Source: a virus (Duplodnaviria > Caudoviricetes). Taken from it: DNA of 64,000 nucleotides. Location of the stretch: positions 8,322 to 72,321 of the IMG/VR virus record IMGVR_UViG_3300029913_000012, one strand, 5' to 3'. Shown one piece after another: positions 1-64,000 of this stretch (within the stretch, counting starts at the first letter, position 1; each line of letters starts with the position of its first letter). The translations under genes were made by a program, and so were the position numbers. The notes under the pieces were generated by a model. That model was not told the origin of the DNA. It saw only the letters and a list, made by a program, of their open reading frames with translations, and ran no database searches.

Positions 1-634
1 AATATTCTAATATAAAATTAAAAAGAACTTGAGATATATTTGAATAACCATATTTTAAATTTCCGTTCTTTAATAATGAGTCTTGCCATTTATCTTGTCT
101 CTCAGTATATATTCTCTTACCTTCAATTTCTCCATATTTTTGAATACATATTTCTAATGTAAATGTAGTTTGTCTTTTTTTTAATTTTAATAACGCATCT
201 TCTTCAGAATATCCTTTATTAATCCAATAATCTAATCTAACTTCATATGTTTTTTTATCACAAACTTCTTTAATAAACAATTTTAAAGTTTTTTCTCTTT
301 TTTTCTCAGTTAATTTTGAATATTTAATAAAATTATTAGAAAATGGAGATCTCGACTTTCTCTGTTCTAATGTAGTATTCAATTTACTATTTGGATTTTT
401 ATCTCCTTTTATTTTTTCAGAAAACATAATTTTATATTTTTCTTCTTTCATATGTTTTCCACTATTTTTTGATGTATTTTTATTATCACTTTCAGTATAT
501 AATGGTTCTCCAGGAAACATTTTTTTATATTCTTCAGATGTTATATTATGAGATTTTAGATGCCTACCATATATTCTTTTTGATTTAAACCCACAAACTT
601 TACAAACTACAAATTCATCTTTTTCTTCTTTCAT
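1..634 (-). CDS. Putative free-standing homing endonuclease (partial, runs off window) directly downstream of the terminase N-half
   Basis: ORF missed by the track; ATG at 634 reads MKEEKDEFVVCKVCGFKSKRIYGRHLKSHNI... (C2H2-like finger), then YWINKGYSEEDA and CIQKYGEIEGKRIY helical repeats typical of phage Vsr/PD-(D/E)XK HEGs; open to base 1; TATATA element at about 645. Confidence 0.65.
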   Translation of the reverse strand, partial: MKEEKDEFVVCKVCGFKSKRIYGRHLKSHNITSEEYKKMFPGEPLYTESDNKNTSKNSGKHMKEEKYKIMFSEKIKGDKNPNSKLNTTLEQRKSRSPFSNNFIKYSKLTEKKREKTLKLFIKEVCDKKTYEVRLDYWINKGYSEEDALLKLKKRQTTFTLEICIQKYGEIEGKRIYTERQDKWQDSLLKNGNLKYGYSNISQVLFNFILEY

Positions 635-688
635 TTTTTATTTTTATATATAAATAAAACATGGTCGCTTTTAGACAAATAGGAAAAC

Positions 689-850
689 TTATGATAATAT
701 ACATATTATCTTATATAATAATATTTTAATTTTTTCAATCAGAGTTAATTTTCTTTCTTTTTTTAATTCATTATAATATAATATTCCAATTGGAATATTT
801 ATAATTTTTCCATTAAATTCAATATTAGTTAAAGTACTGAAAGTCAGACA
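689..850 (-). mobile_element. Atypically short split intein N-fragment (53 aa)
   Basis: Cys117 follows GK of Walker A; CLTFSTLTNIEFNGKIINIPIGILY has the C-x4-T...GKI..I..LY pattern of TerL split inteins; no block B or C-terminal HN before the stop. Confidence 0.8.
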
Positions 851-1198
851 CTTACCAGTTTGCCGGCTTGCCATTAGTATACTTCTTGGATTTTTTGTAT
901 AAAGGTCAATAATATCTTTTTGATAATCACGAAGAGTCATAGGACCAATTGATCCATCTTCTCTTTTTATTTGACAATAATGTTCAGCAAAATATTGAAC
1001 ATTTATTTTACATTTTATATATTCTTCAAATTCAAGTTCGGTCATAGCAAATGTTAAATTTGCTTTACGAATTCCTCTCATATTAGAGAACCAAAGTTTT
1101 TCGAATCTAGTTAAACGTTTACCTAAATTTTCTCTTGTTGTTATATCGTTAACAAGTTCAGTTGTTAATATAAAATCTTCGTTTTTTTGTTCAGCCAT
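689..1198 (-). CDS. terL: Terminase large subunit N-terminal fragment fused to split-intein N-half
   Basis: gp17-like YIKCK..YFAEHY, LRDYQ (adenine-binding) and Walker A ASRQTGK, immediately followed by CLTFSTL (intein block A) and a stop 53 aa later. Confidence 0.9.
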   Translation of the reverse strand: MAEQKNEDFILTTELVNDITTRENLGKRLTRFEKLWFSNMRGIRKANLTFAMTELEFEEYIKCKINVQYFAEHYCQIKREDGSIGPMTLRDYQKDIIDLYTKNPRSILMASRQTGKCLTFSTLTNIEFNGKIINIPIGILYYNELKKERKLTLIEKIKILLYKIICILS

Positions 1199-1213
1199 AA
1201 TTCATAATTTTTT

Positions 1214-1585
1214 TTATTCATAAATAAATTCTATATTATATCCTTTTATAATAAAATCTAGTCGTAAAATATCTTGTAGAGTACCTTCATATAGATACAG
1301 ATCGAAAGTATATCCTAATACTAATAATTCTGGTATATATGTTTGTATTTGTTCACCTATTATATTTTTCAGTGTACCTGTTGTAACGTTTGTTTGCCAT
1401 AGGTAATATTCTAAATTTGATCCCATATCTTCATCTCCTAATACATCTCCTTTTTTAGTATATAGAATCATTTCTAATTTTTGAACTATAACTTCAACAT
1501 CGTCGTCTTCTATAATTTTACCTGGAACGTATTTTGGATGACCAGGATATCTTATGACAAAATCTTTTACATCATTTAGAGCCAT
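1214..1585 (-). CDS. Baseplate gp25-like protein
   Basis: ILYTKKGDVLGDEDMGSNL...IQTYIPE matches the gp25/GPW pattern (L.T.KGE....DFG.....EP). Confidence 0.7.
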   Translation of the reverse strand: MALNDVKDFVIRYPGHPKYVPGKIIEDDDVEVIVQKLEMILYTKKGDVLGDEDMGSNLEYYLWQTNVTTGTLKNIIGEQIQTYIPELLVLGYTFDLYLYEGTLQDILRLDFIIKGYNIEFIYE

Positions 1586-1632
1586 TTTTAAACCTTATTT
1601 TTATTATATATATAAAAAAATATATATTACAA

Positions 1633-1914
1633 ATGGAAGAATCAAATTTCATATCTATAATAGATTATATAGGAAAAATAAATAATGGTGTGGCTGTATT
1701 ATTATCAATGAAAGTTGTTGATAAAATATATGAATTTGGCTATTGGTTTGATAAAGAAGATGAATATTTATTATCTTGTGATGATAAATTTTTAATAGAT
1801 TATAATCTTAATAATATATATGAATATAAAAATTATAAAAAATTAGCTTATTATATACACAATTTTGTATTGGATAATAAAGAAGAAATATTTAATGAAT
1901 TTTTATCTGATTAA
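1633..1914 (+). CDS. Hypothetical protein
   Basis: 93-aa ORF divergent from the gp25-like gene across a TATATA element. Confidence 0.6.
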   Translation: MEESNFISIIDYIGKINNGVAVLLSMKVVDKIYEFGYWFDKEDEYLLSCDDKFLIDYNLNNIYEYKNYKKLAYYIHNFVLDNKEEIFNEFLSD

Positions 1915-2202
1915 TTATAAATTAAATTTTAATGTATCTTTTATTGTTTCAAATTCTAATATTTCTTCTTTTGTTAAATTTCTTGTTATATCATTTTCAT
2001 CAATATACATTCCAAGTGAAGATGAATGATATCCGTCTTCATCAAAAAAATTTATCATATAATCCCATTCACCTTTTGATATATACTTATTAATCTTATA
2101 TATTTGGCAAAAATTATTAATATCAGGGTATCCAACGACATAAACATAATCGCCAACATCATACATTAGTGTCTTTTTTTCAAATGTTTTTATATATTTC
2201 AT
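1915..2202 (-). CDS. Small protein with CTS-like leader and KFNL C-terminus
   Basis: Starts MKYIKTFEK, has an SH3-like YDVGDYVYV core, ends EEILEFETIKDTLKFNL. Confidence 0.7.
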   Translation of the reverse strand: MKYIKTFEKKTLMYDVGDYVYVVGYPDINNFCQIYKINKYISKGEWDYMINFFDEDGYHSSSLGMYIDENDITRNLTKEEILEFETIKDTLKFNL

Positions 2203-2207
2203 AATAA

Positions 2208-4151
2208 TTATCTATATGTGACTCCTTTCCATATTATGTTAACAGTACTAAATCCTGACGTTGCGGTAGGATCTTCTCCAAAATATATACCATTTCTATT
2301 TATCCAACCGCCTCTTAATACTACTAATTCGTTATTTCCTATAATAATATCACCTAGAATTGGATCTAATCCAATTACTTTTGATGCATCATATTGTGCT
2401 GTGCTATTATATGAAACAACTGTACTACTTCCAACAGATGCTGATGAATTTGAATTACCAACTATTGAACTAGAATAATTTGGTGTTGTGGGTGTATTAC
2501 TACTGTTTGAACTTGTTGAATTTACATTATTTGTTGCTGTAGTTATATTTTGATATGCATTTGTAGACACATTTACAGAATTTGAATTTGATGTATATGT
2601 TGATTGTAATACACTTGTATTGGTTGATGATAATATAGATCCAGTTCTAATATAATCCTCATTATCTTTACTTATAAATTCTAAGTTTAAAGAATCTATA
2701 CCATCTATATCTTTTAATTCTGTAATCAAATTTGCTTTTACAATTTTATCATATCTACTATATGATGCAAAATATGTTGATATTGTATCAAGAACTTGCT
2801 CTCTTATATTATCTTCTGATGTATCATCATATCTTATAATAAAAATATTCACTATATATTTTTTTATTATTGGATTTATAATATTAATTATAGAAGATAT
2901 ACTAAGTATTCCCTCCATTTTAAGATAGCTTATTATTCTATTTTTTTGATCTTGATCAAGATAAAAATAATCAAATGGAATATTAAAATAGTTAATATTT
3001 GAAGAAAAGTAATCTGTTATTCTTGGTATTAAATATAAATACATTTGGTTTATATTAATATCATCTACTGTATTTGAATTTAGATCAATTTTAATTGTAT
3101 CTAATGTATTATAAGCATTTACTTTTGAAAACATATTTAATTTCATTAGATGATATATAAATTGATCAGGAGTAGCAAGAACAAAATTTCTTGATACATA
3201 AGGAATTATTGATCTTGTATATTCTATACTTTCACCATCACTTGCAAAAATTATATCTGTTTCTATATAAATATCAAACAAATTTCCAGCCTGTATAACA
3301 TTACCATCACTATCATATATATCATCAATAAAAGTAAAATCATTAATATTATTGTTTAATATATTACCAGATAATCCATTTGTAGTTAAATATTTAACAT
3401 CTATAACAGAGCCAATATCAGGAATACATCCATTATTTCCATTACCGAAATAAATATCTATTCCACCATTAAATCCAGTTCTTGTATAACAAGCATATTC
3501 ATCTTGTAGCATATCATATAAATGATCTCTTATTTGTAAAGTTATTCCATTTAGTGATATTTGAAAATCAAAATTATCAATTGTTGAATTATTACTAACA
3601 ACGACTTGAAACGATTGAGATAATGTACCATCTCCTGTGAATGTTTGGGTTTCATATTTTCCTTGAACCACATTAATAAAAAATTGGCATCCAGTTTTAA
3701 GAGTATAATAATTTCTATATGTTCCTGTTTTAATCGAATAATAAAGGCTGTTGGTATTATTTTTTAATTGAGTTTCATTATAAATTATAACTATTCCGCC
3801 TGATACCTGACTAACATCGACTCCTTGTTTAAGTTTAAATTTTAGAGTTCCTTTAGCTGATATTGCTCTTGATGGATTACAACCTGATATTCTTGCGATA
3901 TTTCTAATAGTTCTAATAGTAACAGCTTGATCTATATCTAATTGTCTAACTGCATTTTTTACATATAGTATATTTTGAATAAATATCTCTTTAACCATAG
4001 TTAAAATTTGTCCGTATGGCGATGCAGAATTATAAAGAATGCTAGATTTTTTATAAGTTGCACTTATCCAATTATTTAACTGATTTGTTAAATTTGCATA
4101 ATTCAATTCTATGCTATTGAATATTCTATTAAGTTTTGAAATTCTTGCCAC
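2208..4151 (-). CDS. Baseplate wedge protein gp6-like
   Basis: IARISGCNPSRAISAKG, QG....F..DG..SQSF, IYFGNG..G.IP, Y..T.G..GN, ESIE and DQF motifs of T4 gp6. Confidence 0.85.
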   Translation of the reverse strand: MARISKLNRIFNSIELNYANLTNQLNNWISATYKKSSILYNSASPYGQILTMVKEIFIQNILYVKNAVRQLDIDQAVTIRTIRNIARISGCNPSRAISAKGTLKFKLKQGVDVSQVSGGIVIIYNETQLKNNTNSLYYSIKTGTYRNYYTLKTGCQFFINVVQGKYETQTFTGDGTLSQSFQVVVSNNSTIDNFDFQISLNGITLQIRDHLYDMLQDEYACYTRTGFNGGIDIYFGNGNNGCIPDIGSVIDVKYLTTNGLSGNILNNNINDFTFIDDIYDSDGNVIQAGNLFDIYIETDIIFASDGESIEYTRSIIPYVSRNFVLATPDQFIYHLMKLNMFSKVNAYNTLDTIKIDLNSNTVDDININQMYLYLIPRITDYFSSNINYFNIPFDYFYLDQDQKNRIISYLKMEGILSISSIINIINPIIKKYIVNIFIIRYDDTSEDNIREQVLDTISTYFASYSRYDKIVKANLITELKDIDGIDSLNLEFISKDNEDYIRTGSILSSTNTSVLQSTYTSNSNSVNVSTNAYQNITTATNNVNSTSSNSSNTPTTPNYSSSIVGNSNSSASVGSSTVVSYNSTAQYDASKVIGLDPILGDIIIGNNELVVLRGGWINRNGIYFGEDPTATSGFSTVNIIWKGVTYR

Positions 4152-4172
4152 TCTTTTTATATTTTTTTTTAA

Positions 4173-4823
4173 TTATTTAATATATTTTTTTAAATTTTCT
4201 CCAATTGTTTCGACTAAATTTTTAAGATTATCTTCTTTATCTTCATATATTTTTTTAAATATTTCAAATTTAAAATTATATTCATCATCTACATTTTTTG
4301 TGATAGTTAAATCTACAATTTGATTATTACTTAATGATATTTCAAAATTAAAATATATAGATTTACAAGGCATTATAGATATTTTTTTATTATCAACATT
4401 AGTTACTGATATCTTAGAAATTTCATTATTATCAAACCACTTATTAATTAATGTCGCAGGTGATTTAATAAATTGTGATAAAATTTTAATATTTTCTCCA
4501 AATTTATTTTCTTTAAATATATTTTTTATTTTATTTTCAAAATCTTCTAAATCTGAAAATTCAATTCTAACATATTCACAATTAATATCATATAAATAAG
4601 TAAAATAATTTTTAGTTATTTTTGATTTTATATTATCAGTTGTAAATATTATTTTTGTATAAATGATATTAATATCATCATATAAAATTTTATTTATTGA
4701 TATTACTAATCTTAATTCTTCTGAATTTAAAATTTTCTCATAAATTGTATCTACCGATAATACTTTTGTAGTATCAAATACGTTTTTTATTTTATTAACT
4801 AAATCTTCTATTGATATATTCAT
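4173..4823 (-). CDS. Hypothetical protein in baseplate operon
   Basis: 216-aa ORF tightly packed between structural genes. Confidence 0.65.
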   Translation of the reverse strand: MNISIEDLVNKIKNVFDTTKVLSVDTIYEKILNSEELRLVISINKILYDDINIIYTKIIFTTDNIKSKITKNYFTYLYDINCEYVRIEFSDLEDFENKIKNIFKENKFGENIKILSQFIKSPATLINKWFDNNEISKISVTNVDNKKISIMPCKSIYFNFEISLSNNQIVDLTITKNVDDEYNFKFEIFKKIYEDKEDNLKNLVETIGENLKKYIK

Positions 4824-4826
4824 ATG

Positions 4827-7529
4827 TTAAATTATTTTATATGTTATGTTATATCTATCTGCAAATGTAGAAGTATTCGTTCCATCTACTCTAAGTATAG
4901 TAACTTGTAATCCTCTATAATAACTAACTCTTGGCTGTCCTATGGATATATATCCGCATACAGAAGATTGTAATAAGCTTATTGTTATATTTATACCAAC
5001 TTTATTCATTATTGTATATGCGCCACTATAATCTATTACATTACCAAATGTGTCTTTAAAATATAGATTTTGTACATATATAGTATTACCAGATTTAAAC
5101 ATATCTTCTGTTAATATTAATTCTACATATTCTCCTTCAACACATAATGTATTTCCTGTATATACATCAGTACAATTAACATATATATTTTCATTTAAAT
5201 AAAAACTATCATCAAATACAGATTTTTCTGGTGTTAAATTTACATATTTTCCAGTTACTATATCTTTTGGTAAATCTGTATAAAAAATATTTATTTCTGA
5301 TGATGTGTCATTATAATTAAACATCATATTAAAATATAATTTTTGAATATATTGAGCATATTTAGGCTCAATTAAAATATCCAATTTTTGTTTATTTTTA
5401 AGATCTTGATCTAACATAATAATAGCATTACCTCCTTTTGTGGATATATTATCATTTATAATATTTAATAACATATTACTAGTAAATGATGCTGAAATTG
5501 GATAAGATGCTCCTGTATTTGATAAGTTATAATTATAAACTTCTGATATACTAATATTTTCTATTTCATCATATTCAACAGTTATAACATTCATTTTTAA
5601 TTTAGGATATATTCCAGAATAATCAACTGATATCGCAGTTGAATCAGAATCAACAAATTGATTAGTTGAATATAATGTTAAAAGATTTTGCATGTTAGAC
5701 ATTTGACTTTTTAAAGCATCTATATCTGTTTGTGAATAAATTAAACTTTTTATTTCTTGTATATCCAAATTCATTCTAACAAATTGATTTATAATATTAA
5801 TAAAGTTTTCATTTACTTGATAAAATCGTTTCATCATTTCATTATACATATCAAATCCAAACATATTATAAATAGTTGTTGGATCATAAGTTAGCGGTTC
5901 AACATCATTATCTATATTGTAATTAATATTCAAATTAAACATATAAGATAATCCATCTTGAACTCCATTTGTAACTAATTTATTGTATGGTGTTATTTGT
6001 GTTGCGAAATTATCATCATCATTATCAGGATTATTTAAAAATTCAATACCATATAAATTAACATACGAGTTAATATTATTATTATTATCTTTTTCAACTA
6101 ATTCATAATACCATAATATTGCATTAAATTCAAAATCTTTAGGTGCTTGTCCTTGAATTGATAATGAACTAAATTCATCAAAATTTTTACACTCCAATCC
6201 AGCGATATTCATTTTATAATAATGAGTTCTATCTACATCAAGAAAAACTCCATCAATATCATTAGAATTAAAATCTGTTAATTTTTCAATATAATCATCA
6301 GCATTTAATCCTGTATTATTAGTTAAATTTATACCATAATAATCACCTTGATATCTCATATTATCTCCATCTGAGCATATATATGTATTATCGGCAGTAT
6401 CAAATTGTCCATAAAATGATCCAGGATAATCTTGAGGATTTGTTCTTATTATTGAATTTAAACTTTCAGCTCCAATAATTTCAGTCTGAATTTCATCTGA
6501 TAGTATTGGTATTTCCAAATTAGGATAATAATTTGTATTACTTCTTATTCCAAATAAAATAGTAGGAGTCTCTCCTCCTTGATTTGGAATATATGCAGTT
6601 ACTTCTTGACCAACTCTTGATGCAGTTTGTATATTAGTTATTTGATTAATTTCACCTACATATTCAATTAATTTATGATAATCTAAATCGAATACAGATC
6701 CTATAAGTGAAGTTTCACTTTGACCTTGAAAATTTGTATCTATCCATATATAAGTATTACCACTTGAAAATTCTATATATGCTATTTTATAAGAATAACC
6801 AAACGTTATTGCAGGTAAATTAGATATATCAGCAGAAATATTACTATTTAAAATAACTTTATCTCCAACTTTAAATTTTGCGGTTTGACCTGATATTGTG
6901 AATTTTGGAGTATGATAACCATCACTACCTTGATAATCATCTGTACTTTCTTCTACCCAAGTAGTGCTATAATCAATAATTTCTCTTTCTTTCCATAAAT
7001 ATTCACGAAAATAATCTGTATTATTAATAGTTGAATTATTAGTATTATCAAAATCAGTTAAATTTTTATCCCAATCGACTTTATGTACCGCTGGCTCAAA
7101 ATCTATCATATTTAATTTTCTGACCCATTTCCAGAAAATTTCTTCAGTTGGTGTATATCTTTCAGCAATATTATAAAAATCAGTATTTGTATTTATTCTA
7201 CTTTCATGTAAAACTGTATCATAATTCGCAACATAATTTCTCAAAGATTCAACTAATTGATCTGATAATAATGTAGGTTTTGATGTGTTTGGATCATCAC
7301 AATAAAAAGGTGCATCACCTGAATTTGATTTTGGTATAAATTCCATAACACCATCATTCATACTATTATTTGATAATGTTTGCTTAGGAATATTTAATAA
7401 TGCAAATTTTGTAAAATTTAAATTGTAATAATCATTATAATTTGCTAAATTTATATCTGAAGATGCAGAAGGAAATGCATAAAATGAAGTACCACGTGAT
7501 TTAAGACTCTTATATAATGGAGTTGACAT
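4827..7529 (-). CDS. Large putative virion structural (baseplate/tail) protein
   Basis: 900 aa, acidic and Asn/Thr-rich with a central coiled coil; co-oriented upstream of gp6; function inferred from context. Confidence 0.55.
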   Translation of the reverse strand: MSTPLYKSLKSRGTSFYAFPSASSDINLANYNDYYNLNFTKFALLNIPKQTLSNNSMNDGVMEFIPKSNSGDAPFYCDDPNTSKPTLLSDQLVESLRNYVANYDTVLHESRINTNTDFYNIAERYTPTEEIFWKWVRKLNMIDFEPAVHKVDWDKNLTDFDNTNNSTINNTDYFREYLWKEREIIDYSTTWVEESTDDYQGSDGYHTPKFTISGQTAKFKVGDKVILNSNISADISNLPAITFGYSYKIAYIEFSSGNTYIWIDTNFQGQSETSLIGSVFDLDYHKLIEYVGEINQITNIQTASRVGQEVTAYIPNQGGETPTILFGIRSNTNYYPNLEIPILSDEIQTEIIGAESLNSIIRTNPQDYPGSFYGQFDTADNTYICSDGDNMRYQGDYYGINLTNNTGLNADDYIEKLTDFNSNDIDGVFLDVDRTHYYKMNIAGLECKNFDEFSSLSIQGQAPKDFEFNAILWYYELVEKDNNNNINSYVNLYGIEFLNNPDNDDDNFATQITPYNKLVTNGVQDGLSYMFNLNINYNIDNDVEPLTYDPTTIYNMFGFDMYNEMMKRFYQVNENFINIINQFVRMNLDIQEIKSLIYSQTDIDALKSQMSNMQNLLTLYSTNQFVDSDSTAISVDYSGIYPKLKMNVITVEYDEIENISISEVYNYNLSNTGASYPISASFTSNMLLNIINDNISTKGGNAIIMLDQDLKNKQKLDILIEPKYAQYIQKLYFNMMFNYNDTSSEINIFYTDLPKDIVTGKYVNLTPEKSVFDDSFYLNENIYVNCTDVYTGNTLCVEGEYVELILTEDMFKSGNTIYVQNLYFKDTFGNVIDYSGAYTIMNKVGINITISLLQSSVCGYISIGQPRVSYYRGLQVTILRVDGTNTSTFADRYNITYKII

Positions 7530-7545
7530 ATTTTTTATTTTATTT

Positions 7546-8811
7546 TTATATATTAAATTTTAATATATCTGATAATTCATTATTTAATTTTTCTGAAATA
7601 TCTTCATCATATTTAATTCTAATTAATTTAATATTATTATTAGAACAAAAATTCGTTTTTATATTATCATTTATTTTTGTATTTTTTAATTTTTTATCTC
7701 CACCAAAATAATCAATAGATTCATAATGTTGAATTCCGTCATATTCTATACATATTTTGTGTGTAGGTAGATAAAAATCAAATGATAATTTTAATTTATT
7801 GATACATTTTTCGAATTTTTCTTGTCTTCTAAAAAATATATTATTTTTTATTAAATATTTAAAAATTATATTTTCTCCTTTACTCTCTTTACAATATGGA
7901 CATCCTCTTTTATTACAATTTATATGATCATTAGGTGTCAATTGAAATATACCATGTTTTGAACAAATTATTTTTACTTTATTAAAAACTCCAATATAAT
8001 CAACTAATGAATAATCATATTTATTTTCATGTAGTTTTTTAGCTTTTTTTATAAAAAATTCTGTATTTGATTTTTTTTTATCATCAGCGCATTTTTTACA
8101 ACCATTACCTCTAATGTGATATACTGGTTCTTGTTCGAATTCACCATGTACTGGACATATTATTTTAACTTCATTATATTTACTTACATAATCAACTAAT
8201 GAATAATCATATTTATTGTTATGTTTTATTTTAGATTTTTGTATAAAATTTTCTTGTTTATTGCACAAAGTACAACCAAAATCTAAATGTGCTTGAGGAA
8301 ATTGTTCAAATTCGCCATGTATTGGACATATTATTTTAACTTTAGTGTATGAGTTTGTATAATTAGTTAAACTATAATCATATTTATAATTGTGAATTTT
8401 TTTAGAGTTTTTTATAAAATCATTTTTTGTTATTCCGCATAATTGGCATCCACATCCTTCTAAATGAACATAAGGTAATTGTTCAAATTTACCATGAATT
8501 GGACATATTATTTTAACTTCATTATGAGATCCTTTATAGTCAACTAATGAATAATCATATTTATTTCCATGTATATCTTCGGATTTTTTAATAAATTTTT
8601 TAGTTGTTAATTTTAATGTACCTCCGCATATTTGACAACCATGTTTTTCATTTATGTGTTTATCAGGTTTCTGTTTAAATTCTCCGTGCTCAGGACAAAT
8701 AATTTTAACATCAGTTCTATTATTTTTATAATCAACTAATGAATAATCATATTTATAATTGTGCACAATATTTGATTTTTCAATAAATTCTTGTGTTGTC
8801 AACTTTTTCAT
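7546..8811 (-). CDS. Homing endonuclease-like protein, CPxHG zinc-finger repeats plus Vsr/DUF559-like nuclease
   Basis: Five YDYSLVDY...KIICPxHGxF.Q....H..G.GC..C repeats; C-terminal SKGE...FDFYLP...IEYDGIQH. Confidence 0.8.
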   Translation of the reverse strand: MKKLTTQEFIEKSNIVHNYKYDYSLVDYKNNRTDVKIICPEHGEFKQKPDKHINEKHGCQICGGTLKLTTKKFIKKSEDIHGNKYDYSLVDYKGSHNEVKIICPIHGKFEQLPYVHLEGCGCQLCGITKNDFIKNSKKIHNYKYDYSLTNYTNSYTKVKIICPIHGEFEQFPQAHLDFGCTLCNKQENFIQKSKIKHNNKYDYSLVDYVSKYNEVKIICPVHGEFEQEPVYHIRGNGCKKCADDKKKSNTEFFIKKAKKLHENKYDYSLVDYIGVFNKVKIICSKHGIFQLTPNDHINCNKRGCPYCKESKGENIIFKYLIKNNIFFRRQEKFEKCINKLKLSFDFYLPTHKICIEYDGIQHYESIDYFGGDKKLKNTKINDNIKTNFCSNNNIKLIRIKYDEDISEKLNNELSDILKFNI

Positions 8812-8846
8812 ATTATTATATATAAAAAAATCATCTTCATAAAAAT

Positions 8847-8883
8847 AAAAAAAGAGTAATAATTTAAATTATCACTCTTTTTT
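8847..8883. terminator. Rho-independent terminator-like hairpin
   Basis: AAAAAAAGAGTAATAATTT/AAATTATCACTCTTTTTT imperfect inverted repeat with T/A tails. Confidence 0.5.
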
Positions 8884-8884
8884 A

Positions 8885-9106
8885 CTAATTTTCTTGATAC
8901 CACATCCTTTTAGTTAATATCATTCTAATTATATTTATATCAATTTCATAATCATCACTAATTTCTTTTAAATTTAAATAATTTTTATTTTCATATTTTA
9001 ATTTGTCAATTTCTAACTCATTTTTTTCTAATAATTCTTCATATTTTTTAAACATCAACTTCAATTTTTTAGTATCAGTTTTTTCGTATTTTTCAATTGT
9101 TTTCAT
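8885..9106 (-). CDS. Hypothetical protein
   Basis: 73-aa ORF overlapping its upstream neighbour. Confidence 0.5.
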   Translation of the reverse strand: MKTIEKYEKTDTKKLKLMFKKYEELLEKNELEIDKLKYENKNYLNLKEISDDYEIDINIIRMILTKRMWYQEN

Positions 9107-9359
9107 ATTCAGAAATTTGTTTTAATTTATTTAATTTTTTTATTCTATCATATTTAAGTTTATTGTTAATTTGATCTAATTCATATTCTACTCGTGCTGC
9201 TGTAATATTTATATGATTCACCATATTATCTGAAATATATTTTACATAATCATCAGAATAATGAGGTTCTTCTAAATATTCTATAAAACCTTTAGAAGGA
9301 TCATCATCTATATAAACAGAATTTATTAGATTATCTTTTATATATTCTTCATATGTCAT
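9093..9359 (-). CDS. Hypothetical protein with RxxKL C-terminal tag
   Basis: Ends YDRIKKLNKLKQISEYENN. Confidence 0.55.
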   Translation of the reverse strand: MTYEEYIKDNLINSVYIDDDPSKGFIEYLEEPHYSDDYVKYISDNMVNHINITAARVEYELDQINNKLKYDRIKKLNKLKQISEYENN

Positions 9360-9379
9360 AATTTATAAACTGTTTATTT

Positions 9380-10012
9380 TTAATAATCTGCATTGCTATA
9401 ATGGGCAACCAAGTATTCTGGAACTATTTTCAATTTTTTAAATTTTAATCCCATACTTACTAATTTAAAAATAAATAACCAGTCGTGACCATAACCTTCT
9501 GACCAACAGTTATTTAACTCTTTTAAATTTTTATGACTTATTGAACTTGTTCCAATACTAGCCCAACGAGGCTCAACAATTCTCATTTGTAATTTTTTAA
9601 ATGTACTATCGAGTACTAGATAATCATTATAAAAAACAAAATCATAGTTATCTAAATCAAATTGTTCCACTATTTTTTGAATATGATTAGGTCCTAAAAT
9701 ATCATCTGAATCTAAATATGATATTATATCTCCATCTGCAAGTTGGAATGCGATATTTCTCATTTCACCTGAATATAATTGCTGTTTAGGAATTTGTATT
9801 AATTTTATATTTATATCAGAAGAAAAATACTTATTATATAGGTCAATAGTCAATTGACAGCCGTCAGATACTATAATCAATTCTATATTTTTATAAGTTT
9901 GTTTTTTAAAACTATTTACAGCACGTATAAATTTTTTATCTCTATTATAAGCTCCACCTGGATATGCAGATAAATATGATGCCATAATAACACTAACTTT
10001 AGGATTAGTCAT
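9380..10012 (-). CDS. Glycosyltransferase family 2
   Basis: KVSVIMASY, QTYKNIELIIVSDG, RNIA...ADGDIISYLDSDD (DxD). Confidence 0.9.
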   Translation of the reverse strand: MTNPKVSVIMASYLSAYPGGAYNRDKKFIRAVNSFKKQTYKNIELIIVSDGCQLTIDLYNKYFSSDINIKLIQIPKQQLYSGEMRNIAFQLADGDIISYLDSDDILGPNHIQKIVEQFDLDNYDFVFYNDYLVLDSTFKKLQMRIVEPRWASIGTSSISHKNLKELNNCWSEGYGHDWLFIFKLVSMGLKFKKLKIVPEYLVAHYSNADY

Positions 10013-10032
10013 AAATTAAATTATTTTTATTT

Positions 10033-10060
10033 AATATATTAAAAAATAATCAAATAGTTT
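10033..10060 (-). promoter_or_regulatory. AAAC-N18-TATATT promoter (class A)
   Basis: Same architecture with exact 18-nt spacer at nine intergenic sites in the window. Confidence 0.6.
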
Positions 10061-10074
10061 ATATTTTATTTTTA

Positions 10075-10914
10075 TTAACATAATCCTGTTCCAATTATTA
10101 ATCCAGTATTATCTAAATGTATCCAAATTTTAGGTACTAATCCACTTAATTCTAATGATAAATATCCATCATTTGTACTATCAGAGTGTCCTGTTATTGG
10201 AGTTGTTAATGTAAAATCATCATATAATATGGTTGTATTTATTATTATTGATGACGCAGTAGTATAATAAAATCTACCTATTGAAAATGAAGTACAAGCT
10301 AATGTAGAATTAGATGCAAATCCACTAGCTGATCCACCATAATAATAATATGGAGTAGAAGTCGTTGTAGTTGTAGTTGTCGGAGCAATAGTAGTAGTTG
10401 TAGTTGTCGGAGCAATAGTAGTAGTTGTAGTTGTCGGAGCAATAGTAGTAGTTGTAGTTGTCGGAGCAATAGTAGTAGTTGTAGTTGTCGGAGCAATAGT
10501 AGTTGTAGTATTAGAAATACAATTAACCCATGAGTAATTATTGCTACCTATTTGCATACACATTTCTAAATAAGAATTATTTTGATTAGTTCTATATCTA
10601 AATGTACCAGTTATTCCTGAATTACATTCATCACAATAATTTAATATTTTAACCTCATGTGTTAAGCCTGATGATGAATACATTCCTGATGTACCATCTT
10701 GTCCACTTATACCAATAACTCCATCAATACCTGTTGTACCATTTGTGCCACTTGAACTAGATTCAGTAAATCCAGAAAATATATAATCATTTATTTGATA
10801 TAAATTTATTTTCTTACTAACCGTGCCATATGTTATATGATCAACAGGCAAAATAAGATTATTATTTAAATAATTTTCTTTTTCAAAATTTCGAATTCTT
10901 ATAATATTTGGCAT
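10075..10914 (-). CDS. Mucin-like Thr-repeat protein (putative virion fibre or decoration)
   Basis: (TTTTTTIAP)n stalk; shares the MPNIIRIRN N-terminus and CNSG.TGTFRYRT..NSYLEMCMQ domain with 10949..12268. Confidence 0.7.
   Translation of the reverse strand: MPNIIRIRNFEKENYLNNNLILPVDHITYGTVSKKINLYQINDYIFSGFTESSSSGTNGTTGIDGVIGISGQDGTSGMYSSSGLTHEVKILNYCDECNSGITGTFRYRTNQNNSYLEMCMQIGSNNYSWVNCISNTTTTIAPTTTTTTIAPTTTTTTIAPTTTTTTIAPTTTTTTIAPTTTTTTTSTPYYYYGGSASGFASNSTLACTSFSIGRFYYTTASSIIINTTILYDDFTLTTPITGHSDSTNDGYLSLELSGLVPKIWIHLDNTGLIIGTGLC
10366..10510. repeat. 27-bp tandem repeat x5 encoding TTTTTTIAP
   Basis: gtagttgtagttgtcggagcaatagta repeated nearly perfectly. Confidence 0.95.
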
Positions 10915-10948
10915 TAATTCAATTTAATTTTTATTAATTGTGTAACTA

Positions 10949-12268
10949 TTAAACTTCTTCACAACCTATTACATAACTAAATGTTAGTAAACTATTAGGT
11001 ATAACAGAATAACAGCATACTGTTATTGTACCTCCTTGTTTTTCTAATAATATACTTTGATCTTCATGATTATAATTTATCCAATGTGCGTAAGTATTAC
11101 TTTGACTATTATTTATAATTGTATATTGAAACATAGCTGCTGTTGTACTTGTTGTTGTAGTAGTTACTAATGTATTATCGTATGCATAAGTATTTGAATA
11201 TCTATTATTTGTATAATCATAAATTTTAAATACTAATGGTACTCTTGGATAATTTGTAGCACTACCGAAATTCACTGGACTATATCCTCCTGTTTGATTT
11301 GATACTGGTGTAAATGTTAAACCTCCATCTGTTGAATATTGATTACCTAATACTGTAATTGGTAAAGAACCTGGATTAAAAGTGAACCATAAATTTCCTG
11401 ATATTAAATTAATAGCATTCAACACTAATAAATTAGATGATGATGTAGTTGTAGTTGTAGTAGTTGGTAAAGATGTAGTTGTAGTTGTAGTTGATGACGC
11501 CGTAGTTGTAGTAGTTGTAGTTATAGGCGCAATTGTTGTAGTCCACGTATTTGATACTATTGGAACCCAAACATAATTAGTAGAACCAGACTGCATACAC
11601 ATTTCTAAATATGAATTATATATATCTGTTCTGTATCTAAATGTACCTGTCGTACCAGAATTACAATCCGAACAATAACCAACTACCATTATATTATTAA
11701 CATTATTACATGTTACTTGATTTAAATATACTTTATCATTATTATTTGGTGATAATAATGTATATAAATTACCTAAATTAACTAAATTGTCATTTAAATA
11801 CCATTCATATGAATAATCTGTAAATCCTGTCATACCAGTAACAAAAAAAGTTACGCCTGTAGTTCCTGTAGTTATATAACAAATTCCGCTATTTTCTGAT
11901 GTTGGTATTGATATTGGTAAACTTTCAATTTTAGGTATGCTTGTTATAGTTAAAGCTGTTGGTGCTACGTAAGTAGTTGATATCACAATGATATTAGATT
12001 GATATCCATGACAAGGTGATATACCAGAACTTCCACTAGTTCCATTATTACCAGAAGAACCATTAAATCCAGATGTTCCAGAAGTACCACTTGTTGCACC
12101 AGTATAATTAGAAAGTGCAAAATTTTTAATTTGATCTAAATTTATTTGTTTAATATTAGATGTATATCCTTGATTTGAGGTATCTCCACTATAATCAACA
12201 GGAAATATAAGTCCTCCAGTTATATTGTTTTCAGTATCTAAATTTCTTATTCTTATTATATTTGGCAT
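10949..12268 (-). CDS. Mucin-like Thr/Ser-rich protein, paralog of 10075..10914
   Basis: SGTSGTSG repeats, Ig-like YSYEWYLN segment, shared EMCMQ domain, poly-Thr linkers. Confidence 0.7.
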   Translation of the reverse strand: MPNIIRIRNLDTENNITGGLIFPVDYSGDTSNQGYTSNIKQINLDQIKNFALSNYTGATSGTSGTSGFNGSSGNNGTSGSSGISPCHGYQSNIIVISTTYVAPTALTITSIPKIESLPISIPTSENSGICYITTGTTGVTFFVTGMTGFTDYSYEWYLNDNLVNLGNLYTLLSPNNNDKVYLNQVTCNNVNNIMVVGYCSDCNSGTTGTFRYRTDIYNSYLEMCMQSGSTNYVWVPIVSNTWTTTIAPITTTTTTTASSTTTTTTSLPTTTTTTTSSSNLLVLNAINLISGNLWFTFNPGSLPITVLGNQYSTDGGLTFTPVSNQTGGYSPVNFGSATNYPRVPLVFKIYDYTNNRYSNTYAYDNTLVTTTTTSTTAAMFQYTIINNSQSNTYAHWINYNHEDQSILLEKQGGTITVCCYSVIPNSLLTFSYVIGCEEV

Positions 12269-12351
12269 TAAAAATTTACTTATTTTTTACTATATATAAA
12301 AATAAATATGTTGTATTTATTTTCAATATATATATTTAATATATAGTATAT

Positions 12352-12738
12352 ATGATTACTAAATTTAAAATATTTGAGCAACAACAAGAGCTAAATTGGA
12401 AATTAATTTTAGATATTTCCAAAATTTGGAATGATTCATTATATGAAAATATTAATGAATTAACAAAATTTAATGAAAATTATATTAATTTTTTAAATAA
12501 TCAAAAAGATTTAATAATTGAACAAACATCTCAAAATTCATGGGTTAAATTACAAGAATTAATAGAAAGAATGACTAAAAATAAAGATAAAATTGAAGAA
12601 AGTACTTCTGTTTGGGATGATATTTATGATTGGGCGGATAGCAATATGGTTGAAATTAAAACTGGAGATAAAATATCAACAGAAAATTCCGAAGGTGCAG
12701 AATTACCTTCGAATACAGAAATAAAGCCAGATTTTTAA
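12352..12738 (+). CDS. CTS-leader protein (putative internal head protein)
   Basis: Starts MITKFKIFEQ. Confidence 0.7.
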   Translation: MITKFKIFEQQQELNWKLILDISKIWNDSLYENINELTKFNENYINFLNNQKDLIIEQTSQNSWVKLQELIERMTKNKDKIEESTSVWDDIYDWADSNMVEIKTGDKISTENSEGAELPSNTEIKPDF

Positions 12739-12740
12739 TT

Positions 12741-13007
12741 ATGATAATAAAATTTAAATTATTTGAATCAATAAATAGACGATTAAAAATAGGTGATTTT
12801 ATAACAACAGATAAAAATCATACTAATAGTTATGTGAAAGTTAAGCCATATGAAATAGGAAAGTTATATAATATTTCTGGAGGTGATCATTACTGGTTTT
12901 CATATGATGGAGGTAAAATATGTATTGATATAGAAGATATTTTATTATGGTCTGAAAATAAAGAAGAATTAGAATTGATGATAAATACTCAAAAATATAA
13001 TATATGA
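12741..13007 (+). CDS. CTS-leader protein with KYNI C-terminus
   Basis: MIIKFKLFES...WSENKEELELMINTQKYNI. Confidence 0.7.
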   Translation: MIIKFKLFESINRRLKIGDFITTDKNHTNSYVKVKPYEIGKLYNISGGDHYWFSYDGGKICIDIEDILLWSENKEELELMINTQKYNI

Positions 13008-13339
13008 TAACAAAATTTAAATTATTTGAAAATATTAGTACATCACCAAAAATTGGAGATTATGTTATAATTAATGAAGTGGAGTTTTCATTTAGTAGTA
13101 AAGTTTTTTATGAGTTTATAAAATCAAATATTGGTAAAATTGAAAGTACTTATATATCTCACGGAGGAACTGAAAAATTTTATGTGATTAGATTTGATTT
13201 AAAAATAATACCAGATTTGATTGTAACTATGTTTAATAAAGATGGTGATAGAAGCTTTAATTTTTCAGATTTAAAATTTTGGTCTAGTAATAAAGAAGAA
13301 TTAGAAATATTAATAAACTCTAAAAAATATAACATATGA
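13004..13339 (+). CDS. CTS-leader protein with KYNI C-terminus
   Basis: MITKFKLFEN..PKIGDYVI...WSSNKEELEILINSKKYNI; ATGA overlap with both neighbours. Confidence 0.7.
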   Translation: MITKFKLFENISTSPKIGDYVIINEVEFSFSSKVFYEFIKSNIGKIESTYISHGGTEKFYVIRFDLKIIPDLIVTMFNKDGDRSFNFSDLKFWSSNKEELEILINSKKYNI

Positions 13340-13620
13340 TATATTTAAAATATTTTGAAAGTAAAAATAGTATATGGTTAGCTATCACTTCTGATTATGA
13401 AGATGATGAATATATTTATTTTGATGCTTGGGAAACAAACAATGAAGATGAAGATGGAGAAGTTATAGCAAAAATAGATATCAATAAAGAAAAAATTATT
13501 TATATTGATGATAGGGCGAAAATTGATAATTATGCTCAGGAGGAAATAAGAAATGTGATTAATACATACTTTACACCAGAAAAAAGACTTGAAATTAGTA
13601 TAAGAAAATATAATTTATAA
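13336..13620 (+). CDS. CTS-leader protein with KYNL C-terminus
   Basis: MIYLKYFES...KRLEISIRKYNL. Confidence 0.7.
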   Translation: MIYLKYFESKNSIWLAITSDYEDDEYIYFDAWETNNEDEDGEVIAKIDINKEKIIYIDDRAKIDNYAQEEIRNVINTYFTPEKRLEISIRKYNL

Positions 13621-13622
13621 AA

Positions 13623-14258
13623 ATGATAACAAAATTTAAAATATTTGAATATTTTTCGAATGAAAATAATGAAAATATAAAAAAAGGAGTAGATTTTATA
13701 TATAATCAACATCCTGAACTTAATGATATAGGAACAAAATTAGAGTACTCATCATATATAAATACTATTTTCCATAATAGTAAGATAAAAAAAATATTAT
13801 TTCATTCATCTAAAAATGCTTTTGATGTATTTGATAAGAAATTTTTTGGAACTACAAGTGATGTTGGCGCATTTGGTAGAGGTTTTTATTTTTCAGAGTT
13901 TTTAGAATATTCAAAAGGATACGGATTAAACACAAAAGCTGTTGTTCTGAATATTGTTAATCCTATGAATATATTAAATACTCAGGAAGATGATAAATTA
14001 TATTTAGGAAAATCAATAAAGGAAACATGGGGTAATGATAAAGATGGAGTTATTTTTACAGTCACAAATTGGAAAGAATTGGCAGATTCTGGAAATCATG
14101 CAAGTATTGAAGATTTTCAAGAAATTGGATTAGGAAAAGAATCTGGTGTAATGGATGCAGTTGTAGACGAAGTGGAACAAATTCATATTCTTGGAACAAA
14201 TAAAGATATTGAAAAATTCAAACAATATAAAAATTCTTATAAAAACAATAAATTATAA
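13623..14258 (+). CDS. CTS-leader ADP-ribosyltransferase-like protein (ART-PolyVal-like)
   Basis: MITKFKIFEY leader; LFHSS..FDVFD, FGRGFYFS...S.GYG, LNIVNP, DGVI and QIHILG motifs of H-Y-type ART domains. Confidence 0.65.
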   Translation: MITKFKIFEYFSNENNENIKKGVDFIYNQHPELNDIGTKLEYSSYINTIFHNSKIKKILFHSSKNAFDVFDKKFFGTTSDVGAFGRGFYFSEFLEYSKGYGLNTKAVVLNIVNPMNILNTQEDDKLYLGKSIKETWGNDKDGVIFTVTNWKELADSGNHASIEDFQEIGLGKESGVMDAVVDEVEQIHILGTNKDIEKFKQYKNSYKNNKL

Positions 14259-14602
14259 TGATAACAAAATTTAAATTATTCGAACAAACAGGAGGATTTG
14301 ATTTAGGCGATACTGTTTTAATTATGTACAAAGTACCTAAAACTGATAAAAGAGAAGTGGTTCCAGTTAAAATAATAACAGAAGATGGTATTCATCGTCA
14401 ATTTTCATTTGATGTTGCAAATAATCCATTTCCTCATCAAAGACCTATTCCGTTTGATAATAATATGGTCATAAATAAAACTGACTCTATCAAAGAGCCA
14501 TATAAACCCGCATGGACTTCTGAGCAGCCATGCAGTACAGATTATTCACCTGCAGCTAATCCAAATCAGATTACAAATGATTTCGTTTTACCTAATTCTT
14601 AA
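14258..14602 (+). CDS. CTS-leader protein
   Basis: MITKFKLFEQ, FDLGDTVLI SH3-like core. Confidence 0.65.
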   Translation: MITKFKLFEQTGGFDLGDTVLIMYKVPKTDKREVVPVKIITEDGIHRQFSFDVANNPFPHQRPIPFDNNMVINKTDSIKEPYKPAWTSEQPCSTDYSPAANPNQITNDFVLPNS

Positions 14603-14616
14603 AAAATAATAAAGTT

Positions 14617-15432
14617 ATGTTAATAATAGAAAAAATTAAAATTAAACTAAATAATAAAAATATTAAACATTTCAAAAAATTAGGATACGATAATAAATAT
14701 GGTGAAATTATAGAAATAAACTGTAATGAATTATCTGAAAATAGTAAATTTAGAGTAAATATTATTTGTGATAGATGTGGTGAAATTAAAAATATAACAT
14801 ATCAAGAATATTTAAATCAACGTAAAAAATTTGATTTTGATACTTGCAATAAATGTAAATTTGAAAAAAATGATATTACAAATTTGAAAAAATATGGTGT
14901 AAAAAATACATTTGGCTCAAAATATTTTATCGAAAAATCAAAAATAACAAAATTAGAAAAATACGGTGATGAGAATTACAACAATATAGAAAAAACTAAG
15001 AAAACTAATTTAATAAAATATGGAACAAAATATTCATTTTTAAATGAAGAAGTTAGAAATAAAGTATTGACTTCTCATATAAAAAGTGGATTATGGTTAA
15101 GAAAAGAAGATAGAACTGATTTTAAAAATTATTATTTAAAAGTTTACAGTGAAACATTAAAAAATAAGAAAGAATTATTAGATAATTGGAATGGTTATGA
15201 TTATTATTCTAATGAATATATTTTAGATAATTTTAAATTAGACAGTAATGATAAAAAATATCCAACGATGGATCATAAAAAATCTATAAGATATGGATTT
15301 GATAATAATATATCATCTGATGAGATATCTAATATTGAAAATTTATGTATAACAACTCGTTCTAATAATTCTTCTAAAAGTAAAAAAAATGAATCTGAAT
15401 TTAATATTATACAATATGATAACAAAATTTAA
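14617..15432 (+). CDS. HNH homing endonuclease
   Basis: CDRC/CNKC zinc sites, KKYG repeats, C-terminal PTMDHKKSI...ENLCITTRSNNSSK. Confidence 0.75.
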   Translation: MLIIEKIKIKLNNKNIKHFKKLGYDNKYGEIIEINCNELSENSKFRVNIICDRCGEIKNITYQEYLNQRKKFDFDTCNKCKFEKNDITNLKKYGVKNTFGSKYFIEKSKITKLEKYGDENYNNIEKTKKTNLIKYGTKYSFLNEEVRNKVLTSHIKSGLWLRKEDRTDFKNYYLKVYSETLKNKKELLDNWNGYDYYSNEYILDNFKLDSNDKKYPTMDHKKSIRYGFDNNISSDEISNIENLCITTRSNNSSKSKKNESEFNIIQYDNKI

Positions 15433-15841
15433 AAATTTATACGAAAAAATAGATTTAAGTGATATAAAAATTGATATTGAAAATGAAAATAATGAACTTA
15501 TTGATAAATTAACTCAAGAACTTTCTATAATTACATATAGAAGAAAAAATAGTCCTAAACCAATCAGATTAACTGAAATAAGTGGATATTTTAACAATAA
15601 AGATTTTATAAATATTAATTTAATATATAGAACATATTTAGTCATAAGCTTATCTAATGGAGATAAAGTAAAAGGAAAACTATCTATATTCAAAGACGAT
15701 AATGAAAATAATATCAATATAAAAATAAATGATAAACAAATTTATGATATTGATAATAAAAAATTTGATGATGAATTATTAGTAGAAAAAATAATATCAA
15801 AATATAAAGAATATTTATTAGAAAAATTTAAATTAAGATGA
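15416..15841 (+). CDS. CTS-leader protein (start re-assigned from 15389)
   Basis: In-frame ATGATAACAAAATTTAAA at 15416 gives MITKFKNLYEK like its neighbours. Confidence 0.65.
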   Translation: MITKFKNLYEKIDLSDIKIDIENENNELIDKLTQELSIITYRRKNSPKPIRLTEISGYFNNKDFININLIYRTYLVISLSNGDKVKGKLSIFKDDNENNINIKINDKQIYDIDNKKFDDELLVEKIISKYKEYLLEKFKLR

Positions 15842-15857
15842 AAATAAAAAATGAAAA

Positions 15858-16184
15858 ATGAAAGAAATTAAAAAATATACAGATTACGAACTCAATGAAG
15901 CGACTATTGAAATTGAAGGTACTGAAGAAGGAGTTTATGTTTTAACTATACATGATATTCATAATATAGTAAATAATTTTACAGATGAAGAAGTAACTGA
16001 AGAAGACATAATTGAAGAATTGTCTGATTATACATTTGTAAAAGTTGAAGATTCAGAAATTCGCGTAATTGATGATGAAGTAACTGATAATGAAATAGAA
16101 GAAGATGAATTAGCAGCAGATGGCGATATTACAGGATTAAAAGCTGATGAAGATCCAACTATGATAAAAAAATTTGAAGAATAA
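15858..16184 (+). CDS. Acidic CTS-leader protein
   Basis: MKEIKKYTDYELNEA; ends MIKKFEE; very acidic. Confidence 0.65.
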   Translation: MKEIKKYTDYELNEATIEIEGTEEGVYVLTIHDIHNIVNNFTDEEVTEEDIIEELSDYTFVKVEDSEIRVIDDEVTDNEIEEDELAADGDITGLKADEDPTMIKKFEE

Positions 16185-16438
16185 TGAAAAAATTTACACA
16201 CTTAGACGAAGATTTAATTAAAGAAAATCTTGAAGCAAAAAGACAATTTGACATAGAATATAATTTTGCTCTTGTTAAATTAGAAACTATAAAATCATCA
16301 TTAAATAATATGTCAAATAAGCAAATTAATAATCCAAGTGATTATGGTTATGTTGGAGATATTAATCATGTGACTGAATGTTTAGATGAAATATTAAATT
16401 TTTTAATTGATTATCAACCTAAAATGTCAGCTATTTAA
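16184..16438 (+). CDS. CTS-like leader protein
   Basis: MKKFTHLDEDLIKEN; DYGYVGD motif. Confidence 0.6.
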   Translation: MKKFTHLDEDLIKENLEAKRQFDIEYNFALVKLETIKSSLNNMSNKQINNPSDYGYVGDINHVTECLDEILNFLIDYQPKMSAI

Positions 16439-16456
16439 TAAAAATAAATTATAATA

Positions 16457-16855
16457 ATGTCAGATATAACAACAAAATTTGATGATTTTAAATCTAATAA
16501 GGTTAAAAAATTTGATAAATATCAAGAATATGAACCTTTATCTGATGATATTATAGCATTATCTAAATTAGATAACGGTGAATATGAAAAAGTAACTGGA
16601 CCAGTTAATATAGTTCAAATTACTGGAGTAATTACAGACGAGGAAGAAATTAAAAAATTAGATGAAATAGCTGGAGGACCTGTTCTGAATACAGATTTAA
16701 GTTTAAAACAAGTTAAGCGTGGTCAGGAACTCTGGATCACCTGTTTGCTCCAGAAACCATCGACAGCAGTTTTTAATTCCCAAACTTTAGGATGCCTAAA
16801 AGTTCGAATTATCGATATATATTATGGCTTATCTAAATTAAGTACATTGAAATAA
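16457..16855 (+). CDS. Hypothetical protein with KFxxF leader
   Basis: MSDITTKFDDFK...KKFDKY. Confidence 0.6.
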   Translation: MSDITTKFDDFKSNKVKKFDKYQEYEPLSDDIIALSKLDNGEYEKVTGPVNIVQITGVITDEEEIKKLDEIAGGPVLNTDLSLKQVKRGQELWITCLLQKPSTAVFNSQTLGCLKVRIIDIYYGLSKLSTLK

Positions 16856-16871
16856 AAATAATCCTAATATT

Positions 16872-17120
16872 ATTCCTTCAAAATCTAAATCCCAGCAGAG
16901 ACTTTTTGGTATGATTCATGCATATCAAAAAGGTGAATTGAAAGATGCTTCACCTACAATTAAAAAAATTGCGAAGCATATTAGTAAAAAAGATGCTACA
17001 GATTTTGCATCAACAAAGCATAAAGGACTTCCTAAACGTGTTAAAAAAAGTAAAAAAGAATCAAGAATTTATAATTTTGAAAAATTTGTTAACGAACAAT
17101 ATAAAAATGATATAAAATAA
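16872..17120 (+). CDS. DUF3008-like protein with apparent ATT start
   Basis: In-frame upstream extension (I)PSKSKSQQRLFGM...DFASTKHKGLP matches the DUF3008 pattern MP.KSK.QQR; C-terminal IYNFEKFVNE. Confidence 0.65.
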   Translation: MPSKSKSQQRLFGMIHAYQKGELKDASPTIKKIAKHISKKDATDFASTKHKGLPKRVKKSKKESRIYNFEKFVNEQYKNDIK

Positions 17121-17402
17121 ATGAAACATTTAAAAATATATGAATATGAATCTAAATATATTATTTTTAGTGATTTAGTTGGTAGTGGAAATATGTCAGC
17201 TACTTATCATGTGAATAAAAGTAAAGGTTTATTTCCATATGTAAAAGAAAATGGTATATTCAGAAAAATTAATATTGATGATAAAGAGTCTATTCCTAGA
17301 AATGCAATTTGGTTGAAACCAGAACAAATTTCTAAATATAATGAACTTGCAATTAAAATAATTAAATTGAAAGAAGAACAAAAAAATATTTTAGATTTAT
17401 AA
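17121..17402 (+). CDS. CTS-leader protein
   Basis: MKHLKIYEYE. Confidence 0.6.
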   Translation: MKHLKIYEYESKYIIFSDLVGSGNMSATYHVNKSKGLFPYVKENGIFRKINIDDKESIPRNAIWLKPEQISKYNELAIKIIKLKEEQKNILDL

Positions 17403-17433
17403 AAAATGACATCTAAATTAGATGTCATTTTTT
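17401..17433. terminator. Bidirectional intrinsic terminator
   Basis: AAAAAATGACATCTAA-A-TTAGATGTCATTTTTT perfect inverted repeat between convergent operons. Confidence 0.8.
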
Positions 17434-18310
17434 AAATATTTTCTGATATTATTTTTAAAATTTCTCGTGCTCTATTTACAAATGTATGATTTTTTCTAAC
17501 ATAATTATATCCACTTTCTGAAATTTTATTTCTTATTTCATCATGAGTTAAATAATATTGAACTTTTTCTTGTAAATCTTGAATTGTAGTATAAACATCT
17601 AAATGTTCACTAACGTTAAATAAATTACGTAAATTTTCAGTTTCATTTGTTAATAAAAATGTCTTACATCCTAAAGTTTCAAATGTTCTATAATTTAAAT
17701 CATCTGCTAAGTTTCTATTAAAATGTATTTTGTAAGAATTTATAGCTTGTACCATATCATCTCCAATAACAAATACATCTTTTTTTATATTAGGTATTGA
17801 ATCAATCCAATTTGCTCGAGATATTATATTACCACAAAATCCAACATTATATTTTTTTTCAATATTTGGATTAAAGTCTATTAAATCATCTGGATATGCA
17901 TTTGGTAAATAATATGTTTTGAAATTTTTAAAATATTTTTTATGAGATTCGATTGCATTCAAAACTATATCAATTTTATTAGAATTGCATGTCATTATAT
18001 GTTCATTAGGTATCATATGTGAATCAATTGACCAAAATAATTTTAATCCTTTAAAATTAGATATATTTGGAAGCCAACCATTATTATAATTCTCTATTAA
18101 CAGAACTACATCATAATCTTTTGATATTTCATCAAATGATATATTATAATTTGGAAAATTTAATCCCCATACTGTGGATTCAATACCTATTTTAGTAAAT
18201 GCTCTATTAAAATTTAAAGACTCTCTAAAATTCTGATTTTTGATGTGTCTTCCTGCTTCTTGTATAATTAATATTTTCATTTTTATTATTTTTAATTTAT
18301 CTTGATACAC
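17432..18310 (-). CDS. Glycosyltransferase, CgeB/YkvP-like (GT-B)
   Basis: YLPNAY, VGFCG, YKIHFN...DLNYRTFETLGCKTFLLT...RNKISESGY..V..NHTF.NRA. Confidence 0.85.
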   Translation of the reverse strand: MYQDKLKIIKMKILIIQEAGRHIKNQNFRESLNFNRAFTKIGIESTVWGLNFPNYNISFDEISKDYDVVLLIENYNNGWLPNISNFKGLKLFWSIDSHMIPNEHIMTCNSNKIDIVLNAIESHKKYFKNFKTYYLPNAYPDDLIDFNPNIEKKYNVGFCGNIISRANWIDSIPNIKKDVFVIGDDMVQAINSYKIHFNRNLADDLNYRTFETLGCKTFLLTNETENLRNLFNVSEHLDVYTTIQDLQEKVQYYLTHDEIRNKISESGYNYVRKNHTFVNRAREILKIISENI

Positions 18311-18941
18311 TTGTTCCTATTGTGTAAATATATAATCTTTCTTGTATTTGATGAAATATATATCCTTTTTTTATTGCTCTGTTCCATAAATCCCAGTCTT
18401 CTATTCCTTTTGTATTATTATATCCATTTAATTCATCTAAACAAGATTTTCTAATTAACATTGATCCATGTGTTAATATATTTTCTTGTAATAATCTATT
18501 TTTTATTTGATCATTAGTTTCATAAGTACCTAATTTAAAACAGCTATCAAATAAATTATTATTATTTTGATATTTATTATATGCTTGTGTGCCTAAAAAA
18601 TCTACTTTATTATTATTAATATATTCTATTTGTTTTAATAATTTATCAGGCATATACAGGTCATCAGCATCTAAATATCCAATCCATTCACTACTAATAT
18701 TTGATAATCCAAAATTTTTAGCAACTGATAAACCTTCTTTTTTATTATGAAATAATCTATTTATAGTAAAGTTATATAAATTTTTTACAATATTGTTTGT
18801 ATTAATCCAACATTCATCAAACACAATAAAAACATCAAATTTTTTATATGTTTGATTATTTAATGACTCTAATGCATCTAATAATAAATTATCATGTTTT
18901 TCATCTGTACTATGTACGCAAATTAATATAGATAATGTCAT
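18297..18941 (-). CDS. Glycosyltransferase family 2
   Basis: LSILICV, NQTY, GLSVAKNFGL, YLDADD, EDWDLW. Confidence 0.9.
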   Translation of the reverse strand: MTLSILICVHSTDEKHDNLLLDALESLNNQTYKKFDVFIVFDECWINTNNIVKNLYNFTINRLFHNKKEGLSVAKNFGLSNISSEWIGYLDADDLYMPDKLLKQIEYINNNKVDFLGTQAYNKYQNNNNLFDSCFKLGTYETNDQIKNRLLQENILTHGSMLIRKSCLDELNGYNNTKGIEDWDLWNRAIKKGYIFHQIQERLYIYTIGTSVSR

Positions 18942-18943
18942 AT

Positions 18944-19897
18944 TTACTCTTTTTTTAATTGTTCTATATATTTTACTATATCATTATTATTATCAAGTAT
19001 TGATAATTCTTTTGTTTTATTATTAAAATATGTATATCTATTAAATAATTTTGATCTTTCTGGTGTAGTAACATCTTCTATATTTCTTGATATTGTTAAT
19101 AATCTTTCTATATTTATATCTGTTAATCCATTTAAGTTTATATCATTTTTAATAGATAAATAATTTGAACCTAAAATTTGATTTTGATTTGATAACCATT
19201 CTTCTGAGAATCCAAATACTAAATGAAAAATTAAATCCTCTATTATCATACCATAAACTCCCATACCTGGTGTTTCACCTATAATTCTATTCATTCTTAA
19301 ACTTAATTTATCACCATAATCATTTAAATCTGAATATACTTGTGATACTACTCCATTATCACAACTAATGTTTATCCAATCCTTGACTATTGGACTATAT
19401 CCTGCTTTTGTATGATTTGTTGGTCTTATAAAGCCTACTTTTTCTGATATATCTTTAGCTATTGAAGTTTTACTAATTCTAAAATAATTATTTATATGCA
19501 AAAATTTACCTAATTGTTTATATGAATTGTGTAATTCTGTTTCTTTACCTACAAATGATAAATTAAATTTATTTATTAATTTTATCGGTATATATAACCA
19601 TTTATTAGATATTGGAAATGCATCGCAATCTAAAGAACAAAAATATTCAGTATCACAAATTTCTAATCCTTTATCAATAGGATATCCAGCGTCTATTTGA
19701 TTTATTTTTATTATTTTTATTTGGCTATCATTATTATACAATTCTAATATTTTATTATGAATATTATCATCACTCTGATTAGCAATTATAATTTTAGTCT
19801 GTATTTCTTGATGCTCGAATTTTTTAATTTGATTAATACAACCTTTAAGAAATTCAAATTCTTTAACAACTGGAATTAATATTGTACAACTATACAT
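18944..19897 (-). CDS. GT-A fold glycosyltransferase-like protein
   Basis: TILIPV, DKGL..CDTEYFCSLDCDAFP (DxD). Confidence 0.7.
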   Translation of the reverse strand: MYSCTILIPVVKEFEFLKGCINQIKKFEHQEIQTKIIIANQSDDNIHNKILELYNNDSQIKIIKINQIDAGYPIDKGLEICDTEYFCSLDCDAFPISNKWLYIPIKLINKFNLSFVGKETELHNSYKQLGKFLHINNYFRISKTSIAKDISEKVGFIRPTNHTKAGYSPIVKDWINISCDNGVVSQVYSDLNDYGDKLSLRMNRIIGETPGMGVYGMIIEDLIFHLVFGFSEEWLSNQNQILGSNYLSIKNDINLNGLTDINIERLLTISRNIEDVTTPERSKLFNRYTYFNNKTKELSILDNNNDIVKYIEQLKKE

Positions 19898-19905
19898 ATT
19901 TAATA

Positions 19906-20472
19906 TTATTTTTTTATATCAATTAATACAATTGATAATTTTAAACCTGATGGATAAATAGAATTATCACCGTTTAAAATATTAGACGGAATTTCAATTT
20001 TTTTATTTAGTATTTCTTCGAATATTTCGTTTTTTATACATGGATAATCATATGTTATTATTAATCTACCGTCATCATTAACTTGTTCTAATAAATTATT
20101 AAATGCTATTTTAGCATCATCAATACCTGGTAAATGTTCTAATGTGGATATACATAGAACTACATCATATTTATTTTTATTTTTAGATAGTATATTATAA
20201 TTAAAATAATTTTTAAATTTTTCTTTATTTAAATTAATATCAACAATATCTGAATTAAATACATTGCTACTTAAATTATTTAATGAGTTAGCAAACTGTA
20301 TATGCAATTCTTCGTTACCACAACTAGTATTATGTACACTATATTCACTATTAATATTATCTTTTAATGCTGATAATACATAACCCCATTCATACGGTCT
20401 TGACCAATTTATAAAATTTTTATCAATAAAACTTTCATTTTTATCAATAAATCTAAAATTAACTATTTCCAT
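19906..20472 (-). CDS. Class I SAM-dependent methyltransferase-like protein
   Basis: WSRPYEW, YDVVLCISTLEHL, GRLIITYD. Confidence 0.7.
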   Translation of the reverse strand: MEIVNFRFIDKNESFIDKNFINWSRPYEWGYVLSALKDNINSEYSVHNTSCGNEELHIQFANSLNNLSSNVFNSDIVDINLNKEKFKNYFNYNILSKNKNKYDVVLCISTLEHLPGIDDAKIAFNNLLEQVNDDGRLIITYDYPCIKNEIFEEILNKKIEIPSNILNGDNSIYPSGLKLSIVLIDIKK

Positions 20473-20474
20473 AC

Positions 20475-21470
20475 TTATTTAATTTTTTTTAATATTTCTA
20501 ATATTTTATCAGAACTATATCCGTCCCCATATGGACAATTATTGTTTACTTTATAATTAAAAATATGATTTTTAAAAATAGAATTTAAATCTTTTGGAGT
20601 ATCACATAAAAAACTATTTGTTCCAATTGTTTCTGGTCTTTCTGTTATTTTTCTACACACAATTATTTTTTTGTTGAAATAAGATGCCTCTTCTTGTAAA
20701 CCACCACTATCTGATATAATTAATTTGCAATTAGAAATATAATCTATCATTTCGTCATGATTAATAGGCTCGACAATATTTACATTTGAATTTTTAAAAA
20801 TATTATAATGTGATGATACATATGGATTTGGATGTTTGAACAATATAAAATTTAAGTTTTTATATTGCTCTGATATTTCTTTTATAGCTAAAAACCAATC
20901 ATTAATAATTATATGATTTTCTCTTCTATGTAAAGTAATTAAAATATTATCGTTATATGATATCGATTTAAATTTAACTAAACTATCTATTATTGTATTA
21001 CCAACAACATATATTTCACCCTTTACTTTCTCATTAATTAAATTATTTTTATTTTCATTTGTAGGGCAAAAATTAATATCAGATATTCTTGATATCATTT
21101 GTCTATATGCTTCTTCAGGATATGGATTTTCTATATCATATGTTCTCAATCCTGCTTCGAGATGTATTATTTTTTTATTATTATTAAATGAACTAAGTGC
21201 AATTGCATATGCAGTAGCTGTATCACCTTGAATCAATACGTGAGAAAAATTGTAATTTTTAAAATTCATTAAAATCGAACATATAATATTATTTAATCTA
21301 TTTTCTGAATTATAATCAATACATATATTATAATCATAATCAAATTTTCCAATATCTTCTTGTTGTCCAGTGAATAAAATTTTATAATCTATAATACCTT
21401 TAATCTTAACTATAATAGGTTTAATTTTTATCCATTCAGGTCTTGTGCCATAACATATTAAAAGTCTCAT
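20475..21470 (-). CDS. wecB: UDP-N-acetylglucosamine 2-epimerase (non-hydrolysing)
   Basis: GTRPEWIK, TGQ, QGDT, HLEAGLRT, PEEAYR, GNTIID, TLHRREN, DSGGLQEEA, TERPE, PYGDG. Confidence 0.95.
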   Translation of the reverse strand: MRLLICYGTRPEWIKIKPIIVKIKGIIDYKILFTGQQEDIGKFDYDYNICIDYNSENRLNNIICSILMNFKNYNFSHVLIQGDTATAYAIALSSFNNNKKIIHLEAGLRTYDIENPYPEEAYRQMISRISDINFCPTNENKNNLINEKVKGEIYVVGNTIIDSLVKFKSISYNDNILITLHRRENHIIINDWFLAIKEISEQYKNLNFILFKHPNPYVSSHYNIFKNSNVNIVEPINHDEMIDYISNCKLIISDSGGLQEEASYFNKKIIVCRKITERPETIGTNSFLCDTPKDLNSIFKNHIFNYKVNNNCPYGDGYSSDKILEILKKIK

Positions 21471-21502
21471 TTAGTATTTTTATTTTTTATATAACTTATT
21501 TA

Positions 21503-22093
21503 TCATCTAAAAATTTCAATTGCTATCATTGATCTACCTTCAAGATAATATAAATTAGCATCATTATTAATAATATATTTTTTACATATATTAAATAATG
21601 TATATGCTGAAAACCAATACTTATGATCAGGATGCACCAATTCATGAAAATATTCATTATCATAAAACATGTTTTTAGAATATATTTCACAATTAGGTAC
21701 TGTTATAAAATAACATTTAGATTTAATTGAAAACATATCATCTAAAAATAATTTAGCATTATCAACATGCTCTAATACTTCTGGAATTAAAACTAAATCG
21801 TATGTTATATCATTAAACTCATCTAAATGACTATAATAATTTCCTTTTTTAGCATCTTTTTTTAATATATTTAAACTTTCAGAGTTTAAATCATATCCAT
21901 CAACGTTTAATCCAGAGTTTAATAATTTTATATGTAAGTTTGATAATGGATCATATGCCATATAATCTGCACAACCAACATGTAAAATATTTTTATTTTT
22001 AAATTTTTCAATAAAAAAATGTGTTCTATCAATTTTAATTTCTTCTACTTTTAAAATTTGATTAAAAAAATTTGGATTCTTATAATCTATCAT
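21503..22093 (-). CDS. SAM-dependent methyltransferase
   Basis: ILHVGCAD motif I, YDLVLIPEVLEHV, ITVPN, VHPDH. Confidence 0.8.
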   Translation of the reverse strand: MIDYKNPNFFNQILKVEEIKIDRTHFFIEKFKNKNILHVGCADYMAYDPLSNLHIKLLNSGLNVDGYDLNSESLNILKKDAKKGNYYSHLDEFNDITYDLVLIPEVLEHVDNAKLFLDDMFSIKSKCYFITVPNCEIYSKNMFYDNEYFHELVHPDHKYWFSAYTLFNICKKYIINNDANLYYLEGRSMIAIEIFR

Positions 22094-22104
22094 ATTACTT
22101 TTTT

Positions 22105-22791
22105 TTAATTTCTCATCTCAGCATGATCTTTATCTAATGCTAATATTAATTTTTTGTATGGTATATTCCAATTTTCAGGATAACAATAATCACAGTCTAA
22201 CTCTTTGTATAAATCTGGATTGGATATTAAATATTTATTCCAATGTGATTCATCATGCCAAATAGCTATTATATCTTTACTCATATCATCTAATATATTA
22301 TTTGATAGAATTTTACATGCAGTTAAATATGCATCTTTTTTGCCACCTTGAACACCTCCACAATGATATACATAATGACTATAATCTACATATGCATTAG
22401 ATTTAATACGTCTTTCAAAAGATTGTAACAAATCTCTTCTATATCCTGGGTGTATTACAGCAATTAGATCTTTATCACCTGGTAAGAATTCATCTCCAAT
22501 ATAATCATTTATTAACATATCAGCATCTAAATAATATAATATATCAATGTCTTTATATTTTTCTGAATTTTTATTAAAAATTTCAAATCTTTTTAATGTT
22601 GGCATAGGCCAAGACATATGTTCTTGATATATTTTAATTACATTATCAGATACCTCATGATCCATTATGTTAGTAAAACAAAAAATTGTTTTTTTATGAT
22701 CATTTAAAAGATATTTATTTATAGAATCTACCAAAGGATTCAAAAATTTAATATATTTATTCGTTGCTATTACTAAAAATCCAATATTCAT
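22105..22791 (-). CDS. Glycosyltransferase family 6 (ABO/alpha-1,3-Gal(NAc) transferase-like)
   Basis: IATNKY, WPMPTLKRF, LDADM, HPGY, FERR..S.AY, GGVQGG, AIWHDESHWNKY. Confidence 0.9.
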   Translation of the reverse strand: MNIGFLVIATNKYIKFLNPLVDSINKYLLNDHKKTIFCFTNIMDHEVSDNVIKIYQEHMSWPMPTLKRFEIFNKNSEKYKDIDILYYLDADMLINDYIGDEFLPGDKDLIAVIHPGYRRDLLQSFERRIKSNAYVDYSHYVYHCGGVQGGKKDAYLTACKILSNNILDDMSKDIIAIWHDESHWNKYLISNPDLYKELDCDYCYPENWNIPYKKLILALDKDHAEMRN

Positions 22792-22800
22792 ATATTTTAT

Positions 22801-23460
22801 TTATTTTATCATACTTCTATGCTGTAAATTAGGATTATCATTCTCATCAAAACTTTCTCCTACAAATTGTTGTCCTATTCTTTTATATGGAAATATTAAT
22901 CTATTTTTATTAAATGTAAAAAATTCATCGTGTACCATACAATCATTATTAATTAAAGAATATACTATATCTCTTAAAAAATTTTGATCTACTTGCCAAA
23001 ATTCACCTTTTGAATATTCGTCAATAAGAGTTTTCATATTGCTCAAAACTGGATACTTAACACCCCACATACCTCCTAAAATTACAGCAGTATGCCAAGG
23101 ATGATCTCTCATTATATGAAATGTCTTAGAACTTTTCATCCATTGATCAACTGCATACTTCTCCCTTAAATTTAATCTTGAATCGCAATCACGACTTATC
23201 ATAACTTCAACGTCACTATCACTAGCAGGTAAAAATCTCCAAAACATTCCTGACCAATTTCCTAATTCATTCATAATTATAACTTCACAATTTTGTATTT
23301 CTTTTAATTGATCTATTATATTAGATGGTACACTTTTTCCACAATAAAATCTTGAAATCCATCCTGGATATATCTGATTTGTTAATTTTGCATTTTTTAT
23401 AGCACCTATACAATATTTAGGATCATCCCCCCATAAACTAAATGATATAATCTTTTTCAT
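22801..23460 (-). CDS. Putative glycosyltransferase (GT-A-like, ISFSLWG family)
   Basis: KKIISFSLWG, GMFWRF, ISRDCDSR, FHIMRDHPWH, ILGGMWG, DQNFL. Confidence 0.65.
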   Translation of the reverse strand: MKKIISFSLWGDDPKYCIGAIKNAKLTNQIYPGWISRFYCGKSVPSNIIDQLKEIQNCEVIIMNELGNWSGMFWRFLPASDSDVEVMISRDCDSRLNLREKYAVDQWMKSSKTFHIMRDHPWHTAVILGGMWGVKYPVLSNMKTLIDEYSKGEFWQVDQNFLRDIVYSLINNDCMVHDEFFTFNKNRLIFPYKRIGQQFVGESFDENDNPNLQHRSMIK

Positions 23461-24128
23461 TTTAATCCAAATTTATTTTTTTGCCTTAATTGAAAGAAAT
23501 TGTAGTCTAATTGATAATATTTATTATTTTTAGCATATAATTCATCAAATTGATCTCTAAATTCAGGTATATCAGGATGCTCATGTTTTATAATTGTTTG
23601 TTCTATAAAAGTTTGCTTATTTAATTTATTAGCAACTTTTGTAAATTCATCATCACAATAAAAACTACGATATCCTCTATGATAAATATAACCAAATCTA
23701 TCATAGTATTTTTTACCTAATATACAAAGTGTATTTAAATCTCTTCTATTTCCATCATAAAACCATAATACACCATCAGTATCTGGATAATATTTTTTCA
23801 TATTATCTCGTATTATATCATCATATCCTTTGATTTGAGGTATCATATCATCAGATGCTAGTAATACTATATTCCAATCTTTCATTTCATCTATATCAGA
23901 ATTACATGCTTCTATTTTATATTCAGAATTACCTATAAATACTACTAAATTTTCATAATTATCTAATTTTGAAAGAATTTCTTCATTATTCATAGTTAAA
24001 TCATCCTCATCTATTGAAATACAAAAATCAGTCAAATCTATATTATTTAAATTTTTATAATATAAATCTAAAACTTCAAAAAATTTTTTTGATCTATTTC
24101 TAGTCGGAAATTTAATCAACAGTCTCAT
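23457..24128 (-). CDS. GT2-like glycosyltransferase
   Basis: KFPTRNR, LASDDMIP, YCDDEF, IIKHEH. Confidence 0.75.
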   Translation of the reverse strand: MRLLIKFPTRNRSKKFFEVLDLYYKNLNNIDLTDFCISIDEDDLTMNNEEILSKLDNYENLVVFIGNSEYKIEACNSDIDEMKDWNIVLLASDDMIPQIKGYDDIIRDNMKKYYPDTDGVLWFYDGNRRDLNTLCILGKKYYDRFGYIYHRGYRSFYCDDEFTKVANKLNKQTFIEQTIIKHEHPDIPEFRDQFDELYAKNNKYYQLDYNFFQLRQKNKFGLK

Positions 24129-24939
24129 TAATATTAATATTATTTTTTATAAATTTTATATCTATTTCTTGATGACAAGAACTATTTAAAATACCTTTAA
24201 AATTATCTAAATCAATTACATAATCATCTAAAAATTTATCATTTATAAAATCTGCTGATATATTTCCATGCACATTTTTAAATATATTTTGTACCCTATT
24301 TAATGGATTGTTTACTATTATCGAATTTTCAAAGCAAATTATTTTTGATCTATTTAATGTATATCCAGCTAAAACACTTTCATATGTATTTGGATTATTA
24401 AATGCTATTTCTGATGTGAGAGGTAATATATCACTTGTTCTAAAAAAATGACCGTCCAAAGACATAGGATAGCCAAAATCTCCTTGCTCTCTATACCATT
24501 TGAATGTTAAATCTGAATTAAAATGTGGAGCTGTCGTTCTTATCTTTAATGAATAACAATAAGTTAAATATGGATGTATTCTTAATGATAAAGTTAAGAT
24601 GTCATCATTCATAGTAAATAATTTAAATTGTTTACAATTTAAAGTAAATGGCATTTTAAATACATCATCATCAACAAAAAATATAGAGTGAGAATTTTCT
24701 GGATTTAATAAATTTATAACGTGACTTTTAAATTTATCTGTTTCTTTTATATAATTTATATTACTATCATTATGAATTGTAAATAATTTATCATATCCTT
24801 TTTTAAAATCATTATTAGAATACGTATAAAGAATATTAATCATATTCTGATTAAATTCTTTAAAATATAATTTCATAGAACGAAGTAATAATTCCAATTG
24901 TGCGGGACGGTCTTTACTAAATAATATAATATTTATCAT
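24112..24939 (-). CDS. GT-A fold glycosyltransferase-like protein
   Basis: FSKDRPAQL, FFVDDDVF, SLRI, YPMSLDGH, NPN.YE. Confidence 0.7.
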   Translation of the reverse strand: MINIILFSKDRPAQLELLLRSMKLYFKEFNQNMINILYTYSNNDFKKGYDKLFTIHNDSNINYIKETDKFKSHVINLLNPENSHSIFFVDDDVFKMPFTLNCKQFKLFTMNDDILTLSLRIHPYLTYCYSLKIRTTAPHFNSDLTFKWYREQGDFGYPMSLDGHFFRTSDILPLTSEIAFNNPNTYESVLAGYTLNRSKIICFENSIIVNNPLNRVQNIFKNVHGNISADFINDKFLDDYVIDLDNFKGILNSSCHQEIDIKFIKNNININETVD

Positions 24940-24944
24940 AAATA

Positions 24945-24972
24945 ATTATACTTTAAAGATATTAAAAAGTTT
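24945..24972 (-). promoter_or_regulatory. AAAC-N18-TATAAT promoter heading the glycosylation operon
   Basis: Minus strand AAAC tttttaatatctttaaag TATAAT, 5 nt before the ATG. Confidence 0.55.
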
Positions 24973-24978
24973 AATTTT

Positions 24979-25356
24979 TTATTTAAATCCAGAAACTTTA
25001 GTTCTATCACCTATTCTTAATGTTGGCGCTTCAATTGATCTTGGATCAAATGCTATATCATTTTTATGTAATGAATCTAATAATGTGGATATTATTGAAG
25101 ATGCTTCCCATTTATTATATGATATAATTTTTATTTTTAACTCTTGGGCATTAGATACATGTTTTAAAGAAAAATCATTATATGGAATATTATATTTTGA
25201 TAATATATTATTCTTAATTATTTCTTCATTTTTAGAATCATATTCTATATCTACAGTAAATTCATATTCATCAGTTGGCTCACTAGTTTTAAATCCAGCA
25301 GAAGCATATGTTCCAGTGTAAAATTCATTTAAAAAATTATCAAATTTAGTTACCAT
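24979..25356 (-). CDS. CTS-leader protein
   Basis: MVTKFDNFLNEF. Confidence 0.65.
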   Translation of the reverse strand: MVTKFDNFLNEFYTGTYASAGFKTSEPTDEYEFTVDIEYDSKNEEIIKNNILSKYNIPYNDFSLKHVSNAQELKIKIISYNKWEASSIISTLLDSLHKNDIAFDPRSIEAPTLRIGDRTKVSGFK

Positions 25357-25394
25357 GTTTCATTTTATTTTTATAAGGTTATATATAAAAACGA

Positions 25395-27377
25395 TTATCT
25401 ATTTTTTGGATAATTAAATATTTTATTTGTAGATTCAAATTTTTTTCTCAATTTTTTTGTTTCTCTATTATCGAAACCTAATATATAAATATATTTATGT
25501 TTTTGATTTATGATTCTAATATGACATTTTTTTATTGATTCTATTGAATAATTTTTCATTATTTCTGCAATATTATTTGGAATTTTTTCCCATAAAATTT
25601 TTGTTTTTTTATTCCATTCATCTTGCCATATAATATTAATAGTTTTTAAATAAGATTTGTAGAAATTTAATTTTCTAAATCCTCTACTATTAACCCAACC
25701 TTTATTTATATTATCAGGATCAAAATATAATTTAGTTGATCCAAAATTATTACCAAGATAGTAAAAATTACAAGCTTGATAAATTGTACCAAGTTCTTTT
25801 GCTTCAGTGTCAGCATAAGCTTCAAATAATCTAAATTCTGTATTTTTAACCATCCATTTAATTGACCACATAATTAATGAACTAGCTAAATTCTTTGGTG
25901 TCCAAGATGCACATGCTCCTCTACTTATCAATTTTTCTATACTTGATGTATCATCACCTAATATATTGGAAAATGCATTTGGAGTAGACATAACAATTGC
26001 TCCAGCCATTATACCTTTATATGTTGCTATAAATCTATGAGTAGGTCTATTTGGCATTTTACCAAGCCATTCATATTTTTTTATAAAATCAACAATATCT
26101 GTTGTTCTTATATCATCTTTATCTATAAATTCAAAATTAAAATCAGAAACTTTAAGATTTTTATAGTCAAAATTTATTTTTATAATATCATCTTTTAATG
26201 TATTTAATCTAATGTCATATTGCCAACAATGTTCTTTATTGTATGTTATTGATTCTATTATCTTATTGAATATTTCATAATTTTTATTCACTATAAAAAT
26301 AAAATTATATCCTTGTTCTTTACATGCTAATTGTTTTGCAATGTTCTTATCTTTATGCTTATCATACCAATAAGATGATTTTATTTCTATTATCAAATTT
26401 AATTTATCATTATAAAAATCAGGAAAATATATACATTCTTTATTATTAAAAATATATTTTATTGAATTTCCTCTTTTTATTTTAATTAAATCAAAATACC
26501 TATCTAAAAAATCTAATTCATATTCTCCTTGATAATAAATATCAGTTTCTTTAAATTTATAAATACGTAATCCATTTTTTAACATTTTTTGATATATATC
26601 ATCATTTTGTGCTGGATAATATACTCCATATTTTTCAAAAATTATATTAGATAATTTTTGCTTTATTAATTCATTTTGCATCGGATTTTCAAAACCATAT
26701 TTATCTAAACAAGTTTCTTTATATTTATCTCTGTTATTATAATTTTCATCATTATATTTATCTTTTTTTATATTAGATATTTTATCTTTAATAAATTTAG
26801 ATTCAAATGGAGATTTCGCTTGATATCGTTCTATGCAAGTATCTTCTACTTTTTTCTTTATTATATCATTTTTTAAAGGTGAATCTACACCATACCTATT
26901 CATTAATGTTAGTTTAGATTTTTCTTTAAATTCATCAGTAGACATATATTCATCAGTACCATATCTTTCATTCGTTGTAAACCTTACTTTATTTTTAATA
27001 TCAATATTTTGCATGGAATATTCAAATCCATATTTTTCTAAATTTGTCTTTTTTATTTTATCCTTAAACTCTTCTAATTTTAATGGATGATCTACACCAT
27101 ATCTAATGATATTTGTTTCTTTACACCTAATTCCTGAGCATTTTTTACAATGATAAATATTATCAGTTTCTATATTTCGTAAATATGAAAAATAAGAAAT
27201 ATTGTTTTTTTCTTCACATTTATCACATAATACATCAATTTTAGTTTTTGATGTTTTAGGTAATTCATTAACATTAATAATTATAATATCGCCAGATTTT
27301 ACGTCATATCCTAAATTTTTATAATAAGTAATGTTCTTATTTGTAGTCTTTATTTCTATTTTTTTAGTTATTATCAT
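25395..27377 (-). CDS. Homing endonuclease (PD-(D/E)XK) fused to Mom-like GNAT domain
   Basis: KYG repeats; YFPDFY...IIEIKS nuclease; C-terminal FIKKYEWLG, ISRGAC.SW.PKN.AS, AYADTEAKELGTIYQACNFYYLG resembling Mom family SYAD....GTIYQA.N..YLG. Confidence 0.7.
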   Translation of the reverse strand: MIITKKIEIKTTNKNITYYKNLGYDVKSGDIIIINVNELPKTSKTKIDVLCDKCEEKNNISYFSYLRNIETDNIYHCKKCSGIRCKETNIIRYGVDHPLKLEEFKDKIKKTNLEKYGFEYSMQNIDIKNKVRFTTNERYGTDEYMSTDEFKEKSKLTLMNRYGVDSPLKNDIIKKKVEDTCIERYQAKSPFESKFIKDKISNIKKDKYNDENYNNRDKYKETCLDKYGFENPMQNELIKQKLSNIIFEKYGVYYPAQNDDIYQKMLKNGLRIYKFKETDIYYQGEYELDFLDRYFDLIKIKRGNSIKYIFNNKECIYFPDFYNDKLNLIIEIKSSYWYDKHKDKNIAKQLACKEQGYNFIFIVNKNYEIFNKIIESITYNKEHCWQYDIRLNTLKDDIIKINFDYKNLKVSDFNFEFIDKDDIRTTDIVDFIKKYEWLGKMPNRPTHRFIATYKGIMAGAIVMSTPNAFSNILGDDTSSIEKLISRGACASWTPKNLASSLIMWSIKWMVKNTEFRLFEAYADTEAKELGTIYQACNFYYLGNNFGSTKLYFDPDNINKGWVNSRGFRKLNFYKSYLKTINIIWQDEWNKKTKILWEKIPNNIAEIMKNYSIESIKKCHIRIINQKHKYIYILGFDNRETKKLRKKFESTNKIFNYPKNR

Positions 27378-27406
27378 ATCATATATAGTTTTAATATCAC
27401 AAAAGT

Positions 27407-28436
27407 TTATATTAATATAGTTTGTATTTTAAATTTAACATCTTCATCTGATTCATTAAAATTTAATCTTAATAAATTAATATTATTATCTTTACAATAT
27501 TCAGATTTTAAATTATCACGCAATTTTATTATTTCAAATTGTTTATCTCCACCCCAATATTCAATTGATCTAAAATGTTGTTCACCATCATATTCTATAC
27601 AAATATTATAATCTGGTAAATAAAAATCAAAATATAATAACGACTTATATTTCAAATCAGGAAAAGTTTTTTTGCCTATTATATTCTATATTTAATTCAT
27701 TCAATATATTACTTATTAATAATTCTCCTTTTGATTCTTTGCATATTGGACAACCTACTTTATTATATAAATGTTCTCCTGGTTTTTGTAAAAATATACC
27801 ATGTTTAGGACAAATAATTTTAACTTTTGTATAAGAATTAATATAATTCACTTCACTATAATTATATTTATAGTCATGCATTTTATTTGCTACGCATGGA
27901 AAAATTTTTGAATAATTTTCACGCGTAGTTAATATCATTTTATCTATACTTTCTTTGGAGTGACTGAAATCTATTTTATTTTTTACTTCATCATTTTGTA
28001 AAGGATATTTAACACCAAAATTTTTTAAATTTGTTTTTATTACTTTATTTTTATATTCATCTGTTTTTTGATAATATTCAATACCATATTTTTTTAAACA
28101 TGTTTTTTTAGATTTATCTTTTATTTCATCACTTTGAAAAACATTTTCAACTCCATATTTTTTTAAATTTGTTTCTTTTGTTTTTTCGTTTTTGCATTTG
28201 AAACAAAAATGTTTTTCAGAATTATTATTTGTTATTCTATTATAATCTTTAATTGCCATAATTTTTTCATCGCCACATACATCACAACAAATATTAATCT
28301 TTTGCTTTGATCCATGAGATAAATCAGATACATTAACTTCTATAATATCACCTGAGTGCATTAAAAGATATAATTTTTTATAATAACTTACATTTTTATT
28401 TGTTACTTTAACTGAAACAATTTTAGATAGTATCAT
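27407..28436 (-). pseudogene. Homing endonuclease split by a +1 frameshift in an A7 run
   Basis: AGGCAAAAAAACTTTTCCTGA: removing one A joins ...NRQK to TFPDLKYKSLLYFDFYLPDY..IEYDGEQH, matching intact paralog 28441..29361 (RQKSFPELKHKRLLYFDF). Confidence 0.75.
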
Positions 28437-28440
28437 ATGC

Positions 28441-29361
28441 TCATTTTATTTGTAAAAAATTTATAATATTTTCTTTTATTTCAGAATCTGATTCATTGAA
28501 TTTTAACCTTAATAAATTAATATTATTTAATTTACAATATTCATTTTTTAACAAATCTCTAAATTGTAACTCATAAAAATTATCATCGCCTCCCCAACCT
28601 ATAATAGATTTAAAATGCTGTTCACCATCATACTCAATACATGCATTATAATCAGGTAAATAAAAATCGAAATATAATAATCTTTTGTGTTTTAATTCTG
28701 GAAAAGATTTTTGCCTATCAAATTTTATATTAAATGATTTCAATATTTTGGAAACCAATAATTCACCTTTTGATTCTTTACATATTGGGCAACCTGCTTT
28801 ACTATAAATATGATCTTGAGGAGTTTGATAAAATGATCCATGTTTAGGACATATAATTTCAATTCTAGTATACGAATTAATATAATTCATATTACTATAA
28901 TCATACTTATCTCCATGAATATTTTTTGCTTTTTCTGTACATTTGTATTCTCCTAATATAGTTCCTAATCTTGTTTTTTCAATTCCACATTTTCTACATC
29001 CTGATCCTTTAATGTGTTCAGTTGGAAATTCTTTGAATTCTCCATGTATAGGACATATAATTTTAACTTTTGTTAAATAATTTTTATATATTGTTATAGA
29101 ATAATCATAAAAATTATTATGTATTTTTGATGCTTGAGTTGTGAATTCTTCTGTTGTTTTTGATTTTTTTATTTTAGAACATTCAAAACAATCATTTCCA
29201 TGTAGATGATTTTTTACAGTTTGATTAAAAATACCATGAATTGGACAAATTATGGTTATTTTTGAATTTATATCTATATAATTCATTAAAGAATAATCAA
29301 ATTTATAATTATGAACTTTATTGAATCTTTTTAATAATTCGTCTTCTGTTAATTTTTTCAT
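28441..29361 (-). CDS. Homing endonuclease-like protein, CPxHG repeats plus Vsr-like nuclease
   Basis: Paralog of 7546..8811; FDFYLPDY..IEYDGEQH. Confidence 0.8.
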   Translation of the reverse strand: MKKLTEDELLKRFNKVHNYKFDYSLMNYIDINSKITIICPIHGIFNQTVKNHLHGNDCFECSKIKKSKTTEEFTTQASKIHNNFYDYSITIYKNYLTKVKIICPIHGEFKEFPTEHIKGSGCRKCGIEKTRLGTILGEYKCTEKAKNIHGDKYDYSNMNYINSYTRIEIICPKHGSFYQTPQDHIYSKAGCPICKESKGELLVSKILKSFNIKFDRQKSFPELKHKRLLYFDFYLPDYNACIEYDGEQHFKSIIGWGGDDNFYELQFRDLLKNEYCKLNNINLLRLKFNESDSEIKENIINFLQIK

Positions 29362-29465
29362 TAAATTAATATTTTATATAGTATAGTATAGTATTTAATA
29401 TCACAAAAGTTTATATTATTTCAATAAATAATTTTTTATTGTATCAGGTATTAAATTATCATATT

Positions 29466-29495
29466 AAAAAAGAGAGAATAAATTCTCTCTTTTTT
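29466..29495. terminator. Intrinsic terminator after major capsid gene
   Basis: AAAAAAGAGAGAAT-AA-ATTCTCTCTTTTTT. Confidence 0.8.
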
Positions 29496-29520
29496 AAATA
29501 TTATACTAAATACCTAACTA

Positions 29521-31353
29521 TTAGATAAGTACACCTGCACTATCAGTAACTAAAATAGTCATAAATTGCTTCCAAGGAAAGAATCCTATATCGGCGACTG
29601 CGTAGCGGCTTCTGATTAGCATTCTTGGAGCCCATGTGGCTTCGGAAATTAACTGAATAGATTGGGCCATCAAATAAGGTACGAATACCAAACCTGGTTG
29701 TTCAACACTATTTTTTCTTCCTAAGAATATTCTGTTATCATCCCATCTTTGATAAGGGTCAACGTATATGCTAATATTTCCGATATTTCCCATTGGGAAT
29801 AATTGTCCATTAGCGTTTAAGTTAGATTTTACTGGATTAAGAGTATAACCTGCAACGTCCTGAATTACAGAAGCTAAATTACCATTTGTTACAAGGTATT
29901 GAGCTGGTCCAACACGACCTTCAGTTGCAATAAAGTTAGAAGCGTTATTAAGTTTAGCAATAAGTTTCCTTTGGATTGAGTGAGTAGTTTCACCTCCTGG
30001 GGTAGCAGCACCAACTTTCAAATAAGTATCAACGTTAAAGTCAAATTTAGAAACACCAGCAGCATCTTTAGGAGTTGTCCAAGCGATTCTGTTTTTATCA
30101 GCCATTTCTGTAACTTTAAATATGATTTGTTTTGAAATAGTTTGAGTTAACTCATTAACAAGAACTGATTCAAGTTTTTGAACGATATCCATACCTGTTG
30201 CAGCTTTAATATCTTCAATTTGAGTTCTTTTTAATGAACTAGAAATTTCAATATCACCTACTTGTATAGTTTTAGTAAAGATATCTGGTCCGATAACATT
30301 TGGATAAGTTCTTTCGTCTTCATCTCTTACCATTGGTTGTTTCAAATACCAACCTGCTGAGAAACCAGGAATATGATCTTCTAACAATGATACTAAGTCA
30401 ATAGTAACACCAGTTAAAGTAACTGCTTGTTTAGCAGTTGTACCAGAAGCTACTTCAATAACAATTCCGCTATTCAAAATATCAGAAATAGAATAAGCTG
30501 CAGTTGGAAAAGTATTTCTATCATTTACAAATCCCCAACCTGCGTTGTTAGAACCTGGATTAAATTGACGGAAAATTCTAAACATTGGATATCCATTAAT
30601 ACGAGACCATCCTAAAAATTCCATCCAACCTTCTTTGGTAGGAGTTGTTCCATTTGCTGGATAATTAATCAAAATTGGATCAAATCCATTAATGTCAGCA
30701 GGACCTGTAGCTCCACCTTGTGCAAAATATAAAGCAGTAGTATTATATGTAGGAACCTGAGTTACAAGAGAACCACCTGATAAGTGAACATAAATAGGGT
30801 TAGTTAAACCACCAATTTTTTCTCTTACTGGCATTCCGTTAGCATCCAATTTAAGAGCCATAGAAGCTTTTAATGCTGTATTCAAATTAGCACTTGTTGC
30901 AGCATCAGAGATATTAAGAGAGAACATAATTGGTCTTTCATCTTTCAATGTAGAATCAGCTAAGTTATCATATTTAAAATCTACGAATAACATATCAACT
31001 TTTGGAGAAGAAGCTGGTTTAACAGCAACTAAGTCCAAACCAATAGTTTGAGCAGCAATTTTCATAGAAACTGGAAGCAAATTTTGTCCTATATCACCAG
31101 AACCAATTCCACCTGGAGTTCCTGCACCATAATCACCCCATACTAAACCAGGAGTTGAGGCAGGTTGAGCAGCTTGTACAGCACCCATACCATTTAAGTT
31201 ACCTAATGTACTATAAGCAACGTTTTCATTCATTGAATGCATTTCAGCATATTCAGACATCCATTTTTGTTTGTAAGTGTCAGCTACTCCTAATGATTCC
31301 AAGACTGGTTTCCATTTAGCAACTGCTTTTTGATTGTCAATTATTAAATTCAT
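29521..31353 (-). CDS. gp23: Major capsid protein (T4 gp23-like)
   Basis: KW.PVLE N-terminus, LVAVKPASSP, EDIKA..GMD..L...L..E, IYVDPY, GLVFVPY, P.M.IRSRY; biased codon use of a highly expressed gene. Confidence 0.95.
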   Translation of the reverse strand: MNLIIDNQKAVAKWKPVLESLGVADTYKQKWMSEYAEMHSMNENVAYSTLGNLNGMGAVQAAQPASTPGLVWGDYGAGTPGGIGSGDIGQNLLPVSMKIAAQTIGLDLVAVKPASSPKVDMLFVDFKYDNLADSTLKDERPIMFSLNISDAATSANLNTALKASMALKLDANGMPVREKIGGLTNPIYVHLSGGSLVTQVPTYNTTALYFAQGGATGPADINGFDPILINYPANGTTPTKEGWMEFLGWSRINGYPMFRIFRQFNPGSNNAGWGFVNDRNTFPTAAYSISDILNSGIVIEVASGTTAKQAVTLTGVTIDLVSLLEDHIPGFSAGWYLKQPMVRDEDERTYPNVIGPDIFTKTIQVGDIEISSSLKRTQIEDIKAATGMDIVQKLESVLVNELTQTISKQIIFKVTEMADKNRIAWTTPKDAAGVSKFDFNVDTYLKVGAATPGGETTHSIQRKLIAKLNNASNFIATEGRVGPAQYLVTNGNLASVIQDVAGYTLNPVKSNLNANGQLFPMGNIGNISIYVDPYQRWDDNRIFLGRKNSVEQPGLVFVPYLMAQSIQLISEATWAPRMLIRSRYAVADIGFFPWKQFMTILVTDSAGVLI

Positions 31354-31403
31354 TTTTTTTATTATTTTTTTAAGACTAAAAAGTCTTTGTTTTTCAGTAA
31401 TGA

Positions 31404-31440
31404 TATATATTCTTTAAAAAATGTCATTTTTTTCTATTTT
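31404..31440 (-). promoter_or_regulatory. Extended head-gene promoter motif AAAAAATGA-NN-TTTTTTAA-NN-AATATATA
   Basis: Identical architecture at 33847 and 43931. Confidence 0.7.
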
Positions 31441-31456
31441 TGAATAAAATTAATTT

Positions 31457-33829
31457 TTAAGAACTTAATTTATCAAATGCTGATTTGAAATAATCAATCT
31501 GAGATTCACTCAATTTAGAGCCATCTACGATATGATTTTCTGTGATTAATTGTTTTGCAGGTTTTTCATTTGTGTAACGTGCTAAATCTCTACTATACCA
31601 AAAGCTCTCAAATTTTTGTACTGTATCTAGAGCAGGAAATAATCTTGCTGTTGCCAACACTTGGTTTTTAATAGTTTCATCTAATTTTTTCCAAATTAGG
31701 GTTAATTCAGATGGCATTGATTCAATTAATAAATCATTAAATGATTTTCTTTTTGGAGAAAGAGCTTCATTCATAAGTGAAATTACTTGTGCTTCACTTG
31801 TGTATTTACCTTCACTTTCTTTTAATAACATTTTAACTTTAGTTTTGTCATCGTTAGATAATGAATAATAAGCAGCTTTTCTTTTTTCTGTTAAGAACAT
31901 CATGAAATTTGGTTGATCGTTTTCAGAAGCTTTTCTTTTTTTAGTTTCATTGATCAAATTATTTATATTTTCGTTTAATGTATTTTGTACTTTTTGTACT
32001 TTACTTCCTAATCTAGTGATTTTAGATTCATGTACTTCAACAGGTTCTTCTTCTGTGTCTAATTGTATTACTACCATACCATTTTGTGGATTGGTTGCAA
32101 GTACTTCTCCAGTTTTATCTCCAACTGCAATAGTTTCACCTGGAGTAGGTAATCCACCTTCTTCAGTTTCTGCTTGAATTGGTTCTTCTGTTGTTGGTTG
32201 TACTGGTTCTTCTGTTGGTAATTCACCTTCTACTGCTGGTTGAGCTTCTACATCACCTTCTTGTTTAATTGGTTGATCTTCTGTTTGTTGAGCTTGTGCA
32301 GGTTCAGTTGCAGGGCCTTCTATTGTTGGAGCTTGTTCTTCGTAATATCCATTGATATCAATATCTTTAGTATTTTCATCTTCTGTTATGAAATCAAAAT
32401 TTTCAAGAACTTTTCCAGTTTTTAATCTTTCTGTAAGAAGTTTTGATTTTTCAATAGTTTTATCCAAATTTTCTGCGATATAATTTGTATAAGCCATAGA
32501 ATCGTCTAAATTTTCAGCGATATATTCGGAGTAAGAAATGTTATTATCTACATGTTCAGCGATATATTCTGAGTAAGCTATATTATTATCAAGATTTTCA
32601 GCGATATATTCTGAGTAAGCTATATTATTATCAAGATTTTCAGCAACATATTCCGAATAGATAATAGAATTATCCAAATTTTCTGCTAAATATTCTGAAT
32701 AAACAATAGAACTATCAAGATTTTCAGCAACATATTCTGAATAATCAATAGATTTATCAAGACTTTCAGCTATATATTCTGAATATTTGATGTTTTTATC
32801 AACATGTTCTGCTATATATTCTGAAAAATCAATATTCTTATCTAATGTTTCAGCTATATATTTACCATAATCAATAGATTTATCAAGATTTTCAGCTATA
32901 TATTCTGAATAGTTTCCTATTTTTTCAATATTTTCAGCAAGATAATCATTGTGTTTAATTAAATCTGTTGTGGTTTTTTTCAACTGTACATTTTCATTTA
33001 CAACAAATTGCATACTTTCTGCAAGATAATCTAGGTATTTCACCATTTTTGATTGTTGTTCATGTAATTTTTCGTAATAATCAAGTACACTTTCTAATTT
33101 AGCAGGATCAAAATCAACATTATTACCTTTTACCATATCATTAATTTTTGTTTTAAAGGTTTCAATTTCTTCTGTCAAATAATTAGAATACTCTGTCATT
33201 TGTTTTTTTGTTACAAAGTCTTCGTTGTTCATTTGGAATAATTCATTTATTTTTGACTCGTCAGATATATCATATATCCTAAAGTAATCTTTATCACTAA
33301 ATCCATAACTTTCATTTAATGATTTGACTTCCATTCTTGCTGAACTAAATCCAGGATCAGCAACAGCATCATAAGTAAATAATTTTTTAACGGTAACTGT
33401 ACCATCTGATTCTGTGATGCCAGCGGCTCTAGATGATACGAAAATAGGGCATCCATCATCTACAAGTGCCTTAGCTTCTTTACCCCAATGGGTATTTAAT
33501 AATCGGATTTCTCCCTTTACTGAATTTGATGATTTATCAAATATCGCACTTTCAATTGTGTGCGAAACTCTTGATAATGAGGTATCAAACACATCAGGGT
33601 GGTCAAATTCCCCGTAGACTACACCAAGTTGATTTTTACGACTTAGTAATTCATCTAAATGAGGTAGGAACTTATCAGCAGTATAGATTCTATCGTTTCT
33701 ATTCTTTATGTTAAATTCCGTAAACGTACCCTCTAAAATGTAATCACCTTTCTTTTGATTGGTATTTTCATTTATTGGTTTCTGTTTAAGACCGTCCATA
33801 CAATGTTCTACAATAAGAACTGGTTTCAT
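31457..33829 (-). CDS. gp21: Prohead protease (gp21-like) fused to repeat-rich scaffold/core domain
   Basis: LEGTF, KNRNDRIY, YGEFDHP, VSH, LNT.WGK, VSSRAAG, TYDAVADPGFSSA; followed by 12 x 14-aa repeats and an acidic Pro/Glu linker. Confidence 0.9.
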   Translation of the reverse strand: MKPVLIVEHCMDGLKQKPINENTNQKKGDYILEGTFTEFNIKNRNDRIYTADKFLPHLDELLSRKNQLGVVYGEFDHPDVFDTSLSRVSHTIESAIFDKSSNSVKGEIRLLNTHWGKEAKALVDDGCPIFVSSRAAGITESDGTVTVKKLFTYDAVADPGFSSARMEVKSLNESYGFSDKDYFRIYDISDESKINELFQMNNEDFVTKKQMTEYSNYLTEEIETFKTKINDMVKGNNVDFDPAKLESVLDYYEKLHEQQSKMVKYLDYLAESMQFVVNENVQLKKTTTDLIKHNDYLAENIEKIGNYSEYIAENLDKSIDYGKYIAETLDKNIDFSEYIAEHVDKNIKYSEYIAESLDKSIDYSEYVAENLDSSIVYSEYLAENLDNSIIYSEYVAENLDNNIAYSEYIAENLDNNIAYSEYIAEHVDNNISYSEYIAENLDDSMAYTNYIAENLDKTIEKSKLLTERLKTGKVLENFDFITEDENTKDIDINGYYEEQAPTIEGPATEPAQAQQTEDQPIKQEGDVEAQPAVEGELPTEEPVQPTTEEPIQAETEEGGLPTPGETIAVGDKTGEVLATNPQNGMVVIQLDTEEEPVEVHESKITRLGSKVQKVQNTLNENINNLINETKKRKASENDQPNFMMFLTEKRKAAYYSLSNDDKTKVKMLLKESEGKYTSEAQVISLMNEALSPKRKSFNDLLIESMPSELTLIWKKLDETIKNQVLATARLFPALDTVQKFESFWYSRDLARYTNEKPAKQLITENHIVDGSKLSESQIDYFKSAFDKLSS
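32450..32955 (-). repeat. 42-bp/14-aa tandem repeat x12 (YSEYIAENLDxxIx)
   Basis: Visible in protein and DNA (tatattctgagtaagctatattattatcaagattttcagc). Confidence 0.9.
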
Positions 33830-33846
33830 ATTTTTTAATTTTCTTT

Positions 33847-33883
33847 TATATATTACTTAAAAAATATCATTTTTTTCTATTTT
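33847..33883 (-). promoter_or_regulatory. Extended head-gene promoter motif (copy 2)
   Basis: TATATATT-AC-TTAAAAAA-TA-TCATTTTTTTCTATTTT on + strand, 33 of 37 nt identical to the copy at 31404. Confidence 0.7.
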
Positions 33884-33984
33884 TTAATTTTCTTCATATT
33901 TATTATTTTTGATGTGTTTTTTGCTGAATTTGATAAAACAAAGACATATAATATTTATATATACTTAAAATAAACAATTAATAT

Positions 33985-35622
33985 ATGATATTATCAAATA
34001 AAATAGAAATTCGAATTAATATATCAAATATAAAACATTATAAAAAATTATATAAAAATATTAAAATAAATGATATAATATTGGTTAATGTGAATGAACT
34101 AACTAAAGGATCTAGATATAAAGTTAAAATGAGATGCGATAAATGTGGAGATGAGTATGAATCATGTTTTAATATATTATATAAAAATAATTCACTTAAA
34201 AAATTTATATGCAAAAAATGTAAAAGAAAAATAACTATTCAAGAAAAATATGGAGTAGATAATGTTTTTCAATGTAATGAAATAAAAGAAAAATCGAAAA
34301 TAACAATTAAAGAAAAATATGGAGTAGATAATGTATCACAAAATAAAGAAATTAAAGAGAAAAAAATGAATACTAATTTTAAACATTTTGGAGTTAAATG
34401 GGGATTATCATCTAATATAATTAAAGAAAAATCGAAAATAACAATTAAAGAAAAATATGGAGTAGATAATGTATCACAAAATAAAGAAATCAAAGAGAAA
34501 AAAGAAAAAACTTGTTTTAAAAATAACGGAGTAAATTTTATATCTCAGCATAAAAATTTTAAACAAAATATAAACAAAATAAATTTAATAAAACTTCAAA
34601 AAAAATATTCAAATTTAATAAATATTGAAGGAGACAATTTTACATTTTATTGTGAAAAATGTGAAAAAAACTTTGAAATTTATAAAAAAACATTTTATGG
34701 TAGATATAATCTAAATGTTGATGCATGTGTATTTTGTAATCCTATAGGATCTGTTCATACATCTGGATCAGAAACTAATGTATATAATTTCATTAAAAAA
34801 AATTATAACGGAGAAATCATACAAAATAATAGAAATATTATAAAACCATATGAATTGGATATTTATATTCCTGAATTAAAAATTGCATTTGAATATAATG
34901 GATTATTTTGGCATAATGAAAATAATACTTCTAATAATTATCATTTAAATAAAACTGAATTATGTGAAAAACTAGGAATACAATTAATGCATATTTGGGA
35001 GGATGATTGGTTATATAAGCCAGATATAATAAAATCTATGATATTAAATAAATTAAGTAAAAATTATAATAAAATATTTGCACGTGAAACAGAAATTAAA
35101 GAAATAAATGATAATAAAATAGTTAAAGATTTTTTAAATAATAATCATATTAAAGGATTTATTAGTTCCAAAATTAAAATAGGATTATTTTATAAAAATG
35201 AATTAGTTAGCTTAATTACATTCAGTAATCTTAAAATTCCAAAAAATAAAATTGAAAAAAATTATGAATTATTAAGATTTTGTAATAAGTTAAATACTAA
35301 TATTATAGGAGGTGAAAATAAATTATTCAATTATTTTATTGAAAATTATAATTCGAATAAAATATTAGCATATATAGATATAAGTAATTGTAACAGTGAA
35401 TTATATGAAACATTAAATTTTAATAATATAGGCAAAATTAAACCAAATTATTATTATATAATAAATGGAATACGACTAAATAAATTTAATTTTCGTAAAG
35501 ATATATTAATTAAGCAAGGTTATGATAAAAATAAAACTGAGCATGAAATAATGAAAGATAGGCATTATTATAGAATATATGATTGTGGACAATTAAAATT
35601 TGAATATATTAATAAATTATAA
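33985..35622 (+). CDS. Hef-like homing endonuclease
   Basis: KYGVDNV repeats; YELDIYIPELKIAFEYNGLFWH nuclease; C-terminal FLNNNH.KG, YELLRFC, RIYDCG domain. Confidence 0.75.
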   Translation: MILSNKIEIRINISNIKHYKKLYKNIKINDIILVNVNELTKGSRYKVKMRCDKCGDEYESCFNILYKNNSLKKFICKKCKRKITIQEKYGVDNVFQCNEIKEKSKITIKEKYGVDNVSQNKEIKEKKMNTNFKHFGVKWGLSSNIIKEKSKITIKEKYGVDNVSQNKEIKEKKEKTCFKNNGVNFISQHKNFKQNINKINLIKLQKKYSNLINIEGDNFTFYCEKCEKNFEIYKKTFYGRYNLNVDACVFCNPIGSVHTSGSETNVYNFIKKNYNGEIIQNNRNIIKPYELDIYIPELKIAFEYNGLFWHNENNTSNNYHLNKTELCEKLGIQLMHIWEDDWLYKPDIIKSMILNKLSKNYNKIFARETEIKEINDNKIVKDFLNNNHIKGFISSKIKIGLFYKNELVSLITFSNLKIPKNKIEKNYELLRFCNKLNTNIIGGENKLFNYFIENYNSNKILAYIDISNCNSELYETLNFNNIGKIKPNYYYIINGIRLNKFNFRKDILIKQGYDKNKTEHEIMKDRHYYRIYDCGQLKFEYINKL

Positions 35623-35955
35623 ATTATATTTTTCAGAATCTTTGAATACTTTATATTCTTCTAAATCGAAACCGATTAATGTTTCTACTGGAACCGTTTG
35701 TAATGTATTACTAAATTTAGCACTTTTAATGTATGCTATTTTGAACTCATTTGTTATAGAATATAAAAAAACATCACCTCTTCCATATTCTATCATATCA
35801 TATACTGATTCTAAATAACTATCTATATGAGATTTAAATAATTTTAGTTCTTTTCTTATAGATTTATCTAATACTAGCTTACTTAATAATTCTAAATCAA
35901 TTTTATATCTTCTATCTTGATATCCAATAGTTTCATTAAATTTTGCAATTTTCAT
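35617..35955 (-). CDS. CTS-leader protein with KYNL C-terminus
   Basis: MKIAKFNET...LEEYKVFKDSEKYNL. Confidence 0.65.
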   Translation of the reverse strand: MKIAKFNETIGYQDRRYKIDLELLSKLVLDKSIRKELKLFKSHIDSYLESVYDMIEYGRGDVFLYSITNEFKIAYIKSAKFSNTLQTVPVETLIGFDLEEYKVFKDSEKYNL

Positions 35956-35975
35956 AATATATTTATATTTTTAAA

Positions 35976-36272
35976 TTAAATAGACGTAATAAAATCATCA
36001 TCATTTGATTTTTTATTTTTATTTTCCAATTTTTTTGTAGTTACTTTTGTGATTGCTTTTGTAGTTGTGTTTGTAGTTGTGTTTGTAGTTACTTTTGTAG
36101 TTATTTTAGTACGCTTGGTATATTCATTATCTGGAATTTTTAATGATTTAATTTTTCCATTTATTTTAATATCATAATAACCATTTTTTTCTCCTATAAA
36201 TTCTTCCACATTATTAATATCAGTTATATTATTGTAATATAATATTGATACAATTCTTCTATCTATTGACAT
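35976..36272 (-). CDS. Hypothetical protein with Thr-rich repeat
   Basis: TTKVTTNTTTNTTTKAITKVTTKK. Confidence 0.55.
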   Translation of the reverse strand: MSIDRRIVSILYYNNITDINNVEEFIGEKNGYYDIKINGKIKSLKIPDNEYTKRTKITTKVTTNTTTNTTTKAITKVTTKKLENKNKKSNDDDFITSI

Positions 36273-36289
36273 ATTTATTTATTTATTTT

Positions 36290-37183
36290 TTATAAAAATT
36301 TAAGATAATCAATATCTTTATTTTCTTTTATATATTGTTTGTAAATTACTATTTTTGTTGAAGACGTCCAATATCCCTCTTTTAATGATTCGTCAGATAC
36401 TCTATTTAATACTTTTAATAGTTTTTTTATAAAATTTGATGATACTGACTTAAAATATCTACTAGAATTTTTTAAATAATTATATAAATCTGTATCAGAA
36501 TTTATTTTTGTTTTTATTTTCATTTTAGAATTAAATAAATTAAATATTTCATAAAGAAAAACTTTATCGTTTATATATGAGTTTATTAAGTCAGTATATA
36601 ATTGTTTATATTCAAAATTTTTTAAATTTAACATATTCTGCCACTCAATTGTCTCTACTAAAAATTTTTTTAGAATATCTATATCTTTAATTTTTTTATC
36701 AGATAAATAAGTATAAACACTGGAAACTCTTGCATTAACTTCAAATGGTAGAGATAAATAAAAAATATCTATAAAATAAAATAAACTATTATTGTTAATT
36801 TGTTTTCTTGTGTCATATAATACTTTCATTCTATTCCATTTTGACTTAGTATAAATATCTTTTATTTTATACAATTCATATAAATGAGTTAGCTCATGCA
36901 TCAAAGATTTAATTATTAAAGATTTATTAAAATATGATACATTTAAATTTATTATACAATTTTTAAAATTTGAATTTATACAATCATCAAAATTTAAATC
37001 TCCTGAAAAATTATTCTTACTATCATTTTTTTTAAAATTAATAGTCAAACTAGCGACTAAATCAACTTCGTTTATATCTATTAATAATGTTGTTAAATTT
37101 TTAGAACTATATATGATTTCACTATCATATTTAGTAATAATATTTAGTAATATATCTGGAGTACCTTTTGATTCTAATACCAT
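36290..37183 (-). CDS. Zincin-like metallopeptidase
   Basis: LMHELTHLYE plus YLSLPFEVNAR third ligand; paralog of 47511..48410. Confidence 0.7.
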   Translation of the reverse strand: MVLESKGTPDILLNIITKYDSEIIYSSKNLTTLLIDINEVDLVASLTINFKKNDSKNNFSGDLNFDDCINSNFKNCIINLNVSYFNKSLIIKSLMHELTHLYELYKIKDIYTKSKWNRMKVLYDTRKQINNNSLFYFIDIFYLSLPFEVNARVSSVYTYLSDKKIKDIDILKKFLVETIEWQNMLNLKNFEYKQLYTDLINSYINDKVFLYEIFNLFNSKMKIKTKINSDTDLYNYLKNSSRYFKSVSSNFIKKLLKVLNRVSDESLKEGYWTSSTKIVIYKQYIKENKDIDYLKFL

Positions 37184-37268
37184 ATTTTATTTGTAATTTT
37201 AATTATATATAAAAAAATAACTGTCATAATATAATTTATGATTCTGGTCAATTAAAAATTGTATATAA

Positions 37269-37309
37269 AATAAAAACAGAGAACTAAATTTAAGTTCTCT
37301 GTTTTTATT
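37269..37309. terminator. Intrinsic terminator after portal gene
   Basis: TAAAAACAGAGAACT...AGTTCTCTGTTTTTA. Confidence 0.75.
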
Positions 37310-37321
37310 AAAAAATATATT

Positions 37322-39079
37322 TTAAAATTCCGCTCCACCTTGGGCTTGACCTCCACCTTGACCTCCACCTTGAGCTTGACCTCCACCTTGAGCTTGACCT
37401 CCACCTTGAGCTTGACCTCCACTTTGGGCTTGACCTCCACCTTGGGCTTGACCTCCACCTGGCATACCACCTTCGCCACCACCTGGCATACCACCTTCAC
37501 CTCCACCTGGCATACCACCACTCATTCCTCCTCCTTCACCTGCTGTACCGCTCATCATTTTATATTTATTATTAGATTCAATATCTTTATCAGTAAATTT
37601 CATAATATTTCTCACAATCCACTCAATCGAAAGGTAAGGTTTCCCCTCACCGTCTTGTAGATTGCTTGATAAAGTTGATGATATTTCTGCTCTTTTTGCT
37701 AAATTGTTTAAGTATTTCCATTCTTCAAATAAATCATTAGAATTAAAATTTAATTTAATATAACTTTCAAATACTCTATCACTACTTAATTCAGGAAAGT
37801 CTAATACCATTTGTATTTTTAATGGTTTAACTAAAACTTCTTTAAATAATGTTCTTAATCTACCAACAAAATTTTTAAATCTTATTTCATCCATAGTAAT
37901 TGAAGCAGTATCATCATAAAAATTACCACCTCCCTGATCTTCATCTAATCTTGAAAAAGGCATTTTAGATGCTCTTTTAAATGATTTATAAAACCACTGT
38001 AAAGATATATCTTCATTTAATTCAGCTTGTTGTGGTTGTAGAATCTCCATTTCTGGAGTTCCTAATTCAGATGTTGGAAACCAATAATCTTTTGAATGAG
38101 GTATTTTAGTTGAGCCATTTATATATGGTACTCCTGTTGTATCATCCCATTCAATATCTTCATGATATTCACTCATCAATTGAGTAATTTGCTGTTCAGC
38201 TTGTTGACGAGTCAGTCCATTTACAGGAATAACAAATTTTTTATATATTGAAGCTTGATTTAAATTGTACATTAATTTAGTAAACTCTAATAATTTTAAT
38301 TGATTATAAGGTTTGATTAATCCTTCAACATAACTTGTTTCGTCATAATCTAAATTATTTGAATATGAAATATAAATAATATTAGCATCTAATAAAACTC
38401 TTCTTAATTGAGGAACATCTGGATTTTGAATCCATACTACAGTTCCAGTACCTGGCTCAGCAGCTACAATTAATGTTAATGGATCCAATAAATTAAGTTC
38501 AATTATATTTTTTTGGTCATCATCATAAACAATTTCAAATGATAAAAATCCATCAATTAAAAATGTTTTCATGTAATTCCAAGCAGTTAATCCGTCGTTA
38601 AAATTAAATGAGTTATAGACTTTTTTAAAATTTTCTTGATATTTAACTCTGATTGATTGATCATAATTATCTGGCAAATCAGTAACAGTACAAAAATAAT
38701 TATCATCATCATAATTAATTGCTTCTTCTGCTATTCTGGTAACATAATCTTTTATTTCTTCCTTTATTGCATATTGGTGTAAAATTTTTCTTTTATCCAA
38801 ATATCTACGATCTAAATATGCGATAGATTTCTTTTCTAATATTTTAGATATTATTTTTTTTGTAAATAAGTCGTACATATTTGTACCAGGTTCGTAAAGT
38901 AAATTACTGGTATCTTGAAATGCTCCAATAGCCTGACTATTTCTAACAACCATTTCTTGATCATCCATTCCGAAATTACTCAATTTTCTTAATATTTTAT
39001 TACCAAAACTTTTTCCTACATTACCTCGTCCAAAATCATACATTGAATTTGGCTGATTATATCTGTTATATGTTGCCAC
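37322..39079 (-). CDS. gp20: Portal protein (T4 gp20-like) with Gly-rich C-terminal repeats
   Basis: FLIDG, LDP, SYVE.LIKPYNQLKLLE, DYWFP, SKMPFSRL, ITMDEIRF..FV.RLR, S.EWI.RNI. Confidence 0.95.
   Translation of the reverse strand: MATYNRYNQPNSMYDFGRGNVGKSFGNKILRKLSNFGMDDQEMVVRNSQAIGAFQDTSNLLYEPGTNMYDLFTKKIISKILEKKSIAYLDRRYLDKRKILHQYAIKEEIKDYVTRIAEEAINYDDDNYFCTVTDLPDNYDQSIRVKYQENFKKVYNSFNFNDGLTAWNYMKTFLIDGFLSFEIVYDDDQKNIIELNLLDPLTLIVAAEPGTGTVVWIQNPDVPQLRRVLLDANIIYISYSNNLDYDETSYVEGLIKPYNQLKLLEFTKLMYNLNQASIYKKFVIPVNGLTRQQAEQQITQLMSEYHEDIEWDDTTGVPYINGSTKIPHSKDYWFPTSELGTPEMEILQPQQAELNEDISLQWFYKSFKRASKMPFSRLDEDQGGGNFYDDTASITMDEIRFKNFVGRLRTLFKEVLVKPLKIQMVLDFPELSSDRVFESYIKLNFNSNDLFEEWKYLNNLAKRAEISSTLSSNLQDGEGKPYLSIEWIVRNIMKFTDKDIESNNKYKMMSGTAGEGGGMSGGMPGGGEGGMPGGGEGGMPGGGQAQGGGQAQSGGQAQGGGQAQGGGQAQGGGQGGGQAQGGAEF
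37334..37520. repeat. 18-bp (GGGQAQ) and 24-bp (GGMPGGGE) tandem repeats in the portal tail
   Basis: ccaccttgagcttgacct and ccacctggcataccacc units; locally GC-rich. Confidence 0.9.
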
Positions 39080-39141
39080 TGTTTATTTATTAATTTTTAT
39101 TATATATAAAATTGCGTATGTTCATTTTAAATTTATTTATT

Positions 39142-39912
39142 CTACATTTTTTCTATTAATTTTAAATTTTTTTCAAAATTTCTAAGTGAAGTATAAAATT
39201 TTTCTATATCTTTTTCATATAATTTCAATATTTCTTCATACATTATTATTTTATCTGAAAATTCTCCTTTAAGTTTATCATTTATAATCTTATTCAATGT
39301 ATCATACATTAAATTATTATTTATTTTATATGTATCTAAAAAAACAAATCTTTGTAGAATTGTAGAAGATACTTGATACACATGTTCAATTTTTGATATA
39401 TCATATGCTGTTATGGAATAATTCTTTTTTCCATTTATTTTCAAATATTCATAAATCCATTTTATATTAAAATTAAATTCATTATTTACAACATCACCTT
39501 GTGATATTTTATCAGAATTTTTATCGTATCTATCTGAATTTGTTTGTATTATAGCATCTATTAATTTTGCTTTATATAATAATGGTAAATAATCAAAATT
39601 TATTGCATATAAAATTTTTTTAATGTTAACAATTTTTAATTGACTTTCTAATATTCCAAGTTCATTAGAATTTGCTAACGGTGGAATAGTTAAAATAGGA
39701 CACCATAATTTATTTCCATTATAATTATATTTAATTATATAAAATTTACCAATTTGAATATTTCCTAATGTGGTTGGTCTTATTTGTTTATTTGGATTTC
39801 GTATAATATAACTAAATATTTCTTCTGTAGATTCTTTTCTAATTAAACTAATATTTTGATTATATTGCCCAAATAATGCTTTAAGTTCTTCAGTGAATGA
39901 CATTTTACTCAT
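39142..39912 (-). CDS. DNA end protector gp2-like protein
   Basis: GKFYIIKY...P.L...AINFDYLP..K..L resembles the gp2 G..Y.F.Y...GLNLHYLP; adjacent to gp4. Confidence 0.55.
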   Translation of the reverse strand: MSKMSFTEELKALFGQYNQNISLIRKESTEEIFSYIIRNPNKQIRPTTLGNIQIGKFYIIKYNYNGNKLWCPILTIPPLANSNELGILESQLKIVNIKKILYAINFDYLPLLYKAKLIDAIIQTNSDRYDKNSDKISQGDVVNNEFNFNIKWIYEYLKINGKKNYSITAYDISKIEHVYQVSSTILQRFVFLDTYKINNNLMYDTLNKIINDKLKGEFSDKIIMYEEILKLYEKDIEKFYTSLRNFEKNLKLIEKM

Positions 39913-40436
39913 TTTATTATTCCATATTTTTTCAAATCATCTTCTGAAATTATTATAAACTTCAAACTATGTCTATCACACCAATCTTTTGTGAAATGCC
40001 ATTTATGAATATTTTTCTTATATGCTGTTAAAGAATATTGATACGTTTCTAGTGTTTTTAATGTTTCTCTTTGTGGTTGTTTAGGTGGTTCTGTTTCGTG
40101 CTTTGGCTTAATTTCAATCACAAATCTATCATATCTTTCTGGATCATTATTATCTATCATTTCTATATAAAAATCTGGATAATAACGATGAGTTTCTATA
40201 ATACCTAAACTATTTTTTATTTGATATGGAATTTCTAAACTCTCTGAACTCCATTTTAAAACTCTATCATTCAAATCACAAAATCTACAAAATCCTAATT
40301 CCCATGAACTAAAATATTTTATTGGCATAATTCCAATGTATTTTTCTTCATTTTCAATATTATAAAGACCTTGAATATATTTGTTTTTCCCTTTCTTGGT
40401 CCTGCGATTCCCAAATGATGCGTTATTTGCTCCCAT
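39909..40436 (-). CDS. gp4: Head completion nuclease (T4 gp4-like)
   Basis: KYIG, SSWE..F...CD, WSSE...IPY, HRYYPDF, IEIKP, N..KW. Confidence 0.9.
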   Translation of the reverse strand: MGANNASFGNRRTKKGKNKYIQGLYNIENEEKYIGIMPIKYFSSWELGFCRFCDLNDRVLKWSSESLEIPYQIKNSLGIIETHRYYPDFYIEMIDNNDPERYDRFVIEIKPKHETEPPKQPQRETLKTLETYQYSLTAYKKNIHKWHFTKDWCDRHSLKFIIISEDDLKKYGIIK

Positions 40437-40439
40437 AAT

Positions 40440-40703
40440 TTAATATCTATTTCTTAATGCATTCAAATTAGGAGGATCTTGAACAAGTTTAGTGTTATCT
40501 GTTACATTAATATAATTTCTACCGCCGTTTGCTTGTGCAACATCATATAATGTTGGAAATTTATTATATGCTCCAGTCTGAATATCTTGGAATTGAATAT
40601 CTCTAACTAACATTATAAATTCTTCATCTCCTCTATATGAATTTGAGGGTCCTGGAGTTGAATTAATTAATCCGTCATTTCTGACCCAATCTCTTAGTGC
40701 CAT
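40440..40703 (-). CDS. Hypothetical protein (likely start MALRDW at 40703)
   Basis: Internal ATG avoids overlap with the sigma gene. Confidence 0.55.
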   Translation of the reverse strand: MALRDWVRNDGLINSTPGPSNSYRGDEEFIMLVRDIQFQDIQTGAYNKFPTLYDVAQANGGRNYINVTDNTKLVQDPPNLNALRNRY

Positions 40704-40731
40704 ATTGTATATATTATTTTTTAAATATTTT

Positions 40732-41106
40732 TTAAATATTATGAAGACCTTTGCCATCATTTGCACTACTTAAACTTATCATTTTAGGCATGTCTTGATT
40801 GTTTTTCTTCTGATAAATTACATTTAAACCACCTGCTATTCCACGCTTGCAAATCTCCGAAAAATATGGAAACGCTGATGAATATTTTTTTTCATTAAAT
40901 AAATTCCAGTTTAGCAGCATCATCATTATGCCCTGCTGCATACAATCATATTTATCATCTGAAGTTTTATACTTTCTTTCAAATTTTTTGATCATTTCTT
41001 CTCCTATTAGTATAATCATATTTTCAGCTTTTCTAGTTAATTTTCCTTTGCCTTTGCTAATTAAAACCTCATAATAGAAATCCGTATCATTAATGTATCT
41101 TGCCAT
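40732..41106 (-). CDS. gp55: Late transcription sigma factor (gp55-like)
   Basis: YIN..DFY, DC.Q.G....L.NW..FNEKK..SAFPYFSEI resembles gp55 FDP.K..NPFAYFT. Confidence 0.8.
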   Translation of the reverse strand: MARYINDTDFYYEVLISKGKGKLTRKAENMIILIGEEMIKKFERKYKTSDDKYDCMQQGIMMMLLNWNLFNEKKYSSAFPYFSEICKRGIAGGLNVIYQKKNNQDMPKMISLSSANDGKGLHNI

Positions 41107-41116
41107 TCATATTTAA

Positions 41117-42178
41117 TTATTTTTTATTGAATATTTCATCAATCCATTTTCTTTTTCTTGCAAATTCATACATATTATGATTTTTTATTGCAAATGCTGT
41201 TATGTTTTTATATTTTTTTGCTTCATTTTTACATTCTTCTATGGTCCAAGTATGCCTTAATGGTATCATATGTGAACAAATTTCATCTGTCCATTTATAC
41301 CTATTAGAACATTGCCACATACTATTATTATTTTTTTTAAATTCATTTCTACTATTATATTTTAATGCTTCTATTTTGCAATCATCTTTACTATAACTAT
41401 TATGCTTCAGTGTCATATGAGAACAAATTTCATCTAGCCAATTATGTTTTTGTGCAAATCCCCATATAATACGATTATTTTTTGAAAATTCTCCCCTATG
41501 ATTATATTTTAATGCTTCATTTTTACAATCATCTTTAGTCCAATTAATATGTAATGCTATCATATGAGAACAAATTTCATCTAGCCAACCATATTTTCTA
41601 GCAGAATTATAAGCTGAACTTTCGTTTGTTATAAAATCAATTTTTGTATTATATTTATTAGCTACATTTTGACATTCATATTTATTCCATTTTAGATTAT
41701 TTGCACCTACACCTCCAGTTTTAGCAATATTTAAACATATATATCCATCATCTTCTGATTTGCATTTCCAATATTCTTCTTGTATTTTAGCTTCTGTGAT
41801 TGGTATATAATCAGTTAATTTTTCAATATTAATAGGTAATAATTTTATTTTGTATATATAAGAATATACTGTACCTTTTTTATTTAAATGCTCATATATT
41901 CTTCTATCAAAATCATTAGTTAATCCAACATAACAAACATTATCTGGAAATATAATTCTATAAATTAATCTGTTATATTTATTTCCTAATGGTATCATAT
42001 GAGAACAAATTTCATCTATCCATTTATTTCTAAGTGATGCTTGATATGAACCATATGATTGTTTTATAAAATCTTTTTTATAAATATATTTTAATGCTTC
42101 GTTCTTACATTCTTCCTTTGTCCATATTAAATTTGCCGGTTTTGGTGTTGATAAATTTGCAGGTTTTGGTCTTGACAT
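41117..42178 (-). CDS. GIY-YIG homing endonuclease with WT.E.C..EA.KY repeats
   Basis: LIYRI...CYVGLT..F.RR..EH, E..W, LN...GG. Confidence 0.8.
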   Translation of the reverse strand: MSRPKPANLSTPKPANLIWTKEECKNEALKYIYKKDFIKQSYGSYQASLRNKWIDEICSHMIPLGNKYNRLIYRIIFPDNVCYVGLTNDFDRRIYEHLNKKGTVYSYIYKIKLLPINIEKLTDYIPITEAKIQEEYWKCKSEDDGYICLNIAKTGGVGANNLKWNKYECQNVANKYNTKIDFITNESSAYNSARKYGWLDEICSHMIALHINWTKDDCKNEALKYNHRGEFSKNNRIIWGFAQKHNWLDEICSHMTLKHNSYSKDDCKIEALKYNSRNEFKKNNNSMWQCSNRYKWTDEICSHMIPLRHTWTIEECKNEAKKYKNITAFAIKNHNMYEFARKRKWIDEIFNKK

Positions 42179-42286
42179 ATTATTTAATTATTTTCACTTT
42201 TAATTATATTCTATATATAAGTTAAATTTTATAGGTTTCTAATAATGAAAAGTTTAATAAAAGTTTAATAAATTTGAATATTTATT

Positions 42287-42320
42287 AAAAAAGATATCAC
42301 AAATTGTGATATCTTTTTTT
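42287..42320. terminator. Intrinsic terminator
   Basis: AAAAAAGATATCACAA-A-TTGTGATATCTTTTTT. Confidence 0.8.
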
Positions 42321-42340
42321 AATTTGCTCATTTACAATAA

Positions 42341-43627
42341 TTATATAATCATTCTTTTTGCTTTAACTTTATCATCAGTAACAGATTTCAAATTTTCATA
42401 CAATTCATGTTTAGATACTAATAATTGATTAAATGTTTCTTTCAATGCTTTATCTTCATTTACTAATACTTCATTTTCTTTTAATAATTCTAAGCCTTTA
42501 TCGATTTCTTTAATTGATTCTTTTATTTCCATTTCTTTATCTTCTAATGTTCTTAAATGTTTAACTTCTTTTGAAAGTTTATTTTCTAAGAATCCTGTCA
42601 AATCATAATCTAGTTCTCTTTGAACATCGTTAATTAAATCATTTGGTGAATTATATTCATAGAAAGCTGATCCTGTTCTAGCGTCATTATTATATGTATA
42701 TAATTTATCTTTATAATTTATAACATAAGATTCTAATTGTGGATGTAGTACATTTTCTACTTTTAATGCTATATCTAGGTCAACAAATTTATCCAAATTT
42801 TGAGCTGTTGTAGTTGATAATACATAAAAATCTTTTTTCAACCAAGGAATAATTTTAGAATTAAATAAATTTTCTAATGTAGTTTCTTTATCTAATTTTT
42901 CTTCATTTAAGAATACGTCTTTATCAGATTTTGTTGAAATGCTTAAAACTAAATTTTCATCTAATCTAAATGATATTTTATCTTCTTTGATATCTCCAAT
43001 TGTCATAACTTTCTCTAAAATTCTAAATTCTCTAATTTTTTCGATGTCTGTGATATGATTTTCTAAAAGTGTTTGTTTAATATCATCTTGTCCTATTAAA
43101 AACCAACGATCTTTCATAAATACCAAATTTCCATCATTTGTTTTTTCTACTAATGTAAATACCTTTGAAGCTTTACCTGAGTTTACTAAATTTTGTCTTT
43201 GAATAGGATTATTCATATAACCAGATAAAAACATTTTAACTTCAGGAATCCAATCATGAATAACCAATTCATTTAATATTGTACTCATTTTTGAATCATT
43301 ATCTTGAATATTTATAATATTAAGAATTGAGTTTAATGCTGGACGATACATTTGTCCATAATTTTTTCTTTCAATTTTTTTATATAAATCTTTCAAGTTG
43401 TAATTTATAGGTTCACTTTTAATTTCATCTTGTAAAGATTCAACTAATTTTTTAACTTTAGTGTCCCAAGCATATCCTGCTAAAGTTTCTTTTAAAGAAC
43501 TTACAAGTTCTTTTTCAGAATAACTATCATAATTGCTGATGTATCTTTCAACAATCATATTTAATTCATAATCTTCAATAGGTAATTCCTTTTTGAAATT
43601 GAATAAATCATACTTTAAATTTTTCAT
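42341..43627 (-). CDS. Putative head core/structural protein with C-terminal coiled coil
   Basis: 428 aa, many L/I-x-E sites; downstream of the third copy of the head-gene promoter motif. Confidence 0.5.
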   Translation of the reverse strand: MKNLKYDLFNFKKELPIEDYELNMIVERYISNYDSYSEKELVSSLKETLAGYAWDTKVKKLVESLQDEIKSEPINYNLKDLYKKIERKNYGQMYRPALNSILNIINIQDNDSKMSTILNELVIHDWIPEVKMFLSGYMNNPIQRQNLVNSGKASKVFTLVEKTNDGNLVFMKDRWFLIGQDDIKQTLLENHITDIEKIREFRILEKVMTIGDIKEDKISFRLDENLVLSISTKSDKDVFLNEEKLDKETTLENLFNSKIIPWLKKDFYVLSTTTAQNLDKFVDLDIALKVENVLHPQLESYVINYKDKLYTYNNDARTGSAFYEYNSPNDLINDVQRELDYDLTGFLENKLSKEVKHLRTLEDKEMEIKESIKEIDKGLELLKENEVLVNEDKALKETFNQLLVSKHELYENLKSVTDDKVKAKRMII

Positions 43628-43655
43628 ATTTTTATTTTTTATTTTTTATTTTTTA

Positions 43656-43868
43656 TTAATATCTTTCTTCAATCTGTGCTCCAAACTCATTAATTAATTT
43701 TTTAGCGTCGGATTCCTTTAATTGAACACCATCGGCATAGTATTCATCTCCAGATAATGAAATCAATTTTATCAAAAGTCTATATATTCCAGACTTCCAA
43801 TGCAAAATTGTCAAATTTGCATTACAATTATTATTATTGTAATTTTCGAACTTTTTTAATTTATTCAT
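43656..43868 (-). CDS. CTS-leader protein
   Basis: MNKLKKFENY. Confidence 0.6.
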   Translation of the reverse strand: MNKLKKFENYNNNNCNANLTILHWKSGIYRLLIKLISLSGDEYYADGVQLKESDAKKLINEFGAQIEERY

Positions 43869-43930
43869 GTTTTTAATTTATTATGTTTTTATGTTGCATC
43901 TTTTAATGATTTTTATATGTTTTCTGAGAT

Positions 43931-43959
43931 TATATATTAATTAAAAAAACTCATTTTTT
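43931..43959 (-). promoter_or_regulatory. Extended head-gene promoter motif (copy 3)
   Basis: TATATATT-AA-TTAAAAAA-AC-TCATTTTTT. Confidence 0.65.
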
Positions 43960-44015
43960 GACAAAAATAAATTTAAATTATTTTATTTATATATAATAAA
44001 AAATAAATAATTTTT

Positions 44016-44228
44016 ATGAAATTTATAAAGACATATGAAGATTATTCAAATTTGAATATATCTCTTGATGGTAAATCTAAAATGAAAATAAAAATTGGAG
44101 ATGATATATTATCTGGTAGATTTAAAAATAAGAAAATAAAAGTTAGTTCTATAAATGTAAATAAAAAAGGGGATATAACTATTAATAATAAGCCTTTTAT
44201 AAAAATGAGAACTATAAAAAAATCATAA
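44016..44228 (+). CDS. CTS-leader small basic protein
   Basis: MKFIKTYEDY...IKIGDDILSGRFKNKKIKV. Confidence 0.65.
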   Translation: MKFIKTYEDYSNLNISLDGKSKMKIKIGDDILSGRFKNKKIKVSSINVNKKGDITINNKPFIKMRTIKKS

Positions 44229-44249
44229 CTTATAAGTTATGATTTTTTA
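44216..44249. terminator. Bidirectional terminator
   Basis: AAAAAAATCATAACTTATAAGTTATGATTTTTT palindrome between convergent genes. Confidence 0.7.
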
Positions 44250-44251
44250 TT

Positions 44252-45085
44252 TTACTCCATATTATTTATTTCATTGTCTCTATTATCTTCTTTTTCTTTA
44301 ATTATTTCATCTTTTGTTCTATTATCAAGCAAATTATTATACCAATATGCTCTTTTTAATTCATTTTTAGATTTACTATCTTCAGTAGGTTTATCAACAC
44401 CAAGAAAAGTCCAATCTATTGAATCATCATTATCACATATTTCGTAATCATCGGTATTAACAGTAAACACAGGATAATACGTTATAACTTCTAATGTAAA
44501 TTTCATATTTATTGTATCATCAGATGCTAAATTTATATCTCTTGGAATATCAATTCCTCCGTCAGATGGTAATTTAAAAAAAGAATCGATTTTAAGTCCA
44601 AAATAACTTATACTAAAAAATCTATAATTATATAATGTATCTAATAATTTAGTATAACAAATATCAGCTTCTAATTCAGTATCTAATCTAATATTAATCT
44701 CATAGCTAAGAGAAATTGGAACTGCTTTTGTACGACTTATAACGCTTCTAAATTTATCATTAATTTTACTCTCTTTAGATAAATATTGATTAGGATTTGC
44801 AAATTCATCATCTCTTTGTGAACCTCCCTTAAATATTATTGTACCTCTTTGTTTTTGATCTGTATTTAATTCAACTCTTGTTGTAGTGACATCATCTACA
44901 AATGCATCTATCATAAATCTTTCTTGACCTGCAAATGATGTATAAAATGGTATCAACACTCTTATTTTTCTACCATCACTATAATGATTTATCCATCTTA
45001 TTTTAGTACCTAATGCCTTTGCCAATGCAACAGTAGACATTCTTACAAAATTATCATCATAATTGTATGTATTATCTATATTCAT
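44252..45085 (-). CDS. Tail sheath stabilizer/completion protein (gp15-like)
   Basis: IPFY....ERF, AVPISLSYEINI....EAD..YTKLL, F.LEV.TYYP. Confidence 0.7.
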   Translation of the reverse strand: MNIDNTYNYDDNFVRMSTVALAKALGTKIRWINHYSDGRKIRVLIPFYTSFAGQERFMIDAFVDDVTTTRVELNTDQKQRGTIIFKGGSQRDDEFANPNQYLSKESKINDKFRSVISRTKAVPISLSYEINIRLDTELEADICYTKLLDTLYNYRFFSISYFGLKIDSFFKLPSDGGIDIPRDINLASDDTINMKFTLEVITYYPVFTVNTDDYEICDNDDSIDWTFLGVDKPTEDSKSKNELKRAYWYNNLLDNRTKDEIIKEKEDNRDNEINNME

Positions 45086-45205
45086 GTATAATTTTATTTT
45101 TATTCCATATATATAAAAATAATTAGTATTTAAATAAACAATTTATTATTTTATCAATAATAATTTTATTAAAATATAAAATAATTCAAATGATATATTT
45201 TTTTC

Positions 45206-45233
45206 AAACATTCTGAATATTTAATTCTATAAT
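45206..45233 (+). promoter_or_regulatory. AAAC-N18-TATAAT promoter of clamp loader operon
   Basis: AAAC attctgaatatttaattc TATAAT. Confidence 0.65.
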
Positions 45234-45259
45234 ATTCATAAATTATAAATTATAAATAT

Positions 45260-46201
45260 ATGAAAAATGATATGTTCTGGTATAAATACCAACCTAAAAG
45301 CTTAAAAACAATTATATTATTACCAAGAGTTAGAAAATTGATTGAGAATGGTTTAATCGCTAATATGATATTTTATAGTGATACTCCAGGAACAGGAAAA
45401 ACCACATTAGCCAGAATATTATGTAAAGAAACAGATAATATTGAATTTAATGCATCAAAAGATACAAGTGTTAATATATTAAGAGATCAATTGCAAACTC
45501 ATTGTAAAAGTTTAAATCCTTTTATGAAAAATGCTCAAAAAACTATATTTTTAGATGAATTTGATGGTGTATCTACAGAATATAAAAAAGCAATGAAAGG
45601 TTTTTCAGATACATATCAGCATGTAAGATTTATACTTACTACTAATTATATTCAAGATATTGATGATAAAATATTATCAAGATTTATGAAAGTAGATTTT
45701 AATCCTAAAAATAAAGAGGAAGAAGAATATTTGCAAGTTATGTATCTTAAATATTTGAAAGCGATATCAGAAAAAAATAAAATGAATATTTCTGATGATG
45801 AAATAAAGAAAATAATCATGATTAGTTTTCCTGATTTAAGAAGTGCAACACAAAAATTACAAGAAGTATTTATTACTAAAAATACAGATCAATTTAAATC
45901 AATAAGTTCTTCTAGTTATGATGCAATTTTTGAATTTATGCTTGATGGTAGAAATAATATTGAAGATAACTATAATTTTGTTCTAAATAATTTTCAAGAT
46001 AATCCATTAGAATTAATGAAAGCTCTTGGTAGACCTCTTTTTAATAGATTAATGTTAATTGACAATTCAAATATTATAAAAATTGGAGCATCACTTATAA
46101 ATGTTCAACGATCTTATAATGAAAGATATACAGAGACAATTGATCCTATTATTCATTTAATATCTTATGTAACTGACATAAAAACGAATTTAAAGATTTA
46201 A
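45260..46201 (+). CDS. gp44: Sliding clamp loader ATPase subunit (gp44/RFC-like)
   Basis: W.KYQPK, PGTGKTT Walker A, FNAS, LDEFD Walker B, RFILTTN, SRF, FPDLR. Confidence 0.92.
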   Translation: MKNDMFWYKYQPKSLKTIILLPRVRKLIENGLIANMIFYSDTPGTGKTTLARILCKETDNIEFNASKDTSVNILRDQLQTHCKSLNPFMKNAQKTIFLDEFDGVSTEYKKAMKGFSDTYQHVRFILTTNYIQDIDDKILSRFMKVDFNPKNKEEEEYLQVMYLKYLKAISEKNKMNISDDEIKKIIMISFPDLRSATQKLQEVFITKNTDQFKSISSSSYDAIFEFMLDGRNNIEDNYNFVLNNFQDNPLELMKALGRPLFNRLMLIDNSNIIKIGASLINVQRSYNERYTETIDPIIHLISYVTDIKTNLKI

Positions 46202-46203
46202 CA

Positions 46204-46662
46204 ATGCCAAACTTTTTATATAGAATTAATGATATTTCATCTAAATATTATATAATTAATAATGAATATATAATAGAATCTAAATACTCATTAGATAATG
46301 AGTCATTAAAATCTTTGAATAACATAAAAAATAATATAATAAATAATGATGCTTATATTTATGGTGAAGTAGTAACTAAAGATGATATTGATCATCAAAT
46401 TAATTTACTTAATATATCTCATATTATTAAAGATATTGATATTAATTTATGTCATATTAGAAAATTGAAATTGAAAAAGTTAAAAGGAGAAGAAATAAAA
46501 GAATTATATAATGTTATTATTAAAATTATAATTTTAGATACAAATAACGGTAAATTTATTAAATCATTAATGATTGAAAATATTAAAATTAAAACTTATC
46601 TTAGTTGTTTGAAAGATGATATTAATAATATAAAAATAATAACAGAAAATATTAGTTATTAA
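46204..46662 (+). CDS. Degenerate prohead-protease paralog with inserted RKLKLKKLKGEE
   Basis: YIYGE...NISHII...IIILDTNNGKFIKSL aligns to gp21 VVYGE...RVSHTI...IRLLNTHWGKEAKAL; lacks the GE..HP His and SSR Ser. Confidence 0.65.
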   Translation: MPNFLYRINDISSKYYIINNEYIIESKYSLDNESLKSLNNIKNNIINNDAYIYGEVVTKDDIDHQINLLNISHIIKDIDINLCHIRKLKLKKLKGEEIKELYNVIIKIIILDTNNGKFIKSLMIENIKIKTYLSCLKDDINNIKIITENISY

Positions 46663-46676
46663 AAATAATAATTTAA

Positions 46677-47178
46677 ATGATAGAAAAAGAAAAAATAATA
46701 GAAAAATGGAGTTCAATAATGGGTAAATTGACTAATGAAAATATCACAGATTTATCATCAATGAGCAGTAAAAATATAAATTCTATTCAAGATGAGCTTA
46801 ATGCAAATGATTATAATAGAACTAATTTTAGTTCAATTACATTTCCTATTGCTCAAAGAATAATGTCTTACACACTTGCTGGAGGAGGAATGAGAAAATC
46901 AAAAAAAAAAACAATTAAAAGAAGATAGAATAAATAAACTTAAAGAACTTAAAGGAGAAGAACCTAATGTAGTATTACCAGATGATGAAGAATTTGATGG
47001 ATTAGTATCAGTTATGCCAATGTCTTCTCCATGCACATCTTTATTATACATGGATTTTGTATATGATTATTGGGATCCAATAAAAAAACTTAAAGATGAT
47101 AGAATATCTAAGTTAGATAAAATAAATATTTCATTTAGAAAAAGTAAATTAAAATATATAGAAAAAATAATAAAATAA
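46677..47178 (+). pseudogene. Truncated major-capsid paralog interrupted by a +1 shift in an A11 run
   Basis: Frame 1 IEKWSSIM...FPIAQRIMSYTLAG; after the A-run at 46901-46911 the shifted frame reads QLKEDRINKLKELKGEE...LVSVMPMSSPCTSLLYMDFVYD (12/22 identical to MCP LVAVKPASSPKVDMLFVDFKYD), stop at 47178. Confidence 0.75.
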
Positions 47179-47179
47179 T

Positions 47180-47464
47180 ATGGATGATATAAAAGCGTTT
47201 AAAGAAAAAGTTATTAATGACTATATTTATCATAATATAGATTTAACTCATGCTGGAGCCAAAGATATAAAATTTGGATTGAAAAGCGTATTAGGTGAAG
47301 AGCCTGCAATTAAATTTTTATATAAAGAGAATATGAAAATTAATGAAACCAGCGGAAAAGTTGAAAGATTACCAAATGAATTAGAATCAATTGAAGTATA
47401 TTATACATATATTGGTTCTGATAATATACCACATGCTAGTCATATGACATATATTGTCAACTAA
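47180..47464 (+). CDS. Hypothetical protein
   Basis: 94-aa ORF starting just after the 47178 stop. Confidence 0.65.
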   Translation: MDDIKAFKEKVINDYIYHNIDLTHAGAKDIKFGLKSVLGEEPAIKFLYKENMKINETSGKVERLPNELESIEVYYTYIGSDNIPHASHMTYIVN

Positions 47465-47510
47465 ATAATTAAAAAGTGTAATTATATTGTAATTCAATAT
47501 ATTACATTTT

Positions 47511-48410
47511 TTATTTTATCATATATTTACTATAATCAATATCTATATCTGGATATTCACAATTTTCAAAATTATAAGAAATTTTTAATAATTTTTCTAT
47601 TAATTTTTTATTTTTTTTTGTAATTATATTTAAATAATCTATAAAATTTTTTTCATAATCTATTTTAGTATTATTTAAAAATATAATACTAAAATCTTTA
47701 ATAATATCATTATAATTTGAATCATTTTTTAATTCTTTTAATACTAATTTAGAATTTATATTAGATAAAGATTCTATATCTTTATATATTTTTGTATTTT
47801 TTATAAAATCTATTGAATTTTCTATACCGTTTACATTATTTCTTTCTAATGACGAATTTAGCTGTTGAAGTCTGGCCCTAATTTCATGTGGCATAGATAA
47901 ATATATTATATGTGATATATCACTCCATATTTTAGATTTTTTATATTTTTCATTCATTTGATATAAACGTTCACCCATTTTCCAAGAATTTGAAAAATCA
48001 GAATTGTTCATATATGTTAAATATCTTTCCATAATATGTAGACATTCATGTTCAATTGTATCAATAATTATATTAGTGTTTGATATTTTTTTAGAAGTTA
48101 ATTCACTCTGAGTTAAAATTATTTCTAAATTTATTATCAATCCGATTATTTCATTTTCTTTAAATATTATACTATTAGGATTCATATTTCCATAATTTCT
48201 ATTTGATATTTTTATATTTATAATATCATCAGAAAATTTTATATCATCTGATAAAATTATAGAATTTTTTATCGATATATTTTTATACAATATCAATTTT
48301 CCAATATTGTAGTTTATTACATTTAATATAACTTTAGATAAATTTGTGGTCAATTTATTATAACTATTTCTTTCACATATAAAATTATCCCAATTTATAA
48401 TATTTAACAT
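47511..48410 (-). CDS. Zincin-like metallopeptidase with CTS-like leader
   Basis: MLNIINWDNFICE; IEHECLHIME, YLSMPHEIRAR; ends DIDYSKY like the paralog DIDYLKF. Confidence 0.7.
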   Translation of the reverse strand: MLNIINWDNFICERNSYNKLTTNLSKVILNVINYNIGKLILYKNISIKNSIILSDDIKFSDDIINIKISNRNYGNMNPNSIIFKENEIIGLIINLEIILTQSELTSKKISNTNIIIDTIEHECLHIMERYLTYMNNSDFSNSWKMGERLYQMNEKYKKSKIWSDISHIIYLSMPHEIRARLQQLNSSLERNNVNGIENSIDFIKNTKIYKDIESLSNINSKLVLKELKNDSNYNDIIKDFSIIFLNNTKIDYEKNFIDYLNIITKKNKKLIEKLLKISYNFENCEYPDIDIDYSKYMIK

Positions 48411-48454
48411 TTTAACTATTTTTTAATTTTTTAATAATTCAATTATCATTTTAT

Positions 48455-48572
48455 TTATATATTAACTTTTATCAGTTCTAAAAATTCATCATATTTTTTA
48501 TCAATAATAAATATAAAATTATAACCTTGCTATAATACAGACATTTTCTTTACTAAATTTAATTTTTCATAA
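48455..48572 (-). pseudogene. Remnant of a PD-(D/E)XK homing endonuclease C-terminus
   Basis: Reads KLNLVKKMSVL*QGYNFIFIIDKKYDEF, compare KNIAKQLACKEQGYNFIFIVNKNYEIF in 25395..27377. Confidence 0.55.
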
Positions 48573-48592
48573 ATAATTAAATATCATTTTTT

Positions 48593-48620
48593 AAACAAAT
48601 ACTTATAAAATGAATATATA
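48593..48620 (+). promoter_or_regulatory. AAAC-N18-TATATA promoter
   Basis: Exact 18-nt spacer upstream of rnh. Confidence 0.6.
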
Positions 48621-48639
48621 AGATAAAATAAATAAAAAT

Positions 48640-49614
48640 ATGATAGCACTCTCATTGTGTATAGATGGAAATTACATGTTGTATAGATCTGTATTTATCC
48701 TACACAAATTAAAAACACTTTACGGAGATTTAGAAACACTTTTATTAAATGACTTTAATAATTTAACAAATGCATATAATTTCAATAAAATATATTTTGT
48801 GTCTGATAGTAAAAGAAGTTGGAGAAAAAATGTTTATCCTGAATATAAAGGTAAAAGAAAGAAGGATTTAGAAATTGATTGGGAATTTGTATTTGATACA
48901 TTTGATAAATTTAAAGAAAGTATAAAAAATAGACGCAATTGTTATTTATATCAAATAGATCCATTTGAAGGTGATGATTTAATAGCTCATATTGTTAATG
49001 AAGGAAATAAAGAAGGAATATCAAATCTAATAGTTTCTAATGATGGTGACCTTCATCAATTATTAAAATTTAGTATATCTAATAATTATATAAATATGAT
49101 GTATAATCACAAGTTTCAAGATGAAAAATTATATGTACCTATTAATTATAATATATTTTTAAAAAATCTAGAAGATACAACAGAAGGTGATATTTTTGAT
49201 CTAAATGATGATATGGATTTTATAAATTATTTTGATAAAATAACTAGTAAAGCTAAAATTTCTCCAGTAAATAAAGAAGAATCTTATTTTAAAAAATTGG
49301 TTGCAGGAGACTCAGGAGATAATATATTAAGTGTTGTTAAATTCAAAGAAGATTCAAGAGGTATTGGTGATGCTGGATCAAATACTGTATATTCCATGTA
49401 CAAACTAAAATTTCCTGATGATATTGACTTTGATTCTGATGAATTTATAAGTAATCTTTGTGATATTCTTTATATTTATAGAAAAAATAAAGAAGTTAAT
49501 TTTAAAGAAAGAGTAAATGAAAATATAATTTTTTCAAGAAAATTAACTAGATTGAGTAGTAATTATTTACCAGATGGATTTGAACAAATATTACTTGATA
49601 ATATTAAAATTTAA
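48640..49614 (+). CDS. rnh: RNase H / 5'-3' exonuclease (T4 rnh, FEN family)
   Basis: IDGN, SWRK..YPEYKGKR, EGDDLIA, SNDGDLHQL, GDSGDNI. Confidence 0.9.
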   Translation: MIALSLCIDGNYMLYRSVFILHKLKTLYGDLETLLLNDFNNLTNAYNFNKIYFVSDSKRSWRKNVYPEYKGKRKKDLEIDWEFVFDTFDKFKESIKNRRNCYLYQIDPFEGDDLIAHIVNEGNKEGISNLIVSNDGDLHQLLKFSISNNYINMMYNHKFQDEKLYVPINYNIFLKNLEDTTEGDIFDLNDDMDFINYFDKITSKAKISPVNKEESYFKKLVAGDSGDNILSVVKFKEDSRGIGDAGSNTVYSMYKLKFPDDIDFDSDEFISNLCDILYIYRKNKEVNFKERVNENIIFSRKLTRLSSNYLPDGFEQILLDNIKI

Positions 49615-49641
49615 AATATTATATATAAAAATAAAAATGAC

Positions 49642-49956
49642 ATGAAAAATATCGAAAAATATAATGAATTTTTAAAATATAATGAGAATTCTAATATTAA
49701 AGAATTAATAGAAAAGGTTAAATATGAATGTGGAAATAAATCAGATTTAAATGCTATTTATGAAAATGAAAATTATCAAAAAATAATAATGCAAGGATAT
49801 AATTCTATTCCATATATATTTGAAAATTTTTCGATAATATGGTTAAAAGCATTAGAAAAAATAACCAATATTGAACTATATGAAGAATATTCTCTAACAA
49901 CATCTGAAATGAAAAATATTTGGAAAAAATGGGCATCAGAAAATGGATATTTATAA
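49642..49956 (+). CDS. HEAT-like small protein with CTS-like leader
   Basis: MKNIEKYNEFL; YQKII.QG..SIPYI...W..ALEKIT...W..W. Confidence 0.6.
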   Translation: MKNIEKYNEFLKYNENSNIKELIEKVKYECGNKSDLNAIYENENYQKIIMQGYNSIPYIFENFSIIWLKALEKITNIELYEEYSLTTSEMKNIWKKWASENGYL

Positions 49957-50383
49957 AGAGATAGAATATTGGCATCCAAAATTAAAAAATAATAAATGGA
50001 AAATAATTAATACTAATAAAAATTTAGATGATTTTAATTGTTTTTCTTTTGCTATAGATGTTTATAATGAATGGAGCGGAGCTAATTGTAAATTATGGCA
50101 TAATCCTAATGATAGATATGCAACAGTAAAAAATTATATAGAGTTCTATTCTACATATAATTATAAAATATGTGAAAATGATTCATATGAATTGGATTAT
50201 GAAAAAATTGCAATATACTCTAATAATAATTTTGTAACACATGCGTGCAAACAATTTGGTGATATGTGGAGGAGTAAATTAGGTAGTAATGTTATAATTG
50301 AGCATAAATTAGAATGGTTATCTGGAACTGATAGTGAAAATTATGGTGAAATTGCAGCAATAATGAAAAGAAAACTAATTTAA
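49943..50383 (+). CDS. Putative papain-like Cys/His-fold protein
   Basis: FNCFSFA, EKIAIY, THACKQ, WRSKLG, IEH, YGEI. Confidence 0.55.
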   Translation: MDIYKEIEYWHPKLKNNKWKIINTNKNLDDFNCFSFAIDVYNEWSGANCKLWHNPNDRYATVKNYIEFYSTYNYKICENDSYELDYEKIAIYSNNNFVTHACKQFGDMWRSKLGSNVIIEHKLEWLSGTDSENYGEIAAIMKRKLI

Positions 50384-50442
50384 TAATTATTAAATAAAAA
50401 CTTTGAATGAAAATTCAAAGTTTTTATTTTTATATATATCAT

Positions 50443-50748
50443 ATGAAAAATTTCAAAGAATTTTTAGAAGGAACAGGAAAATATGTAAATGTAGATTATA
50501 AAATAATTATTAGAGATATAAAGGATAACCCAACTACTCTAATAACATATTTTAAGATAGTTAAATCTGAGGATAAAAAATTAGAAATAAAAGCAAGGGG
50601 TTATATTAAATCTACTTTGAATGGTTATAATGAAGGTACGCATAAAACTGCATGGACTGAATTTGATGATTTTCAAGATAATAAAACAAGAATTGTTTGG
50701 AATAAAAATTTTGAAAATGGATCTAAAAAAATAAAAGTTTATTATTAA
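50443..50748 (+). CDS. CTS-leader protein (start re-assigned from 50407)
   Basis: MKNFKEFLEG closely resembles T4 internal-protein leaders. Confidence 0.65.
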   Translation: MKNFKEFLEGTGKYVNVDYKIIIRDIKDNPTTLITYFKIVKSEDKKLEIKARGYIKSTLNGYNEGTHKTAWTEFDDFQDNKTRIVWNKNFENGSKKIKVYY

Positions 50749-50774
50749 TATATAATTAAAAAAAATGAAAAAAA

Positions 50775-51291
50775 ATGAAAAAATTAAAAGATTTTATTGG
50801 TTTTGTAAATGAAACCTCAATACATGGCGGTACTAAAGAAGGCTTATCAATCACAAGAACAAAATAAAACCATAGCAACAAATATCATTAATGCTATTCA
50901 TCCTGCTTTAAATAAATCTGGATTTAAGGTTAATGTGGATATGAGTGGAAATGATCAAAATCCAAATTTGAATAAAATATTAGAATCAACAGATAAATTA
51001 GCACTTATTACTACGAATTTTGATATTGGTTGGGATGGTAAAAATAGATCAGGTGGAATTCATGTTTATGTAAATAAAAACAATTTAGATTCATTACGTG
51101 ACACTATAAAAAATATTGATCATCCATTTGTTAGAATGAAAGAAATAGCATGGATGATCAATATTTCTTCAAAGGTACCTTGTCTTATAATTTATGATGA
51201 TGGTGTTGAAAATCCTGTATCAACAACCGAAACTACAACAGTTCAGCCAACAACTACTACACAACAAACCACAGTTGTTCCAACTGTATAA
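50775..51291 (+). pseudogene. CTS-leader protein with apparent frameshift and Thr-rich tail
   Basis: ATG at 50775 gives MKKLKDFIGFVNETSIHGGTKEG...stop; the long body (track ORF 50809) is in the +1 frame. Confidence 0.5.
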
Positions 51292-51296
51292 AAAAT

Positions 51297-51328
51297 AAAA
51301 AAGCAGAATTTTAAATTCTGCTTTTTTT
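51297..51328. terminator. Bidirectional terminator
   Basis: AAAAAGCAGAATTT-T-AAATTCTGCTTTTTT between convergent genes. Confidence 0.75.
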
Positions 51329-51799
51329 TATTATATTAGTTGTTGAATAACCTTTTACTAAATCAATTATTTTAACTTCACCACCTCTTTCTATTACAAA
51401 ATCATAACCAACAATGTCTTCTTTTTTATAATCACCTCCTTTTACTAATACATCAGGTTTTATGTTTTCAATTAGATTTAATGGAGTATCTTCATCAAAA
51501 TATATTACTGCATCTACAAATAGCAATGCAGATAAAATGAATGCTCTTGAATTTTGATTATTTATTGGCCTTGTTTCTCCTTTTAATCTCTTCACTGAAT
51601 TATCAGAATTTAATCCAACAATCAAAATATCTCCTAAATCTTTTGATTTTGATAAATATTCTACATGTCCTTTATGCAAAATATCAAAACAACCATTTGT
51701 AAATACAATTTTTTTATTTTCTAATCTCCAAATATTTAACTGTTTATTAATGGTTATATCATCATAAAATTTAGTTTTTATATAATCTATATTCGTCAT
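51311..51799 (-). CDS. rfaE2: D-glycero-beta-D-manno-heptose 1-phosphate adenylyltransferase-like (RfaE domain II)
   Basis: VFTNGCFDILHKGHVEYL, GLNSDNSVKRLKG..RP, F.EDTP, PDVLVKGGDY, GYSTT. Confidence 0.9.
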   Translation of the reverse strand: MTNIDYIKTKFYDDITINKQLNIWRLENKKIVFTNGCFDILHKGHVEYLSKSKDLGDILIVGLNSDNSVKRLKGETRPINNQNSRAFILSALLFVDAVIYFDEDTPLNLIENIKPDVLVKGGDYKKEDIVGYDFVIERGGEVKIIDLVKGYSTTNIIKKSRI

Positions 51800-51829
51800 C
51801 TATAAATTTATTTTTATTATATATTATTT

Positions 51830-52030
51830 TTATTTACTTAGTTTGATAATTTTTAATTTCCTTTCATCAATAAATTGTTTATCAAAATGTATTTTATCAT
51901 ATCCATATCTTACATTATTTTTAATAACAAAATATTGTTCATCAGTTTTAAAATAATCATAAATATTATTAATTTTAAATCCATAACTAAAATTATCATG
52001 ATTTTGTTGTATACATATTACTTTATTCAT
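51830..52030 (-). CDS. Small protein, KV.CI family, RKxK tag
   Basis: MNKVICI...FIDERKLKIIKLSK. Confidence 0.6.
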   Translation of the reverse strand: MNKVICIQQNHDNFSYGFKINNIYDYFKTDEQYFVIKNNVRYGYDKIHFDKQFIDERKLKIIKLSK

Positions 52031-52256
52031 TTATATTTTCTATTTTTTCAATATTTAATAATTTAAATTTTCTTTCATTCATAAAATATTTTTTAAATTC
52101 CATAACACCAAACACACAACTAGCATCATAGTTATCTGATACAACATAACTCTTTAAATTATTTGAGTAATAATAGTTATAACTAACATACAAAGTATAA
52201 TAATCTGATTCAATAAACTTTATATCTATATTTTTAATATTAACAACTTTTTTCAT
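52023..52256 (-). CDS. Small protein, KV.CI family, RKxK tag
   Basis: MKKVVNIK...EFKKYFMNERKFKLLNIEK. Confidence 0.6.
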   Translation of the reverse strand: MKKVVNIKNIDIKFIESDYYTLYVSYNYYYSNNLKSYVVSDNYDASCVFGVMEFKKYFMNERKFKLLNIEKIENINE

Positions 52257-52473
52257 TTAATAATTTTTTAATATTTAATAATTTGAATTTTCTTTCATTC
52301 ATAAAACATTTTTTAAATTCATGCTCTTCAAATGAGAACATAAAATATTTTTTATTAATGACAATAAAATAATTATCAAAATGAGACGATGACCAATAAT
52401 CATATTTTTCATTTAAATTAAAATGATCAATATTATTAATGTTTGGAATTTTAATGCAAACAACTTTTTTTAT
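52240..52473 (-). CDS. Third KV.CI paralog with ATA in place of ATG (non-canonical start or pseudogene)
   Basis: (I)KKVVCIKIP...EFKKCFMNERKFKLLNIKKLLNEKSC; missed by the ORF track. Confidence 0.55.
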   Translation of the reverse strand: MKKVVCIKIPNINNIDHFNLNEKYDYWSSSHFDNYFIVINKKYFMFSFEEHEFKKCFMNERKFKLLNIKKLLNEKSC

Positions 52474-52552
52474 ATATACTTTTTCCTGAATTGTGCGGAT
52501 ATATTAAAAATGTTATTATTGAAACCATAATTCAATAATTTATTTTAATATA

Positions 52553-52673
52553 CAAAGGTAATAATAATATGTCATAAAATCAGCAAAAAACAGAAATATA
52601 ATACAAATTAATAATGATTAACATATTTTTTAATGATATTAATTTTTTATTCAAAAATAATGAATTATCTTTG
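52553..52673. promoter_or_regulatory. Divergent pair of Bacteroidota-type -7 elements (TAnnTTTG)
   Basis: TACCTTTG on minus (52553-52560) and TATCTTTG on plus (52666-52673) at the divergence point of two small-gene clusters. Confidence 0.6.
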
Positions 52674-52697
52674 TTGAATATTAAAAATATAAGAATA

Positions 52698-53024
52698 ATG
52701 GCAAATAAAAAGGATATGATAGAAACAACTCGGTTTTATTTCGATGTAGATGACATAACAATATTAGAAGAAAAAATTGTAGTAGAGTACTCCCTATCTA
52801 AAATTATACGTAGTTTTGAAGATATGGTATCATCGTATAAAGAATTGTTGAAAGAATCCAGTATGGATAAAGAACATTATCCACCTGAAAATGAGCTTGT
52901 AATATGGTATAAATCATCTCTAAGGGAAGGAAAAGCTGAATGCCAATCTATATTGAAAGATTTGGTAAAAGAGAAAGAATATGAAAATCAAGGATTAAAT
53001 CCTCCTTTTTGCTACAAATATTAA
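52698..53024 (+). CDS. Hypothetical early protein (start re-assigned to MANKKD)
   Basis: ATG 24 nt downstream of TATCTTTG. Confidence 0.55.
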   Translation: MANKKDMIETTRFYFDVDDITILEEKIVVEYSLSKIIRSFEDMVSSYKELLKESSMDKEHYPPENELVIWYKSSLREGKAECQSILKDLVKEKEYENQGLNPPFCYKY

Positions 53025-53227
53025 AAATAATTATGAAAAAAGAACTAACTATTACAGTAGAAATTGATAAGTTTAAAATAAAAACTAGTCCAGAGTTAGA
53101 AGATTGGAATTCTTCATCAGATGTAGATAGAATAGAATATATTAAAAATGAAGTTCAAGAATATTTAATTCTAAATATGAATGAAATTATTTATAATTTG
53201 ATAAAAAATAATAAAATTCATATCTAA
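53009..53227 (+). CDS. Hypothetical protein
   Basis: Small ORF in a tightly packed run; likely start MKKELT. Confidence 0.5.
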   Translation: MLQILKIIMKKELTITVEIDKFKIKTSPELEDWNSSSDVDRIEYIKNEVQEYLILNMNEIIYNLIKNNKIHI

Positions 53228-53233
53228 TTAAAT

Positions 53234-53602
53234 ATGAATATTCTAAAAATATTTATTAAATCATTTTATACTTATGTTTTTACTGTTGATAAAAAAATTA
53301 TCAATAATTGTAAAGTAAGAAATAGTAAAAAAGATCACATTAGAAGTAGATTATATATTATATTACCTTTGATTATATTTTTAGGTATTATATGTATTAG
53401 TTATATAGGAGAAACATTTACATTATTTAATATTTTTAGAACTTTTTTATTTTTTCTTGTATTTAGAATAATTGCTAAAGAATTTACTGACTATATTATT
53501 GTAATATTTTTTTATAAATCATCCTATAAATATACATTAAAAGATGCTAGAAAAAGAAAAATCAAAAGACTTAATAGACTTAAATATAAAATATTAAAAT
53601 GA
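53234..53602 (+). CDS. Membrane protein with RKxK tag
   Basis: Two hydrophobic segments; ends DARKRKIKRLNRLKY. Confidence 0.6.
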   Translation: MNILKIFIKSFYTYVFTVDKKIINNCKVRNSKKDHIRSRLYIILPLIIFLGIICISYIGETFTLFNIFRTFLFFLVFRIIAKEFTDYIIVIFFYKSSYKYTLKDARKRKIKRLNRLKYKILK

Positions 53603-53811
53603 AAGAATATTATGATGTTTATACATTTGGTACATTAAATGATTGCCATCATTTGAAAGGAGTCAAAATTAGTAGCCTCTATTGTACCCATGATTGTGAA
53701 TTTTGCTCAAATCTTAAATATGTTAATAATAGAAATTCATTCACGTGTAATTATATAGAAATGAAAAGAAAAGAAAAATTAGAAAAATTGAAAGCATATG
53801 AAAAAAGATAG
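53599..53811 (+). CDS. Cys-rich small protein with RKxK tag
   Basis: C...SSLYC..C.FC...C; ends KRKEKLEKL. Confidence 0.6.
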   Translation: MKEYYDVYTFGTLNDCHHLKGVKISSLYCTHDCEFCSNLKYVNNRNSFTCNYIEMKRKEKLEKLKAYEKR

Positions 53812-54061
53812 AATAAAAGAATATCAAGACTCAGAAAATAAAGAAATAATAGATAGAACATATAACAATTATTTTTCTGATAATACACAAAAAAATGATA
53901 AATATTATAAAGAAGTATTTATTGATCAAATTGAGATGACAGCTACATGTAGCATAGTATATAATAATTGTGATTTGAATGATTGGATAGAAAAATTTAA
54001 AGATGAAAAAGAAGTTTTAGAAAAACTTAAAAATATATCAGTGGTTTATAATGAGAGATAA
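53798..54061 (+). CDS. Hypothetical protein
   Basis: Overlapping start/stop with neighbours. Confidence 0.5.
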   Translation: MKKDRIKEYQDSENKEIIDRTYNNYFSDNTQKNDKYYKEVFIDQIEMTATCSIVYNNCDLNDWIEKFKDEKEVLEKLKNISVVYNER

Positions 54062-54284
54062 AAATTTAGAATGGATTACAGCAAATGGTATATCTAGAAA
54101 AATAATAAATATGAAAAATAATCATTTATGTAACGCATTATCACAAATGAAAAAAAGAGAAACATCTTTTAAAACTATGTATGGTAAAGAAAGAATAGAT
54201 GAATATTTATATAATTTTGAGCAAGAGATAAGGTATAGAAAATTAAATATGTTAAAAAAAGAAGATCCAGAAAATTTATTTTAA
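54051..54284 (+). CDS. Hypothetical protein with RxxKL tag
   Basis: W.T.NG...I.NM...HL.NA; EIRYRKLNML. Confidence 0.55.
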   Translation: MRDKNLEWITANGISRKIINMKNNHLCNALSQMKKRETSFKTMYGKERIDEYLYNFEQEIRYRKLNMLKKEDPENLF

Positions 54285-54302
54285 TCATTAAAAAAACTAA
54301 AA

Positions 54303-54608
54303 ATGGAAAAAATTAATTTAAGAACAATTCTTGAAAAACATCTAAATTCAATCATATTGAAAAATGATGTTATCAATGACTGTAATGTAGATTTGATTTT
54401 AGATGCTATGCAAGAAGCTTGTGAAGAATCTCTTGATGCTGGTTCAAATTCAGCTGTATTATCAGGATTCAATTCAGAAACAAATAAAGAATTGTACACA
54501 TCTGGCTTAGAATATTTACATATTAGAAATTCTGACTCTAATGATGAATATTGGACAGTTGATAATAATTCTATTCTTAACGTAAAAAATAACATAATAA
54601 GAAAATAA
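54303..54608 (+). CDS. Hypothetical protein
   Basis: DAMQEAC...DNNSILN; co-oriented run. Confidence 0.55.
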   Translation: MEKINLRTILEKHLNSIILKNDVINDCNVDLILDAMQEACEESLDAGSNSAVLSGFNSETNKELYTSGLEYLHIRNSDSNDEYWTVDNNSILNVKNNIIRK

Positions 54609-55069
54609 TGACAAACTGGGAACATCATAAAATGACTAACGATGAACTTAAAGAACTCGTTAAAAATGTATTTGATTGTAAAATATTCACATCTCTTCAA
54701 TGTAGCCAAAGTGACTTGATGATGATTTTTATGCCTTTTATATTTTTAGGATCTGCTCCAACTATTCCTGATTTAACAGGAAAAATAAAAATTGATAGAA
54801 AAAATAAACTTAACTATCTGGATGAATGTACTGAATATAAAAATAATACTCACAAACGTGAAGAATATTTAAGAACAATAGGTATGCTTTATGAAAGCTA
54901 TAGTCAAGCAGGACCAAGAAGTGTTAATGGATATCCATGTTTTTTTAGTTGTAAAATTATTTCAATTGAAGATACTAATAGATTCAAAGAAATGTACGGA
55001 AAATATGAAGAAATGAGAACTCAATTTGAAAGTGAATGGGGTAAAGAAGATGTGAAAACTAATATATGA
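54608..55069 (+). CDS. Hypothetical protein with internal RKNKL insert
   Basis: KIFTS...IFMPF...[IDRKNKLNYL]...GMLYE..SQAGPRSVNGYPCFFS. Confidence 0.6.
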   Translation: MTNWEHHKMTNDELKELVKNVFDCKIFTSLQCSQSDLMMIFMPFIFLGSAPTIPDLTGKIKIDRKNKLNYLDECTEYKNNTHKREEYLRTIGMLYESYSQAGPRSVNGYPCFFSCKIISIEDTNRFKEMYGKYEEMRTQFESEWGKEDVKTNI

Positions 55070-55311
55070 TAGACTACGGAATGCCTTTATAAAATGCGGA
55101 AAAACTTGCAGTTGATATTAAAGCTTACAGAAAATATTTTAGTGATTCACAATATAATGAAGAAGATAATGATGATACTATTTATATCATAGATTTTGAT
55201 AATAAATTATCATTTAATGAATGACATGGTTCTCAAGAACATCAAAGATATGTTAATATATTAATTAGAAAGAAAAAACTTGAAAAATTAAACAAAAAAG
55301 CTGATATTTAA
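55066..55311 (+). pseudogene. RKxK-tag gene with two in-frame stops
   Basis: MIDYGMPL*NAEKLAVD...LSFNE*HGSQEHQRYVNILIRKKKLEKLNKKADI*; ATGA overlap with the upstream gene. Confidence 0.6.
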
Positions 55312-55472
55312 TCAGCTTTTTTTATATCTTTTTCTATTAAATATTCAATATATTCAGATTTACTCATTTTAATTTTTTCTAAATATTTATCTAAATTTTT
55401 ATTTATTTCTATATCTAATGTTATACCAATAGATTTTTTATTTGATTTTATTTTAAATTTTTCAAATGACAT
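55308..55472 (-). CDS. Ribbon-helix-helix-like small DNA-binding protein
   Basis: MSFEKFKIKSNKKSIGITLDIEINKNLDKYLEKIKMSKSEYIEYLIEKDIKKAD (54 aa; below track cutoff). Confidence 0.6.
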   Translation of the reverse strand: MSFEKFKIKSNKKSIGITLDIEINKNLDKYLEKIKMSKSEYIEYLIEKDIKKAD

Positions 55473-55585
55473 AATAGATTTTTATTATTTATAATAAAAA
55501 TCTATTTTTTTGTTTAAAATAATTTATTAAATATCAAAACATAACCTTACTTTATTTATATATACCCTTAAAGAATAAATAATAT

Positions 55586-55750
55586 ATGAAAAAAATAACG
55601 ACAAAAGAAAAATTATCAGTGTGCTTAAGTGAAAATATCAGAGAATATCTGAACAATAATATCAACAATATATCAAAATATATTGAATATCTAATATATT
55701 CAGATCTTATTGAGCATAAAGCTATTGATAAAAAAGAATATTATGACTAA
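55586..55750 (+). CDS. Ribbon-helix-helix-like small DNA-binding protein
   Basis: MKKITTKEKLSVCLSENIREYLNNNINNISKYIEYLIYSDLIEH... (54 aa); TAATG overlap with the HNH gene. Confidence 0.6.
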   Translation: MKKITTKEKLSVCLSENIREYLNNNINNISKYIEYLIYSDLIEHKAIDKKEYYD

Positions 55751-56754
55751 TGAAAAAAATATGTAAAAAATGTGGGGAAGAAAAAGAACTTGAAGAATTT
55801 TCAAAAGATAAGTATAGTAAGGATGGATTTACTGATTCTTGTAAAGAATGTAGAAATAAATATAAAAAAGAAAATAGAGAACAATTAAGGATAAACGCAA
55901 AAAAATATAGAATTAAAAATAAAGAAAAATTAAAAATTGATAGAAAGATTTATTATAAAAAAAAGAAAAAAGAAAAAATAATTAAACCAAGTGATATTAA
56001 TTCAAAGAACAGAAAAAAGATTATTGAATTAGATAAGAATATTAAAAAAATTTTAACTATAATTAAAAAATGTAAAAAAATAGTTATTACATTTGAACCA
56101 AAAATAAAAAAAGTTAAACAAAGTAAAGAAGAATATAGAGAGAAACAAAAATTAAAATATCATAAAGATATGTTGAATGATGAATTTAGAGAAAAAATTA
56201 AAGAAAAAAATAAAGAAAAATATGAAAAAGATAAAGAAAAATATGAAAAAGATAAAGAAAGATTAGCACAAGAAAGAAGAGAATATTATAAATTAAATAA
56301 AGAGGAAATTTTAAAAAAAGCAAATAAAAGAAGACAATCAGAAAAATATAAAATAAAACGTAAAGAATACCAACAGAAAAATAAAGAAAGAAGTAGAAAA
56401 AGATATAATGAGAATTACAATAAAAATAAATATAGATATGCGTGGAGAGCTGTTTTAAAAAGAACATTTTCGTATTTTAATACTACAAAATATGATAAAA
56501 CAATAAATATATTAGGTTATTCAGCAGAAGAATTTAAAATGAACATTGAATCCAAATTTACAATAGGTATGAGTTGGGATAACTATGGAGAATGGCACAT
56601 AGATCATGTTCGTAGTATAGCTACATTTGAATCAACTGACTTACCATCTATTGTAAATGCATTAACAAATTTAAACCCTATGTGGGCAACAAGTAGAATA
56701 ATTGATGAAGTTTTTTATGAAGGAAATTTAAACAAAGGCAAAAGATTAGACTAA
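55750..56754 (+). CDS. HNH-family endonuclease
   Basis: KICKKCGEEK zinc finger, basic coiled coil, GMSWDNYGEWHIDH...NL.PMWA...N..KG. Confidence 0.75.
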   Translation: MKKICKKCGEEKELEEFSKDKYSKDGFTDSCKECRNKYKKENREQLRINAKKYRIKNKEKLKIDRKIYYKKKKKEKIIKPSDINSKNRKKIIELDKNIKKILTIIKKCKKIVITFEPKIKKVKQSKEEYREKQKLKYHKDMLNDEFREKIKEKNKEKYEKDKEKYEKDKERLAQERREYYKLNKEEILKKANKRRQSEKYKIKRKEYQQKNKERSRKRYNENYNKNKYRYAWRAVLKRTFSYFNTTKYDKTINILGYSAEEFKMNIESKFTIGMSWDNYGEWHIDHVRSIATFESTDLPSIVNALTNLNPMWATSRIIDEVFYEGNLNKGKRLD

Positions 56755-56778
56755 ATAAATAAAAATAATAACAAAAAA

Positions 56779-57852
56779 ATGATTTCATATTTCGGGGCAA
56801 AAAGCCGTATGGCCGGCTGGATATACAACTACATACCAAAAGACATAAAAACATTTTCTGAACCATTTAGTGGCGCTATGTGGGTATATACTAGTCCTAA
56901 ATTGGACTATTCGCACGTTGAAAATATAATTTATAATGATTACAATAAACATATGGCAAATTTATTTGCATGCTTAAAAGAGCACAAAACTTTTTTATCT
57001 CATATAGAGGATGAAATAAATAATGGATTTTTAAAAACAGATAAAACTGGAGAAGAATATAAAAAATTTCATAAAGATATATTTTACTCATATAAACATG
57101 ATAAGAGTGAAACTAATTTTTTAGATAATCCACCAACAAATATACCAGATTTTGATGCTGGAGTAAAATATGCATTTTTATTAACTTCAACGTTTAACGG
57201 TGTTTACCCTAGAAGTGGGGGATATAGTGGTATAGGTGGCACTAATAAAATTAAATTATATGCATTAATAAATAAATTAAAGAAAAAAGAATATCAAAAT
57301 AAATTATCTAAAATAACAAACGTTCATAGCTTAGATTTTGAAGAATTGATAAATATGTATGATTCAAAAGATACATTTTTTTATTTAGATCCACCATACT
57401 TCAGTAATGATGAAGATGGCAATGACACTGGAAAAAGAGCCTCATGGTATGGAGTAAAAGATAGTTTCAATCAAAAAACTCATATTAGACTATTAGAACT
57501 TTTAAAAACAACAAAATCCCGTTGGGCATTATCTTACTACGATTTTCCAGAATTATCCAAATATTTACCTAAAGATGAATATATTTGGTTACAAAAAGAT
57601 TTCTTTCGTTCATCTGCAAGTTTTTCTGAAACAAAAGATACAAAAGGTACAGAATTATTGATTTTAAATTATGATCCTAAAACTTTTATTAAATTAACCG
57701 ATATGGATTCAAATAATAAATTTAAAATTTTTAAAGAATTCGCAGATAAACTAATTTCAAATCAAGTAGATTTGGATCCAAAATTTAATCAAGTTATAAA
57801 TGAAGTTAAAATAGTAGACATAAAAAATGATGATGATTATTGGAATTCATAA
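56779..57852 (+). CDS. dam: DNA adenine methyltransferase (Dam/D12 class)
   Basis: SYFGAKS, EPFSGA, IYND, LDF, FFYLDPPY, ELLILNY. Confidence 0.9.
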   Translation: MISYFGAKSRMAGWIYNYIPKDIKTFSEPFSGAMWVYTSPKLDYSHVENIIYNDYNKHMANLFACLKEHKTFLSHIEDEINNGFLKTDKTGEEYKKFHKDIFYSYKHDKSETNFLDNPPTNIPDFDAGVKYAFLLTSTFNGVYPRSGGYSGIGGTNKIKLYALINKLKKKEYQNKLSKITNVHSLDFEELINMYDSKDTFFYLDPPYFSNDEDGNDTGKRASWYGVKDSFNQKTHIRLLELLKTTKSRWALSYYDFPELSKYLPKDEYIWLQKDFFRSSASFSETKDTKGTELLILNYDPKTFIKLTDMDSNNKFKIFKEFADKLISNQVDLDPKFNQVINEVKIVDIKNDDDYWNS

Positions 57853-57869
57853 GATAAAATAATTAAATA

Positions 57870-58547
57870 ATGAGTTATATAAAACAATTTGAAGCTTTCA
57901 CTAAAAATGTGTTAGCTGATTTAAAAAAAACTGAAAGAACATATTTAAAAAGAAGATTAAGTGATTATGTAGAAGATGCTGAAAATTATAGATTATCATT
58001 AATTGAATTGATTGAATATGATATATCCAACTTTAACTATAATGATAAATCTTATGATTTTTGTATAACACCAGATAATATATTTATTGATAAAATTAAT
58101 AAAATTAATAAAGATTTAGAAACTAAAATATCAACAGATTTACAATTTGAATTTTCTTATGATATAAATAATCTAAATTTAATAGATTTTAAAAAAGGAA
58201 TTCCAGATTTATTGAGAGGTATTAGTTTAGGATATAAATTATATTTATTTGTAATAGATAAAGTAGGATTTATAACTACAAATAAATACAGTTCAAAGGA
58301 TGCTATACATATTTGGAATGGATTAGTTACAACTGAAAAATTATACGCGTTCACATCAAATGATATTACTGGAGTTATTCTTAAAAATCAATCAGATAAT
58401 AAAATTAAAACATATTTAGATAATTTAAAAAATTATAATTCAAACGTATTAAAATTTAAATTTGATGATTTGATATTTGATGAAGAATTAGAAAAAAAAA
58501 TAATAGAAATATATGGAAGCTTGGACATTTATAAACAAAGAAACTAA
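57870..58547 (+). CDS. CTS-leader protein with GNAT-like domain
   Basis: MSYIKQFEAF; IPDLLRGISLGYKLY (acetyl-CoA loop R-G-x-x-G) and SSKDAIHIWNGL. Confidence 0.55.
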   Translation: MSYIKQFEAFTKNVLADLKKTERTYLKRRLSDYVEDAENYRLSLIELIEYDISNFNYNDKSYDFCITPDNIFIDKINKINKDLETKISTDLQFEFSYDINNLNLIDFKKGIPDLLRGISLGYKLYLFVIDKVGFITTNKYSSKDAIHIWNGLVTTEKLYAFTSNDITGVILKNQSDNKIKTYLDNLKNYNSNVLKFKFDDLIFDEELEKKIIEIYGSLDIYKQRN

Positions 58548-58770
58548 CGAAATTATCAGATGTGATTTAAAAAATGGTGATTCTGAATTTGGACAGGAAT
58601 ATTTTTTCACTACATGTATATATTCACCATTATGGTTCGTTAAAACTAAAGATGAAGCTGAAATTGCATACAGGATAAATGTGCATCCGCAATTTTCTAT
58701 GAATTATAAAAATCCATCTACTGATAATATAAATTTGAAAGATTATAAAATAGTTAAATTTGAAAATTAA
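58513..58770 (+). CDS. Hypothetical protein
   Basis: 85 aa; the sequence after the TAA continues in frame as NNRKIKLKKLKI*. Confidence 0.55.
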   Translation: MEAWTFINKETNEIIRCDLKNGDSEFGQEYFFTTCIYSPLWFVKTKDEAEIAYRINVHPQFSMNYKNPSTDNINLKDYKIVKFEN

Positions 58771-58808
58771 AATAATAGAAAAATTAAATTAAAAAAATTA
58801 AAAATATA

Positions 58809-59288
58809 ATGAAAATAAAAATATACGTTAAATTGCACAATGAAAATTGTGAATTGGTTTCATTTGGAAACTGGATAGATTTAAGAGTGTCTGAAACTAC
58901 AACGCTTAAAAAATTCGATTTTAAATTACTTGATTTAGGAGTTTCTATGAAACTACCTAAATATTATCAAGGTAATATAGTACCAAGATCTGGTACATAT
59001 AAAAACTTTAAACTATTACAAACAAATCACTATGGAGTTGTTGATGGTCCAACAAAAAAAGAATCTGGATATTCTGGTAATAACGATAGATGGAAATTTG
59101 CAGCATTAGCTATGGATGATATTACAATTAATGAAAGTGAAAGAATTTGTCAATTTGAAATCAAGCCAACAATGTTTGCACCATTTTGGGTAAAATTAAA
59201 ATGGCTTTTCTCAAATGGTATTAATATTATTTATGTTGATGATTTGAATTCCGAAAATAGAGGCGGATTTGGAACAACTGGAAAATAA
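58809..59288 (+). CDS. dut: dUTPase (trimeric)
   Basis: WIDLR, PRSG, GVVD..Y.G, ERICQF, RGGFGTTG. Confidence 0.9.
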   Translation: MKIKIYVKLHNENCELVSFGNWIDLRVSETTTLKKFDFKLLDLGVSMKLPKYYQGNIVPRSGTYKNFKLLQTNHYGVVDGPTKKESGYSGNNDRWKFAALAMDDITINESERICQFEIKPTMFAPFWVKLKWLFSNGINIIYVDDLNSENRGGFGTTGK

Positions 59289-59300
59289 CTAAATAACTAA

Positions 59301-59699
59301 ATGAATAACTTATATAAATATACAGCAAATAGAAAATCAGAAATAAAATTTATAGAAAGTCATTTTTATATATATTTTACTGATTTTCCTAATATCTATT
59401 ATTCTACTACTGATAAAATTACAAGAAAAATAAAAATATTATCTATTGATAATGTAAAATTATATAATAAAATTAATGATATAGTTAATCATTCAACTAT
59501 AGCAGATGTTTCAGAAATTTTTAGCTTAGAACTATCAAAAGAAATTGATAAGAGTATCATGAAAGAATTAATGAAGATGTTTAATCCAAGAAAACAACTT
59601 ACTAAAAAACTTAAAAATTTCACATTTTCACATAATAAAATTATCACGCCTTACAATAATAGAAAATATAAAAACAAAAAATCATCAATTAAAAATTGA
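59301..59699 (+). CDS. Hypothetical protein with capsid-like helix and RKIKI tag
   Basis: TRKIKILSI; DVSEIFSLELSKEIDKSIMKELMKM resembles the gp23 long helix. Confidence 0.5.
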   Translation: MNNLYKYTANRKSEIKFIESHFYIYFTDFPNIYYSTTDKITRKIKILSIDNVKLYNKINDIVNHSTIADVSEIFSLELSKEIDKSIMKELMKMFNPRKQLTKKLKNFTFSHNKIITPYNNRKYKNKKSSIKN

Positions 59700-59747
59700 T
59701 GATTTTTTATTAACTCGGTTGTTGAATTTTTATTATTTTTATAAAGG

Positions 59748-60242
59748 TTATTCACCTTTTGATTTTTTATCAAGTTCATTAAATCTAAACTCAATATTTC
59801 TATTAATAGATACATTTTCACTATTAATTTTATTTTCAACATTAGCAAATCTTGAATCCATTGTTCTATAAACAGTTTCTCTTTCGCTATCAACTTTATT
59901 CTCAAATTTATTGAATCTTGAATCCATTGTACGATAAATTTCACTAGATAATTGTGAAATTTCATTATTTAATGTCTCTACATTATTATTAATAATATTG
60001 TGTGTTTCACTAAAATTATTTTCTGTAGATTTTTCTAACTTAGAAATCATATTAGATAAATCAGTCGATTGTATTTGCATATTATCATATATTTCACCAA
60101 CATTATTTGTCATATTTGTTTCTAATTCAATAATTTTCTTATTCATTTTTATTACCCTAAAAAATGCAATTACACCCATTACAATCGCTGCAAAAACTAT
60201 AACTGACAACATTCCTAAAATAAATGCCATTATTGTATTCAT
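59748..60242 (-). CDS. Membrane-anchored coiled-coil protein
   Basis: N-terminal TM helix; YRTMDSRF..(F/V)ENK repeated. Confidence 0.7.
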   Translation of the reverse strand: MNTIMAFILGMLSVIVFAAIVMGVIAFFRVIKMNKKIIELETNMTNNVGEIYDNMQIQSTDLSNMISKLEKSTENNFSETHNIINNNVETLNNEISQLSSEIYRTMDSRFNKFENKVDSERETVYRTMDSRFANVENKINSENVSINRNIEFRFNELDKKSKGE

Positions 60243-60316
60243 ATATTTTTTCTCCTATATATTCAACAACTGAGTTATCAATAATAGTACAAAAAATATT
60301 ACAAGTTTATAGAAAA

Positions 60317-60351
60317 TAAAAAAATCTGTATTAAAAAATACAGATTTTTTT
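60317..60351. terminator. Intrinsic terminator after lipoprotein gene
   Basis: AAAAAATCTGTATT...AATACAGATTTTTT. Confidence 0.7.
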
Positions 60352-60377
60352 ATTTTCGCAAATTATTTACAAATTTG

Positions 60378-60539
60378 TTACTTTGCTACTACAGTATCAA
60401 CTGCTACTGTATCAACACTAGCTGAATCAACAGCAGAAATTGAATCCTGAGCAGGAGTTGTAGATTTTGCACTCTTTGGAGTACAAGAAGCAAATGTAAA
60501 AGCAGCAATAACTGCGATCATTAAAATTACTTTTTTCAT
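60378..60539 (-). CDS. Small lipoprotein (Bacteroidota-type)
   Basis: MKKVILMIAVIAAFTFASC lipobox, then TPKSAKSTTPAQDSISAVDSASVDTVAVDTVVAK (53 aa, below track cutoff). Confidence 0.8.
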   Translation of the reverse strand: MKKVILMIAVIAAFTFASCTPKSAKSTTPAQDSISAVDSASVDTVAVDTVVAK

Positions 60540-60585
60540 CTTTATTTATTTATTATTTTATTATAATCATAAAAATTTATGATTG

Positions 60586-60658
60586 TGGATCATGTTGGAA
60601 TCGAACCAACGATCTTCTGGTTATGAGCCAGATGCCGTAACGACTTGGCTAATGATCC
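60586..60658 (-). tRNA. tRNA with CAT anticodon (elongator Met or Ile2)
   Basis: GGATCAT/ATGATCC acceptor, TCTGG-CTCATAA-CCAGA anticodon arm, GTTGG-TTCGATT-CCAAC T arm; no encoded CCA. Confidence 0.9.
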
Positions 60659-60711
60659 TTATTATACTATTATTATATGTTTAAAAACATAATTTGTTTT
60701 AGAATTGAGTA

Positions 60712-60742
60712 CAAAGATAGTATTTTTATTTGATATATCAAA
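60712..60742 (-). promoter_or_regulatory. Bacteroidota primary-sigma promoter TTTG-N19-TATCTTTG upstream of the tRNA
   Basis: Minus strand TTTG atatatcaaataaaaatac TATCTTTG. Confidence 0.7.
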
Positions 60743-61061
60743 ACATTTTTGAAATAAAATGATTATTTTGTAGATTTTCAAAATTATTTTCTAATTTATT
60801 ACATAACGTAATGAAATTATTAATCTCCGATATATTTAATTTGAACCATTCACCATTTAATCTACAATGAGAATAGAAATTGTGTAGACTTTTTTCTAAT
60901 CTTTGATTATATTTCGTTTGAAAGCAGCACAATTCCTTTATTAAAAAAGGATTGCCTGTTTGTAATGAATTAATTCTTTTTTGGACTGAATTTTTTGTAT
61001 AACCAATTTTGTAAATTATACCATCATCATTAGATGATTCTAATAAATAAATATATCCCAT
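60738..61061 (-). CDS. GIY-YIG nuclease (T5orf172/Mug113-like)
   Basis: GYIYLL, YKIGYT, KRI..LQTGNP, E..LH, GEWF. Confidence 0.85.
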   Translation of the reverse strand: MGYIYLLESSNDDGIIYKIGYTKNSVQKRINSLQTGNPFLIKELCCFQTKYNQRLEKSLHNFYSHCRLNGEWFKLNISEINNFITLCNKLENNFENLQNNHFISKMF

Positions 61062-61091
61062 TATATTATATATTTCATTTACATGGTTCTA

Positions 61092-61622
61092 TTAATGAAA
61101 ATCATTAAAACTTTTTACGTGATGTATAGATTTTTCAGGAAATTTAGGATCAACAATAACTTCTCCACCTAATCTCATTTTTGCGTTATACTCATCTGTC
61201 TTACTTGGATTTTCAATAATAATATTACCAGTTTTTTGATTCAATTTACCAGATTTTTTTCTATCTGAATCTTCTAAATCAGTTTCATCTATATTAATTT
61301 TAACGAAACTATCTTCTAAATCACCTACAGATTCAGATAATTCATCGTCTTCATTATAATATGATTCTGATTCCATCTCATCGATTTCAGTAGATTTATC
61401 ATTTATTTCTTTAATTAAATTAATTGCTTCTGGCGTAGCAATTTTAGCTAATGAATCATTTGTTTCTTCTGGATCTGATGCGTCATTATTTTCTTCTGGA
61501 TTAATACCTTTATAATTACATATAAGAATATTAGCTTTATCAAGAAGCTCACTCATATCATCATATAATCCAGATTCTTCTGCGTCATCTACATATGATT
61601 CAAATGTTTTTAATTTTTTCAT
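61092..61622 (-). CDS. Acidic protein with CTS-like motifs at both ends (start re-assigned)
   Basis: MKKLKTFESY...HVKSFNDFH. Confidence 0.65.
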   Translation of the reverse strand: MKKLKTFESYVDDAEESGLYDDMSELLDKANILICNYKGINPEENNDASDPEETNDSLAKIATPEAINLIKEINDKSTEIDEMESESYYNEDDELSESVGDLEDSFVKINIDETDLEDSDRKKSGKLNQKTGNIIIENPSKTDEYNAKMRLGGEVIVDPKFPEKSIHHVKSFNDFH

Positions 61623-61650
61623 ATTATTTTTTTTGTATTTTTGTTTCTTT

Positions 61651-62616
61651 TTATCTAAGAAATTTTGACCAAGATATCCATCCATTATCTTTATATACAA
61701 TATATGGACAACTCGGTATATTTAAAGGTCTATCTGATGATTTGCTAAAAATATCGAAATAATTCCTAGTATTAATCTTTGGATAATTATAATTTAACCA
61801 TTTTTTACAATCATCATATGACATAAATTCTTTTTGATAAAATGATTTCCAAGATATCCAACCAGATTTACTATATGTAGAATCTGGTCTTTTTGGAATG
61901 AATCCTGGAAATAAATGTTTATTTTGTCTCCAAGTTTTTTGAGTTGTTATATTTGGATAATTATTTTTAATCCATATTTTGCAATTAATATAATCCAAGA
62001 ATGTTTCTTTTCCATTATTTAAAAAATCACCCCAAGAAATCCAACCTTTACATTTATATGCTGTATACGGGTGTTTAGGTATAAATTTAGGTAACGTATT
62101 ATTTTTTATATATTCTAACCAATCTTCTTTTATTTTAAGATCTGGAATATTTTTATTAACCCAATTTTTTACATATTTAAATGTTTTGTGATATTTTTTA
62201 TTTCCTCCACTTTCTCCTCCTTCAGATATATTAACTAAATTTTTAAATTGAGAAATCCAAAATTTTTCTCTATTAATCCAATCTTCCTCTTTACAAGTTT
62301 CTAATATTTTAATATTTATAGAATTTCCAGATTTTATCACCTTTCTAATCCAATTACATTTATGTCTATTTCCGACTAAATTTTTAGCATCAGATATATG
62401 TTTTAATCTTCTTTTGTGAGGATTATTTGTTTTGCCAACGTATCTTACAGTATTTTCGTTATCTGTAAGAGCATAAATATAAACGATATCAATAAAATTA
62501 AAATCAGATAGATTTGAATTATTTGAAAATTGTTCATCTGATATATTTTTATAATTTGCTGATATAATATCAAGTGACTTATTTAAAAGATGATCACAAT
62601 TTAAAGGTATACTCAT
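61651..62616 (-). CDS. GIY-YIG homing endonuclease with P..P...Y...GW.SW repeats
   Basis: YIYAL, RYVGKT..P..R...H, EKFWI, N...GGE. Confidence 0.8.
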   Translation of the reverse strand: MSIPLNCDHLLNKSLDIISANYKNISDEQFSNNSNLSDFNFIDIVYIYALTDNENTVRYVGKTNNPHKRRLKHISDAKNLVGNRHKCNWIRKVIKSGNSINIKILETCKEEDWINREKFWISQFKNLVNISEGGESGGNKKYHKTFKYVKNWVNKNIPDLKIKEDWLEYIKNNTLPKFIPKHPYTAYKCKGWISWGDFLNNGKETFLDYINCKIWIKNNYPNITTQKTWRQNKHLFPGFIPKRPDSTYSKSGWISWKSFYQKEFMSYDDCKKWLNYNYPKINTRNYFDIFSKSSDRPLNIPSCPYIVYKDNGWISWSKFLR

Positions 62617-62628
62617 TTTATTTATATT

Positions 62629-62940
62629 TTATTCTTTGTTTTTTACTTCTTTTTTACCATTTTTCAATTCCTCAGCATATTCTTCATCAATTTCTTTTAG
62701 TAAGGTTTGAAATTCACCGATATGAACCTTCTCCTCTCTAGACACATCTAGTAACGTATCTTTAATTTTTCTATCGTTAGCTTCGTCAGCCATTTGCTCA
62801 TATAAGTTGATAGTATCTAGCTCCGCTAAAATTGCTGCTCTTAGAATCTGTTTATCTGATGATGAGTTTTTTGAACCTGGAATAGTTGATAATGTTTCAT
62901 TTAAAAAAGCATCAAATTTTAAAGTTTTTTTCATTTTCAT
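62629..62940 (-). CDS. Encapsulin-associated-type ferritin-like protein with CTS leader
   Basis: KFDAFLNE leader; LRAAILAELDTINLYEQMA...LLDVSREEKVHIGEF..LL (E...Y / EExH diiron half-site). Confidence 0.8.
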   Translation of the reverse strand: MKMKKTLKFDAFLNETLSTIPGSKNSSSDKQILRAAILAELDTINLYEQMADEANDRKIKDTLLDVSREEKVHIGEFQTLLKEIDEEYAEELKNGKKEVKNKE

Positions 62941-63254
62941 TTATCTTTTTTATCGTCTTTATCGTCTTTGTCTTTTTTATCATCTTTCTTATCATCTTCT
63001 TTACCTTCTTCTTGACCGCATTCACTTACGATTTTATAATAATTATCCATAGATAATTTACCTTCTTTTTTTGAAATTTTAAGCGCGATTTCTGTTGCTT
63101 TATGTAAATCCATATCAGTTTTAGCATCTTCTTTTGCAAATTCAAGCATACGAATAAATAATGGAACATCCATTGTAATGGTATCAATTTTATCTTCTTT
63201 GTCATGATGTTTTTCAGTTATGAAATCATCAAAATTTAAAGTTGTTTTATTCAT
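62937..63254 (-). CDS. CTS-leader conserved phage protein
   Basis: MNKTTLNFDDFITE; DTITMDVPLFIRMLEFAKED; DDKKD tail. Confidence 0.65.
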   Translation of the reverse strand: MNKTTLNFDDFITEKHHDKEDKIDTITMDVPLFIRMLEFAKEDAKTDMDLHKATEIALKISKKEGKLSMDNYYKIVSECGQEEGKEDDKKDDKKDKDDKDDKKDK

Positions 63255-63259
63255 TTTAT

Positions 63260-63880
63260 TTAATTATTTTTTGAGAATGATTCAAAATTTTTCACTCTTG
63301 ATATTTTATATTTTATACTTTCTTTTTTTGGTTGAATAGGTTGTGTAACTTCTGCTTGTGAACTATGAACTTTAACTTTATCTGTTACATTAGGCTGAGA
63401 TTGTGTTATAGGTTGTGCTTGCGCTGTTGCAACTTGTTTATTTTCTTGTTCTTCTTGTTTTTTTACTTGATATTCATCACCAGTATATTCAACTACATTT
63501 GGAGATATTTCAACATCTATGAAATTACCACCACGTATTTCTCCTCCTTCTATTTTTCCTTTAAAAAAATTTCCTTTGTATATAATTCCTGATTTAAAAA
63601 TTCCATTTCTCCATACTCCATTATACCATACTCCATTTTGCCAATTACCATATCTCCACTCACCATCTCTCCAAACTCCAAAATACCAATCACCATTATA
63701 CCAAATACCAGCATTCCAAACTAATGTATCTTGAAAAATTTCAAGTCTAGCATTTTTTATTTCTGCATTAACCATCCAATTGAATTTATTATCAATTAAA
63801 ATCTCATCAATTTTCCACTGTTCAGTGAAAATTTTACCATTAAATTTTAATTCCGAATAACGAAGTTCTTTACTTATCAT
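63260..63880 (-). CDS. W-x-x-G pentapeptide repeat protein with C-terminal CTS-like motif
   Basis: WNAGIWYNGDWYFGVWRDGEWRYGNWQNGVWYNGVWRNG; ends RVKNFESFSKNN. Confidence 0.65.
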   Translation of the reverse strand: MISKELRYSELKFNGKIFTEQWKIDEILIDNKFNWMVNAEIKNARLEIFQDTLVWNAGIWYNGDWYFGVWRDGEWRYGNWQNGVWYNGVWRNGIFKSGIIYKGNFFKGKIEGGEIRGGNFIDVEISPNVVEYTGDEYQVKKQEEQENKQVATAQAQPITQSQPNVTDKVKVHSSQAEVTQPIQPKKESIKYKISRVKNFESFSKNN

Positions 63881-64000
63881 AGGTTAAATATTTTTTCTAT
63901 TTATGTATATATAAAAATTATATATTGAATTTATCAGAATCAACAAAAAACTTAAAATAAGGTATTGTATCTAATACTTTTTTATAATCTCTTAATATTA

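What the first reader, a model, noticed from the sequence alone, without database searches (positions are those of the whole stretch)
46204..47178. Adjacent degenerate copies of the prohead protease and capsid Gol region, both carrying the same inserted KLKxLKGEE tag: candidate decoy system
Seen: directly behind the clamp loader (non-late promoter), gene 1 aligns to this phage's gp21 (YGE, SH.I, IIILDTNNGKFIKSL vs IRLLNTHWGKEAKAL) but lacks the catalytic GE..HP and SSR motifs. Gene 2 (joined across an A11 run) aligns to the MCP N-terminus (EKW, FPIAQRIMSYTL vs LPVSMKIAAQTI, then 12/22 identity LVSVMPMSSP...DFVYD) and stops there. The order protease-then-capsid matches the real module. Both have an insertion absent from the parents: IRKLKLKKLKGEE and DRINKLKELKGEE. 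Known: the retained capsid segment corresponds to the T4 gp23 Gol peptide (..FDICGVQPMNSPTG) that triggers the Lit protease, and capsid proteins and prohead proteases are known triggers of abortive defences (CapRel, CBASS). Inference: early-expressed, non-functional mimics that titrate or redirect pattern-sensing immune proteins, or poison head assembly of competing phages, using the RKxKL tag as an effector handle.
Basis: partly seen in the sequence, partly recalled or inferred. Interest (0 to 1): 0.9.

Follow-up and report, generated by a model that had tools for sequence, protein, structure and literature searches.

The report
Dead-protease and mini-capsid mimic genes
Beside its DNA-replication genes, this uncultured T4-like phage keeps two small, selected genes that copy parts of its own head-building proteins (an inactive head protease and the front end of the capsid protein); they probably act as molecular mimics, but what they bind is not known.

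Summary
Gene 1 (46204-46662) has the complete T4 gp21 prohead-protease fold (VIA Z 15.1 to PDB 5JBL). None of 6 family members keeps the catalytic His or Ser. Gene 2 (46677-47178) is broken in this strain by an A11 run. An independent run and the relatives hold it intact, at 165-168 aa. It is a largely disordered mini-protein homologous to the first ~140 residues of the major capsid protein, including the stretch that aligns with T4's Gol region. A profile of it finds 416 clusters of mostly small proteins in metagenomes, and none in 50,697 cultured-phage records for the two members searched.

Both genes carry an inserted basic helix. That helix is a clade-wide portable motif (11 in 105 ORFs here, against 0.5 in shuffles), so it is not private to this pair.

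The genes are not decaying. Their frames stay open across diverged relatives and dN/dS is about 0.5, against 0.06-0.2 for their neighbours.

The decoy idea is plausible but untested. No sensor, no expression timing and no partner was shown. I give competitive mimicry against host sensing 0.3 and regulation of the phage's own head assembly 0.25.

Earlier notes of this scan report similar virion-protein mimics on other phage DNA. Inactive protease paralogues are in print (SPN3US gp117).

The parts
46204..46662 (+). Gene 1: 152-aa catalytically dead paralogue of the prohead protease (whole gp21 fold)
   Evidence: hhalign 95.5%, E 1.6e-8. 5JBL is the top hit: Foldseek prob 1.00, VIA Z 15.1. His and Ser absent in 6 of 6 family members.
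46459..46512 (+). Insert in gene 1 (about residues 86-103, RKLKLKKLKGEEIKELYN): basic helix plus loop, absent from the real protease
   Evidence: 17 unmatched residues in hhalign. Helix 82-93 in the model. Conserved in 5 of 5 orthologues.
46677..47178 (+). Gene 2: mini-protein homologous to the N-terminal ~140 residues of the major capsid protein. Split in this strain into an 83-aa frame and a downstream frame.
   Evidence: Intact 165-168 aa homologues. hhalign 98.3%, E 2.2e-14. Model mostly disordered, three helices.
46901..46911 (+). A11 run that shifts gene 2 by +1. The intact allele reads A7-C-A2 (one A fewer, A>C at 46909).
   Evidence: read laying: the contig of run X7 carries the intact form; contigs of X1 (possible source) and X6 carry A11. 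P0005/P0006 read KSKKQQ. The run is not conserved in relatives.
46881..46998 (+). 38-residue insert of gene 2 (GGGMRKSKKxQLKEDRINKLKELKGEEPNVVLPDDEEFD), absent from the capsid protein; carries the tag
   Evidence: Gap in hhalign. Among the best conserved segments (0.70). Helix 76-91, pLDDT 84-87.
46999..47067 (+). Capsid-like segment GLVSVMPMSSPCTSLLYMDFVYD, which aligns with T4 gp23 ...CGVQPMNSPTGQVFAL... (Gol by recall)
   Evidence: BLASTP 16/34, E 3e-5. Alignment with T4 gp23. Best conserved segment (0.71).
47077..47175 (+). C-terminal basic helix of gene 2 with two further tag-like motifs (RISKLDKI, RKSKLKYI)
   Evidence: Helix 134-165. Regex hits.
45260..46201 (+). Context: clamp loader gp44, first gene of the tightly packed run gp44 - gene 1 - gene 2 - 94-aa gene
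   Evidence: phrog_168, E 2.4e-43. Spacers of 2, 14 and 1 nt.
47180..47464 (+). Context: conserved 94-aa gene that follows gene 2 in the relatives (directly in most, after one intervening gene in L007, L009, L105 and L106); no family match
   Evidence: dN/dS 0.06-0.21.
31457..33829 (-). Parent 1: real prohead protease fused to a repeat-rich scaffold (790 aa)
   Evidence: phrog_207, E 7.4e-33; Peptidase_S77/S80.
29521..31353 (-). Parent 2: major capsid protein (610 aa)
   Evidence: PF07068 Gp23, E 4.8e-24.
9093..9359 (-). Possible third member: 88-aa protein with weak likeness to the scaffold repeats and a C-terminal tag (DRIKKLNKL)
   Evidence: BLASTP E 0.011 to the scaffold repeats, which is weak. 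A clear case lies in relative L009 (73 aa, E 3e-10).

Best explanation
Both are working accessory genes that encode mimics of head-morphogenesis proteins.

Gene 1 is a pseudo-enzyme. It has the complete prohead-protease fold but no catalytic His or Ser. Gene 2 is a mostly disordered protein that displays the capsid protein's N-terminal helix, its N-arm and the Gol-aligned segment. It lacks the HK97 core, so it cannot build a shell. Each has gained the clade's portable basic helix.

Most likely mechanism (inferred, not shown): they are made together with the replication genes, before the head proteins appear. They then bind competitively, without consequence, to whatever recognises the real protease or the capsid N-terminus. 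The leading candidates are host systems that sense these proteins. The dead protease could cover protease-sensitive bait loops of the kind described for CBASS CD-NTases. The mini-capsid could occupy sites that bind the capsid N-terminal quarter, either a sensor's pocket or the EF-Tu surface that Lit-type proteases use.

Shown: homology, fold, loss of catalytic residues, selection and distribution. Inferred: timing, binding and target.
For: The genes are real and selected.
- Frames stay open in diverged relatives. Gene 2 is present in 15 of 17 related loci. Gene 1 is present in 6 of 17, which give 3 distinct sequences.
- dN/dS is 0.48-0.63, against 0.06-0.21 for the flanking genes.
- In gene 2 the capsid-like segments and the insert are the conserved parts (0.62-0.71); the linker is at 0.38.
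- In L014 the mini-gene and the capsid gene of the same contig differ at 12 of 52 bases in the segment BLAST aligned. By my reading, these change only 2 of 17 residues, so the peptide itself looks to be what is kept.

They show the traits of accessory genes.
- They lie about 12 kb from the head module, packed behind gp44.
- Their distribution is patchy: gene 2 is absent in L013, and is broken in this strain but intact in run X7.
- Gene 1 orthologues are 42-55% identical to one another, while the real protease N-domain is 90-94% identical in the closest relatives.

They cannot do the parents' jobs: there are no catalytic residues, no capsid core, and the protein is disordered alone.

Precedents in print.
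- T4 gp21 cleavage of a disordered CD-NTase loop triggers CBASS (PMC12991175; abstract and sections 7 and 9 read).
- The first ~100 residues of gp23 bind EF-Tu and enable Lit (PMC3014915, passage).
- DSAD1 mimics the tail-tube protein to trap DSR2 (PMC10973363, abstract).
Against: - No sensor, host or partner is known, and the host itself is unknown.
- Expression timing is not shown. Promoter motifs occur at chance level, and the one RNA contig laid covers only the 94-aa gene.
- A mimic that keeps an activating epitope could trigger a sensor such as Lit or CapRel rather than block it.
- The tag sits on about ten unrelated proteins, so it does not tie the two genes to one task.
- Gene 1 and gene 2 do not always co-occur.
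- dN/dS of about 0.5 also fits simple relaxed constraint.
- There are no matches in PADLOC, Pfam, NCBIfam or PHROGs that would point to defence or counter-defence.
Confidence: 0.3

Rival explanations
1. They regulate the phage's own head assembly. The dead protease joins the pentameric real protease, or covers its substrates, and so holds it in check until proheads form (as T4 Inh is annotated to do). The mini-capsid caps scaffold-binding or neighbour-binding surfaces of the capsid protein, or helps to nucleate assembly. The basic helix would place them at the membrane, on DNA or in the core.
For: The parts retained are those that in T4 face the scaffolding core and make contacts between subunits (PMC9546572, passages). 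gp21 is a pentamer whose activity is gated (PMC9958956, passages). T4 encodes an inhibitor of gp21, inh (annotation in AF158101). Scaffold-repeat fragments carrying the same tag also exist (L009, E 3e-10). The order protease - scaffold piece - capsid piece mirrors the head module.
Against: They lie outside the head module among replication genes. They evolve several times faster than the parents. They are lost or broken in some strains, which is unusual for assembly factors.
Confidence: 0.25
2. Gene 2 acts on host factors that handle the capsid N-terminus. It would bind EF-Tu and/or GroEL early, to retune translation or to prepare the chaperonin for the coming flood of capsid protein. Gene 1 would be unrelated to this task.
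For: In T4 the first quarter of gp23 binds EF-Tu-GDP and inhibits its GTPase, and this region is the most conserved part of gp23 (PMC3014915, passage). The gp23 N-terminus targets fusion proteins to GroEL (PMC3012670, passage, which cites Snyder and Tarkowski 2005). Gene 2 keeps just this quarter.
Against: EF-Tu and GroEL are very abundant, so a small accessory protein would have to be made in bulk. The idea does not explain the dead protease or the scaffold pieces. It is untested in any relative of this phage.
Confidence: 0.15
3. They are weapons against co-infecting related phages: dominant-negative pieces that poison a competitor's head assembly while the phage's own proteins have diverged enough to escape.
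For: By my own reading of the printed sequences, most mini-capsids carry the general T4-type motif (GLVSVQPMSAPTG.LFYMDF), not the clade's own capsid version (LDLVAVKP.SSPKV.LLFVDFKYDN). I made no count. The genome is full of homing endonucleases, a sign of frequent co-infection.
Against: Some members (L014, P0051, P0056) carry the clade's own version. There is no direct evidence, and self-poisoning is hard to avoid.
Confidence: 0.1
4. They are dead remnants of a partial duplication of the head module and do nothing.
For: The frameshift in this strain. The gene order matches the head module. dN/dS is higher than in the neighbours.
Against: In DNA of about 22% G+C, open frames of 150-168 codons are kept in many diverged lineages. 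dN/dS is below 1. Conservation is concentrated in particular segments. A profile of gene 2 finds 416 clusters, nearly all of the 150 best being small proteins.
Confidence: 0.03
5. Gene 1 is the missing small clamp-loader subunit (gp62), because it sits directly after gp44 and its start is coupled to gp44's stop.
For: Its position and coupling match T4's 44-62 arrangement (recalled). No gp62-like gene was found in the 72-kb contig or in the related loci.
Against: The fold is that of the prohead protease. Relatives L007-L014 have other genes, or none, at this position. The contig is only part of a genome.
Confidence: 0.02

Closest known systems
'Cryptic' truncated paralogues of the prohead protease in phiKZ-like giant phages: SPN3US gp117, 201phi2-1 gp206 (145 aa), PhiPA3 gp143 (136 aa) (Ali et al. 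2017, PMC5694885; passages read)
   Same: A small (about 140-150 aa), diverged, presumably inactive second copy of the phage's own prohead protease, encoded away from the true one, with function unknown. The gene 1 model also matches a 145-aa uncharacterised protein of 201phi2-1 in BFVD.
   Different: It is in a different phage lineage, T4-like with a gp21-type parent. gp117 is reported to keep the Ser and Asp, whereas gene 1 lacks both His and Ser. Gene 1 has an inserted basic helix and sits beside a capsid-derived mini-gene. I did not test sequence relatedness to gp117.
T4 gp21 prohead protease (PDB 5JBL, Pfam Peptidase_S77)
   Same: The same fold over the whole length (Z 15.1, rmsd 2.3). 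There is profile-level homology to this phage's own gp21-type domain.
   Different: It has no catalytic His or Ser, no scaffold or targeting extension, and no Pfam match. It is not in the head module.
Gol region of T4 gp23 and the Lit/EF-Tu exclusion system (review PMC3014915; passage read)
   Same: Gene 2 keeps the capsid N-terminal quarter, including the segment that aligns with T4 ...CGVQPMNSPTGQVF.... That this stretch is Gol is recalled.
   Different: Here the segment stands alone in a small protein with a charged insert and a basic tail. EF-Tu binding is untested, and no Lit homologue is known for the unknown host.
DSAD1, an anti-DSR2 protein that mimics the tail-tube protein (Yin et al. 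2024, PMC10973363; abstract read)
   Same: It is a phage-encoded protein that occupies the pocket in which a sensor binds a virion protein, without activating the sensor. That is the mode of action proposed here.
   Different: DSAD1's target and effect are shown by experiment, and nothing of that kind is known here. Whether DSAD1 is a homologue of the tail-tube protein, as these genes are of their parents, I did not check.
T4 capsid-targeting sequence on IPI-III and Alt, and T4 Inh, inhibitor of gp21 (PMC9958956, passages; annotation of AF158101)
   Same: The capsid-targeting sequence is a short portable peptide shared by otherwise unrelated small phage proteins. Inh is a phage-encoded brake on the prohead protease.
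   Different: The tag here is a basic helix, mostly C-terminal or internal, not an N-terminal peptide of about 10 aa ending at a cleavage site. Packaging is not shown. I made no comparison with Inh.

Membership tests
T4-type prohead protease (Peptidase_S77 / gp21) | gp21 / herpesvirus-protease-like fold | tested here: met
   5JBL: Foldseek prob 1.00, TM 0.63/0.58; VIA Z 15.1, 129 residues aligned at 2.3 A, next Z 5.3.
T4-type prohead protease (Peptidase_S77 / gp21) | Sequence match to the family model | tested here: inconclusive
   Pfam: no hit at E<=0.1. PHROG 207: only E 0.0038, for the L001 orthologue. hhalign to the phage's own protease family: 95.5%, E 1.6e-8.
T4-type prohead protease (Peptidase_S77 / gp21) | Catalytic His (..HP..) and Ser (..SSR..) | tested here: not met
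   Absent at the aligned columns in 6 of 6 gene-1 family members; present in T4 gp21 and in the window's protease.
Inactive ('cryptic') prohead-protease paralogues (SPN3US gp117 type) | Second, shortened, diverged copy of the phage's own protease outside the head module, lacking catalytic residue(s) | tested here: met
   Definition taken from PMC5694885.
Inactive ('cryptic') prohead-protease paralogues (SPN3US gp117 type) | Common descent with gp117 and its homologues | not tested
   The only link is a fold-level hit to a 145-aa 201phi2-1 protein (E 0.018).
Gp23-type major capsid protein (PF07068) | HK97-type core (A and P domains) | tested here: not met
   Gene 2 ends after the aligned capsid residues 6-140. 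No Pfam Gp23 hit. The model is disordered with three helices.
Gp23-type major capsid protein (PF07068) | Homology to the N-terminal propeptide, N-arm and Gol-aligned segment | tested here: met
   hhalign 98.3%, E 2.2e-14. tblastn E 1e-14 and 2e-7. phrog_138 at E 3.3e-4 and phrog_28442 at E 4.4e-6 for orthologues.
Gol peptide (Lit activator) | Binds EF-Tu and enables Lit cleavage | not testable with these tools
   Only positional correspondence with the T4 gp23 stretch was shown.
Anti-defence mimic (DSAD1-like mode of action) | Binds an immune sensor at the site for a virion protein and blocks its activation | not testable with these tools
   No sensor or host is known. There are no PADLOC hits, which is not informative.
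Anti-defence mimic (DSAD1-like mode of action) | Made before the mimicked late protein | tested here: inconclusive
   The genes are packed behind gp44. Promoter scans are at chance level. No RNA cover of genes 1 and 2 was seen in the one RNA run laid.
Clamp-loader small subunit gp62 | Follows gp44 | tested here: met
   This is position only.
Clamp-loader small subunit gp62 | Sequence or fold of gp62 | tested here: not met
   The fold is gp21-like. tblastn with the protein that follows gp44 in L016 finds nothing at this position, best E 0.8-1.0 elsewhere. That this L016 protein is gp62 rests on recalled motifs.

The most novel reading that the evidence does not exclude
Large uncultured phages keep a modular kit of virion-protein mimics. 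Here the kit is a dead head protease, a capsid N-terminal mini-protein and scaffold-repeat pieces, each joined to a portable basic helix that serves as an address label. The kit blinds host immunity that senses head maturation: protease-triggered CBASS-type sensors, and sensors of the Lit or CapRel type that read the capsid N-terminus. The mini-capsid family (416 clusters) would then be a large, undescribed class of anti-defence proteins. It would also be a tool to learn what the conserved Gol region binds.
Probability: 0.2. Interest if true: 0.9.

Novelty: new variant of a known kind. Interest (0 to 1): 0.65.

Why it matters
Head proteins, and now head-protease activity, are known triggers of bacterial immunity, yet the November 2026 review of phage countermeasures that I searched by terms names no phage-encoded copy of a head protein as a countermeasure (passages only).

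This locus offers concrete, selected candidates: an inactive protease that could trap protease baits, and a small disordered protein made of the most conserved part of T4-type capsid proteins. The mini-capsid family is large and has no matching family in Pfam, PHROGs, NCBIfam or PADLOC. The two members I searched with have no match in the cultured-phage collection.

Even if the role turns out to be the control of head assembly, these proteins would show which parts of the capsid N-terminus act as independent binding modules. They would also show what inactive protease copies do, a question open since 2017.

Tried and rejected
- Plain BLASTP of gene 1 against the protease was not significant; profiles were needed.
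- PDB sequence searches with both family profiles gave nothing (0 hits, and one hit at E 0.53).
- Pfam, PHROGs, NCBIfam and PADLOC gave no meaningful family for either protein of the window.
- The cultured-phage collection gave no match to the locus DNA, to P0004 or to P0047.
- The late-promoter motif TATAAATA (53 found, 49.8 expected) and sigma-70-like sites (61 found, 51.7 expected; 0 terminators) are at chance level in this A+T-rich DNA, so timing cannot be read from motifs.
- T4 gp68 as a protease-fold core protein, suggested by one BFVD row name: BLASTP of gp68 against gp21 gave E 3.2, so I dropped it.
- gp62: none was found.
- Complex prediction of gene 1 with the gene 2 homologue gave no answer (score 0.00, mark 0.32). 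This is neither support nor evidence against.
- The RNA run X18 gave one 227-nt contig, over the 94-aa gene only, and no cover of genes 1 and 2.
- The protein atlas gave leads only (best score 0.88; one cluster with Gp23 on 58% of its members).
- Scans of viral contigs with P0044 gave nothing and with P0066 gave one locus (L109), so the genomic context of distant subfamilies is nearly unknown.
- An (L/I)xE protease site before the tag: I saw it in some copies but not consistently, and did not pursue it.
- I asked for no supplementary files. The supplements of PMC5694885 and PMC12991175 might list further protease paralogues or bait loops.
Full report
Setting. The window is part of a 72-kb contig of an uncultured T4-like phage with about 22% G+C. 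By contig matches it occurs in peat, soil and freshwater metagenomes. The head module lies on the minus strand. It holds a portal (37322-39079, Portal_T4), a 790-aa fusion of protease and repeat-rich scaffold (31457-33829, phrog_207, E 7.4e-33) and a 610-aa capsid protein (29521-31353, PF07068). About 12 kb away, on the plus strand, the clamp loader gp44 (45260-46201) is followed by gene 1, gene 2 and a conserved 94-aa gene, with spacers of 2, 14 and 1 nt.

Gene 1. BLASTP against the protease is not significant. A profile of 5 orthologues against a profile of 20 protease N-domains gives hhalign probability 95.5%, E 1.6e-8, with 17 unmatched residues at the tag. The AlphaFold model (pLDDT 83, pTM 0.78) finds T4 gp21 (5JBL) as the only clear solved match. 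Foldseek gives prob 1.00 with the next entry at 0.47. VIA-align gives Z 15.1, rmsd 2.3 over 129 residues spanning 1-152, with the next Z at 5.3. In BFVD, 14 models match at E<=0.001. Those that carry a name are prohead core proteases or scaffold proteins, apart from one uncharacterised protein. The catalytic His and Ser are absent in 6 of 6 family members. So gene 1 is a whole but inactive protease fold. It is not gp62 and I found no link to gp68.

Gene 2. The 83-aa frame and the downstream frame join by a +1 shift at A11 (46901-46911). A search of 5.8 billion proteins returned intact homologues of 152-168 aa. Two are 99% identical and read KSKKQQ where the window reads KSKKKQ. Laid contigs give the same picture. 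Run X7, from another study, has one A fewer and A>C at 46909. Runs X1 (possibly the source) and X6 hold A11. X1 and X6 are of the same year and habitat and may belong to one campaign. The run is not conserved in relatives, so this is not a programmed shift. It is a strain allele, or less likely a homopolymer error. Slippage on A11 could still yield some full-length protein (inference).

The homology of gene 2 to the capsid N-terminus is firm:
- BLASTP gives 16/34 identities, E 3e-5.
- hhalign of 13 against 16 sequences gives 98.3%, E 2.2e-14, over gene 2 residues 3-139 and capsid residues 6-140. The capsid's Gly/Ala-rich loop is deleted and 38 residues are inserted.
- tblastn of capsid residues 1-170 hits the mini-genes of L014 and L010.
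- Orthologues hit PHROG capsid families.
- An alignment with T4 gp23 places the retained segment on ...FDICGVQPMNSPTGQVF....

The model of gene 2 is mostly disordered (pLDDT 59). It has three helices: the N-terminus, the insert and the C-terminal tail.

The tag. KLKxLKGEE occurs only in these two genes. The looser motif R[KI]xK[LI]xx[LI] occurs 11 times in 105 ORFs, against 0.5 +/- 0.7 in 300 shuffles, and 7 of the 11 lie in the last 30 residues. In 14 related loci it occurs 35 times, in 24 of 179 ORFs, against 0.8 +/- 0.8. In 3 outgroup loci it does not occur. These loci were chosen around gene 2, which inflates the count. I defined the motif after seeing it.

By my reading of the DNA, the Leu codons differ between the two copies, which points to a protein-level feature. 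The position of the tag varies. It is internal in gene 1 but C-terminal in the related dead protease P0171. In most mini-capsids it lies between the N-arm and the Gol-aligned segment, in P0051 and P0056 it lies inside that segment, and further copies sit at the C-terminus. A 73-aa protein of L009 is a scaffold-repeat piece (E 3e-10) followed by the tag. The window's 88-aa ORF at 9093-9359 is a weak parallel (E 0.011).

Selection and spread. Gene 2 is present in 15 of 17 related loci. It is absent in L013, and L008 ends too early to tell. The 94-aa gene follows it, directly in most loci and after one intervening gene in L007, L009, L105 and L106. Gene 1 is present in 6 of 17 loci, which give 3 distinct sequences. 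A profile search found only 9 proteins for gene 1.

Nei-Gojobori dN/dS is 0.50-0.63 for gene 1 and 0.48-0.58 for gene 2. It is 0.06-0.09 for gp44 and 0.06-0.21 for the 94-aa gene. The method is rough at this composition and divergence. Conservation in gene 2 peaks in the insert (0.70) and the Gol-aligned segment (0.71) and is lowest in the linker (0.38). In L014 the mini-gene and the capsid gene of the same contig share 40 of 52 bases in the segment BLAST aligned. By my reading, 15 of its 17 residues are the same.

A profile of the gene 2 family, run against 1.84 billion representatives, finds 416 proteins at E<=0.001, 80 at 1e-10 and 19 at 1e-30. Of the best 150, 144 have at most 200 aa, the median is 132 aa, and 149 start with Met. 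Subfamilies carry different charged inserts.

What is in print. Inactive truncated protease paralogues are described for phiKZ-like phages, with function unknown (PMC5694885, passages). Cleavage by gp21 of a disordered loop activates CBASS CD-NTases (PMC12991175, abstract and two sections). The first quarter of gp23 binds EF-Tu and serves Lit (PMC3014915, passage), and it targets proteins to GroEL (PMC3012670, passage). DSAD1 mimics a tail-tube protein to block DSR2 (PMC10973363, abstract). My searches and a term search within the November 2026 review (passages only) turned up no capsid-derived or protease-derived countermeasure. Earlier AI notes of this scan report similar mimic sets on at least seven other phage contigs. 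I used them as leads only.

Reading. The genes are real, selected, unable to do their parents' jobs, accessory in their behaviour and built from binding modules. I therefore read them as competitive mimics. My odds for the target are:
- host sensing of head proteins: 0.3;
- control of the phage's own head assembly: 0.25;
- EF-Tu or GroEL: 0.15;
- interference with rival phages: 0.1;
- inert remnant: 0.03;
- a gp62 substitute: 0.02;
- something else: the rest.

Timing, partners and the role of the tag remain unshown.

Noticed in passing
window 9093-59699; also L001-L014 and L105-L107: A basic helical motif ([DE]R[KI]xK[LI]xx[LI]), mostly at the C-terminus of small and otherwise unrelated proteins. 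It is 20- to 40-fold over shuffled expectation in the window and in related loci, and absent from 3 outgroup loci. What reads it is unknown.
   Followed up: partly
L009:5395-5616; L007:3491-3739; window 9093-9359: Small proteins made of copies of the scaffold's 14-residue repeat (..SEYIAENLDK.I.Y..) followed by the tag. With the dead protease and the mini-capsid, they mirror the order of the head module.
   Followed up: partly
window 31457-33829 (-): The prohead protease is fused to a long scaffold that has about a dozen tandem 14-residue repeats and an acidic, Pro/Glu-rich stretch. It is one 790-aa protein, where T4 has separate gp21 and gp22.
   Followed up: no
window 7546-8811, 14617-15432, 25395-29361, 33985-35622: Many paralogous homing-endonuclease-like genes lie in and around the head module. 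Three stand in a row between the capsid gene and the next structural genes (all-against-all BLASTP).
   Followed up: no
window 45260-47464 and loci L001-L014: No recognisable gp62 (small clamp-loader subunit) follows gp44 anywhere in this clade. The stretch between gp44 and the 94-aa gene is a variable slot. In distant relatives it holds another unknown family of 146-188 aa (MEENIWKFWD...YPCKF).
   Followed up: partly
window 47180-47464: A 94-aa gene under strong purifying selection (dN/dS 0.06-0.21) follows the mini-capsid gene, usually ahead of the RNase H-like exonuclease. It matches no family. It is the only part of the locus seen in an RNA-library contig (X18).
   Followed up: no
window 46891-46893: A public gene call (P0011, 100 aa) reads the frame downstream of the A11 allele through a TGA as Trp. 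It was probably called under a wrong genetic code. The window's long ORFs are all open under table 11.
   Followed up: no
L109:2983-3426 (436-kb contig, 30% G+C): A mini-capsid family member with a different insert (ENRDGKID...) sits beside glycosyltransferase-like genes in a very large contig. The family therefore reaches beyond the A+T-rich clade and beyond the gp44 neighbourhood.
   Followed up: no
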